DNA of 64,000 nucleotides, taken from contig NC_047024.1 in NCBI RefSeq assembly GCF_902652985.1, positions 16,244,001 through 16,308,000 on the forward strand. The letters run 5' to 3'. The notes under the pieces are model-generated. The model was not told the DNA's origin. It saw nothing but the letters and a program-made list of their open reading frames with translations, and searched no databases. Both the position numbers and the translations under genes were made by a program. Of the stretch, positions 1 through 64,000 are shown piece by piece. The DNA is from Pecten maximus. Lineage: Eukaryota. Numbering within the stretch: the first letter of the stretch is position 1; every line of letters begins with the position of its first letter.

Positions 1-3000
1 GTTATATAGAGGTCAGGGTTACCATAAAGAGGGATGTTACTATAGAGGTCAGGGTTACCATAAATAGTGATGTTATATAGAGGTCAGGGTTACCATCAAT
101 AGTGATGTTACTATAGAGGTCAGGGTTATCGTATATAGTTATGGTATATTGAGGTCAGGGTTATCGTAAATAGTTATGTTATATAGAGGTCAGGGTTATC
201 GTAAATAGTGATGTTATATAGAGGTCAGGGTTATCGTAAATAGTTATGTTATATAGAGGTCAGGGTTATCGTAAATAGTTATGTTATATAGAGGTCAGGG
301 TTACCATAAATAGTGATGTTATATAGAGGTCAGGGTTATCGTAAATAGTTATGTTATATAGAGGCCAGGGTCACCATATAGTGATGTTATATACAGGTCA
401 GGGATACCACAAATAATGATGTTATATAGAGGTCAGGGTTACCGTAAATAGTGATATTATATTGAAGCCAGGGTTATCGTAAATAGTGATGTGATATAGA
501 GGTCAGGGTTACCATCAATAGTGATGTTACTATAGAGGCCAGGGTTACCAGAAATAGTGATATTATATAGAGGTCAGGGTTACCATAAATAGTGATGTTA
601 TATAGACGTCAGGGTTATCGTAAATAGTTATGTTAGATAGAGACCAGGGTTACCATATAGTGATGTTACTATAGAGAACAGGGTAACCATACATAGTTAT
701 GTTATATAGAGGTCAGGGTTACCACAAATAGTGATGTTACTATAGAGGTCAGGGTTACCATAAATAGTGTTGTTATATAGAGGTCAGGGTTACCATAAAT
801 AGTGATGTTATATAGAGGTCAGGGTTATCGTAAATAGTTATGTTATATAGAGGTCAGGGTTATCTTAAATAGTTATGCTATATAGAGGTCAGGGTTATCG
901 TAAATAGTTATGTTATATAGAGGCCAGGGTTACCATATAGTGATGTTACTACAGAGGTCAGGGTTACCACAAATAATGATGTTATATAGAGGTCAGGGTT
1001 ATCGTAAATAGTTATGTTATATAGAGGCCAGGGTTACCATACATAGTTATGTTATATAGAGGTCAGGGTTACCATACATAGTTATGTTATATAGAGGTCA
1101 GGGTTACCATCAATAGTGATGTTACTATAGAGGTCAGGGTTATCGTATATAGTTATGGTATATTGAGGTCAGGGTTATCGTAAATAGTTATGTTATATAG
1201 AGGTCAGGGTTATCGTAAATAGTGATGTTATATAGAGGTCAGGGTTATCGTAAATAGTTATGTTATATAGAGGTCAGGGTTATCGTAAATAGTGATGTTA
1301 TATAGAGGTCAGGGTTTCCATAAATAGTGATGTTATATAGAGGTCAGGGTTATCGTAAATAGTTATGTTATATAGAGGCCAGGGTCACCATATAGTGATG
1401 TTATATACAGGTCAGGGTTACCACAAATAATGATGTTATATAGAGGTCAGGGTTACCGTAAATAGTGATATTATATTGAAGCCAGGGTTATCGTAAATAG
1501 TGATGTTATATAGAGGTCAGGGTTACCATCAATAGTGATGTTACTATAGAGGCCAGGGTTACCAGAAATAGTGATATTATATAGAGGTCAGGGTTACCAT
1601 AAATAGTGATGTTATATAGACGTCAGGGTTATCGTAAATAGTTATGTTATATAGAGACCAGGGTTACCATATAGTGATGTTACTATAGAGAACAGGGTAA
1701 CCATACATAGTTATGTTATATAGAGGTCAGGGTTACCATAAATAGTGATGTTATATAGAGGTCAGGGTTACCATAAATAGTGATGTTATATAGAGGTCAG
1801 GGTTACCATAAATAGTTATGTTATATAGAGGTCAGGGTTATCGTAAATAGTGATGTTATATAGAGGTCAGGGTTTCCATAAATAGTGATGTTATATAGAG
1901 GTCAGGGTTATCGTAAATAGTTATGTTATATAGAGGTCAGGGTTACCATCAATAGGGATGTTACTATAGAGACCAGGGTTACCATATAGTGATGTTACTA
2001 TAGAGAACAGGGTAACCATACATAGTTATGTTATATAGAGGTCAGGGTTACCACAAATAGTGATGTTACTATAGAGGTCAGGGTTACCATAAATAGTGTT
2101 GTTATATAGAGGTCAGGGTTACCATAAATAGTGATGTTATATAGAGGTCAGGGTTATCGTAAATAGTTATGTTATATAGAGGTCAGGGTTATCTTAAATA
2201 GTTATGCTATATAGAGGTCAGGGTTATCGTAAATAGTTATGTTATATAGAGGCCAGGGTTACCATATAGTGATGTTACTACAGAGGTCAGGGTTACCACA
2301 AATAATGATGTTATATAGAGGTCAGGGTTATCGTAAATAGTTATGTTATATAGAGGCCAGGGTTACCATACATAGTTATGTTATATAGAGGTCAGGGTTA
2401 TCGTAAATAGTGATATATATGAGCAGGTATGTAAATATGTTATATAGAGGTAGGGTTACATAATGAGGGTTACTAATAGGTTTTATATAAGGAGGGTTAT
2501 CAAATGTTAATAATATGAGGTATAAAGGGTTACCATAAATAGTTTGTTATATAGAGCCAGGGTTACCATAGGAGTTTATATAGACAGGGTAACTAAATAG
2601 TTATGTTATTAGTAGAGGCGTTACTAAATGTTGTATATAGAGGTCAGGGTTTCAAATAGTTATGTTATATAGAGGTCAGGGTTTACATAGTGATGTTATA
2701 TAGAGGTCAGGGTTTACCAAAATTATTTATAGGTTAGGGTTATCTAAAGTAGTTAAAGGTAGGTTTATAAGTTAATAGAGGCCAGGGTTACCAGTTAATA
2801 GTTGTTATAAGAGGTCAGGGTTACCATAAATATGATGTTAAAGAGGCCAGGGTTACCAGAAATAGTGATATTATATAGAGGTCAGGGTTCCCATAAATAG
2901 TGTTATATAGACGTCAGGGTTATCGTAAATAGTTATGTTATATAGAGACCAGGGTTACCATATAGTGATGTTACTATAGAGAACAGGGTAACCATACATA

Positions 3001-3614
3001 GTTATGTTATATAGAGGTCAGGGTTACCATAAATAGTGATGTTATATAGAGGTCAGGGTTACCATAAATAGTGATGTTATATAGAGGTCAGGGTTACCAT
3101 AAATAGTTATGTTATATAGAGGTCAGGGTTACTCGTAAATAGTGATGTTATATAGAGGTCAGGGTTTCCATAAATAGTGATGTTATATAGAGGTCAGGGT
3201 TATCGTAAATAGTTATGTTACTATAGAGGTCAGGGTTACCATAAATAGGGATGTTACTATAGAGGTCAGGGTTACCATAAATAGTGATGTTATATAGAGG
3301 TCAGGGTTACCACAAATAGTGATGTTACTATAGAGGTCAGGGTTACCATAAATAGTTATGTTATATAGAGGTCAGGGTTACCATCAATAGTGATGTTATA
3401 TAGAGGTCAGGGTTACCATAAATAGTGATGTTACTATAGAGGCCAGGGTTACCAGAAATAGTGATATTACTATAGAGGTCAGGGTTACCATACATAGTTA
3501 TGTTACTATAGAGGCCAGGGTTACCATAAATCGTGATGTTATATAGAGGCCAGGGTTACCATAAATAGTGATGTTATATAGAGGCCAGGGTTACCATAAA
3601 TAGTGATGTTACTA
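1..3614. repeat. 35-bp tandem satellite (GTTATATAGAGGTCAGGGTTACCATAAATAGTGAT), ~100 copies, runs off the window start
   Basis: Direct periodicity. Variant monomers recur at ~1.01 kb spacing. 2400-2900 is indel-garbled. Confidence 0.97.
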
Positions 3615-4073
3615 TTTAAGGCAGTGTATCGCTAGTGGATGGAGTTAATAATATTCGCTAAACATTGTGAAATAATAGGAAATGCAAACAACGTCATTTA
3701 GATTCACACCTATTCAAAGACTGTAGTTCTACACTGTCATATCATTGACATTCATCTTTAGTTTGCTTCACCTGTTGTACATCTCCATGAAATATACTGA
3801 TAATGTATGGTAAAATATCGCACACTTCATCATTTCGTGTTTATTGTAATTATCTCAAAAATATACCTATTTAAATTATATGAACAATTGTCATGTGTTG
3901 TGATTAGCAAAGCCGATCCTCAAATTACAAAATACCTTAAAGTAGAATAAAAAGTGAGATTTTTGATTGCAGTTCAGTCCCCTTAATGGCATTATACTAC
4001 TAAAACAGACTACTTACCAGACCTTACACATATATTATCAGTGCCTTTTATGTGGAAGATAAGACCAAACGTC

Positions 4074-7000
4074 ATGCCTGTCTATCTTACACTTCAAGTG
4101 ATATTTACTGTAAGTATATTAGACAATATATATATACCAAATAATTCTATAATATAAACAAATGTAATACCAATAGTTCTGTAATAAAAAAACAGATGCT
4201 CAAGCAAACCCTAACCCTTACTCGAAGCAGAAAAATGGTATTTCATGAAGATTGGAATAAGAAATAAATAGGTCTTTTGAATGATCTAATGAAATTTCGA
4301 AACACATGTACCTTGTTTAATTTTCAGTAATTTCAGGATAAATTAAACGTTTACTCTTATTCCCTAATTTATTTTGGTATTGTAACTCTATCAAGGAATA
4401 TATAGCACACAGACAATTCAATGACATATCTTCCCCAGCACTACCTTAGACACCTGGATATATCAGAGGTATTTCCCTGACCTCTCTCTGTCAGTATAGC
4501 GACAAACTTAACTGACAATTGAGCCGAGAATTTGCATTAGTTCAATATGAACTATATATCATCCGATATCAAATCTTGTTATATAATAACATGTTACTAT
4601 AGCCTAATGGTTATACATACCTGTGGTATGGATACATTTGTTACATAAGCGTATTGATTTCAATGACAATTATCTTTATTGTCAAATTAAGAGTATCAAA
4701 ATGTCATATACAGTTTTGCTTGACGCATGGAACTTGCTATTGTGTTATAAAGATAATTTGTATCTGATATCTTCTACATTTTAACCTTTCAATACAGAAT
4801 GTGGAACAAGTCATTAAATTTATCAGATTTTCCCATTTTTTTTTTTTTTTTTTTTATAAATGATAAGGAAGCATGACATCTTATACACAGCATTAGCATC
4901 CGTCGTTAGAACTCGTTTGTAATGACTATGTGTCAATTTGATCGCAATGGTCTTAAGAGTTCCCCAAACTATGTTTTGCAGAACATAGTTCATTGAAATT
5001 GATATAATGTAGGAAGGCAAAAATCAGTTGAACGTAGACTCGTTACATGACTAAAGACTCCATTAGAGGACGCGGAAAGAGATTTGAATATTATCGTTTG
5101 GTATCGTCCGACCGATACCTCAGCCATCGTGTTCCACTTGTTTTGCAAGAAAAACACGTGCCATTCATCGACATGATAGCGATATGACATCGTCATCAGT
5201 TGATCTTAAATTCCGATATTTGAATAATACTACGACTTGTGCCAAAGTGTCGTCAAAATTGCCTTAGAAACTTTGCTGAACATGACCGAAAGATAAAAAC
5301 GATTCTAGTTGAATGAAAATATAAACTACATATTTCAGTTCATAAAACTTTAATATGAAACGTAATTTTCTTGGTAAACAAAGAGACACTGCGTCGCTAA
5401 TGTAAATATAATTTCATATCCAATATTTCTTTTGTGTAACTATTGATTGGAACCTTTTTACAGTAGCCGTTTCCCGCGGTCTTTTACTCCAGTTCTGAGG
5501 AAAACATGCTTACAAACTTTCCGCTCGCGAGAATAGGGATGCACACCAATTCGACATTCAAAATGCTCGTGTTGATTTATTTCATTTCAGTTTCAATTTT
5601 CTTTAAAATAAAGTATTTAACGGATTTCCTCCTAGATTTTCTGGTAATAAAACATTAACGACTTGCAATGTTCATGCTATTTTCCGGTAATAAAACATTA
5701 ACGACTTACGATGTTCATGTTATTTTCCGGTAATGCAATGGACGTTCATATTGCCAATGAACAGGATCGGAATTCTTAAACATGTAAACTGATTTTTATA
5801 TACTCAAAAGGGTGTCTCTTATTCATGACCTTACATTTTAAAAGTATGTTTTATACTTACAGTGGCTGGCAATCTTCTTAATTGTGGATGCTAGTTTACC
5901 AGCAATACCATGTCCGGCACCACCACCTTGTGACTGTAATTGGAATAGCATTAACTGTGATTCCAGAAATCTGTCTGCGGTTCCTCAGTTTAACCTCTCA
6001 GGAAGCATGCCATGGAGGGTCGATCTAAGTTCGAACAATATCACCTTTATTCCAAGTAAAGCATTCGCTAACATTACTGGCTTATACAATCTCAACATTA
6101 CAAACAATCAGATAGCGGACATGGACGATGATGCTCTCTTTGGTGCTGAAAACACGCTTGAATTTCTGTTCATGAGAGACAATGAAATGAAGAAGATTCC
6201 AACTGCCTTGGGTATGATGAGGAAAGTGAGTTCTCTCTCCATTGACGGAAACCCTGTACAAGATTTCCAAGTCAGCGTTTTTCGAAATGTGTCCTCTACG
6301 CTCCAGGACCTAGAGTTCGGCTCTCCTGGAACGTCGTTTTGGCCGAATTCAATACGATATCTAGCGAACTTAACGAGGCTATCCGTGAAAGAACTAAATG
6401 TTGATTATCTACCCCTGTCTGCATTCGCTGGCCTAGAGAAGTCTCTAGAATTTTTGGAATTTGAGAGATGTTCTATCCGAAGCCTGCCGTTGACACTGAG
6501 CTCACTAGATGCCCTTGATGTGCTGTCTCTCACCAGTAACCCTAATCTGAAACTTTCCGGAATCCCGAGAGAAGCTTTCAGTGGTATTGAATCTCTTGTC
6601 CAGATTTATATCACAAATCAAAGCTTCGATACAGTTCCTGACATCTTTCACGATTCACTGACGATTCGTGACATCGACATAACGGGAACACCTATTACCC
6701 ATTTTGATGCCTCTTTGATTCCTGATGAAAATAGCTTACGAACTGTTAGTCTTTCGGATACGCTATTACGCGAGGTTCCGCCTGCCATTGTAAAAATGAA
6801 AAATTTACAAACTCTTATAATTCGTAACAGTAGCATTACCTCCGTGTCCTTATCAGACTTTGAAGGTTTAACTAAGATCAAATCTATTGGTATAATGAAC
6901 GCTCCGCTGACTTCTTTCTCTGATGACGCTTTAAAAGACACACACAATCTGAAGTTCCTGTTCCTTAGTAACACAAACCTGACGACAGTACCAAGGGCTA

Positions 7001-7206
7001 TCAAGGGACTCTCAAGGCTCCGTTATATCGACCTGGAAGGCAACAAACTCATTTGTACATGTGCTAGATTGGGATGGATGAAACATTGTGGAGGTAGCGA
7101 CCACTTTATACTCACAGGTGACTGTGCTAATTTGCAGAATGTTAGTTTAAGTACTTACTTTAGAGAGCAGGTGCCGAAATGTCCAGAGGAAGGCATTATT
7201 CTATAG
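4074..7206 (+). CDS. Secreted LRR-only protein 1; exons 4074-4109 and 5863-7206
   Basis: Exon 1 MPVYLTLQVIFT|GTAAGT joins in phase 0 to ttacag|WLAIFLIVDA, forming a signal peptide. LRRNT CPAPPPCDC, many LxxLxLxxN repeats, LRRCT (GNKLICTC...C...CP). No TM or TIR domain. AATAAA at ~7246. Confidence 0.9.
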
Positions 7207-7959
7207 GTCTTTACTGATATGTTTGGTTACTGTGATGTCTTCTCAAATAAAACGCCACATGATACTTGTTGCCTTTGTTTTTAAAGCGATGTTATGATTA
7301 ACAATAAGAGTTATGATAAACGCTGCCATCGTGATCAATTTATTATCAATAGACCTCACACAATCACGTTGTTCTGTCATGCAAACGAAGCTTTGAATTC
7401 AAAAATAAACGATTCACAGAAAGAAATTAAACTTAAAATGTAATGCTAGATATGGCAAGAGCATTTCATTGTATGCGTTCCAGAACACGCAAAAATATCA
7501 CATTTCAAGCCTCATCGCCAAAGATTTAAGTTGATTAGAAATTATTAACGGAAAACAGGAGTTGGTTAAGTTTTCCATTAATGAGAAACACTGACTAGGA
7601 AACAAGCTAAAAATTCGTATTCTTCTATCGCAATTAGATGTTGCATTCATATTTATAATTTTCACCAACAACTTGTTAACTTCGAAGAACTGAATAAACG
7701 GTGAACCATTTGTGAAAGAGTACACTAGCATTATACACATTGTCTACAATCTAATTCAACAATGCCATCAACAGATTCAGGATGTCAATAGTTATAACAT
7801 CGTGTAGCGTCTCATTCAGGAATACAGAGAAACGACATCGGCGATAAACAGTAGCCAGCCTTCCCACTGACACGCTTCTCGTGGCTGTAATATTCTATGA
7901 TATTCAACTGGCAACAATTCAATATCTTATATATATATATTAAGATATATAAGTACATG

Positions 7960-8385
7960 TTTAAATATATCGGCTAAAAGAACAGGTTAAATATATCAGT
8001 TAAATGTAAAGGTTAAAATATATCGGTTCTGTGTACAGGTTAAATATATTGATTAAAAGAACAGATTAAGATATATCGGCTAATTGTAAAGGCTAAATAT
8101 ATATCGTATATATCGGTTAAGTGTACATATTAAGATATATCGGTTAAGTGTAGAGGTTAAAATATATCGGTTAAGTGTAGAGGTTAAAATATATCGGTTA
8201 AGAGTAGAGGTTGAAATATATCGGTTAGAGGTAAAGGTCAAATTATATCGGTTAAGAGTAGCGGTTAAAATATATCGGTTAGAAGCACAGGTTAAAATAT
8301 ATCGGTTAAGAGTAGAGGTTTGAACTCATCAGTTAAAAGTATATGTTGAAATATATCGGTTAAAGTACAAGTTGAAATATCTTTT
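7960..8385. repeat. Degenerate ~27-bp minisatellite (GTTAAAATATATCGGTTAAGTGTAGAG)
   Basis: Repeated ATATATCGGTTAA core just upstream of LRR gene 2 exon 1. Confidence 0.85.
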
Positions 8386-8528
8386 GATTAGTCAAGGAGT
8401 TCGTCAAACTACCTCTAAAGTGTCAGCGATGTTTCCCGGTCACGAGATAATACCATCTAAAATAGACTACGCGTCAGACCTTACATCAGTGTCTTTTGTG
8501 TTAGCAATGTAAGATAAGACGGGCCGCC

Positions 8529-11500
8529 ATGTTTGTCTACACAACACTTTCCGTAATATTTACTGTAAGTATAAATTTATATTGAAGTATTGTTTCTATA
8601 AAACAGACGTTTTACTAAAATATCTGAAGACACGAATTAGATTTTTTGAATATATCTGTTTTATTAAAGTTTGCAAACTTGCGTAACAATTAGGAAAGAG
8701 AATTCCTGTAGCAACGTTGTATTGGTTTTCTTCTTATTTTATTTCACCGAGGAAATTCATGTTAACAGGGTTCGGTTTTGTCAATGGTCGGCATATGATA
8801 TGCTGAGTGACCTTACATACGAAGAAATTGGTCCCGTCTAGATTATAATAGTCCTGAATTCGATCATTTTTAATAACAAAGAAAGACGTAAATTCAATAT
8901 AAAATATAAAATCAATATGAATTAACTTTTAAAAAAAGAAACACTCTTCAAATAATTGGTGCTTTTTGAACGAAAGGTGACTAGTTGAATGTATGTTACG
9001 CTAGAAATTGTTGTTCGAAAGCGACTTATTATCTTCCATGTAGATGAATTAATATCTTACCTGGGTTCTACATTTTCAATCTTCCAATATAGAATATGGA
9101 GCCAAACATCACATTTTGTCAATGTTTTTCCTATACATGGTAGATAAGACGCGACATACTCTGAAGGGTGCATGGTATTTCCATATCCTGTACGAGTATT
9201 GAGAACATTTTATTTCAATATTATTTTTGTTCACAGTGCATCTCACTACATTAAATCACAATGTTCTAAATATTTCCTCCAAATTGTTTCGAAGCATATT
9301 TAATGTACTTTGTTTTCACGTTCTAACATCGCTTGCTGCCTTTTTTAATTTTAAGGAACGTCAATGAATGGCAAACTCTGTTTGTTTTCAAAACAGATTA
9401 GTTCCTATCGTAAATGTGTAATAGGTGTTTAACAGTTGATAGTTATTTACAGCTAAAACGTATTTAGTTCTGTCATCATCTATTCTTTCATTTCAATTAC
9501 ATTCAGTTTAAGTCGCATCTAACCAGGTAAGTCAGATATTGATCAAAAACAGCAGATCATATTAGGCGAGCTCGACCACCAGCTATTCACTTGTCGAGCT
9601 GTTCCAACTTATTCGATGACATATGCAGATTAACAGAAACCAATCACAGTCAGGTTTATAATTGTCGACGCATGCGCAAATGATTTTTTTCTTTCTTTAT
9701 TCAAAATTCTTACATTTAGGATTTACATAATAAAGTTTTATCTTACATTCTTCCTCACAACTCCCATCCAGATACATTACAAAATATTTGTTTGAATAAG
9801 GATTCATTGTAGTAATTTTTGCTTATAAAGTATGTACATGTCGATTTAATTAAATTTACAGTGTATTTTCTCAGATATTTTTTAGGCTTACTAATTTCGA
9901 ACCTTAATGCTTTTTGAAAATGATATAAATGGTCTATGTTTCAAATGTGTTTTTCAATGCGTCCAATACATAGTAAAATTTCTTTGAAGTTTTAAGCATA
10001 AACACAATATTTCTAATGGAATTCATGATGTTATTAACTATGCATATTTTGCTTTCCCCATGGTTTTCAAATTGTCGTTTGTTCCTGGATTTCTAAATAT
10101 GCCATTTTGTAACAGAGATGATAGTATTCAAAAATTGAAGACAAATTAAAATCTAAGTGAAAACAAGAAAACATAACATCTGTTTCAGAAATGGTATAAA
10201 GTTATTTTTGGTTTGAAATTCTGTTGATTGCTCTATTTATAAATGGTGCTTAAGTTTTCCATGTTCCTTTGCTGAAAATACATAAAAAAAATCAGTGTTG
10301 TTGCGTTTCATTATTGACATTACAAAAATTACATTTTCCATCTGATAGACCAATTTTCCTAAGTTTATGATTAGTAGAGACTATATTATGGATACATTGC
10401 CACTGAAACTCTTTACTTTTTCTGTCTGCTATAGATATTTTTAGCGTTTTCCATATACTTCCCCAATCAAATAGTTGATTTAAATATAATGATTCCCATT
10501 TTTGCTAGGCTTTAGGTTCATATCTTTTTTCCCAGTGTAATATTTAACAATATTTATTTGGTTCTACTGCTGACTTTATGTTTTTGATAATCAAATTTTC
10601 AGTTATGATATACTGTTTTTCATCAGGCAATGGGTCATTTGACTTCAGTTAGTTAACCACTTATTAGGTATTCCATGTTTAATTCTTGAAAATTCCGAAA
10701 TCCAATTTTCTTTTTGTCTTAGCTTTTGCAGTAGTGTACTGATGTTATAAAGATTTTGCTTTGTCCATCCCATATGTCTTTAATCGTGGTTATTTTGGAT
10801 TGTGTCCAGTTCTTTAAAAATGAGGGATTTCTTTTGAAGATTATGTCATTATTTCCAAAAAGCATTTGATTTGTAATACCATCTTTTCCTGAGGTCTTTG
10901 ATAGATATTGTAAAAAATATTGCCACTCTGATAGTTGAACTACATATAATTGTGGTATTGTACTGAGATCTAGAGATTTTAAACTGCTACATTCACATAG
11001 AAACCAATATTTACCCAATGCATTCCATGTTTGAAGTTCTGAATTTATGATTTTATATATGTTTTTTTTCCAATATCTATCATATTTAGTCCACCCTTCA
11101 GTTTGTCTCTAAAGCAAGTTTCTTTTTTATTAACTTTGCTTTTCCAAAGAAAGGAATATATAAGTTTGTTAATTAAATATTTGTACTGTGTTGGTATTGT
11201 TGTTTGAAATATTTCATATATGATTGTGGATAGTATAAGTGTTTTGATTATCATTATTTAACCATTCAAAGTTAAATTTCTTTTTCCCATTTGTTTATCA
11301 GTGATTTGATTTTTTGCATTTTTTCCCCAAATGGTGTCTTAGCAATATTACTACCGTGAGTTATTCCTGATGCTTTGATAATTTCGACCCATTTTATCTC
11401 ATTGTATCTTGGTGGTCTTTGGTTCCAAAAATCCATATATATTCCTTTTGTTTTCTGATAATTTATTTTTGCTACGGAGGCTTTTTCATATCTTTTTAGC

Positions 11501-14500
11501 GTTTTAAATGTTTCTACTAGACTCTTTTCTGTACCTGCCAATAATTGGGAGTCATCAGCAAACATACTTATTTTAGCTTCAATGTTTTCATTATTTAAAA
11601 CTGGAATATTTATACATGTAATGTTTTTGTTTTTACGTATGGAACAAGCTAAAGGTTCAGCTTGTATAATGTAGATTAGAGGTGCGAGAGGGCATCCTTG
11701 TTTTACTGAGCGGCTAAGTTTAAATAATCTTGAAAGAAAGCCATTTCAATCCATTGTATAAGTCTGTTACCATTACCAAATTTCTCTAGACTTTTTTAAC
11801 CCATTCCCATTCTACTCGATCAAATGTCTTTTCTTGATCCAAAAAGATTATCCCAGCCTCAATATGTTCCACGTTTACATATTCCGTGATATCTTGAATT
11901 AATTTTAATTGATTTTTATCAAGTACCAATATTTCTTGTAAAATTCTGAAGTTATACCATCTGTACCTGACGATTTATTACATTCAAGGTTATCAACAGA
12001 AGTTTTTATTTCATTTTCAGTAGGAATTACATCACCAATTTCTTTTTCATTGTAACTTAATGTCTTGTCTACATTGTGTAATAGCTCATTTGTCTTTACT
12101 CTATACCTTCAGTTTTAAATAAGTTTGAATAAAAGAGTACTTGCTCTTTCAAAATATCTTCAATATTGTATTTGTATGTGCCATCTTGGCTTTAGATAGA
12201 ACCACCATTTTTTATTAATCCGTCTAGTTTTTTCCTAACTGAAAAAAATATTAAGTTGATTTTCACCTTCTTCATACCATTAAACCCTTGATCTAATTTT
12301 GGCCGCTGTAGCCTTTTGTTGATAATAGGCCTCTAATGTTTGCTAAATAGCATTTGATTCTGCATTATTTATGTAAGTTGTCTGTAGTTTATTTTCCAAT
12401 TTCTTAATGTGATTTTCCTTCACATTTACTATTTTACCTACAGTTATGCAAATATCTTTTATTTTTAGATTTGCTATGTCCTACCATTCTTTTATCGTCC
12501 TGAATTCCTGCTTTTTTGTTTTCAATGAGTTCCAAAAACTAGTAAATGCATTTTTAAAATGATCAATATCTAGTACTTTTTTCATTCATTTTCCAATACC
12601 CTGGCCCTTTTATACTATTTATAAGTTTGACATTAAGATGAGGAACACCATAGTGTGATCTGTTTTTGTAAAGGGACAAGACTCTATGGATGTAGTAGTG
12701 ACATTAGCATCAAGATCTTTAGATATATAAAACTTATCAATTTGAGAACGTTTATTTCCTCTTCTAAAAGTAAATGCCCTTTTGCTTGGATATCTCCTCC
12801 AAATATCTTCGATTTCTAACCCAATGGCCATATCCTCTAGTTCCTCTTTCCCTGCATCATTTAGGTCCTTTAAATTATCTCTATCTAAATCTTTATTTAG
12901 TACACAATTAAAATCTCCCCAATGATCAGTTTATTTACATTGTACTTATTTTTTTTTATAGTTCCTGTTTCAAAGAACAGTAAAACATTTTCTTTTCTTA
13001 GCTTCGTTTGGTGCATATGAATAAACTAATGTTATAATATAATCATTGCATTGAAATGTTATTATAATATATCGTCCATCGTTATCCCTTAGTACTACAG
13101 TAGGTTTTACATGTAATCCTTTTCTAAATGAAATAGCCACTCCTCTCGAAGTTGATGTTCCATTTGACCAATAACTTTCACTATCCCATTCACATTTCCA
13201 TCTAAATAAAGAATTATTATCACCGCAGTGAGTTTCTTGACAAAAGATAATATCAGCTTTCATTTTTCGGAACCAATAGAAAAGATTGGACCTTTTTGCT
13301 TTGGCATTTAAGCCATTAACATCAATTTTGGTTATCTTTAAATTATTCATATTAGATATGAAAAAAAAGTTCCAAGTACAATCAAAACTTAAACATGAAA
13401 CATATGATTGATATATAATATTAGCATTAAAACATACATACTTATATCTTTTATTTTCCACTTTTGAAACCAATAAAAGAGATTGGTCCTTTAATCTTTG
13501 TCATTTAAGATTAACATTAGTCCGATTGTCTTCAAATTATCCATATTATGTATGAAGAAAATTCAAAATACAATCAAAACATTTCAATGGTTAGACTTAA
13601 ACATGAAACACATAATTGATACATTTAAAAAGTTTAGACATAAACATGATGCGCAAATTGATATATAATTCATGTATACTTATATATTTGATTTTCTCAG
13701 CTTTCACTTTTGGAACCAATAGAAGAGATGGGTCCTTTAGTCTTTGGCATTTAAGATTAATATTAATTCTGGTTATCTTCAAAATATCGATATTAAGTAT
13801 GAAAAAAAATTCCAAATACAATCAAAACATTTGAATTGTTAGATATAAACACGATACACATAATTGATAGAAAATGTTAGCATTAATACATGTATACATT
13901 TTTCTCTCTTTTTCTCACTTACGCATTTTCTGTTCGTACACACTTGCTCTAAATGTTGAAGCTTACATCTGATGTCTCACTGCGAGAGCGATTTTTTTTA
14001 TTTTACCGTCACTGTTTTGGCTGTGTAAGTGTCATTGATAGAGTCAAGAAAGCCTGCTAACAGTGCTTGTTCACCTTTACTGTTCACGTGTAGCCCATCC
14101 TTCGTCTCGAAAAGGTTTCCGACATGTTTATCTCCCTTAAGGACAAGTTTGTCGTTGTCTATGTACTGCAGATCATAACGCTCACACAGTTTTTTCACGA
14201 AACTGTTAACTGTTTTTGCTGTCCGGTTAGCATTACTCGCACTTTCTTCACACATGCACATTATATGTAACCAAAATGATTTCGTTTACTATATAATTAC
14301 ACCGTAGTTGCCATAGTTTCTGATCGAGCTCGCATCTTTCATGTCTTCGTGTCGTGGTGACTTTAACATCACACTACTTCAAAACAGCTTGAACGACATT
14401 GCAGATTAAACATTGTACGGGAAAATGATATTTATAAATTGTATACTTACAGTGTCTGACAATCTTTCTGAGACTTAACGCTAGTTTAGCAGCAATACCA

Positions 14501-15793
14501 TGTCCGGCACCACCACCTTGTGACTGTGATTGGAACAGCATCAACTGTGATTCCAGAAATCTGTCTGAGGTACCTAGATTCAACCTCTCCGAAAGCAGAC
14601 CTTGGCAGGTTGATCTAAGCTCAAACAATATCACCTATATTCCAAGTAAAGCATTCGCTAACATCCGAGGGTTAAGTTATGTAAAACTTGCAAACAACCA
14701 GATTGCGGACATGGCCGATGATGCCCTCTTTGGTGCTGAGAACACGCTTGAATTTCTGTTCATGAGAGACAATAAAATGAAAAAGATTCCAACTGCCTTG
14801 GGTATGATGAGGAAAGTGAGTTCTCTCTCCATTGACGGAAACCCTGTACAAGATTTCCAAGTCAGCGTTTTTCAAAATGTATCCTCCACGCTCCAGTACC
14901 TAGAATTCGGCTATCCAGGAATGTCGTTTTGGCCAGATTCAATACGATATTTAACAAGCTTAACGAGTCTATCAGTCATATATTTAACGATGGATTATCT
15001 GCCCTTGTCTGCCTTTCTCGGACTAGAGACGTCTCTCGGACTTTTGGAAATTGAGAGATGTTCTATCCGAAGTCTGCCGTTGTCACTGAGCTCACTAGAT
15101 GCCCTTGATGTGCTGTCTCTCACCAGTAACCCCAATCTGAAACTTTCCGGAATCCCGAGAGAAGCTTTCAGCGGTATTAAATCTCTAGGTGAAATTTCTA
15201 TCACAAATCAAAGCTTCGATACAGTTCCTGACATCTTTCACGATTCACTGACGATTCGTGACATCGACATATCAGGAACACCTATTACCCATTTTGACGC
15301 CTCTTTGATTCCGGATGAAAATAACTTGCAAACTGTTAGTCTTTCGGATACGCTATTGTCCGAATTTCCCCCGGCGATTTCCAAAATGAAAAATTTACAA
15401 TCTCTAATTATTCGGAACAGTAGCATTACCTCAGTGTCTGGATCAGACTTGGAAGGTTTGACGAAGTTAACATACCTCGGTATAATGAACGCTCCGCTGA
15501 CTTCTTTCTCTGATGACGCTTTAAAAGACACACACAATCTTCAGTGGCTGTTTCTTCCTAACACAAACCTGACGACAGTACCAAGGGCAATAAATGGACT
15601 CTCATATCTCCGTTTAGTCGAACTGGAAGGCAACAAAATCATTTGTACATGTGCTAGTTTGGGGTGGCTGAAACATTGGGAAGGAAACGGATACTTGATA
15701 CTCAATGGTGACTGTTCCAATCTGCAGAACGTCAGTCTTAGTTTTTACTATAGAGAACAGGTTCCGAATTGTCCAGATGAAAGCAATATCTAA
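8529..15793 (+). CDS. Secreted LRR-only protein 2, close paralog of gene 1; exons 8529-8564 and 14453-15793
   Basis: GCCGCCATG start, MFVYTTLSVIFT|GTAAGT. ttacag|CLTIFLRLNASLAAIPCPAPPPCDC reads openly into ORF 14711-15793. High identity to gene 1. AATAAA at ~15837. Confidence 0.9.
9683..14280 (-). mobile_element. Decayed L1/Tx1-like non-LTR retrotransposon, antisense in the intron of LRR gene 2
   Basis: APE endonuclease motifs (VNGL, IFCQETH, SRGVAI, RSQIDKFY, TDH; 12619-13340). RT motifs (LDQEK.FDRVEW, KQGCPLAP, MFADDS; 11550-11850). Many stops and frameshifts. AATAAA plus A-rich tail at ~9685-9700. SGNH-like ORF1 fragment at 13998-14261. Confidence 0.88.
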
Positions 15794-16009
15794 TTAATCA
15801 CAGTCTGATATGTTTGTTTAAAGTGATGTTTCCTTGAATAAAAGCGCCATATAATGCAAGTCTTCCTTTTCCTCACCTAACATCACATTATACAGCCATT
15901 AGTCTAGTATTGATGATGTATTCCCTGTCCACACTTAACACCACATTATACAGTCATTAGTCTAACATTGATGCTGAATTTATTAATATTAATATTGTAA
16001 CAAGCTATC

Positions 16010-16155
16010 AAAACATCTGAGTCGGCGTTACGCTGGGTAACAAACAAACAAAACATCTGGGTCGGCGTTACTCTGGGTAATAAGCAAACAAAACAATTGG
16101 GTCGGTTTTACTCTGGGTAACAAATGAACAAAACATCTGGGTCGGCGTTACTCCG
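16010..16155. repeat. 40-bp tandem repeat, ~4 copies (AAAACATCTGGGTCGGCGTTACTCTGGGTAAC...)
   Basis: Direct periodicity. Confidence 0.85.
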
Positions 16156-16981
16156 AATATAACGTGGTATCTATTTTATATTTTACAAACTCATGTACTA
16201 GGGTGGTAGACCCTAATATAACCGAGAAATTCAGAGAAAAACAAACTACAATTTAAATATATGTTTTTTTTTCATCTGACGTCATGCCAGTGTCATGCGA
16301 CATTATTGTCACAGAATTATCTGAAGAATTACTAAAACAAAAACCTTGACCAGCTTCTGGAGATACATAATAATGGATCATACCCGCTTTGAAGTTGTAT
16401 CTGTTCTTGATATATGGGAAACTGTTATATCTATCCTATATCATGTCAGAGCAGAATTTTACAAGCCTTAAAGTAGATAAGCATATAAATCAATCAATCA
16501 ATAAAATCAATCAATCAATTAATATTCAATCAGTCAATCATGATTATATAAATATCTATAAATATTTTTGCTGACCTGTCCTAGGAGACAAAGCAAATTA
16601 AAATGTAACCAAATAACACATTTGAGCCTCTTCACCAATCTAGATATCTGATTCAAGAAAACGCAAACCAGTGGTTAGTTAACGGTTAACGGTGTTGAGA
16701 AACGTTGGATTGAAAGCACGTTGTTCTATTTGGTATTGTATTCCTATGTGGAATGTTCACTTATAACTTATTTACTCTGAAGTACTGAATACACGGCGAA
16801 TCATGTGTGAAAGATTTAGACAGAAATGTAATAAGTATTATTGTTATTATCAAATGCAGTCATCTAAGTTTTAAAACATTTCCAGCATAACTATAGAGTA
16901 GCACCGCCTGCTACAAGCCAACAGATAAGATACGGGAGTGTGACAGACCCCAACCCTCTCACTTATCAACTGATCGTTAAA

Positions 16982-19900
16982 ATGGCTGTGTACGGAATTC
17001 ACGTCTCTCAAATAATGGTAAGATTGTCATCCAAACTATGTCAATACACATCTACATCAAGACGGATTGATTTAGCATTTCTACAATGTGGTTAAACTCC
17101 GATGTATATTGTCTATCATTTGTTCCTAGCTAACAATATTACATTGATAACCATCGTTATCATCAATGTTAAAGATTATATTATTTTAAAAGGCAATGGA
17201 TTATCTCATTCGTCGTAAATAGACATCAGTCTAAATATCTCTCTATATAAGTATATATTAATGAGTCGATATGTTATATAAAGGTAATGGGTTTATCTCA
17301 TTTGTCCTAAATAGACACCACTCTAAATATCTCTCTATATAAGTATATATTAATGAGTCGATATGTTATATAAAGGTAATGGTTTATCTCATTTGTCCTA
17401 GATAGACATCAGTCTAAATATCTCCCTATATAAGTATATATTAATGAGTCGATATGTTATATAAAGGTAATGGTTTATCTCATTTGTCCTAAATAGACAT
17501 CAGTCTAAATATCTCCCTATATAAGTATATATTAATGAGTCGATATGTTATATAAAGGTAATGGTTTATCTCATTTGTCCTAAATAGACATCAGTCTTAA
17601 ATATCTCCCTATATAAGTATATATTAATGAGTCGATATGTTATGTTAAGGCAATGGGTTATCTCATTTGTTCTAAATAGACATCAGTCTAAATATCTCTC
17701 TATATAAGTATATATTAATGAGTCGATATGTTATATAAAGGCAATGGGTTATCTCATTTGTCCTAAATAGACACCACTCTAAATATCTCTCTATATAAGT
17801 ATATATTAATGAGTCGATATGTTATATAAAGGTAATGGATTATCTCATTCGTCCTAAATAGACACCACTCTAAATATCTCTCTATATAAGTATATATTAA
17901 TGAGTCGATATGTTATATAAAGGTAATGGTTTATCTCATTTGTCCTAAATAGACATCAGTCTAAATATCTCCCTATATAAGTATATATTAATGAGTCGAT
18001 ATGTTATATAAAGGTAATGGTTTATCTCATTTGTCCTAAATAGACATCAGTCTAAATATCTCCCTATATAAGTATATATTAATGAGTCGATATGTTATAT
18101 AAAGGCAATGGTTTATCTCATTTGTCTTAAATAGACATCAGTCTAAATATCTCCCTATATAAGTATATATTAATGAGTCGATATGTTATATAAAGGTAAT
18201 GGTTTATCTCATTTGTCGTCCTAGATTGAAAAGTCAGACGTGAAGAATTTATACTACACGTAAATCTGTACCAGACATAACGTGTTACCCTCGGCCACGA
18301 AAAACAGCTACAAAATATTGTCTTACCTAAGAACTGATATAGGGAACATGGTACTTCAGTATGAAAGTCTTACCTAAGGACTGAGGGTAAGAGAGATTAA
18401 AAGAAGAAAAGGGAGATTCCTGGAACTTTATGACCGGTGTCCCAGTATTAGCTGACTAACTCCATCTTATTAGTAATGCCACAATCCTGTAAATACTTCC
18501 AGATAGATTATCAGTAAGAGTTCACACAAGGAAAAAAGGTTAAGTTTACAGAGAAAGACAAGGAATATGTCTAATGATACAGCAATGTAAAGGTGAGGTT
18601 TACAGAGAAAGAGAAGGAATATGTCTACTCCTTATACAGCAATGTAAAGGTGAGGTTTACAGAGAAAGACAAGGAATATGTGTACTCCTAATACAGCAAT
18701 GTAAAGGTGAGGTTTACAGAGAAAGACACTGTATATGTGTACTCCTCATACAGCAATGTAAAGGTGAGGTTTACAGAGAAAGACAAGGAATATGTGTACT
18801 CCTCATACAGCAATGTAAAGGTGAGGTTTACAGAGAAAGACAAGGAATATGTGTACTCCTCATACAGCAATGTAAAGGTGAGGTTTACAGAGAAAGACAA
18901 TGTATATGTCTACTCCTAATACAGCAATGTAAAGGTGAGGTTTACAGAGAAAGAGAAGGAATATGTCTACTCCTAATACAGCAATGTAAAGGTGAGGTTT
19001 ACAGAGAAAGACAAGGAATATGTCTACTCCTAATACAGCAATGTAAAGGTGAGGTTTACAGAGAAAGACAAGGAATATGTCTACTCCTCATACAGCAATG
19101 TAAAGGTGAGGTTTACAGAGAAAGACAAGGAATATGTCTACTCCTAATACAGCAATGTAAAGGTGAGGTTTACAGAGAAAGACAAGGAATATGTCTACTC
19201 CTTATAGAGCAATGTAAAGGTGAGGTTTACAGAGAAAGACAAGGTATATGTCTACTCCTTATACAGCAATGTAGTCCGCAAAGCAAACAACAAGTTTTCT
19301 GTGGCAAACGAAAACGAATTGAATAGAAAACCACGATATTCATCCCGAACATTCTTCGTACACATTACAGGGTTACTTACATACTATTTACGACTGTGTT
19401 TACATTTCTACTGCAGCTGATGCTGACCATTGTCACACAGGGTTACTCAGCCTCTGTACCCGATGACCCCCATCCCTGTCCCGTAAAGGCTCCGTGCAGC
19501 TGTGACTTCAATAAAGTGGAATGTAACAATCTTACTCAAACAGAATTTCCGACCTTCACCAAGGTCAACGCCACTTGGCACTGCTGGACACTCGTCATGA
19601 ATTATAATAACAACATCAAAAGGATCCCGGCTGGAGCTTTCGATAATCTCCCTTTCTGTTCCCTTCAAATCGGTCACAATGGCTTCGAAATAATGGAAGA
19701 TGGGGCACTGACTGGATCAGAACCATATCTGGATTCCGTTTTCATGCAGTTCAATAAATTTAAGGAACTTCCGAACGAGATTGCGCGAATGCCAAACATC
19801 ACAATGATGAGTATCCATGACAACCCCATAACGACACTTCCGCGGGAAATGGCGTTTGCCTCAACTCTTCAATTTCTAGATATTGGTTCACCGGAAATGA

Positions 19901-20751
19901 CGACATGGCCGGATTCCATTCAAACTCTGAAAACGGTTTGGAGTTTGTCCATTTATAAACTTCCTATGTCCGATCTGCCTATAGATGCGTTTGTAGGATT
20001 AGAGGACTCAATTGGATTTGTGACATTTTCAGCTACAAAATTTAAGGGTATTCCGAAAGCAATGAGGCGTCTGCGTAAAATGACGGACCTGTTGATCGAG
20101 GATAATGTTGAGTTAACATCTGACGGCATACCTGATGACGCGTTCAGTGGTATGGTGTCGCTCAGGGACATCGCTATCACTAATAGCAGTTTAACGAGGG
20201 TACCGAATCTGGCCACCATCCCAGCACTTACCCACCTAGAATTGAGCAATTCACCACTGTCACAATGGGACTTGGCAACATTGCCCGATCAACCAATCAT
20301 CCAGTCAGTAGATTTTAGTTACACGAACATAGACAGTATTCCGGTCGCTGTACGCCACACCAGAAGTTTATTTGAATTATCACTAGACAACACTAAAGTG
20401 TCCAACATTGGACCAAACGACTTGACAGGGCTCCAAAAATTACAGCAACTTAGTCTGGATCATGCGCCTTTAACCGACATTTCCATGGACGCTTTTAACG
20501 ACACACACCTCCTACAAGGTCTAAATCTAGATTCCACAAAACTACCAGGGTTCCCTAGGGCTATAGAACGACTTCCGGCTCTGAGGTTTGTGAGTTTACA
20601 AAACATTAGTATTGAATGTTCCTGCGCAGAACTTGGATGGATGAAGACTTGGATAGGTTTTAAGCAGTTTCTGGGTGGTGATGGGAAGTGTCATAACATA
20701 CACATGGACTTTATTGAATACATTCGTAACGAGATACCAAAGTGTCCTTAA
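16982..20751 (+). CDS. Secreted LRR-only protein 3 (divergent paralog); exons 16982-17017 and 19417-20751
   Basis: 12-codon exon MAVYGIHVSQIM|GTAAGA, same size and phase as in genes 1 and 2. ctgcag|LMLTIVTQGYSA. LRRNT CPVKAPCSC, LRRs, C-terminal cap ending IPKCP. Confidence 0.87.
17170..18218. repeat. 91-bp intronic minisatellite, ~11 copies
   Basis: GAGTCGATATGTTATATAAAGG recurs every 91 nt. Confidence 0.95.
18535..19272. repeat. 57-bp intronic minisatellite, ~13 copies
   Basis: ATACAGCAATGTAAAGGTGAGGTTTACAGAGAAAGA unit; produces the spurious 19-aa-repeat ORF. Confidence 0.95.
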
Positions 20752-20984
20752 AGATGTCATAGACTGTCCGTTAACATGAGACGCTTTGAAATCGGTGTCT
20801 TGACATTTGATGTAATATTTATGATTTAGGATGATTAAACGAGGACTAGACTTGAGATGATTTTTGCTATGAGAATGAAAACATTAATATCTAATTTAGA
20901 ATGGATCTCAAATGTCCATTTTAATATCTTAATTCCTACCAGCATATATATCTTAGATCATTTAGAGAATAGAAAATATTAATG

Positions 20985-22040
20985 TTAAGCGGTTGATATA
21001 TGGAGTTGAGGGATGTTGTAAGTTTCTGGTTGCCCGAGAGCAGCAGGTCTCGGATTGGCCTCGGGAATTAAGCGTGACCGAGAGAAACCAGAAACTTGGT
21101 ATTTATCCCAAACTGCATACTTTAACCGTTTTATATACCGATACAAATCTGAGAGATATTTGTTAACACTAAAGTATTTGTAAAATACTTTATATCTACG
21201 TCCTGTCATATAGATAACAATGGAATCAAATGCAACCAGAGCCAAATAAATATACAGGTTATGGTGCCTATTTTTCACTTTAGAAAAAATAATTAATTTG
21301 TCGTTAAAGATATTCTTGTTTCATTTCCGAAAAGGTGATTTTGTAATATGGTACTCAATTTTATCCCGAGCGTAAAATACTTGATCGTATTGATCGACCT
21401 GACATCAGGCAATCCCGTATATATTCCTCCTGAACGGCAACAGATCACCTTTATCTGTTTAAGAGAACCGTGACAGTGCCAAACAAGAAATATCTTTAAA
21501 AAGATAAATATCATAGTTATAATGCTGATGGTTATAATGTAAAAAAAAATGCTGGTGAAATAAATTAACGAACTAATACGTTTCAGCACGGATAGCAAAA
21601 TTGTATCAGTTTGAATCATTTTTGGTGATAATAAGATTGCATTTGAATCAGGAATATAATTTTATTAATGTGTCGTTTGAAAAGATACATCCACTTAGTC
21701 AGCTTGCATTCAATCTTAACTTTGTTTTCGTTTTTAACTGCATATCTGGGCATGCATTTTGCATTTACCGCTACATTGACCAATCGCATACTTCATCTTG
21801 ACCAGTAACGCCACCTGTCGCGTCTATGCCGAAAAACTGAGAAACTGTCGTCTACACATGTACATAGAAGGCGCATTCGGTAACAAACTCCGCTTGAAAC
21901 TGATGGCGTGTCCGGTCACCTCTCGACTGATTGTCTCGACGGAAACATCCGAGTGCATGTGTGTTTTAAACACGGGTGTTTAGTTCGCAGACTTACACAC
22001 GTGACTAAAACACGGCTAAGATAAGTCAAGGGGTATAATC
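20985..22040. mobile_element. Degenerate non-autonomous DNA element with a long terminal hairpin (family uncertain, possibly Crypton-like)
   Basis: Imperfect palindrome ~20989-21130 (AAGTTTCTGGTT...AACCAGAAACTT), followed by TTATATACC, which is loosely inverted by GGTATAAT at ~22035. Same layout as 34320-36322. Confidence 0.5.
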
Positions 22041-22432
22041 AATTTAACCTTTTTTAAAATTTATTTATAAAGAGTAAATAAATTAGAGGTATATCAGATT
22101 ATAATACCCAGGGGAAACCTAATTCTTTAGTAGACAGAACACCATACCCGGGTAACAATTCCGTCCATCTGATGTGACAACGTTAACGGTAACGTTACAT
22201 ATGTATCGCGCCTTGTGTGGTACAACTCGGACGGTTTGGACAATCCAGTGTCACAGTAATTATGTAGGATGGATACAGTTTAACAAGTTTGTTGTAAACG
22301 TTGATAGTTTCCCCTCTTTCTTTTTTCTTAACCGTGAAGCAATGTTTAGATAAGAAAAAATGATCAAAGCAACAAAATACAGTTCACTACAATATTTAAT
22401 TAGTCGAAAGCTACATAACTAACAGGAAATTA

Positions 22433-24204
22433 TCAAGGACATCTGGGAATGTCCTGTTTGATGTAATCTTCAACCTGCATGTTTCCAAGGTTCGAACACT
22501 GCCCGTTAATGCCGATTCTACTAGCACCCGACCAGTTCTTCATCCAGCCCATCGATTCGCAGGTACAGATTAGCTTGTTTCCGAACAAACTCAATATGTC
22601 AAATTTGACATTTTCTATAGCTCGCGGAACGGTAGTCAGTGCCGTGTTGTCCAAAGCGATATACGCCAGGGAACTCAGTGTCTGGAACGCATCCATAGAC
22701 ACGTTCTTAAGTGGGGCGTTCGAGATAGATATGTATCGCAATTTGGTAAGTCCGGCGAAATCCTCTGATCGAATAGTCGTGATGTTGTTATAGTTCAAAC
22801 TTAGAACACTTAACTGCTTCATTTCAGATATAGCTGACGGAACCTCGTCGAAGAGGGTGTCGTTAAAGTTGGCAATAGTGATATTGGAATTCTCCGGAAG
22901 CATGTTCGAGGTAAATTCACGTATAGGAACGGAGTTTATCTCGAGTTGAAATAGGCCGGTAATGTAGTGGAATATGTCCGGAAGTGCTGTGAGTTTACTA
23001 TTTATAATCTGAAGATCATTCAGTCCTTTGAGACCTTCAAACAGGCTGCTGGGAACACCATTCGATGTCAGTTCCTTGTCAGTGTTGAAAGATAAGAAGA
23101 AGAGCTTCTCAAGATCTCCGAAACTAGACGGAAGTTTTGTCAACTTCATAGAATTCAAGTATAACCAACTGATATTGAGATTTCTAAACGCTGTTTCTGG
23201 TAGTTCCTCTAATGGAAGATTGTAGATCCCCAACTCAAACAAGTTCAGAATCTGTACAGACGAAGGCCAGGTGACCATTCCCTCAAAACCAAAATGAAAC
23301 GTCATCAACGTTTTGGCAAGGGACTTCATCACGTTTTCATCCAAATGTGTAATTGGATTTTGTTGGATTTTCAGGGAGGATATATTACTCAAACTCATGA
23401 CCGCTTTAGGAATGCCTTCCAAATGATTAGTCTCGATATGTAATGTTTTGAGAGAATTTTCCAAACCACGGAAGGCGTTGTCAGAAACAGCGGACAACGA
23501 GTTATTTGATAGATCTAGATATTCTATCTGGATTTTCTGAAAGTCATCATCTGTCAAATTGTGTATGTTGTTATTCTTAATGTACAGATCCCATAAGCCG
23601 TCACTTTTACTGAATTCTGGAACGCGAGTCAGTCCTCTACCGGAACAATCGATGACATTATTAATATCACTGCAACTACACACCGGTGGGGCTGGACAGT
23701 CATGTTTGTGTTCGCCGGGGGTGATGTCCGATTGCTGAGTCAATGGTGTAGCCTCTGGTTGAAAAGGAGAAATTACCGATTTGTCGTGTACATCTTCAGG
23801 TTGTACCCAAGGTTTTGACGGGAGGACAGCCGTTATTTGTGTTGTCTGTTAATAATAAATGATCATAACGAAATAACATATACAGCCAAAGCCAAAACAG
23901 GTAATTTAACTGACAATGAACACAAGTACAAAAAAAACAAAACAAAAACAAAAACAAAATCATCAACACATCAAACTTGTAAACAGTCACCATCAAACTT
24001 GTCATAAACACTCACCATCAAACTTGTCATAAACATTCACCATCAAAATTGTCATAAATATTCACCATCAAGCTTGTCATCAACACTCACCATCAAACTT
24101 GTCATCAACACTCACCATCAAACTTGTCATCAACACTCACCATCAAACTTGTCATCAACACTCACCATCAAACTTGTCATAAACACAAAATTCCAGAATT
24201 CCAT
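22433..24204 (-). CDS. Secreted LRR-only protein 4, convergent with gene 3; exons 24204-24166 and 23845-22433
   Basis: MEFWNFVFMTSLM|GTGAGT joins in phase 0 to ttaacag|TTQITAVLPSKPW..., which is open into ORF 22433-23743. LRRNT CPAPPVCSC, LRRCT GNKLICTC...IPRCP. Confidence 0.87.
23968..24183. repeat. 25-bp tandem repeat spanning the LRR gene 4 exon-1 donor, ~8 copies
   Basis: Minus-strand unit ATGACAAGTTTGATG|GTGAGTGTTG. Confidence 0.9.
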
Positions 24205-24504
24205 GGTGAATGTTCAAGGTAAAAATCTCTCAGACGTAAACATGTGTCAAAGATGGAGAAAGTTATGTGTTTGTGACCGGTGTCGTTTAAGTCGGTGACA
24301 TTAGATAACAGATATGAGAACCAGAGCCGTCGTCTAGTATTATCTGTCCAGACTTCTGTGTGAGGAATTATCTTCTATATAGAAGTATGTACACCAATTC
24401 CGTTGATTCAGCAAATATTAATGCCAAACAACTCCTATTAATAGCCTGTCTCTTAAGTCATAATATGACCTTTATCATCCGTGTATATCAACACAATTTT
24501 CCTC

Positions 24505-25845
24505 CAAGTCTGACGGACTGCACGCTCAGTTTGACCTATATATAAATGTCAACACTGAGCATCCGTGTCGACAGCACGCTCAGTTTGACCTACATATAAA
24601 TGTCAACACGGATCATCCGTTTCTGACGGACTGCACGCTCAGTTTGACCTATATATGAATGTCAACACTGAACATCCGTGTCTGAGGGACAGACGCTCAG
24701 TTTGACCTACATATAAATGTCAACACGGATCATCCGTGTCTGACAGACAGCACGCTCAGTTTGACCTATATATAAATGTCAACACGGATCATCCGTTTCT
24801 GACGGACTGCACGCTCAGTTTGACCTATATATGAATGTCAACACTGAACATCCGTGTCTGAGGGACAGACGCTCAGTTTGACCTACATATAAATGTCAAC
24901 ACGGATCATCCGTGTCTGACAGACAGCACGCTCAGTTTGACCTATATATAAATGTCAACACGGATCATCCGTTTCTGACGGACTGCACGCTCAGTTTGAC
25001 CTATATATAAATGTCAACACTGAGCATCCGTGTCGACAGCACGCTCAGTTTGACCTACATATAAATGTCAACACGGATCATCCGTTTCTGACGGACTGCA
25101 CGCTCAGTTTGACCTATATATGAATGTCAACACTGAACATCCGTGTCTGAGGGACAGACGCTCAGTTTGACCTACATATAAATGTCAACACGGATCATCC
25201 GTGTCTGACAGACAGCACGCTCAGTTTGACCTATATATGAATGTCAACACTGATCATCCGTTTTGACGGACTGCACGCTCAGTTTGACCTATATATAAAT
25301 GTCAACACTGATCATCCGTGTCTGACAGACAGCACGCTCAGTTTGACCTATATATAAATGTCAACACTGATCATCCGTGTCTGACGGACTGCACGCTCAG
25401 TTTGACCTATATATAAATGTTAACACATTTATTATCCGTGTCTGACAGACTGCACGCTCAGTTTGACCTATATATCAATGTCAACACTGATCATCCGTTT
25501 CTGACAGACAGCACGCTCAGTTTGACCTATATATAAATGTCAACACTGATCATCCGTGTCTGAGGGACAGACGCTCAGTTTGACCTATATATAAATGTCA
25601 ATAATGATTATCCGTGTCTGACAGACTGCACGCTCAGTTTGACCTATATATCAATGTCAACACTGATCATCCGTTTCTGACAGACAGCACGCTCAGTTTG
25701 ACCTATATATAAATGTCAACACTGATCATCCGTGTCTGAGGGACAGACGCTCAGTTTGACCTATATATGAATGCCAACACATTAATATCCTACGTGTCTG
25801 ACGGAGTAAACGCTCAGTTTGACCTACACATACATTTCAACACAT
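24505..25845. repeat. ~59-bp minisatellite, ~23 copies
   Basis: CACGCTCAGTTTGACCTATATATAAATGTCAACAC core. Confidence 0.96.
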
Positions 25846-25966
25846 TTATCAATAATATCAACATCATGATTTTTACACATAAGATACGAATTTCTCAAAT
25901 AAGGTGAATTCAAAACATTCAAATAATTCTTTCCCTCCATCTAATAACCAATCCATCACCCATAAC

Positions 25967-28900
25967 TAATCAAGTCCTGTAGGCCTCTCCTAACCCCTTG
26001 TTAGACCCCGATCAATCAAGTCCTATAGACCTCTCCTAACCCCTTGTTAGACCCCGATCAATCAAGTCCTGTAGGCCTCTCCTTACCCCTTGTTAGACCC
26101 CCATCAATCAAGTCCTATAGACCTCTCCTCACCCTTTGTTAGACCCCCATCAATCAAGTCCTATAGACCTCTCCTAACCCCTTGTTAGACCCCGATCAAT
26201 CAAGTCCTGTAGGTCTCTCCTTACCCCTTGTTAGACCCCCATCAATCAAGTCCTATAGACCTCTCCTAACCCCTTGTAAGACCCCGATCAATCAAGTCCT
26301 ATAGACCCCTCCTAACCCCTTGTTAGACCCCCATCAATCAAGTCATATATACCTCTTCTAACCCCTTGTTAGACCCCGATCAATCAAGTCCTATAGACCC
26401 CTCCTAACCCCTTGTTAGACCCCCATCAATCAAGTCCTATAGACCTCTCCTAACCCCTTGTTAGACCCCCATCAATCAAGTCCTATAGACCTCTCCTAAC
26501 CCCTTGTTAGACCCTCATCAATCAAGTCCTGTAGGCCTCTCCTAACCCCTTGTTAGACCCCCATCAATCAAGTCCTGTAGACCTCTCCTCACCCTTTGTT
26601 AGACCCCCATCAATCAAGTCCTGTAGACCCTTCCTAACCCCTTGTTAGACCCCCATCAATTAAGTCCTATAGACCCCTCCTAATCCCTTGTTAGACCCCA
26701 TCAATCAAGTCCTATAGACCCCTCCTAACCCCTTGTTAGACCCCCATCAATCAAGTCCTATAGACCTCTCCTTACCCCTTGTTAGACCCCATCAATCAAG
26801 TCCTATAGACCTCTCCTAACCCCTTGTTAGACTCCGATCAATCAAGTCGTATAGACCTCTCCTAACCACTTGTTAGACCCCGATCAATCAAGTCGTATAG
26901 ACCTCTCCTAACCACTTGTTAGACCCCCATCAATCAAGTCCTGTAGACCTCTCCTAACCCCTTGTTAGACCCCGATCAATCAAGTCGTATAGACCTCTCC
27001 TAACCCCTTGTTAGACCCCGATCAATCAAGTCGTATAGACCTCTCCTAACCACTTGTAAGACCCCCATCAATCAAGTCATGTAGGCCTCTCCTTACCCCT
27101 TGTTAGACCCCCATCAATCAAGTCCTATAGACCTCTCCTAACCCCTTGTTAGACTCCGATCAATCAAGTCGTATAGACCTCTCCTAACCACTTGTTAGAC
27201 CCCGATCAATCAAGTCGTATAGACCTCTCCTAACCACTTGTTAGACCCCCATCAATCAAGTCCTATAGACCTCACCTTACCCCTTGTTAGACCCCCATCA
27301 ATCAAGTCATATATACCCCTCCTAATCCCTTGTTAGACCCCCATCAATCAAGTCCTATAGGCCTCTCCTAACCCCTTGTTAGACCCTCATCAATCAGGTC
27401 ATGTAGACCCCTCCTAACCCCTTGTTAGACCCCCATCAATCAGGTCATGTAGACCTCTCCTAACCCCTTGTTAGACCCCCATCAATCAAGTCCTATAGAC
27501 CCCTCCTAACCCCTTGTTAGACCCCGATCAATCAAGTCCTATAGACCTCTCCTAACCCCTTGTTAGACCCCAATCAATCAAGTCATGTAGACCTCTCATA
27601 ACCCCTTGTTAGACCCCCATCAATTAAGTCCTGTAGACTCCTCCTAACCCCTTGTTAGACCCCCATCAATCAAGTCCTGTAGACCTCTCCTAACCCCTTG
27701 TTAGACCCCCATCAATGAAGTCCTATAGACCCTTCCTAACCCCTTGTTAGACCCCAATCAATCAAGTCCTGTAGACCCTTCCTAACCCCTTGTTAGACCC
27801 CCATCAATCAAGTCCTATAGACCTCTCCTAACCACTTGTTAGACCCCCATCAATCAAGTCTGATAGATCCCTCCTAACCCCTTTTTAGACCTCCATCAAT
27901 CAAGTATTATAGACCTCACCTAACCCCTTGTTAGACCCCCATCAATCAAGTCCTATAGACCCCCCTAACCCCTTGTTAGACCCCCACAAATCAAGTCCTG
28001 TAGACCCCTCCTAACCCCTTGTTAGACCCCAATCAATCAAGTCCTATAGATCCCTCCTAACCCCTTGTTAGACCCCAATCAATCAAGTATCATAGACCTC
28101 TTCTAACCCCTTGTTAGACCCTGATCAATCAAGTCCTATAGACCTCACCTAACCCCTTGTTAGACCCCCATCAGTCAAGTCCTGTAGACCTCTCCTAACC
28201 CCTTGTTAGACCCCCACAAATCAAGTCCTGTAGACCTCTCCTAACCCCTTATTAGACCCCCATCAATCAAGTCCTGTAGACCTCTCCTAACCCCTTGTTA
28301 GGCCCCCATCAATCAAGTCCTATAGACCTCTCCTAACCCCTTGTTAGACCCCCATCAATCAAGTCTGATAGATCCCTCCTAACCCCTTTTTAGACCCCAT
28401 CAATCAAGTCCTATAGATCTCTCCTAACCCCTTGTTAGACCCCAATCAATCAAGTCCTGTAGACCCCTCCTAACCCCTTGTTAGACCCCCATCAATCAAG
28501 TCCTGTAGACCTCTCCTAACCCCTTGTTAGACCCCCATCAATCAAGTCCTGTAGACCCCTCCTAACCCCTTGTTAGACCCCCATCAATCAAGTCCTATAG
28601 AACTCTCATACCCCCTTGTTAGACCCCCATCAATCAAGTCCTGTAGACCCCTCCTAACCCCTTGTTAGACCCCCATCAATCAAGTCCTATAGACCTCTCA
28701 TACCCCCTTGTTAGACCCCCATCAATCAAGTCCTATATACCTCTCCTTACCCCTTGTTAGACCCCATCAATCAAGTCCTGTAGACCCTTCCTAACCCCTT
28801 GTTAGACCCCAATCAATCAAGTCCTATAGACCCCTCCTAACCCCTTGTTAGACCCCCATCAATCAAGTCCTATAGACCTCTCCTAACCCCTTGTTAGATC

Positions 28901-31900
28901 CCCATCAATGAAGTATTATAGATCCCTCCTAACCCCTTGTTAGACCTCCATCAATCAAGTATTATAGACCTCACCTAACCCCTTGTTAGACCCCCATCAA
29001 TCAAGTCCTATAGACCCCCCCTAACCCCTTGTTAGACCCCCATCAATCAAGTCCTATAGACCTCTCCTAACCCCTTGTTAGACCCCGATCAATCAAGTCC
29101 TATAGACCTCTCCTAACCCCTTGTTAGACCCCAATCAATCAAGTCCTGTAGACCTCTCATAACCCCTTGTTAGACCCCCATCAATTAAGTCCTGTAGACT
29201 CCTCCTAACCCCTTGTTAGACCCCCATCAATCAAGTCCTGTAGACCTCTCCTAACCCCTTGTTAGACCCCCATCAATGAAGTCCTATAGACCCTTCCTAA
29301 CCCCTTGTTAGACCCCAATCAATCAAGTCCTGTAGACCCTTCCTAACCCCTTGTTAGACCCCCATCAATCAAGTCCTATAGACCTCTCCTAACCACTTGT
29401 TAGACCCCCATCAATCAAGTCTGATAGATCCCTCCTAACCCCTTTTTAGACCTCCATCAATCAAGTATTATAGACCTCACCTAACCCCTTGTTAGACCCC
29501 CATCAATCAAGTCCTATAGACCCCCCTAACCCCTTGTTAGACCCCCACAAATCAAGTCCTGTAGACCCCTCCTAACCCCTTGTTAGACCCCAATCAATCA
29601 AGTCCTATAGATCCCTCCTAACCCCTTGTTAGACCCCAATCAATCAAGTCTCATAGACCTCTTCTAACCCCTTGTTAGACCCTGATCAATCAAGTCCTAT
29701 AGACCTCACCTAACCCCTTGTTAGACCCCCATCAATCAAGTCCTGTAGACCTCTCCTAACCCCTTGTTAGACCCCCACAAATCAAGTCCTGTAGACCTCT
29801 CCTAACCCCTTATTAGACCCCCATCAATCAAGTCCTGTAGACCTCTTCTAACCCCTTGTTAGGCCCCCATCAATCAAGTCCTATAGACCTCTCCTAACCC
29901 CTTGTTAGACCCCCATCAATCAAGTCTGATAGATCCCTCCTAACCCCTTTTTAGACCCCATCAATCAAGTCCTATAGATCTCTCCTAACCCCTTGTTAGA
30001 CCCCAATCAATCAAGTCTTGTAGACCCCTCCTAACCCCTTGTTAGACCCCCATCAATCAAGTCCTGTAGACCTCTCCTAACCCCTTGTTAGACCCCCATC
30101 AATCAAGTCCTGTAGACCCCTCCTAACCCCTTGTTAGACCCCCATCAATCAAGTCCTATAGACCTCTCATACCCCCTTGTTAGACCCCCATCAATCAAGT
30201 CCTGTAGACCCCTCCTAACCCCTTGTTAGACCCCCATCAATCAAGTCCTATAGACCTCTCATACCCCCTTGTTAGACCCCCATCAATCAAGTCCTATATA
30301 CCTCTCCTTACCCCTTGTTAGACTCCATCAATCAAGTCCTGTAGACCCTTCCTAACCCCTTGTTAGACCCCAATCAATCAAGTCCTATAGACCCCTCCTA
30401 ACCCCTTGTTAGACCCCCATCAATCAAGTCCTATAGACCTCTCCTAACCCCTTGTTAGATCCCCATCAATGAAGTATTATAGATCCCTCCTAACCCCTTG
30501 TTAGACCTCCATCAATCAAGTATTATAGACCTCACCTAACCCCTTGTTAGACCCCCATCAATCAAGTCCTATAGACCCCCCCTAACCCCTTGTTAGACCC
30601 CCATCAATCAAGTCCTGTAGACCCCTCCTAACCCCTTGTTAGACCCCAATCAATCAAGTCCTATAGATCCCTCCTTACCCCTTGTTAGATCCCAATCAAT
30701 CAAGTCCTATAGACCTCTCCTAACCCCTTGTTAGATCCCCATCAATGAAGTATTAAAGATCCCTCCTAACCCCTTGTTAGACCTCCATCAATCAAGTATT
30801 ATAGACCTCACCTAACCCCTTGTTAGACCCCCATCAATCAAGTCATATAGACCCCCCTAACCCCTTGTTAGACCCCCACAAATTAAGTCCTGTAGACCCC
30901 TCCTAACCCCTTGTTAGACCCCAATCAATCAAGTCCTATAGATCCCTCCTAACCCCTTGTTAGACCCCAATCAATCAAGTCTCATAGACCTCTTCTAACC
31001 CCTTGTTAGACCCTGATCAATCAAGTCCAATAGACCTCACCTAACCCCTTGTTAGACCCCCATCAATCAAGTCCTGTAGACCTCTCCTAACCCCTTGTTA
31101 GACCCCCACAAATCAAGTCCTGTAGACCTCTCCTAACCCCTTGTTAGACCCCCATCAATCAAGTCCTGTAGACCTCTTCTAACCCCTTGTTAGGCCCCCA
31201 TCAATCAAGTCCTGTAGACCTCTCCTAACCCCTTGTTAGACCCCCACAAATCAAGTTCTGTAGACCCCTCTTAACCCCTTGTTAGACCCCCATCAATCAA
31301 GTCCTGTAGACCTCTCCTAACCCCTTGTTAGACCCCCATCGATCAAGTCCTATAGACCTCTCCTAACCCCTTGTTAGACCCCCATCAATCAAGTCCTATA
31401 GACCCTCCCTAACCCCTTGTTAGACCCCGATCAATTAAGTCCTATAGACCTCACCTAACCCCTTGTTAGACCCCCATCAATTAAGTCCTATAGATCCATC
31501 CCAACCCCTTGTTAGACCCCCATCAATTAAGTCCTATAGATCCATCCCAACCCCTTGTTAGACCCCCATCAATCAAGTCCTATAGACCCCTCCTAACCCC
31601 TTGTTAGACCCCCATCAATCAAGTCCTATAGACCTCTCCAAACCCCTTGTTAGACCCCATCAATCAAGTCCTGTAGACCCTTCCTAACCCCTTGTTAGAC
31701 CCCCATCAATCAAGTCCTGTAGACCCCTCCTAACCCCTTGTTAGACCCCAATCAATTAAGTCCTATAGACCCCTCCTAACCCCTTGTTAGACCCCCATCA
31801 ATCAAGTCCTATAGACCTCTCCTAACCCCTTGTTAGACCCCAATCAGTTAAGTCCTATAGACCTCTCCTAACCCCTTGTTAGACCCCCATCAATCAAGTC

Positions 31901-33923
31901 CTATAGACCCCTCCTAACCCCTTGTTAGATCCCATCAATCAAGTCCTATAGACCTCTCCTAACCCCTTGTTAGAACCCCCATCAATCAAGTCCTATAGAC
32001 CCTTCCTAACCCCTTGTTAGACCCCGATCAATCAAATCCTATAGACCTCACCTAACCCCTTGTTAGACCCCCATCAATTAAGTCCTATAGATCCATCCCA
32101 ACCCTTTGTTAGACCCCCATCAATCAAGTCCTATAGACCTCTCCTAACCCCTTGTTAGACCCCATCAATCAAGTCCTGTAGACCCTTCCTAACCCCTTGT
32201 TAGACCCCCATCAATCAAGTCCTGTAGACCCCTCCTAACCCCTTGTTAGACCCCAATCAATTAAGTCCTATAGACCCCTCCTAACCCCTTGTTAGATCCC
32301 ATCAATCAAGTCCTATAGACCTCTCCTAACCCCTTGTTAGAACCCCCATCAATCAAGTCCTATAGACCCTTCCTAACCCCTTGTTAGACCCCGATCAATC
32401 AAGTCCTATAGACCTCACCTAACCCCTTGTTAGACCCCCATCAATTAAGTCCTATAGATCCATCCCAACCCCTTGTTAGACCCCCATCAATCAAGTCCTA
32501 TAGACCTCTCCTAACCCCTTGTTAGACCCCATCAATCAAGTCCTGTAGACCCTTCCTAACCCCTTGTTAGACCCCCATCAATCAAGTCCTGTAGACCCCT
32601 CCTAACCCCTTGTTAGACCCCAATCAATTAAGTCCTATAGACCCCTCCTAACCCCTTGTTAGACCCCCATCAATCAAGTCGTATAGACCTCTCCTAACCC
32701 CTTGTTAGACCCCAATCTGTTAAGTCCTATAGACCTCTCCTAACCCCTCGTTAGACCCCCATCAATCAAGTCCTATAGACCCCTCCTAACCCCTTGTTAG
32801 ACCCCATCAAACAAGTCCTATAGACCTCTCCTAACCCCTTGTTAGAACCCCCATCAATCAAGTCCTATAGACCCTTCCTAACCCCTTGTTAGACCCTGAT
32901 CAATCAAGTCCTATAGACCTCACCTAACCCCTTGTTAGACCCCCATCAATTAAGTCCTATAGACCCCTCCTAACCCCTTGTTAGATCCCATCAATCAAGT
33001 CCTATAGACCTCTCCTAACCCCTTGTTAGAACCCCCATCAATCAAGTCCTATAGACCCTTCCTAACCCCTTGTTAGACCCCGATCAATCAAGTCCTATAG
33101 ACCTCACCTAACCCCTTGTTAGACCCCCATCAATTAAGTCCTATAGATCCATCCCAACCCCTTGTTAGACCCCCATCAATCAAGTCCTATAGACCTCTCC
33201 TAACCCCTTGTTAGACCCCATCAATCAAGTCCTGTAGACCCTTCCTAACCCCTTGTTAGACCCCCATCAATCAAGTCCTGTAGACCCCTCCTAACCCCTT
33301 GTTAGACCCCAATCAATTAAGTCCTATAGACCCCTCCTAACCCCTTGTTAGACCCCCATCAATCAAGTCGTATAGACCTCTCCTAACCCCTTGTTAGACC
33401 CCAATCTGTTAAGTCCTATAGACCTCTCCTAACCCCTCGTTAGACCCCCATCAATCAAGTCCTATAGACCCCTCCTAACCCCTTGTTAGACCCCATCAAA
33501 CAAGTCCTATAGACCTCTCCTAACCCCTTGTTAGAACCCCCATCAATCAAGTCCTATAGACCCTTCCTAACCCCTTGTTAGACCCTGATCAATCAAGTCC
33601 TATAGACCTCACCTAACCCCTTGTTAGACCCCCATCAATTATGTCCTATAGATCCATCCCAACCCCTTGTTAGACCCCCATCAATCAAGTCCTATAGACC
33701 TCTCCTAACCCCTTGTTAGACCCCCATCAATCAAGTCCTATAGACCCCTCCTAACCCCTTGTTAGACCCCCATCAATCAAGTCCTATAGACCTCTCCAAA
33801 CCCCTTGTTAGACCCCATCAATCAAGTCCTGTAGACCCTTCCTAACCCCTTGTTAGACCCCCATCAATCAAGTCCTGTAGACCCCTCCTAACCCCTTGTT
33901 AGACCCCACCTAATCAAGTCCTA
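25967..33923. repeat. 46-bp satellite array (ATCAATCAAGTCCTATAGACCTCTCCTAACCCCTTGTTAGACCCCC), ~170 copies
   Basis: Direct periodicity with higher-order blocks (~1561 bp and ~689 bp). Confidence 0.98.
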
Positions 33924-34671
33924 CCAATCCCTGTTCCTTCCCTTTTCCCCGCCTTCATGTTTTCTATAGCAAATGACTGAAACAAAATCTGGAGCCATTT
34001 TTCTCATTTTATTTGTCTTAAATCAAGTCATAATCAAGACAAGATTATAATTTTGATCATCCAGAAAAAAAATATTTCAACAGTAATATTTACAATGTAT
34101 ATGTATAGTTTATAATATTTTTGTATCAAAAACTTAATGAAATAACATGAAAGAACTCGCTAATCGAGGACAAAATGACCTGAATACTTTCACTTTAATT
34201 AATTCCAGAGGCCCACTTCTTCGAGTACAACAGTGTATCGGTTTTAAGGAATGATAAACCACTTGACTTTCAGTATCACTAAAGATGGTGTTCTTATTTG
34301 AGAAATAATTAATGATGATTTGTGTATTGTTGCAGGATATACAACGAGGACGAGGATATTTTGCAATTAAATTAATAACGAAGGCCGCAGGCCTGAGTTA
34401 TTAATTAAAATTGCAAAATATCCTCGTCCTCGTTGTATATCCTGCAACAATACAGGAGTCAAAGTTGATTATTTCTATTCTACCATGTACTGTTTAGTTC
34501 TGAGATCTACCTCTTTCTAATAGAAAAACAGCAAAGAAACCCCGGGCAAACCTTGTAATTTATTTCTTGAGTATTGCATTATTTGTTGATAAAATATATA
34601 TCTCTTTACAGGCACTACAGTACTACGATCAACAACATCTATCATATAGCATTGATTTTGAAAATTAAAAA

Positions 34672-36061
34672 AACAAGAGGCCCAGAGGGCCTGTATCGCT
34701 CACCTGGTTTCATGAGATATGAAACAAGAACTATGCTTAAGTATATTTGCCACTGGTATTGCTATGTCAATATATATCATATGCATTTTATATGGTTACA
34801 TGAACATTGTTTTTATTGTAATTCTAAAAATGTCAATTTAGCCAAATTGATCCCTTTTGGCCCTGCCCCTCAGCCCCCCGGGGGTCAGCCCCACCAATTG
34901 TACAATTTTGAATCCCTACCCCAAGGGGATGTTACCAAGCGAATATGAGCGATATATATATATCCATTGCTTAGTTTCAGAGAAGAAGTTGTTTATATCA
35001 ATTTAGGCAAATTGACCCCTTCTGGCCCGCCCCTCAGCTCTCAGGGGGGACAGCCCTATCATTTGTACAATTTTGAATCCCTACCCCAAGGGGATATTAC
35101 CAGTCAAATATGTGAGATATCCATTGCTTAGTTTCAGAGGAGAAGTCGTTTATATCAATCTAGCCAAACTGGCCCTTTTTGGCCCCGCCCCTAAGAAACC
35201 CAGGGGGTTAGCCCCACTAATTGTACAATTTTGAATCCCTACCCCAAGGGGATATTACCAGTCAAATATGTGAGATATCCATTGCTCGGTTTCAGAGGAG
35301 AAGTTGTTTAAATCAATTTAGCCAAATTGACCCTGTTTGGCCCCGCCCCTCAGCGCCCCGGAGGGTCAGCCCCACCATTTGTACAATTTTGAGTCCCCAG
35401 TCAGTAGTGATGCTACCAGGCAAATATGAGCGATATCAATTGCTCGGTTTCAGAGAAGAAGTCGTTTATATCAATAGAGCCCAATTGACCACATTTGACC
35501 CCGCCCCTCAGGCCCCTGGGGGGTCAGCCTCATCATTTGTACAATTTTGAATCCCCACCACATAGTGATGCTACCAAAAAAATATGAGCAATATCCAATG
35601 CTCGGTTTCAGAGAAGAAGTCGTTTATATCAATATAGCCCAATTGACCTCATTTGGCCCCGCCCCAGAGGCCCCCAGGGGGTCAGCCCCATCATTTGTAC
35701 AATTTTGAATCCCCACCCCATAGTGATGCTATCAAGCAAATATGAGCGATATCCATTGCTCGGTTTCCGAGAAGAAGTCGTTTATATCAAAATAGCTAAA
35801 TTGACCCCTTTTGGCCCCGCCCTAGAGGCGCCCAGGGGGTCAGCCCCATCATTTGTACAATTTTGAGTCCCCTACCCATAGGGATGCTTCTGACCAAATT
35901 TTGTGAAATTCCGATCAGCGGTTATGAAGAAGAAGTCAAATAAGTCAATTGTTGACGGACGGACGGACGGACGACAGACGGACGACGGACGGACCGACGA
36001 CGGACGACGGACGCCACGGTATGGCATAAGCTCACCTTGGTCCTTTGGACCAGGTGAGCTA
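34672..36061. mobile_element. Non-autonomous Helentron-type (HINE-like) element with internal satellite
   Basis: AACAAGAGGCCC...GCTCACCTG at one end. ~7 copies of a ~158-bp internal repeat, a GACG/GGAC microsatellite (35953-36012) and a terminal hairpin AGCTCACC...GGTGAGCT. Inserted in an A-run. Confidence 0.85.
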
Positions 36062-36081
36062 AAAAAGGGATGAAAAAAAGG

Positions 36082-36166
36082 AAAAAAAAAACGGCCTTCA
36101 TAGGATTCGAACTCGCGTCGTGATAAAAAGTTATGAAGAGACTAGCCCATTAGCCCACTCGGCTAC
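36082..36166 (-). other. tRNA-derived Pol III promoter cassette (A box, B box, T-run); not a functional tRNA
   Basis: Minus strand TAGCCGAGTGG ... GAGTTCGAATCC ... CCGTTTTTTTTT; no convincing acceptor or anticodon stem. Confidence 0.5.
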
Positions 36167-37141
36167 AGTAACCGTATTAGCAATGGGTGAATATTAGATA
36201 TATAAAATGGAAACAGCCGTGACTCAAGCGTGTATTATTGACACGAGCGTGTATTATTGGAAAATAATACATGGTTTTAAACCAATCAAAACTGGCATTG
36301 CATAGCAAACATGGTAGAATAGTAAATTCAACACAGTCTGGTTCTGCCCCTCAGGTGCCAGGGAGTCATACTGGATCAATAAGTTCAAACCATCAAAATG
36401 CTGCCACATACTTATAATTCTAACTAAGTTTCAGTTATTTTTCCATGAAATTTGATAAGTGATGATAAAAAATCATGTACAAAATATAGTAAAATTTACC
36501 CCCTCCCTTGAAAAAAATGTGAGACAAAAGGGCCATGAATTTCACCTTTTTGGTATAGCACCTTGATTAGGTCCTGGACCATTTTCATCTATAAAGAGTA
36601 TTTGAGTCTACCTTATTTGGATCTGAGAAGAAGATTTTTGAAATATAAGTCAATTTGATCCCTTTTTGCCCTGCCCCTAAGCCCCCTGGGTGTTGGAGAC
36701 CAGATAATTCACAACTGTGTTGACTTTTAGTCATATTGAAGGTTTCATTGAAATTAGTTAAAGGGTTTCTGAGAAAAAGTCAAAAATGTAAATTGTTTAC
36801 TGATGCATGAGGGACGATAGTAAATAACAACACATATAAGCCCATTAGAATAGGTCACTGAGACCTCGTCTTAAAAATCCCTCTAAGAAAAGTAAAACAA
36901 AGCATTTGATCTCTTTGAAAAAGGACTAATATAGGCTGAGCCTGTTGTCCAATCCCTTTTGCCAACACCAAATCGATAATATTCTATGTAAAAATACCTT
37001 GTTATTATACTTGTTGTGTTGACAATAAAACATTTTGAAATTGAAATATCTTTGATATAAATTAACAAATTATCACTCTACAAACTAGAAAATCACAGAT
37101 TATCAGAGCTAACAGAGACACTACATGGAAGTTGTCATTCA

Positions 37142-40100
37142 CTAATTGGCATACTCAACTATGTACTCCGGATAACACTGGGCAGAGTCAAAAATCACAA
37201 ATATAGATGGTGTCAGTACATTGTCAACGCAAGAGTTAAATGGGCGCCGTTTAGGATCATCTGGGTCTGGGGGAGGCTTGCGTATTCCAGTGTTCCCAAG
37301 GCAATATCGTCCGACTAATGTGCGGGCCACAAACATGTACTTCTTGCTTAAGCTGATTGTATCCTCAACATTTGTAAAGACAACTTTATCAGTTGAACTG
37401 CTGACAAGTGGTGTGGTCATGGTTGGATCTTGGTTGTAACCTTGAAATATTGCCTGAGAATTGCTGGCACTTGATGGTCCAAATTGTCCTTGCGCAAATG
37501 AAGACTGCCCACTGGCACTTGACGGTCCAAATTGTCCTTGTGCAAATGACACCTGCCCACTAGCGCTTGACGGTCCAAATTGTCCTTGCGCAAATGACAC
37601 CTGCCCACTAGCGCTTGACGGTCCAAATTGTCCTTGCGCAAATGACACCTGCCCACTGCTGCTGGATTGACCAAATGTCACCATACCATTGTTATTTCTG
37701 GTTGGCCCGAATGATTGTGAAGTTGTGTTAAGAAGGCTTTGCTGCTGCGGCTGTTGGTAACCGAAGTTATTAAAAGTAGCTGGCTGTTGTTGTAGGAAAG
37801 GATTGTTGCTCTGAGGAGTGTTGAAAGACGATGGTAGATTGAAGGCCTGGGCAAACTGAGCACTGCTACTTGCTGGTGGTAGGGGAATGGTTCTGCTATT
37901 TGCTAGTGGCAGGGGAAGGGTTCTACCTAATCTCGGAGGCACCTGGCTATATCTGTCTGAGTAGGCAGCTCGCTTAGCAAAGTACGTACCTATAACAAGA
38001 ACGCCATATTATTTCTAGGTATCTGATATGAATCATTCACTTATCGTTCTAGTATAAGTGTGGATGGAGGTCATTTTTCTGTCTTCTGTTTCTAACACTT
38101 CCACATAATCTGATAGTGCTGACAGGTTTTATACTGGTTGACCAATGGCTCGCTTAAAAGATAAACCGTACATGAAGGATGTCTTAACTTGACAAAAGGC
38201 TGTTCCATTAAATGTGTGAGCCCTCCTGTAAGGTTGACTTACCTTAACCAAAGGCTGTCTGGTTAAATTATATCCCCCCCTCTCCCTCCTGTAAAAAGAC
38301 TTACTCTCACTGAAAGCTGTCCTTTCAAATGTACACCCCCTTTGCTCCCTCCTGTAAGAACTAACCTTGGCTGAAGGCTGTCCTTTCAAATGTCCACCCC
38401 CTTTGCTCACTATTGTAAGAACAAGTTACTTGACTGAAAGCTGTCCTTTCAAATGTACACCCCCTTTGCTCCCTCATGTAAGAACTAACCTTGACTGAAG
38501 GCTGTCCTTTCAAATGTACACCCCCTTTGCTCACTATTGTAAGAACAAGTTACTTGACTGAAAGCTGTCCTTTCAAATGTACACCCCCTTTGCTGCCTCC
38601 TGTAAGAACTAACCTTGACTGAAGGCTGTCCTTTCAAATGTACACCCCCTTTGCTCCCTCATGTAAGAACAACTTACATTGGCTGAAGGCTGTCCTTTCA
38701 AATGTTCAACCCGGCCCTTTGCTCCCTCATGTAAGAACTAACCTTGACTGAAGGCTGTCCTTTCAAATGTCACCCCCTTTGCTCCCTCATGTAAGAACAA
38801 CTTACATTGGCTGAAGGCTGTCCTTTCAAATGTTCAACCCGGCCCTTTGCTCCCTCATGTAAGAACTAACCTTGACTGAAGGCTGTCCTTTCAAATGTCA
38901 CCCCCTTTGCTCCCTCATGTAAGAACAACTTACATTGGCTGAAGGCTGTCCTTTCAAATGTTCAACCCGGCCCTTAACTCCCTCCTGTTAGAACAACTTA
39001 CCTGGGTCAAAGGCTGTCCTTTCAAATGTACACCCCCTTTGCTCCCTCCTGTAAGAACAAATTACCTTGGCCGAAGGCTGTCCTTTCAAATGTACACCCC
39101 CTTTTTCTCTCTCCTGTAAGAACAACTTACCTTGGCCGAAGGCTGTCCTTTCAAATGTACACCCCCTTTTTCTCTCTCCTGTAAGAACAACTTACCTTGG
39201 CCGAAGGCTGTTCCGTTCTCCCCACACATCCTCCAGTCCAAACCTTCTCTACAGATGGCATCAAAAGCTTTTGTGCTTGTGCCATGGAATAGCTGTTTTT
39301 CATTGAGCTGGTTTTGACCATAATCTTCCACCATATGTTTTCTGGCTCTATAAGAAAACCCACATTAGATTGTTTTATCAGTATTTTTTTTTTGCATTAG
39401 AATTTACTTGAGATTTCCCAGTCTTATTTTGCTGTGGAGATATCAAGCCAAATTTTAATTTATAAAAGCAAATTGAACGAAGGCTCACATAGGTATACCC
39501 AGCCCCCTTCATCAGTGAAATTAGTCTGTTGATGGGTTCATGACATATTGTGTGTACTTGCAATCCCGAAATTAGTAGAATGCAGCCTTTGACCTTTAAC
39601 CTTTACCCTTGACTAATGGTCACCAAAGTTTAATCAGGTGTAAACCTTCATAGAGTTGGGGTATAAAAATAGATGGGGATTCAGATGCAAGATTACTTAC
39701 AGACAGAATTTCTGCCACAGACGAGGGTTCTGTATCCTTCTGATCGCTGTGATATGTTTGGCGGACATGCTGTGTGAGAACAGTGTCTTGATATGGCGGA
39801 ATTCTACAGAGCTTGTCTCCAGGTTAACAATAACATAGTCCTGTAAATAAAACCTCACTATATCACTATATATTACATAGTCCTGTAAATAAAACCTCAA
39901 TATATCACTATATATTACAGTACTGTAAATAAAACCTCAATATATCACTATATATTACAGTCCTGTAAATAAAACATCAATATATCACTATATATTACAT
40001 AGTCCTGTAAATAAAACCTCAATATATCACTATATATTACATAGTCCTGTAAATAAAACCTCAATATATCACTATATATTACAGTACTGTAAATAAAACC

Positions 40101-43100
40101 TCAATATATCACTATATATTACAGTCCTGTAAATAAAACCTCACTATATCACTATATATTACATAGTCCTGTAAATAAAACCTCACTATATCACTATATA
40201 TTACATAGTCCTGTAAATAAAACCTCACTATATCACTATATATTACATAGTCCTGTAAATAAAACCTCACTATATCACTATATATTACAGTACTGTAAAT
40301 AAAACCTCACTATATCACTATATATTACAGTCCTGTAAATAAAACATCAATATATCACTATATATTACATAGTCCTGTAAATAAAACCTCAATATATCAC
40401 TATATATTACATAGTCTTGTAAATAAAACCTCAATATATCACTATATATTACAGTACTGTAAATAAAACCTCACTATATCACTATATATTACAGTACTGT
40501 AAATAAAACCTCACTATATCACTATATATTACATAGTCCTGTAAATAAAACCTCACTATATCACTATATATTACATAGTCCTGTAAATAAAACCTCACTA
40601 TATCACTATATATTACATAGTCCCGTAAATAAAACCTCACTATATATTACAGTCCTGTAAATAAAACCTCACTATATCATCACTATATATTACAACAGTA
40701 CTGTAAATAAAACTTCACTATATCACTATATATTACAGTCCTGTAAATAAAACCTCACTATATCACTATATATTACATAGTCCTGTAAATAAAACCTCAC
40801 TATATATTACATAGTCCTGTAAATAAAACCTCACTATATCACTATATATTACATAGTCCTGTAAATAAAACCTCACTATATCACTATATATTACATAGTC
40901 CTGTAAATAAAACCTCACTATATCACTATATATTACATAGTCCTGTAAATAAAACCTCACTATATCACTATATATTACATAGTCCTGTAAATAAAACCTC
41001 ACTATATATTACATAGTCCTGTAAATAAAACCTCAAGTGCTATATATTACATAGTCCTGTAAATAAAACCTCACTATATCACTATATATTACATAGTCCT
41101 GTAAATAAAACCTCACTATATCACTATATATTACATAGTCCTGTAAATAAAACCTCACTATATCACTATATATTACATAGTCCTGTAAATAAAACCTCAC
41201 TATATCACTATATATTACAGTACTGTAAATAAAACCTCACTATATATTACATACATGTAGTCCTGTAAATAAAACCTCACTATATCACTGTAACTTTCAC
41301 ACTACATTTGTTGGGGGCCCATCTCCCATAGGGTCAAGGTCATGTGTTATGTAGAGAAACCTTCACACTACATCTGTTGGGGGTCAATATCCCATAGGGT
41401 CAAGGTCATGTGTTATGTAGAGAAACCTTCACACTACATCTGTTGGGGGTCCATCTATCATAGGGTCAAGGTCATGTGATATGTAGAGAAACCTTCACAC
41501 TACATTTGTAGGGGGCCCATCTCCCATAGGGTCAAGGTCATGTGATATGTAGAGAAACCTTCACACTACATCTGTTGGGGCCCATCTCCCATAGGGTCAA
41601 GGTCATGTGTTATGTAGAGAAACCTTCACACTACATCTGTTGGGGGTCCATCTCCCATAGGGTCAAGGTCATGTGTTATGTAGAGAAACCTTCACACTAC
41701 ATCTGTAGGGGGCCCATCTCCCATAGGGTCAAGGTCATGTGATATGTAGAGAAACCTTCACACTACATCTGTTGGGGGTCCATCTATCATAGGGTCAAGG
41801 TCATGTGATATGTAGAGAAACCTTCACACTACATTTGTAGGGGGCCCATCTCCCATAGGGTCAAGGTCATGTGATATGTAGAGAAACCTTCACACTACAT
41901 CTGTAGGGGGCCCATCTCCCATAGGGTCAAGGTCATGTGTTATGTAGAGAAACCTTCACACTACATCTGTAGGGGGCCCATCTCCCATAGGGTCAAGGTC
42001 ATGTGATATGTAGAGAAACCTTCACACTACATCTGTAGGGGGCCCATCTCCCATAGGGTCAAGGTCATGTGATATGTAGAGAAACCTTCACACTACATCT
42101 GTTGGGGGCCCATCTCCCAAAGGGTCAAGGTCATGTGATATGTAGAGAAACCTTCACACTACATCTGTTGGGGGCCGATCTCCCATAGGGTCAAGGTCAT
42201 GTATAGATGTTTACCTTGTCACCTTCTTCAGGCATCGGGTGCCAGTATGATGGCGGCTCCAGGTCCTTACTGTCCTGGTTTTCCTGTAGAAATGTTGTGA
42301 ACTGGTTACAGTCCTCATGACTGGTCATCAACCAGAGTCTTTTACAGTACCTACAGCTCGTCTGTAACATAAGAATTTCTGACTGTGAGATTTGGTGACA
42401 AAATAAACTTGTGTGACAATGACAAAAACTGCACATATTTTACTATATATTTATTCAAATACACAAAACACATAATAAAACTCATCTTACTGGACAGGTA
42501 ATTTTGTAAGAGGTACTGAGGGCCTACGAGATACGAGATACCATAATCTTTCTCTAAGTCACATATATATCAACACGGAAACATTTTTTTGTGACAATGC
42601 CATTTTTTGTCACCCATCTGCAATGCTAATATCTCCGATACACTGGACCGTAGTTCACTGCCCCTTGATAGCTCAGACTCTATGTACAACATGACATATC
42701 CCATTTTTCCAATAATACCCCGATGAAATTAGAACCACTACCAGTCTGGACTTGATGACAGATGTCATGGTATATCAAACTTACCTGTTCTTGGAATGTC
42801 AGTTAAAGACGAAAATTTTTTAAAATGCAAAATAAAACGACTTTAGATTTAAGAAAATACAAATGAAGAATAATTACGTTTTTACAGTTTGGGCACTCAA
42901 ATTCCTTGATACCAGCGTCCATGACCACTGGGAAACTGCAGTTTGGACACCTGTAAGTAAAGTTTTTTTGTTTATCATAAGTAATATTCCTTCTGTCTGA
43001 CTAATTAGGACATTATCTAAACATATGAATTACATTGTACAACCATTCCTTCTGTATGACTAATTAGAACATTTTTTTTTTGAAAACCTTTGGGAAAAAA

Positions 43101-46100
43101 ATCTGGATATTAAAGGAATCATTTTCACTCACGTTACTAGGTCCTCCATTTTGGTGATAGATTCTACAGCTTGTTTATGTAGCTTATCCTCCAACAGCTC
43201 CAGGATCAAGTTTGGCAGAATCTTCTTGGCTTGGCCTGTAATAAAAATAATCATCATTGAAGACAAGATGGCCATACAGAGATTATGCTAAGTATGTTGG
43301 AAATGGGACCCTGTCTTAAAATAGGAAAATTTGGTTGCATTTTTATTTTGAAAATTTGGAAAGCAGCATCAGTGTTTTGATGATTTTCCTTTACTGGTTT
43401 CTAAATCATCCTCATCAGAATTTATAACATCCCAGTGGACAGTTACTGTAATTATTTAGTAAGGCTTGGACATTGCTCTCTAGTGGTGTCACAGTGAAGT
43501 GTTGGTATATCTATGTATTCCTCCCTAGTGGTGTCACAGTAAAGTGTTGGTGTATCTATGTATTACTCCCTAGTGGTGTCACAGTAAAGTGTTGGTGTAT
43601 CTATGTATTACTCTCTAGCGGTGTCACAGTAAAGTGTTGGTGTATCTATGTATTACTCTCTAGTGGTGTCACAGTAAAGTGTTGGTGTATCTATGTATTA
43701 CTCCCTAGTGGTGTCACAGTAAAGTGATGGTGTATCTATGTATTCCTCCCTAGTGGTGTCACAGTAAAGTGTTTGTGTATCTATGTATTACTCCCTAGTG
43801 GTGTCACAGTAAAGTGTTGGTGTATCTATGTATTACTCTCTAGTGGTGTCACAGTAAAGTGTTGGTGTATCTATGTATTACTCTCTAGTGGTGTCACAGT
43901 AAAGCGTTGGTGTATCTATGTATTCCTCCCTAGTGGTGTCACAGTAAAGTGTTGGTGTATCTATGTATTACTCTCTAGCGGTGTCACAGTAAAGCGTTGG
44001 TGTATCTATGTATTACTCTCTAGTGGTGTCACAGTAAAGTGTTGGTGTATCAAGTAGTGCTCCAATCATATCCTGTTTGACGTGTGATTGGAAAATAAGT
44101 GCTTCTCTACTGAGCTGTCTCTGTGTAGCCTAATGTGGTATGCATGTTCAATGAAAAGGAATCTAACTTCACATTTAATCCCGTCAATGTATAATTTGTA
44201 CTAGGAGCAGGTGATCAGGTAAACAGGGATTTAGAGAATGTAGCAACCTCAATATCAGCATACGTAAAGATTTACTATTCTATAATCAACAATACAATAC
44301 AATACAATACAATACAATACAATACAATAATATTTTATTTGAGTGTCACACATCATTTTACAAATGTACAATGAGGATAACGATAAAAGCTTGTTAAAAA
44401 TGTACATGATGATGTCCAGCTGTATTCGGCTTATGAGACACTTTAAAAAATATGTATGCTCTTTGAATATCAAATGTCAGACTTTTACCTTTATACATCA
44501 TAGCCTACAACAGCGAACGTCTATGCTTCATCATAAAATATATAGATTTCGATAAGATATTGAAGATCACTATTTCGCAGAATATACAAACGTGTCTCTA
44601 GCATTTAAAGAATAAAAACCGTTACATAGTGTACTATATTGTTGAAATAACTCAGCACGTATATCGCTGTATGTAGGACATTCACATAGGTAATTTTCAA
44701 CAGTGTTCATACAAAATGGACATAATCGCTGGTCCTCAGGTAAATTTGTGTAACGACCAGTCTCTATCACTAGAGGTAGACATCCGAGTCGTAGCTTAGA
44801 TAAATGGCTATGGTAGTGGCATGTTATATGGGATGTGACGTAGTATTCAGAAATATAATCCTTTTTGAAACATCTGTATGTCCGAAGTTTGTTTCCCTGG
44901 TTTCGTCGGTTTTTCCATAGATTTTTGAACCACGTATATTCATTAGACACAATGAGTGCATTGCTAATATTATGCATTTTTACTCTAATTGTAGTGTTAC
45001 CGTTAAGTATATGTAATATATATAATAGTTTTGGATGGTGAAGCGTTTACCATGCAGACTGTACAATGGCATTATTTACAATCAATGACTGGGTAAACAA
45101 GAGTGTTAGTAGAGCATGGTTTGAATGAGGAATTTAGTGTCATTGTCAAGGATATATGTCTCGGCAAAATGCAAGCACCTGAGAAAATCTATCACATCGT
45201 AGATTTACAGAACCAAGCTTAATGTAATTTTCCTTACATCTTCGTAACAAATCAGGTTACTGTAGCTGTTCAGTGAATTTTTGCCTACAGCTATGCCCCC
45301 TACTTTTCTAAGGTCGGAGAACAGCCAATGACAGGCCATCCCTAATTTCTTTCGATCGTCAGTAGCTTCAGAATCTTTTACCTTGCGGCGCTAAACTGCA
45401 GGCTTAACCTTCGAAGGAAGTTGTCATCCCAGATTGTTTCAACCAGCATTGCGATGGCAGTAAAAGACTATAGAGATAGCTTGAACGCCTGCGTATCTAT
45501 ATACCATGAAATTGTATTTACACCTTTCAAAATGAGACAGGAATGATCAGAGAACTTAGTACTTACTTTCTGGTACTGTACTCTTACAGTTTTCACTTGG
45601 ACATTTAATCTGAGCCTGAAAAAGAAAACAGAAAAAAACTATAATGGAGAAGGACAGGAGGACTGTGTATTTGAGTATTTACACTGTTAACAGATATTTT
45701 ATTTAATATTTCCTTGACCCTGAATAAACAAAATATACCAAGGGCTATATCTCTGATTTTACTGGAACATCTGACAATATGTCTGTTTGGAAAGATAGGC
45801 CCAGGAGTACTCCCTACAAAAAATAGTGTTATGAATGTCCTTGACTTTGTGACACAAATTGAACAAAGGGATGTAACTCTGTATGAATTATATATAGCTA
45901 TCTATAGTACACTATATGATATATGTTCCAACAATGTGACACATGATGTACGAAGGCCATTTACTGAATTAACTGAGCTATTTGGCATATGATATATATA
46001 AATATGATCCAAACTATGTGACAGATGTTGAACAAAGGGCAATAACTCTGTATCAAGTAAGTATCTGGCATTTGATGCTGAACAAAGGGCAGCAGCTCAA

Positions 46101-49100
46101 TATGAAGTCTCCAATCCGGTACATACAAAACTAGTCCTAGGGTAAAATGATTCATAGCTTAATTGTATTTGTATTTTAATTGTATTGACCTCCTGACTAT
46201 CGGGGGACAGGATCTGACACGCCCACCATCACATGACTTGACAAACCATTGTATTGACCTCCTGACTATCAGGGGACAGGATCTGACACGCCCACCATCA
46301 CATGACTTGACAAACCATTGTATTGACCTCCTGACTATCGGGGGACAGGATCTGACACGCTCATCATCACATGACTTGACAAACCATTGTATTTACCTCC
46401 TGACTATCGGGGGACAGGATCTCTTTCACCTCTTTCTCCACACAAGAGTTACAGATGAGATGGCCGTCACAACACTGCACCACCATGTCTGTGTTTCGGC
46501 TCATCTTACACGACTCGCAGGGTAGCGACGATGAGGATACTTCTGTAAACATAAAAATACAAAATGGATGTAAGTAATATTTCCTTTGATTCTTCACCAA
46601 GATTAATTGTAAAAGAGGGGGCATGGGACTGGGGGCATGGGGCGGGGGGCATGGGGCAGGGGACATGAGGCAGGGGACATAGGGTAGGGGACATGAGGCG
46701 GGGGACATAGGGTGAGAGGCATAGGGTGGAGGACATAGGATGAGGATACTTCTGTATACATAACAATACAAAATGGATGTAAGTAATATTTCCTTTGATT
46801 CTTCACCAAGATTAATTGTGAAAGAGGGGGCATGGGACTGGGGGCATGGGGCAGGGGGCATGGGGCGGGGGGGCATGGGGTGGGGGCATAGGGCATGGGG
46901 CGGGGACATGGGGTATGGGGCGGGGGGCATGGGGCATGGGGTATGGGGCGGGGGGCATGGGGCATGGGGTTGGGAACATGGGGGGGGGGGGGGGGGGTGC
47001 ATGGGACTGGGGGCATGAGGCGGGGGACACTAACACTCAATACTCGAAAACACATGTTAATCAAAATCAATTAAACTAAGTTAAAGCATCAATTAATACA
47101 GATTAATTAATGTTATATTGTTAAATGATTGTCATGTCATTTAGTGAGCAATGCTTTCACCTCATATAATTTTGAATTTTCAGATTGTATGTGACAAAGG
47201 AAACAAAATTTTTGTTTATTCGATAAAAAGGTTCTTAAAATCACTTCGATTTTATATGAGATTGACAAAAACTCTTCATAATCTTTTTAACTTTCTAATA
47301 GATATGTAAATTTCAAAAACATTTTCAAATAAACAGTATGTTTTACAAGAAATGAGATTATTTGATTGATAGTGGATTAGATAGGATGTTGGAAATATCA
47401 GGATTTCAGAGATATCATTATCTCGTACGGTATCTAATGAGATATCACGTACCATTATCTCCTACGGTATCCAATGAGATATCACGTACCAATATCTTGT
47501 ACGGTATCCAATGAGATACCACGTACCATTATCTCGTATGGTATCCAATCAGATACCACGTACCATTATCTCGTACAGTATCCAATGAGATACCACGTAC
47601 CATTATCTCGTACGGTATCCAATGAGATACCACGTACCATTATCTTGTACAGTATCTAATGAGATACCATGTACCATTATCTCGTACAGTATCCAATGAA
47701 ATACCACGTACCATTATCTCGTACAGTATCCAATGAAATACCACGTACCAATATCTCGTACAGTATCTAATGAGATACCACGTACCAATATCTCGTACAG
47801 TATCTAATGAGATATCACGTACCATTATCTCGTACAGTATCTAATGAGATACCACGTACCATTATCTCGTAAAGTATCTAATGAGATACCACGTACCATT
47901 ATCTCGTACAGTATCCAATGAGATACCACGTACCATTATCTCGTAAAGTATCCAATGAGATACCACGTACCATTATCTCGTACAGTATCTAATGAGATAC
48001 CACGTACCATTATCTCGTAAAGTATCTAATGAGATATCACGTACCATTATCTCGTACAGTATCTAATGAGATATCACGTACCATTATCTCGTACAGTATC
48101 TAATGAGATATCACGTACCATTATCTCGTACAGTATCTAATGAGATACCACGTACCATTATCTCGTACAGTATCTAATGAGATATCACGTACCATTATCT
48201 CGTACAGTATCTAATGAGATATCACGTACCATTATCTCGTACAGTATCTAATGAGATATCACGTACCATTATCTCGTACAGTATCTAATGAGATATCACG
48301 TACCATTATCTCGTACAGTGTCTAATGAGATATCACGTACCATTATCTCGTACGGTGTCCATAGATTCTGCAGTTATCATGCAAATGTCTTTCTCGTCTT
48401 CTGAAGACTGGTATTCATCAAGGACATTTCTAACAGGCTGAAGAAAAAATATGCAATTTTATTAAAAGTTTCATTCAAACAAAAGTAGTGAATTAACCGA
48501 ATTAGCTGAAAAACATAACAGTTTGGAATAATCATGTTATGAAGATACCAATTTAATGAATCTGTTACATATTTATAATTTAGTAATTTTATGAAAATCC
48601 ATACCATACTGACATCACAGGATTATATTGACATACCTATACACCTGTCACAGGATTATATTGACAGACCTTTACACCTGTCACAGGATTATATTGACAT
48701 ACCTTTACACCTATCACAGGATTATATTGACATACCTTTACACCTATCACAGGATTATATTGACATACCTATACACCTCTCACAGGATTATATTGACATA
48801 CCTTTACACCTGTCACAGGATTATATTGACAGATCTTTACACCTGTCACAGGATTATATTGACAGACATACCTTTACACCTATCACAGGATTATATTGAC
48901 ATACCTTTACACCTGTCACAGGATTATATTGACATACCTTTACACCTGTCACAGGATTATATTGACATACCTTTACACCTATCACAGGATTATATTGACA
49001 TACCTTTACACCTGTCACAGGATTATATTGACACACCTTTACACCTGTCACAGGATTATATTGACATACCTTTACACCTGTCACAGGATTATATTGACAG

Positions 49101-52100
49101 ACATACCTTTACACCTGTCACAGGATTATATTGACAGACATACCTTTACACCTATCACAGGATTATATTGACAAACCTTTACACCTGTCACAGGATTATA
49201 TTGACATACCTTTACACCTGTCACAGGATTATATTGACATACCTTTACCCATGTCACAGGATTATATTGACACATGTCACAGGATTATATTGACAGACAT
49301 ACCTTTATACCTCTCACAGGATTATATTGACACACCTTTACACCTGCCACAGGATTATATTGACATACCTTTATACCTGTCACAGGATTATATTGACATA
49401 CCTTTACACCTGTCACAGGATTATATTGACATACCTTTACACCTATCACAGGATTATATTGACATACCTTTACACCTATCACAGGATTATATTGACATAC
49501 CTTTACACCTGTCACAGGATTATATTGACATACCTTTACCCCTGTCACAGGATTATATTGACATACCTTTACACCTGTCACAGGATTATATTGACAGACA
49601 TACCTTTACACCTATCACAGTATTATATTGACACAACTTTACACCTGTCACAGGATTATATTGACATACCTTTACACCTGCCACAGGATTACATTGACAC
49701 ACCTTTACACCTATCACAGGATTATATTGACAGACCTTTACACCTGTCACAGGATTATATTGACACACCTTTACATCTATCACAGGATTATATTGACATA
49801 CCTTTACACCTGTCACAGGATTATATTGACAGACATACCTTTACACCTGTCACAGGATTATATTGACAGACATACCTTTACACCTGTCACAGGATTATAT
49901 TGACATACCTTTACACCTGTCACAGGATTATACTGACATACCTTTACACCTGTCACAGGATTATATTGACAGACATACCTTTACACCTATCACAGGATTA
50001 CATTGACACACCTTTACACCTATCACAGGATTATATTGACACACCTTTACACCTGTCACAGGATTATATTGACATACCTTAACACCTGCCACAGGATTAT
50101 ATTGACACACCTTTACACCTATCACAGGATTATATTGACAGACCTTTACACCTGTCACAGGATTATATTGACACACCTTTACACCTATCACAGGATTATA
50201 TTGACAGACCTTTACACCTGTCACAGGATTATATTGACACACCTTTACACCTGTCACAGGATTATATTGACATACCTTTATACCTCTCACAGGATTATAT
50301 TGACATACCTTTATACCTCTCACAGGATTATATTGACACACCTTTACACCTATCACAGGATTATATTGACATACCTTTACACCTATCACAGGATTATATT
50401 GACCTACCTTTACACCTGTCACAGGATTATATTGACCTACCTTTACACTTGTCACAGGATTATATTGACATACCTTTACACCTATCATAGGATTATATTG
50501 ACAGACATACCTTTATACCTCTCACAGGATTATATTGACACACCTTTACACCTGTCACAGGATTATATTGACAGACATACCTTTACACATGTCACAGGAT
50601 TATATTGACATACCTTTTCACCTGTCACAGGATTATATTGACACCTTTACACCTGTCACTGGATTATATTGACATACCTTTACACCTATCACAAGATTAT
50701 ATTGACACACCTTTACACCTGTCACAGGATTATATTGACAGACATACCTTTACACATGTCACAGGATTATATTGACATACCTTTACACCTGTCACAGGAT
50801 TATATTGACATACCTTTACACCTGTCACAGGATTATATTGACATACTTTTATACCTCTCACAGGATTATATTGACATACCTTTACACATGTCACAGGATT
50901 ATATTGACATACCTTTACACCTGTCACAGGATCATATTGACATACTTTTACACATGTCACAGGATTATATTGACATACCTTTACACCTATCACAGGATTA
51001 TATTGACATACCTTTACACCTGTCACAGGATTACATTGACATACCTTTTTAGGAACAGCAGCTTTCCCTTTTCCTTTTGGTCCACCAACATAGTTGGATT
51101 TTTTACCATAAAGCCGTATGGGAGGTGCTGAGTTGGTTTCTTTTTCTCTTCTATCTGATTGTGAGTGTGTTTTGATTTTGTTGTTGCCAAGGGCAACTAC
51201 AATGTCAGGTTCTTTGTTTCCTGGTTGAGAAGCCGGATCAGTTTGAGTTGACTTCGGATAATTCCCATCTACCATGCTATCCACTAGGAAGTCTAGGTAG
51301 TTCTCATTTCCTCGCTGTACAGACGATTCTATCTTCTGTTTTATCCACTTCCTACAGGCATCAGGAAACCATTCACACTAAAAGAGAATTATATCATAGC
51401 ATAAAAAATCATGGTAAAATATATTATAGTACGATAAATTTTGGAGAAATGTTATCCTCTGTGTCACCAAACTTCAAACTTAGCTCGACATTGGCATCAT
51501 TCAGATCTGATGAATTATAACCTACCACTTTGTCAATGTCCTCCTCCTCATTGGTGGTAGTACCCTGATCTGATAAATTATAAATATAACCTACCACTTT
51601 GTCAATGTCCTCCTCCTCGTTGGTGGTACCCTGATCTGATGAATTATAACCTACCGCTTTGTCAATGTCCTCCTCCTCGTTGGTGGTGGTACTCTGATCT
51701 GATGAATTATAACCTACCACTTTGTCAATGTCCTCCTCCTCGGTTGGTGGTACCCTGATCTGATGAATTATAACCTACCACTTTGTCAATGTCCCCCTCC
51801 TCGTTGGTGGTGGTACCCTGATCTGATGAATTATAACCTACCACTTTGTTAATGTCCTCCTCGTTGGCAGTACTCTGATCTACTGATGACTGGTTCTTTT
51901 CCTGTCTAGATCCAATGTCTTTTTTGGATGGTTTAGATTCCTTTCCTGGTAGAGGTCCAGTGTACTTCATTCCTTTTGTCGGTTCAGATTGTACAATGCT
52001 CCTACTTTGTAGATTCTTACACAAACTTGAATCTCTCTCAGTGAATTCATTTTTGATTCGACTTACTTTGACAGGAGGCTCTGTTACAGAAACATTTTGT

Positions 52101-52870
52101 ATTTTGGTTTGTTTATGATCTTTGTTTACTTGTGGAGAAGCATTGTCCTCACTTATGTCACTGATGACTATTGGACTGTTTGCATTGAATTTCCTCCTTG
52201 CTTTAATCTTGGGTCGGTCTGGACTAGGGGAACTACACACTATGGGACTACTGCTGGTCAAATCGTCATCACTAACCTCATATTTATCATATGGTCTCTT
52301 TAATTTACAATCAGGAACAGATTTCTTCACAGGTGAACTTTGTATTTCTTCTGCACCTGATGAATCACTGTCAACATAATCCTCTAGTTCTTCATCTTTT
52401 TCATCCAAAAAAATCACTTTAGGCACAAAAGGTGGAAGACTTTCTGGGACAACAGCATTGCTGGTACATTGCTTTGATTGTGATAATTGCTTCTGTGCAC
52501 TTTGACTTGGAGAGACACATGTGGTCAGTATGTCATGTTTTGGTCCTAACCCGATGTTATACAAGTCACTAGGGCTCCACTTTGACCGTTTGTTTGAGGT
52601 AGATGCAGTATTTGCTTCTGTCTGATCAGAAGAAAGCAAGTTGTCTGTCTCTGAATTTTCCTGATCTACACTGTCATGTGTAGGTTTGTCATTCTCTAGT
52701 CTAGATCTAGTACTTGATTGTTCCTCGTCCTCATCATATGATGATGGTCCACTGTCTTCTAGCTCAACTTTTTTCTGTGATGACTGAGCAATCAAGGAAA
52801 GAATTTTGGAATCCCATAATGCCTCTGTTCTCTCATCTAAAAGGTCAAGGTCATCATCTTCATCAGTCAT
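37142..52870 (-). CDS. RNF216-like RING1-IBR / PARP (mono-ADP-ribosyltransferase, PARP7/11/12-like) fusion protein, ~1038 aa
   Basis: Coding exons (minus): 52870-51842, 51377-51045, 48437-48341, 46542-46397, 45615-45567, 43235-43133, 42950-42878, 42361-42215, 39840-39701, 39347-39196, 37989-37142. All are GT-AG and phase-consistent. Motifs: CUE-like EEDINKVCEWFPDA...YPK; RING CESC..CCDGHLICNSC..CPSENC; IBR CPNC..CPNC..CRYC..HEDC; PARP PSYW, RIQNPRLW, LFHGT, FGQGTYFA, MFVARTLVG, PSIFVIF..QCYPEYIVEY. Confidence 0.9.
38170..39212. repeat. ~60-66-bp tandem repeat spanning the exon-11 donor, ~16 copies, decaying away from the exon
   Basis: Minus unit ...ACAGCCTTCGGCCAAG|GTAAGTTGTTCTTACAGG... Confidence 0.93.
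39833..41290. repeat. 42-bp (39-bp variant) tandem repeat spanning the exon-10 acceptor, ~35 copies
   Basis: Minus unit ...GAGGTTTTATTTACAG|GACTATGT... Confidence 0.95.
41295..42201. repeat. 66-bp minisatellite, ~14 copies, starting ~13 nt into intron 9
   Basis: CATAGGGTCAAGGTCATGTG...GTAGAGAAACCTTCACACTACATC unit. Confidence 0.95.
43473..44052. repeat. 45-bp intronic minisatellite, ~13 copies
   Basis: CTAGTGGTGTCACAGTAAAGTGTTGGTGTATCTATGTATT unit. Confidence 0.95.
44288..44980 (-). mobile_element. 5'-truncated non-LTR retrotransposon 3' end (RTEX/CR1-like)
   Basis: KLRTY..FK..SKLRLGCLPLVIETGRY..RLCPFC..ECP C-terminal motif, followed by AATAAA and an (ATTGT)n tail. Confidence 0.8.
46179..46422. 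repeat. 69-bp tandem repeat spanning the exon-5 donor (3 extra copies)
   Basis: Minus: ATCCTGTCCCCCGATAGTCAGGAG|GTAAAT at the true site, |GTCAAT in the copies. Confidence 0.9.
46530..47030. repeat. ~210-bp duplication of the exon-5 acceptor, with a (GGGGCAT)n G-rich repeat
   Basis: GATGAGGATACTTCTGTA...CCAAGATTAATTG at ~46530 and ~46740; GGGGCAT runs. Confidence 0.85.
47410..48355. repeat. 37-bp tandem repeat spanning the exon-4 donor, ~25 copies
   Basis: Minus unit GTACGAGATAATG|GTACGTGATATCTCATTAGATACT. Confidence 0.95.
48613..51048. repeat. 33-bp (37-bp variant) tandem repeat starting at the exon-3 donor, ~70 copies
   Basis: Minus unit AAAG|GTATGTCAATATAATCCTGTGACAGGTGT; fills ~95% of the intron. 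Confidence 0.96.
51503..51880. repeat. 60-63-bp tandem repeat spanning the exon-2 donor, ~6 copies
   Basis: Minus unit ...GAGGAGGACATTGACAAAGTG|GTAGGTTATAATTCATCAGATCAG... Confidence 0.9.
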
Positions 52871-53094
52871 GTTTCTATGGTTTGGATCAGGTGGCTTGGA
52901 GCTTTTGGCGCTGGTAAAAAAAGGCAAATATATGTTAAATTAAACTTTCCTGTTTTTAACCAACAAAATAAGTTCCCTAAAATTGTTAAATATATGATTC
53001 CACATTCATGAATCTCCTGTGCATAAGGAACAAATCAATGTCAATGGCTAATCATAACTTGAATTATTCTACATCCTTACATGTAAGGGGCCGT

Positions 53095-53320
53095 AGTCAT
53101 GGTTACCTGTGGATTTTGTAAGGTATGTAAGCAAGGGGCAATAACTATGGCTACCTGTGATTTCTAAGTTAGTGACAGTTACCATAACTACTTGCAGGTT
53201 TTAAAGTAAGGGGCAGTAACCATGACTACCTGTGAATTTTACAGGTAATGAACAGTAACCATGACTACCTGTGAATTTTACAGGTAATGAACAGTAACCA
53301 TGACTACCTGCAGATTTTAT
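53095..53320. repeat. Degenerate ~39-bp repeat in intron 1
   Basis: CAGTAACCATGACTACCTGTGAATTTTACAGGTAATGAA and decayed copies. Confidence 0.7.
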
Positions 53321-54087
53321 CTGCAGATTACATGTTGTCTAATACTATAGTAGTACAAACAACAGCTGGTGTTAGTCTGAGCAATAGTTCACAAACTGCA
53401 TGACCAGGTCAATTTCTACAAGACATATTTTTGTGTCTTAACAAAATATTACTATAGGGACGTCATTTGTCTTTCTCATGTAAATACATGTATGATTAAA
53501 GTAATTTATCTACTATATCTCAGTGTATATTCCTAAAACATTTCTTTATTTTAAATATATACATGTACTCTTCATATTGCTATGAATATGTTATAAACGC
53601 ATTGTGCTGTATGAGCTCTTATCCCTCAAAATTCTTCCCGACCAGATGCCCTGAGAGTATTTAAAATTCCCAACACCAAATTAAAGTATCATTTATTATG
53701 TGTTGAGTTTGGTTTCTTTTACAATGAACACAAAATAGAATACTGAACTATTTCTGACTTTAGCTACTTTCTGGATTATTGAAAATCTAACAAATACATG
53801 TATAGACATAATCATTGAAAGAAATAACGAACAACTTTACAAAATACATGAACATCGTCAAATTCATTTATCATGATCATGTCCATTTAACAATTCTGTA
53901 TTTGAAGTTACACCTTCTAAGGACCTCGGATGATTGAAGCACCTTCTCCACCAAGCTGTTATATCTCACTTACATTACAAGAATCAATTTTGGCTATTTT
54001 TAGTAACAAATTTCCCTAATCTCATTCTGTAGATAAAGAACAAGAACTAAACCTACTTAACTAATGTAAGCAACTAATCACGGATAC

Positions 54088-54170
54088 CTGTGGAGTATTG
54101 TCAACCGTCTGTTTGGATGAAGTGATTTAGGCTACAGTTTGTGCTGTAGTTTCTCGTTTCGTTGACAGCA
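54088..54170 (-). other. Probable non-coding first exon of the RING-IBR-PARP gene
   Basis: CCACAG|GTATCC donor at 54088, no ATG upstream in the exon, matching acceptor tttttaccag| at 52910. The 5' boundary is approximate. Confidence 0.55.
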
Positions 54171-54300
54171 GCCAAACCAAAAGCGGAAGTATATTGTAGG
54201 TGTGACATTACACGCGAGCGTCATAGTAGTATCAGACGCGAGTACGTAGGCTTGAACAGGAAGTTGTCATCGGAAGAAATCGGAGAGAGAGACACAGAAC
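54170..54300. promoter_or_regulatory. Probable bidirectional promoter
   Basis: CpG-richer segment between divergent first exons. ETS-type GCGGAAGT, CAGGAAGT and CGGAAG, and two ACGCGAG motifs. Confidence 0.6.
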
Positions 54301-54383
54301 AGTGGGCTGGAGAGAAAAAGGAGTGTGGTGCCGTTGGAACAGTCTTTGAGAAACGGATATTATAATATTGTTATATATGTAAT

Positions 54384-57300
54384 ATGGACTTTACTAAGTT
54401 ATTATCCATAGCGGCCCAGAAACAACAAAATGCTGAAAAACAGGTAAACACACGGGGTCCCCCAACAAACGACGATACACAATAATCCGCAATATTGCAA
54501 CGTCAGCTGTAGTATTATAATTATTTTAAGATTCTTTCAGTAAGTTTTGTTTGATTTCAGTTTTTTTAGACATGCGTGTTTTCTTTAATGATATGTACAA
54601 TTTACAGTATGTCGGATATTGTCTTATTTCGATATCTGATATCTGGATGTAGCCCGATCTTATCTGCTGCATCTTTCCGGATCCATCGCTATATATGTGG
54701 TTAGTGGTATTGTATTACATCTGGCCATGTCGTCGTAAAACTTAATTACTTATAGTTAATACAAGCACGTGCTGTCCAGATAACTCACTGTTAACATATC
54801 CAGATCACAGATTCGTTATCATAATTTGTTAGTTTTATGAAAATACAGTATTTAAAACACCTGAAATAATTTTAGGGAAAAATAAAAATAAAAAAATGAT
54901 TGTATTAATTAAAAACATCCATATTTATACGTTATTTAGTTTTAGAAATTTTACTTGATAATTTTATTTAATAGAATTATGTCTTACAATTTAACACTAA
55001 ATAAATATTTTCTTTACTGTGAATCCCATCAAGGTAAAACAGGGGCATGTCTAGTCTTATATTAAGAAATAGGGATTTCAGACCATTTTTTTTTATATAA
55101 GACTAGTATACCCCTGTTGTCTGATATATTAATTTAAACTTTATATAACAATTGTACATGTATGTGGAATAATTTATATCAATTGATAAAGCATTCTTGT
55201 TGGCCCAGATGGAAGTGTTTGAAGTGTATATATTGTGAGAGGAAATTACACAGTAAATAAAGGAAATCTAGGTGATTGGACAGGTGAATCATGCATTGTT
55301 TCATGTCCACAATATGGAGAATCACTCACAAACTGTTGGTAATCTATATATACCTATGACAGCATGTGAAGGGTGAATGTAAGTTTCAACAGACCTATAT
55401 ACTGGGCTTATTGTTAACACAAAATAAAAACACATTTTTTTCACATAAACAAGAAGTTTATTTTATTCATACTGAAAAGGCTCACAATGAATGTAAGATA
55501 TGTAAAAACAAAAATGAAATTGTGGTGAAAAAAGCTGATGTAAACTCAAATTTTGTATTTTGATTTACTATATATAGCCGATATTTTTTGTATGTTTCGG
55601 GAAATTTTCCGTCACCAGTTCACTTGACATTAATGTGTTATTCTTTAGTTTGTTATGTCATATACTGGTATCTTTTCACTCTCCTATCATCAGATTATAG
55701 ATTCAAGTTAGAACATGGAAAAGAGAAACAATGTTGACGAAATCTTATCTGATATATTATATATATAAGTCCTAAAAAATGATACTCATATGTATACGTA
55801 TGTATTCCGGCTAAAATGCCAGACAAAATATGGTTGGTTGCTATGAATCCATTGGGAAATCCTTTATATTTTTCAGTGTTTTTTTAATCATATTTGGTTA
55901 TTACTGTAGGCTGTCTGTGTGTAGTCAGTGAAACAGAATATTTTTTTATGCTGGTGTCGAGTGAAAGCTAAATTACCAGTTATATATAATTATGTGATTG
56001 TAAGAGAGGTCATTAAAAATTATATATGTTATTGTCACTTCGGCTGGGGATAGAACCCAGAACTCATGTCCATGATTTACCAGATTATACCTCTACGAAA
56101 TGAGCTGAAGAAAAAGTCTCGCAGTAGCCATGTCAGTAGGAAGCAGCTTTTAGATATACTAGTTACTAACTTTAAATATACTGTTATGATACTACATGTA
56201 GTTGTTTTTTAACTTCAGCTTCCTTCTACAAAGATGTATACCACTGAAGTATCTGCAGCACAGAAAAGGAAAAAGGATGAAAAAGAAAAATCTGAAGTTT
56301 TAAGGAAATATTTGGAGGAAAAAGAAGCAGAGAAAAAAAGGAAAGGTATATGATTTTGACAAGTGAATCTATGAATCAGATGATATTATGATCGGGGTAA
56401 TAGGGACTATTGAATACAAAGATAAGGGTGATAGGGATTATTATATACAAATGTACAGGTAATAGGGACTATTATATACAAATGTACGGGTAATAGGGAC
56501 TATTATATACAAATGTACAGGTAATAGGGACTATTATATACAAATGTACAGGTAATAGCTATAGGGACTATTATATACAAATGTACAGGTAATAGGGACT
56601 ATTATATACAAATGTACAGGTAATAGGGACTATTATATACAAATGTACAGGTAATAGGGACTATTATATACAAATGTACAGGTAATAGGGACTATTATAT
56701 ACAAATGTACGGGTAATAGGGACTATTATATACAAATGTACAGGTAATAGGGACTATTATATACAAATGTATAGGTAATAGGGACTATTATATACAAATG
56801 TACGGGTAATAGGGACTATTATATACAAATGTACGGGTAATAGGGACTATTATATACAAATTTACAGGTAATAGGGACTATTATATACAAATGTACAGGT
56901 AATAGGGACTATTATATACAAATGTACAGGTAATAGGGACTATTATATACAAATGTACAGGTAATAGGGACTATTATATACAAATGTACAGGTAATAGGG
57001 ACTATTATATACAAATGTACAGGTAATATGGACTATTATATACAAATGTACAGGTAATAGGGACTATTATATACAGATGTACAGGTAATAGGGATTATTA
57101 TATACAAATGTACAGGTAATAGGGACTATTATATACAAATGTACAGGTAATAGGGACTATTATATACAAATGTACAGGTAATAGGGACTATTATATACAA
57201 ATGTACAGGTAATAGGGACTATTATATACAAATGTACCTCTCATCTTGTAGAACTATGAGCCATTTTATTGTGGGTATGATATGGCAGGTTTCCTTATGA

Positions 57301-60300
57301 ATTTAGATATGTTTATATATATAGCAGCTTACTTGCAGATTTTACTGATCTTTAAAATCCTCTTTTTTTGGTCTCAACAACATTCTTTAAGTTCAATATT
57401 TGACTCCACTTTTTCCAAGGGATATAAATATTGGGTTTTGTTACGGTGAATTATCATTATTTGGCATATTCAAACTTACTCTTATTTTAAAGAAATTCTT
57501 GGGGGAAAGTTTTTAGTATTAATACTCATGAGTTCAGTATTTTGGATTTTTCCATTTTTCCGATTACATATATGTCTATGTGAAAATTTGGCAATACGAC
57601 CAATTTCAGTATATCAAGATTCATACAATTGTCTGTGTCTCTGTCTATAGCATCATATGATACATAATTATAATGTATGTCCGTCATGGTTGTACATACA
57701 TGTACCTTCAAATATCACATCCTTGAATTTCCAGTTCTGGAGAAGAAGAAGCAAGAGGAAAAAAAGAGGAAACGAGAGGAAGCGGAAAGGAAACAGCGAG
57801 AGGAAGAAGAGAAAAGTAAAAGGTTTAAAATACCTAAACTTTGTAAGTCAACAGATTCAGGTTCATCAAGTTCACACGACAAGTCAGATGCTCTTAATAA
57901 ATCCCAGAATCAATCCAATGAAAGACTATCATCAGGAGTTTCCAGCAATAAGTCAGCTGGTGATAAAAAAGGTCACAGTAAAACTGAGAGTAGCAAATCA
58001 ACTGAAAAAGTGGCACTAAACAAGAATCCTACAAAATCAGATACGACAGACAAATCTCTGAAAGTGTCGAATGAGAGACATAAAAACACATCTAGTCATA
58101 AAGACAGTACAAACAAGGTGTTAAGTTCAAATGTGAAATCACACAGTTCATCAAGTTCGAAGGATACCTCTAGTTCAAAAGACTTATCAAGAGATAAACA
58201 CAGTTCATCAAGTTCTCGGGAAAAAAATGGCTCAAAAGAAAGTTCCAGGGAAAAATCTGGCTCAAAAGACAATTCAAGAGAAAAGTCCAGTTCAAAAGAC
58301 AATTCAAGGGAAAAGTCCAGCTCAAAAGAGAATTCAAGAGATAAGTCTAGTTCAAAAGAGAATTCAAGAGATAAGTCTAGTTCAAAAGACAGTTCCAGAG
58401 AAAAATCTAGTTCAAAAGACAGTTCCAGAGAAAAATCTAGTTCAAAAGACAGTTCAAGAGAAAAATCTAGTTCAAAAGACATTTCCAGAGACAAGTCGAC
58501 TTCAAAAGACAGTTCAAGAGTAAAATCTAGTTCCAAGGAAAATTCGCAAGATACCATTAATGGGAAGTCAACAGGTTCAGGCGCTGGAGACGGTGTACAT
58601 GTACCAGAGTTCAGTAATCGTGAAATAGAGGCAACTAGATGGACTAGTAAATTGTCGGCTGAAGAACAGCTTCGCATACGAGTGGAGTTTGAACGTAAAA
58701 AAGCTAGGTTGAAAGAGTCGATGAATAAAGAAAAAGACTGCAGGGTACGCATTTCAGAAGGGAAACAACCTGTGTTTTCTAGAGTTCCTCCTGATGAGGC
58801 CAAGAAAAAAGCTAAAGCAGAAGTTGAGGCAGAGAGGAGACAAAAGAAAATTGAAGAACGTCGACTGCAGAATGAACAAGAAATAGAACGTATAATGCAA
58901 GGAGAAAATAAGGATGATAAATCCAAGCAGAAATCTTTGAAACATTCCAAAGAAAACGGAGAAAAACCTAAACCAGAAAAACCTAGACCAGTAAAACACA
59001 GACCAATTAACTTGAACAAAAATAAAGCACCTCCAAAATTGAATTTCCAGGATATTCTCAAACTTGCCCAAGAAAAAGCTCAAGATCCTGTCGAGGCAGT
59101 TGTTGCAAAAAAACCTGAACCAGTTAAAGATCACCGTCCAATGACTCAAGAAGAAAAAGACAGACTTGAACGAAAAAAATCCAAGGAGTACAAGGATTGG
59201 TATAAATATGGCCAAAGCAAGTCAACATCAAAGCTTCCTGAGCAGAGGCAGTCGAATTCCTCTAAGAGTGATCGATCTGAGAGGAAATCAGATTCACCAA
59301 AGCATTGTGATTCCTCTAAAAGTGATAGAACTTCAATGCCCTTTAAAAAACCCAGTATGGGAGGGGCACCAGAACGGAAGCCTGTCGTAAACAAAACTGA
59401 TAGAGTGAAACAAAATGGACATATGCAAAAGGCCTCACCTTCTGTCAAAAACCAAACCTACTCTAAAAATTCTCACGAAAATTCCCAAAAGAGACATTCT
59501 TTAGATATTTTTACGGAAAAGGACGCTATTAATCTTTCTAAAAAGCGACACTCTCTGGATGCAGTGAAATCATCTCAGGGTAAAATCCAATCATCTTATT
59601 GGTGCTAAATCAAATGGTCAGAACAAGAGTGTAGACTCCAGAAGTGACAGACAAACAAAGAATGTAGACTCCCGAAGTGAAAGACAAACAAAGAATGTAG
59701 ACTCCCGGAGTGACAGACAAGTTAAAGGTGAAAGCTTCCGAAGGGACAAACAGAATACAAGTTCAGGTGATCTCTCCAAAAAGAGAAAATTGGAAGTGTC
59801 ATCCTCTAGTGTCAAAAATCCTCATAGTGAACATAAAAAAGCCAAAACCAGTGAAAGTCGCTACGATAGTACTAATGAAAATGTGTTGGTATGTAGACCG
59901 TCCAGTAGTAAGTTAAAACGGTCACCACCGCCGGCAGCTAGCAATCCCTGGGATAGGATCTACAACCAAGTGAAGAAAGATAATCCCAAACCAGGTCAGT
60001 ATCTCTTGGTCTCTTGAGGCAATACATTCAAATATGATATTATTATAGTCAGGAAAATGACAATGATATTACTGTCACAGTATACACGTACTGAAGTCAC
60101 ATAAGCCAGGGTTCCATTGGCCCTGATGCAAAAATATTCCTGATGTCTGGGAGGCTTTCTTTTAAACCACATTTTATTTAATATATTAAATATACTGCTT
60201 TTAAATTGATTGAAGATTCTGTAAAAATGAAGAAAGTGCATGTTTATATACACTGGAAAGGGTGTTATTTGTGGATAAATTATATGTATGATATATACCC

Positions 60301-63300
60301 AGCACAACCAGTGTATAATTTGATGGTGATTTCGGTGACTACAGTGCTGTCACCTTCATCAGACAAATGACCAGTTAACAGTAATAGTACTGTACACTTA
60401 GGTGCTGTGTGTACAAGATTGTAAACTGATTGACAGACGTTTTAAGTTGATTCTACTATACTGGGGAGAAGTCAATTCTGTTATACAGAGCCCCACTCGA
60501 TTTGCACTCTTCTCCTTCTAGACTATATCTTCCGGTCACTCGATTTGAAGCTCTTCTGCTTCTGGAAGATCTTCTACCTCTTCCATCTCGAAGCTGGAAG
60601 ATTTCTTTTCCAAGATGGCGGCGACCATGTTTTAAGTGTGCGAGTTCGAGTGATGAGTTTCACTAGAGAAGGATATATGAAACATACATGCATGTGTTTG
60701 TATCATAGTGTTTGAGAAAACTTAAAAACTTGTTTATTTTGGGTTATATTCTCCTGGTTTACTCGATTTACATCTAACGGAATGCGATCTTCTTAGGAGG
60801 CTTCTCTTCTGAGAAGAGTGCAAATCGAGTGGGGCTCTGGGGAGAAGCTCAATTCTGTTATACTGGGGAGAAGTCTGTTCTGTTATACTGGGGAGAAGTC
60901 TGTTCTGTTATACTGGGGAGAAGTCTGTTCTGTTATCCTGGGGAGAAGTCTGTTCTGTTATACTGGGGAGAAGTCTGTTCTGTTATACTGGGGAGAAGTC
61001 AATTCTGTTATACTGGGGAGAAGTCAATTCTGTTATACTGGGGAGAAGTCTGTTCTGTTATACTGGGGAGAAGTCTGTTCTGTTATACTGGGGAGAAGTC
61101 TGTTCTGTTATACTGGGGAGAAGTCTGTTCTGTTATACTGGGGAGAAGTCTGTTCTGTTATACTGGGGAGAAGTCAATTCTGTTATACTGGGGAGAAGTC
61201 AATTCTGTTATACTGGGGGGGTCTGTTCTGTTATACTGGGGAGAAGTCTGTTCTGTTATACTGGGGAGAAGTCAATTCTGTTATACTGGGGAGAAGTCAA
61301 TTCTGCTATACTGGGGAGAAGTCTGTTCTGTTATACTGGGGAGAAGTCTGTTCTGTTATACTGGGGAGAAGTCTGTTCTGTTATACTGGGGAGAAGTCAA
61401 TTCTGCTATACTGGGGAGAAGTCTGTTCTGTTATACTGGGGAGAGGTCTGTTCTGTTATACTGGGGAGAAGTCAATTCTGTTATACTGGGGGGAAGTCTG
61501 TTCTGTTATACTGGGGAGAAGTCAATTCTGCTATACTGGGGGGAAGTCTGTTCTGTTATACTGGGGAGAAGTCTGTTCTGTTATACTGGGGAGAAGTCTG
61601 TTCTGTTATACTGGGGAGAAGTCAATTCTGTTATACTGGGGAGAAGTCAATTCTGCTATACTGGGGAGAAGTCTGTTCTGTTATACTGGGGTGAAGTCTG
61701 TTCTGTTATACTGGGGAGAAGTCAATTCTGTTATACTGGGGAGAAGTCTGTTCTGTTATACTGGGGAGAAGTCTGTTCTGTTATACTGGGGAGAAGTCAA
61801 TTCTCGGGAGAAGTTAATTCTGTTATACTGGGGAGAAGTCTGTTCTGTTATACTGGGGAGAAGTCAATTCTGTTATACTGGGGAGAAGTCAATTCTGTTA
61901 TACTGGGGAGAAGTCAATTCTGTTATACTGGGGAGAAGTCTGTTCTGTTATACTGGGGAGAAGTCTGTTCTGTTATACTGGGGAGAAGTCAATTCTGTTA
62001 TACTGGGGAGAAGTCAATTCTGTTATACTGGCATCGGGAGAAGTCTGTTCTGTTATACTGGGGAGAAGTCTGTTCTGTTATACTGGGGAGAAGTCTGTTC
62101 TGTTATACTGGGGAGAAGTCTGTTCTGTTATACTGGGGAGAAGTCAATTCTGTTATACTGGGGAGAAGTCTGTTCTGTTATACTGGGGAGAAGTCTGTTC
62201 TGTTATACTGGGGAGAAGTCAATGTTCTGTTATACTGGGGGGAGTCTGTTCTGTTATACTGGGGAGAAGTCAATTCTGGTTATACTGGGAAGAAGATCTG
62301 TCTGTTATACTGGGGAGAAGTCTGTTCTGTTATACTGGGGAGAAGTCTGTTCTGTTATACTGGGGAGAAGTCTGTTCTGTTATACTGGGGAGAAGTCTGT
62401 TCTGTTATACTGGGGAGAAGTCAATTCTGTTATACTGGGGAGAAGTCTGTTCTGTTATACTGGGGAGAAGTCTGTTCTGTTATACTGGGGAGAAGTCAAT
62501 TCTGTTATACTGGGGAGAAGTCTGTTCTATTATACTGGGGAGAAGTCAATTCTGCTATACTGGGGAGAAGTCTGTTCTGTTATACTGGGGAGAAGTCTGT
62601 TCTGTTATACTGGGGAGAAGTCAATTCTGTTATACTGGGGAGAAGTCAATTCTGCTATACTGGGGTGAAGTCTGTTCTGTTATACTGGGGAGAAGTCTGT
62701 TCTATTATACTGGGGAGAAGTCTGTTCTATTATACTGGGGAGAAGTCAATTCTGCTATACTGGGGAGAAGTCTGTTCTGTTATACTGGGGAGAAGTCATA
62801 ATTTCATAATTTACCCATATTCACCTACAATTAAGACAAAATTGATGTATACTTAGTGTAACTTCGCTCTGTTGCCTCAAGAAGTTCAGCAAATCATTGC
62901 TTTAAATGTCTTGTAAGATTTTGATGTGATTGCTAATATTGATTCAGACAAAACTTTCCATTTGGGAGGAGATTCCTTCAAATTTAGTTTTAAATCTTAA
63001 TTTTTGGAAGTGTCTATAAAATTGTGTTGTATGTGGTTGTTTCAGTTAAGAAGAAGAAACAAGTAATAGAAGACGATTCTGATGATCTGGACGAGGATTT
63101 GGATGGATTCATCGATGATGACGACGATAACTTCATTGAGGATGACATGAGCATGGATTATTCAAAACACATTCGAGAAATCTTCGGCTACGATAAGTCA
63201 AAGTAAGGATAAGGCTGTTATTCTATCTAAAGCATATATACATTGTATATCTAAACATGGAGAAATGATGTAGGCATAACATTTCTTGTTTTATCTAAAG

Positions 63301-63790
63301 ATGGAGAAATGATGTAGACATAACATTTTATAAGGCATGATTCTCTGTCAATTTTAACGAGAGGTGTGTAGACATTGAATATACCAAAATAAACAAATTG
63401 GAATAGAATTTAAGAAACCAATGTTAAGTGGTAAGCTGTTGGCCCAGTGTATTTAGTCTAACACCTGTTCTGGATGAGGGTTGTCTCCCTTGTCACGATG
63501 TCAGTCTCACCTGTGTCATATACCTTACTCTCTAAACATAAACAATTTTCTATTAAATTCCTCATCAAACCGTGGAGTGTAACTTTCAACAATTGATTCA
63601 CTCCATACTCAGGGTTATGTCCCTTTGTTCGCTCTTCATAACTATTTCCTGGTTATTTGTACCTGATTTCTTTTTAAAATTTCTAATGATACATGCTTGT
63701 TTTGTGTTACAGATATCGCTATGAGAGTGATTATGAGATTAGTAATATGGAGTCAAACTTCAGGGAACAAATGAAAGAAGAAGCCAGAAG
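54384..63790 (+). CDS. SPTY2D1: SPT2 homolog (histone H3/H4 chaperone), 3'-incomplete; exons 54384-54443, 56219-56345, 57735-59994, 63046-63202, 63713-63790
   Basis: N-terminal MDFTKLLSIA; PPKLNFQDILKLA; RPMTQEEK; C-terminal SPT2 motif LDGFIDDD..DYSKHIREIFGYDKSKYRYESDY..MESNFREQMKEEAR. One apparent +1 frameshift at ~59582-59585. Confidence 0.93.
56395..57237. repeat. 31-bp minisatellite, ~27 copies, starting ~50 nt into SPT2 intron 2
   Basis: GTAATAGGGACTATTATATACAAATGTACAG unit. Confidence 0.96.
60451..62797. repeat. 25-bp minisatellite (GGGAGAAGTCTGTTCTGTTATACTG), ~80 copies, interrupted by the MITE
   Basis: Direct periodicity; one unit lies left of the MITE. Confidence 0.96.
60486..60839. 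mobile_element. MITE (354 bp) with perfect 29-bp terminal inverted repeats
   Basis: CAGAGCCCCACTCGATTTGCACTCTTCTC ... GAGAAGAGTGCAAATCGAGTGGGGCTCTG; non-coding interior. Confidence 0.88.
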
Positions 63791-63799
63791 GTATGTAGT

Positions 63800-64000
63800 T
63801 ACAAACTAGTACAAACTCTGTCAAAGTTTATAAAAATTCTCAAACTAGTACAGACTTTGTCAAAGGTTATAAACATTCTCAAACTGGTACAGACTTTGTC
63901 AAAGGTTATAATATAATTCTCAAACTAGTAGAGACTTTGTCAAAGTTTATAAAAATTCTCAAACTAGTAGAGACTTTGTCAAAGTTTATAAAAATTCTCA
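63800..64000. repeat. 39-bp minisatellite starting ~10 nt after the SPT2 exon-5 donor
   Basis: CAAACTAGTACAGACTTTGTCAAAGGTTATAAAAATTCT unit. Confidence 0.9.

What the first reader, a model, noticed from the sequence alone, without database searches (positions are those of the whole stretch)
37142..52870. RBR ligase with its catalytic RING2 replaced by a PARP domain: RNF216-like RING1-IBR-ART fusion
Seen: splicing 11 coding exons gives a C3HC4 RING (CESC..CCDGHLICNSC..CPSENC) and a C6HC IBR (LVTCPNCSFPVVMDAGIKEFECPNCKNTSCRYCKRLW..HEDC). About 20 residues later, in the same exon (42361-42215), the PARP domain begins (PSYW), so no RING2 exon can be hidden between them. Knowledge: the RING1-IBR closely resembles RNF216/TRIAD3 as I recall it (..LVRCPSCSFP..). 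In RBR E3s, RING1 holds E2~Ub for transfer to the RING2 cysteine. The ART triad is H (FHGT), Y (GTYFA), I (PSIFVIF), as in mono-ARTs PARP7/11/12. Inference: one polypeptide coupling E2~ubiquitin binding to mono-ADP-ribosylation. It might modify ubiquitin/E2, build ADPr-ubiquitin hybrids (analogous to the two-protein DTX3L-PARP9 system), or act as a pseudo-ligase. I do not know a characterised protein with this architecture.
Basis: partly seen in the sequence, partly recalled or inferred. Interest (0 to 1): 0.9.

Follow-up and report, generated by a model that had tools for sequence, protein, structure and literature searches.

The report
Scallop RING1-IBR-PARP fusion protein
This king-scallop gene makes one protein in which the front half of the ubiquitin ligase RNF216 (RING1 and IBR) runs straight into a PARP12-type mono-ADP-ribosyltransferase where the ligase's catalytic RING2 should be. 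The family is conserved in molluscs, a brachiopod and probably an annelid, and I found no study of it.

Summary
Window 52870-37142 (minus strand) is one 11-exon gene with GT-AG borders and fitting phases. It matches the database protein 'uncharacterized protein LOC117335471 [Pecten maximus]', 1038 aa. The domain order is: disordered N-terminus, a CUE/UBA-like three-helix bundle, RING1, a helix, IBR, an 11-residue linker, then a PARP fold split by a ~180-aa disordered insert. Exon 42361-42215 encodes both the end of the IBR and the start of the PARP fold. No RING2 exists in the gene or the window.

The RING1-IBR part is specifically RNF216-like: a family profile hits RNF216 in the PDB at E 2e-22, against 0.04 for the next RBR. 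It also shares all four intron positions and phases with the canonical RNF216 gene, which the scallop keeps on another chromosome. The PARP part is PARP12-like, with an H-Y-I triad.

The fusion has one clade on the PARP tree and two old paralogue groups. Group A keeps the IBR; group B lost it. The RING1 zinc ligands and catalytic H and Y are invariant in 23 sequences.

It cannot be an RBR ligase. My best reading is an active mono-ART steered by an E2- or ubiquitin-binding module. That mechanism is inferred, not tested. Databases hold these proteins only as 'uncharacterized', and I found no paper on them.

The parts
51842..52870 (-). Coding exon 1 (aa 1-343). It starts at ATG 52870 and encodes an acidic, Ser-rich disordered N-terminus with a conserved DDLDL motif. 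The donor is GTG|GTAGGT, in the first copy of a 63-bp repeat.
   Evidence: AF2 pLDDT <50 for residues 7-332
51045..51377 (-). Coding exon 2 (aa 344-454). It carries an invariant FP motif and helices 2-3 of a confident three-helix bundle (aa 337-378) that looks CUE/UBA-like, followed by a disordered linker.
   Evidence: F and P invariant; pLDDT about 90; CUE-Ub 1otr Z 5.3, UBA 2qho Z 4.8, CUE 2ejs Z 4.7; weak
48341..48437 (-). Coding exon 3 (aa 455-486 plus 1 base), a disordered linker.
   Evidence: (tblastn of P0152)
46397..46542 (-). Coding exon 4 (aa 487-535). It encodes the first six zinc ligands of RING1: C495, C498, C510, H514, C517, C520.
   Evidence: invariant in 23 sequences; RBR RING1 folds, Z 6.3-8.6
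45567..45615 (-). Coding exon 5 (aa 536-551 plus 1 base). It encodes the last two RING1 ligands, C540 and C545.
   Evidence: intron position and phase identical to canonical RNF216
43133..43235 (-). Coding exon 6 (aa 552-585 plus 2 bases). It encodes the RING1-IBR helix. In RNF216 this helix is the allosteric ubiquitin site.
   Evidence: helix 560-582; 84-95% identical among scallops; role of the helix from PMC9834252
42878..42950 (-). Coding exon 7 (aa 586-610), the first half of the IBR.
   Evidence: (best PDB hit RNF216, 6e-5)
42215..42361 (-). Coding exon 8 (aa 611-659), the junction exon. It encodes the second half of the IBR (C-x2-C...H-x2-C), an 11-residue linker, and the first 13 residues of the PARP fold from PSYW (P647-K659).
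   Evidence: single copy in the genome; model range 646-1038 aligns with PARP15 460-656
39701..39840 (-). Coding exon 9 (aa 660-705 plus 2 bases), part of the N-terminal PARP fold. Its acceptor lies in the last copy of a 42-bp intronic tandem repeat.
39196..39347 (-). Coding exon 10 (aa 706-756 plus 1 base). It carries the H-G-T motif with catalytic H727.
   Evidence: PARP 7.5e-10; PARP12 8e-13
37142..37989 (-). Coding exon 11 (aa 757-1038 plus stop). It encodes Y759 (GTYFA), an in-frame S/Q/G/F/N-rich disordered insert (aa 777-958, 37930-37385), then the C-terminal PARP strands with I1019.
   Evidence: insert of 80-400 aa in 21 of 23 family members; pLDDT <50 for 777-958; TM 0.92 to PARP12 across both halves

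Best explanation
Shown: this is one Pecten maximus gene (LOC117335471) encoding a 1038-aa protein. Its parts, in order, are a disordered N-terminus, a small CUE/UBA-like three-helix bundle, the RING1, connecting helix and IBR of an RNF216 paralogue, and then, after 11 residues, a PARP12-type ADP-ribosyltransferase fold with an H-Y-I triad. A long disordered loop splits that fold. There is no RING2 and no catalytic cysteine, so the protein cannot work as an RBR ligase. The fusion forms one clade on the PARP tree, is found in molluscs, a brachiopod and probably an annelid, and is under strong constraint in both halves.

Inferred mechanism: the PARP domain is an active mono-ADP-ribosyltransferase. 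The RNF216-derived module is its targeting or regulatory part. RING1 keeps the surface that in RNF216 docks the E2 (UbcH7). The helix and IBR keep the site that in RNF216 binds an allosteric ubiquitin or K63 di-ubiquitin. The upstream helical bundle may add a further ubiquitin contact. Together these would bring the transferase to places where E2~Ub or ubiquitin chains are present, so that it mono-ADP-ribosylates itself, ubiquitylation enzymes, ubiquitin, or ubiquitylated substrates. It would read ubiquitin and write mono-ADP-ribose. It would not write ubiquitin.
For: One gene and its architecture:
- The exon chain has fitting phases.
- A database protein maps at 96-100% identity to the 11 exons.
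- The junction exon is single copy in the genome.

RNF216 origin:
- The family profile hits RNF216 at 2.4e-22 over RING1-helix-IBR only, against 0.037 for the next RBR.
- The IBR part of the model aligns with RNF216 7m4m at 39% identity, Z 6.3.
- RING1 aligns with RBR RING1 domains, including HOIP RING1 bound to UBE2L3.
- Four of four introns match the canonical RNF216 at C1:6.561-6.575 Mb. That gene's RING2 exon hits RNF216 at 5e-13.

Constraint:
- All eight RING1 ligands, H727-G-T and Y759 are invariant, and I1019 is nearly so, in 23 sequences spanning three phyla.
- RING1, helix and IBR are 84-95% identical among scallops. The PARP halves are 75-88%, the N-terminus 45-49% and the insert 29-40%.

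Single clade:
- All 45 RING1-bearing proteins fall in one PARP clade (SH-aLRT 94).

Not a RING-type E3:
- The residue after the last RING1 cysteine, the 'linchpin' position of activating RINGs, is not conserved and not basic (K, Q, T, L, E, N, S, D, G).

Functions of the retained surfaces in RNF216:
- RING1 binds UbcH7 canonically. [quoted passage not shown] K63 di-Ub activates the enzyme (PMC9834252).

PARP12-type fold:
- E 6.5e-76 by sequence profile, TM 0.92 to PARP12 and Z 25.4 to PARP15.
- That H-Y-[I/L] PARPs are mono-ARTs is established knowledge of the family (Kleine 2008; Vyas 2014; from my own knowledge).
Against: - There is no biochemical or binding evidence of any kind.
- In RNF216, E2~Ub binding was undetectable without allosteric di-Ub, and most contacts to the donor ubiquitin come from the IBR-RING2 helix and RING2. 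Both are missing here (PMC9834252). RING1 alone may therefore bind E2 only weakly.
- Group B paralogues have lost the IBR and keep only RING1 and the helix. The full allosteric ubiquitin site is therefore not essential to the family.
- The CUE-like assignment is weak: Z about 5, and Pfam CUE in 1 of 23 members at E 0.098.
- The canonical hydrophobic E2-contact position between the first two RING1 cysteines is small or polar and variable. It is also a Cys in RNF216.
- No RNA-seq of P. maximus itself could be inspected.
Confidence: 0.5

Rival explanations
1. Ubiquitin-independent scaffold. The RING1(-IBR) module has been re-used purely as a zinc-stabilised protein-protein, RNA-binding or oligomerisation domain. 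The protein then acts like an ordinary PARP12/PARP7-type antiviral or stress mono-ART, and its disordered insert drives condensate or granule localisation.
For: - Group B lost the IBR and keeps only RING1 and the helix.
- The donor-ubiquitin and catalytic elements are gone.
- The putative E2-contact position is variable.
- PARP12-type catalytic domains are shuffled onto many N-termini in bivalves, for example a mind-bomb-like protein with a PARP domain in Ylistrum (P0233).
- A long S/Q/N/G/F-rich insert is conserved as a feature in 21 of 23 aligned family members.
Against: - RING1 retains the RBR RING1 fold and all eight ligands across three phyla.
- The helix, which in RNF216 is a ubiquitin-binding element, is the best-conserved segment among bivalves.
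- An upstream CUE/UBA-like bundle is present in group A.
Confidence: 0.25
2. Single-chain ADPr-ubiquitin hybrid writer. RING1 docks E2~Ub, and ubiquitin is discharged directly, without RING2, onto the ADP-ribose that the neighbouring PARP domain has just placed on a substrate. Alternatively, the PARP domain ADP-ribosylates the ubiquitin or E2 held by RING1. This would be a one-protein equivalent of PARP7-DTX2 or PARP14/PARP9-DTX3L.
For: - Two activities that co-operate as separate proteins in vertebrates are covalently linked here (review PMC12687431).
- Both halves are conserved to a similar degree.
- RING1 has the RBR type that holds E2~Ub.
Against: - There is no DTC-like ADP-ribose-binding domain; Pfam finds only PARP and IBR.
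- No linchpin residue is conserved, and RBR RING1 domains hold E2~Ub in the open, unreactive form.
- The donor-ubiquitin-binding helix and RING2 are missing.
Confidence: 0.12
3. Decoy or regulator. The protein is an E2 or ubiquitin sink, or a dominant-negative partner of canonical RNF216, and its PARP domain serves only for auto-modification or is inactive.
For: - The canonical RNF216 is retained in the same genome.
- The fusion has the binding half of an RBR but not the catalytic half.
Against: - The H-Y-I triad and the H-G-T and Y-F-A motifs are invariant or nearly so over a very long time span. That argues for a working active site.
Confidence: 0.08
4. Annotation or assembly artefact: two neighbouring genes, an RNF216-like fragment and a PARP gene, wrongly joined.
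Against: - The IBR end and the PARP start lie in one uninterrupted exon.
- The same order occurs in more than 15 species from independent assemblies.
- Logan contigs of 2.7-4.5 kb hold the whole ORF without introns.
Confidence: 0.02

Closest known systems
RNF216 / TRIAD3 (RBR E3 ubiquitin ligase)
   Same: [quoted passage not shown] All four introns in this region share position and phase with the scallop's own RNF216 gene.
   Different: Homology ends right after the last IBR cysteine. The IBR-RING2 helix, RING2 with the catalytic Cys, and the C-terminal helix are absent, and a PARP domain takes their place. The fusion's pre-RING three-helix bundle was not found in the 10 kb upstream of the canonical gene's RING1 exon.
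PARP12 (also PARP7/TIPARP and PARP11): H-Y-I mono-ADP-ribosyltransferases
   Same: The catalytic fold and motifs match: E 6.5e-76, Foldseek TM 0.92. The H-Y-I triad is shared. Vertebrate PARP12 is the nearest PARP outside the family, at 44-49% identity.
   Different: There are no CCCH zinc fingers and no WWE domain. A disordered insert of 80-400 aa sits between the Y-S-x-x-Y helix and the following strand. Other PARP12-like proteins have 3-10 residues there.
DTX3L-PARP9/PARP14 and DTX2-PARP7 (RING E3 plus PARP acting as separate proteins)
   Same: Both pair a RING-type ubiquitin module with a PARP-family domain (review PMC12687431).
   Different: Those systems are two polypeptides and use a RING-DTC module. 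The DTC binds ADP-ribose and the RING is an activating RING. Here there is one polypeptide, an RBR-type RING1, and no DTC.
PARP10 (mono-ART with ubiquitin-interaction motifs that bind K63 chains; from my own knowledge, Verheugd et al. 2013)
   Same: This is the closest functional analogy to my best explanation: a mono-ART carrying its own ubiquitin-reading elements.
   Different: PARP10 uses short UIM helices, not an RBR-derived RING1-IBR. Its catalytic domain belongs to a different PARP subgroup.

Membership tests
[quoted passage not shown] | RING1: a C3HC4 cross-brace with the RBR-type fold | tested here: met
   All eight ligands are invariant in 23 sequences. The model aligns with RING1 of RNF144A, ARIH2, HOIP, HOIL-1 and parkin at Z 6.3-8.6.
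[quoted passage not shown] | IBR domain (C6HC) | tested here: met
   Pfam IBR scores 24.4 against a cut-off of 24.3, and IBR_1 scores 28.9 against 27, on the full protein. The ligands are nearly invariant in group A. The IBR is absent in group B paralogues.
[quoted passage not shown] | RING2 (Rcat) with the catalytic cysteine that accepts ubiquitin | tested here: not met
   The protein goes from the IBR to PARP within one exon. The profile match to RNF216 stops at chain residue 154 of 277. No RING2-like ORF exists in any frame of the window.
RNF216/TRIAD3 subfamily | Specific relatedness of RING1-IBR to RNF216 rather than to other RBRs | tested here: met
   RNF216 scores 2.4e-22 against ARIH1 at 0.037 and parkin at 0.51. 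Four of four introns are shared with the canonical RNF216 of the same genome.
PARP / ARTD family, mono-ART (H-Y-hydrophobic) class | PARP catalytic fold with a His, Tyr and Ile/Leu/Val triad | tested here: met
   PF00644 scores 88.7 bits against a cut-off of 26.7. H727 and Y759 are invariant and I1019 is nearly invariant. TM to PARP12 is 0.92.
PARP / ARTD family, mono-ART (H-Y-hydrophobic) class | NAD+-dependent mono-ADP-ribosyl transfer | not testable with these tools
   This needs an enzyme assay.
PARP12 orthologues | N-terminal CCCH zinc fingers and WWE domains | tested here: not met
   None of the 23 family members has a WWE or CCCH Pfam hit. Vertebrate PARP12 hits carry PF02825.
Deltex-type RING-DTC ligases | A DTC domain next to the RING | tested here: not met
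   Pfam finds only PARP, IBR and a weak RING in the full protein.
CUE / UBA ubiquitin-binding domains (aa 337-378) | A three-helix bundle with an F-P loop after helix 1, recognised by the family model | tested here: inconclusive
   The bundle is confident (pLDDT about 90) and F-P is invariant. Fold matches are weak: CUE-Ub 1otr Z 5.3, UBA 2qho Z 4.8, CUE 2ejs Z 4.7, mixed with unrelated small helical hits. Pfam CUE appears in only 1 of 23 members, at E 0.098.

The most novel reading that the evidence does not exclude
The protein is a self-contained writer of a mixed ADP-ribose/ubiquitin mark. RING1 holds a charged E2. The attached PARP domain either ADP-ribosylates the held ubiquitin or E2, or provides the ADP-ribose acceptor onto which ubiquitin is discharged without any RING2. 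As a 'Rosetta-stone' fusion it would also predict an unrecognised functional link between RNF216 and PARP12 in vertebrate innate-immune signalling.
Probability: 0.12. Interest if true: 0.85.

Novelty: new variant of a known kind. Interest (0 to 1): 0.64.

Why it matters
Cross-talk between ADP-ribosylation and ubiquitylation is a fast-moving field (PARP9/14 with DTX3L, PARP7 with DTX2, tankyrase with RNF146, RNF114 readers). All known cases couple separate proteins and use RING-DTC or WWE-RING ligases.

Here evolution has welded the E2- and ubiquitin-binding half of an RBR ligase to a mono-ART and kept the fusion across three phyla, in two paralogue lines, with zinc ligands and catalytic residues intact. 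This gives four things:
- A natural single-chain system in which to ask what an RBR RING1-IBR does without RING2.
- A candidate ubiquitin-guided mono-ART.
- A Rosetta-stone hint that RNF216-type and PARP12-type activities act on the same pathway. From my own knowledge, both are tied to TLR/TRIF and antiviral signalling in vertebrates.
- A conserved example of a large disordered loop tolerated inside the ART fold.

It also matters for annotation. Members are currently named 'uncharacterized', 'RNF216-like', 'PARP7S', 'PARP11-like', 'ABL1' or 'serine-rich adhesin'.

Tried and rejected
Tools that did not run:
Transcript support therefore rests on intron-free Logan contigs of orthologues and on the public gene model.
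- Complex prediction (RING1-IBR, aa 486-650 of P0152, with the scallop's own ubiquitin, L004:1901-2128:-) was counted but NOT FOLDED by a rule of the tool. It gives no evidence either way.

Joined model:
I never assembled or typed the spliced sequence.
- Full-length analyses used P0152, a database protein returned that maps at 96-100% identity to the exons.

Searches that came back empty or weak:
- The junction exon alone against the PDB found nothing.
- The RING1 exon alone gave only a weak parkin RING1 hit.
- The word-limited homologue search with the RING1-IBR region found only close bivalve orthologues and no canonical RNF216. This reflects a limit of the tool, not absence.
- A search for the pre-RING 'FP' domain in the canonical RNF216 locus found no hit in 10 kb upstream.
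- No intron-free E2 gene suitable for a pairing test was found.
- Folding the pre-RING exon alone gave only two helices at pLDDT 65. The full-length model showed that the first helix is encoded by exon 1.
- Eight literature searches (one search was rejected for syntax) found no description of an IBR-PARP or RNF216-PARP fusion.
- 'PARP7S' is only an automatic orthology label.

Ideas considered and rejected:
- The low-complexity stretch in exon 11 is an unrecognised intron. It is in frame, it is kept in the public model, and it is present in the intron-free contigs of orthologues.
- RING2 is hidden in an intron or downstream of the gene.

Full report
WHAT IS THERE. The window lies at C10:16,244,001-16,308,000 of a 918,306,378-bp, 3983-contig genome. 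The best database match to the gene is 'uncharacterized protein LOC117335471 [Pecten maximus]' (P0152), so the organism is the king scallop.

I read the DNA at each border. This gives a chain of canonical GT-AG introns whose phases all fit. tblastn of P0152 maps at 96-100% identity to 11 coding exons; lower figures occur only where an HSP runs past an exon border. The exons are 52870-51842, 51377-51045, 48437-48341, 46542-46397, 45615-45567, 43235-43133, 42950-42878, 42361-42215, 39840-39701, 39347-39196 and 37989-37142.

The full-length protein used later is a database entry returned by a search, not something I assembled.

DOMAINS. On single exons, Pfam finds PARP (7.5e-10 and 2e-5) and IBR_1 (3e-5). 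The best solved relative of the first IBR exon is RNF216 (6e-5). The best relative of the H-G-T exon is PARP12 (8e-13). The full protein passes Pfam's own cut-offs for PARP, IBR and IBR_1.

An AlphaFold2 model built with 23 homologues shows the following:
- Residues 1-332 are disordered.
- Residues 337-378 form a confident three-helix bundle.
- Residues 389-489 are disordered.
- RING1 spans about 490-548, followed by a long helix at 560-582 and the IBR at 584-640.
- The PARP fold spans 647-776 and 959-1038, with residues 777-958 disordered.

Foldseek places the PARP part on PARP12 (TM 0.92 to the target across both halves). A search independent of Foldseek gives four results:
- PARP15 at Z 25.4 for residues 646-1038.
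- RBR RING1 domains for residues 488-582: RNF144A at Z 8.6, ARIH2 at 7.5, HOIP RING1 bound to UBE2L3 at 7.2, plus HOIL-1 and parkin.
- RNF216 for residues 583-638, at Z 6.3 and 39% identity.
- Weak matches for residues 333-382 to a CUE-ubiquitin complex (Z 5.3), a UBA domain (4.8) and CUE domains (4.6-4.7).

THE JUNCTION AND THE MISSING RING2. Exon 42361-42215 has 49 codons and is in phase 0 at both ends. It encodes the last four IBR ligands, 11 linker residues and the first residues of the PARP fold. Nothing can therefore be spliced in between them.

The family profile matches RNF216 only over chain residues 7-154 of 277, ending just before RING2. The scallop's own RNF216 RING2 exon finds nothing in any frame of the 64-kb window (best E 1.7), and a RING2-like cysteine pattern is absent. 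The junction exon, the RING1 exon and the pre-RING exon are each single copy in the genome.

WHERE THE TWO HALVES COME FROM. The profile of 23 family members hits RNF216 at 2.4e-22. The next RBRs are ARIH1 at 0.037 and parkin at 0.51. The scallop keeps a canonical RNF216 on another chromosome (C1:6.561-6.575 Mb), with RING1, helix, IBR and RING2 exons. Its RING2 exon hits RNF216 at 5e-13.

All four introns inside RING1-helix-IBR lie at the same residue and in the same phase in both genes. They fall after the 14th or 15th residue past the C-x2-C of RING1 (phase 0), in the seventh codon after the last RING1 Cys (phase 1), in the codon before the first IBR Cys (phase 2), and two residues after the fourth IBR Cys (phase 0). 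This is independent genomic evidence for descent from an RNF216 duplicate. Homology ends inside the next exon.

The PARP half is closest to PARP12 by sequence profile (6.5e-76). Outside the family its nearest relatives are vertebrate PARP12 proteins, which carry WWE domains that are absent here.

A CONSERVED FAMILY, NOT A ONE-OFF. A full HMMER scan with the C-terminal PARP piece, follow-up searches and name look-ups show two groups.

Group A has RING1-helix-IBR-PARP. It includes four scallops, Pinctada, Saccostrea, Magallana, Mytilus, Sinanodonta, Solemya, Haliotis rubra and the brachiopod Lingula.

Group B has RING1-helix-PARP with the IBR replaced by a variable acidic linker. It includes Haliotis, the chiton Liolophura, Mya, Mizuhopecten, Pinctada, Lymnaea, Bulinus, Biomphalaria and Bradybaena, and weakly the annelid Owenia.

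Several species have both groups. P. maximus has its group B gene on the same chromosome, at C10:35.93-35.96 Mb.

On a tree of the PARP domain, all 45 RING1-bearing sequences fall in one clade (SH-aLRT 94), which splits into group A (92) and group B (98). The RING1-less rows inside that clade are N-terminally truncated fragments, with two exceptions: one Argopecten protein, and a pair of RING1-less proteins (P0034 and P0067) that branch beside groups A and B. This was a quick tree with no bootstrap, and I did not run an AU test.

The oyster orthologue cluster has 301 member sequences. It includes Logan contigs of 2.7-3.5 kb that hold the whole 857-859-aa ORF. Mussel contigs (4.2-4.5 kb) and contigs from unnamed samples (3.2-3.4 kb) likewise hold whole ORFs of 995-1145 aa. 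Because the scallop gene has ten introns over 15.7 kb, I infer that these contigs are transcripts.

CONSTRAINT. In the 23-sequence alignment, the eight RING1 ligands, H727-G728-T729 and Y759 are invariant. I1019 is nearly invariant.

Identity to P. maximus in the three scallop orthologues, by region:

| Region | Identity |
|---|---|
| RING1 | 84-91% |
| Helix | 84-95% |
| IBR | 86-92% |
| PARP halves | 75-88% |
| N-terminus | 45-49% |
| Insert | 29-40% |

The insert (S/Q/N/G/P/F-rich, 80-400 aa) is present in 21 of 23 members, although its sequence is not conserved. Other PARP12-like proteins have 3-10 residues at that position.

HOW IT PROBABLY WORKS. Without RING2 the protein cannot form an E3~Ub thioester, so it fails the defining test of an RBR ligase.

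The residue after the last RING1 cysteine is variable and mostly non-basic. In activating RING E3s this is the linchpin that closes E2~Ub (established knowledge). Direct RING-type ligase activity is therefore unlikely.

Wang et al. 2023 (PMC9834252) show what the retained parts do in RNF216. RING1 binds UbcH7 in the canonical way. [quoted passage not shown] The parts that bind the donor ubiquitin, the IBR-RING2 helix and RING2, are the ones missing here. E2~Ub binding to RNF216 was undetectable without the allosteric activator.

My best reading (confidence about 0.5) is therefore an active H-Y-I mono-ART whose RNF216-derived module, perhaps helped by the CUE/UBA-like bundle, targets or gates it through E2 and/or ubiquitin-chain binding. 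The rivals are:
- a ubiquitin-independent scaffold (0.25);
- a single-chain ADPr-Ub hybrid writer (0.12);
- a decoy (0.08);
- an annotation artefact (0.02).

None of the binding or enzymatic steps is shown. The only available in-silico test was not run by the tool.

NOVELTY. Databases hold these proteins under automatic names: 'uncharacterized', 'Poly [ADP-ribose] polymerase', 'RNF216-like', 'PARP7S', 'PARP11-like', 'ABL1'. 'PARP7S' is only an orthology label that appears in a proteomics table. Eight full-text searches found no description of an IBR-PARP or RNF216-PARP fusion. The library misses most subscription journals, and I could not query InterPro architectures.

Both parts are well-known kinds and the combination is new to the literature I could reach, so I class it as a new variant of a known kind. 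Domain shuffling of PARP12-type domains is common in bivalves; one example is a mind-bomb-like protein with a PARP domain in Ylistrum. That tempers the surprise. The age of the fusion, the strength of constraint, and its relevance to ADP-ribose/ubiquitin cross-talk (review PMC12687431) keep it interesting.

LIMITS. The annelid member is a weak match.

Noticed in passing
window 51427-51881 (minus strand), intron 1 next to exon 1: A 63-bp repeat encoding EE(E/G)DIDKVVGYNSSDQ-like units continues past the annotated exon-1 donor. It stays open for 116 codons in a frame shifted by one base, because of an extra C near 51742. Each unit carries its own GTG|GTAGGT donor-like site, and a GT...AG pair links 51431 to 51377. 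Isoforms with more repeat units, or a recent intronisation of coding repeats, are possible.
   Followed up: partly
window 38221-39211, 39833-42202, 43472-44051, 47416-48353, 48615-51048: Most introns of the gene are filled with long tandem arrays of period 33-66 bp, with up to 73 copies. The acceptor of exon 9 (TTTACAG|GACTATGT at 39840) is the last copy of the 42-bp repeat.
   Followed up: partly
window 5884-7206(+), 14711-15793(+), 19396-20751(+), 22433-23743(-): There is a cluster of four long ORFs made of leucine-rich repeats (LRR_8 at E 1e-25 to 1e-34; one has an LRRNT cap). They lie downstream of the fusion gene and may be immune-type LRR genes.
   Followed up: partly
window 25968-33923 and 1-3611: A satellite of 173 copies of a 46-bp unit (GC 0.475, GC skew about -0.59) spans 8 kb. 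A 35-bp array of 104 copies sits at the window start.
   Followed up: no
G000 C10:35,932,892-35,959,098 (minus strand): This is the P. maximus group B paralogue (RING1-helix-PARP without IBR; 83-94% identical to the Mizuhopecten protein P0102). It lies on the same chromosome, about 19.7 Mb away, and has far fewer introns: its first exon covers 470 aa.
   Followed up: partly
G000 C1:6,561,000-6,575,000 (loci L002, L003): This is the canonical RNF216 gene of the scallop, with an intact RING2 exon (catalytic Cys in the motif SEGCNKM).
   Followed up: yes
P0152 aa 5-13 (window 52858-52832) and group B proteins aa about 35-60: A short acidic-hydrophobic motif is conserved at the N-terminus: DDLDL(L) in group A and D-D-V-I-F-[LIV]-S in group B. 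It resembles SUMO-interaction motifs. I saw this by eye and with a crude regex only.
   Followed up: partly
P0233 (Ylistrum balloti): A 'mind-bomb-like' protein carries Mib/HERC2, ZZ and ankyrin domains together with a PARP12-type catalytic domain. It is a second, different E3-type N-terminus joined to a PARP domain in scallops.
   Followed up: no
window 57677-59608(+) and 60829-62856(+): Two long ORFs (643 and 675 aa) lie upstream of the gene. One has no Pfam match and the other only a marginal one (ARMET_C). Their nature is unknown.
   Followed up: no
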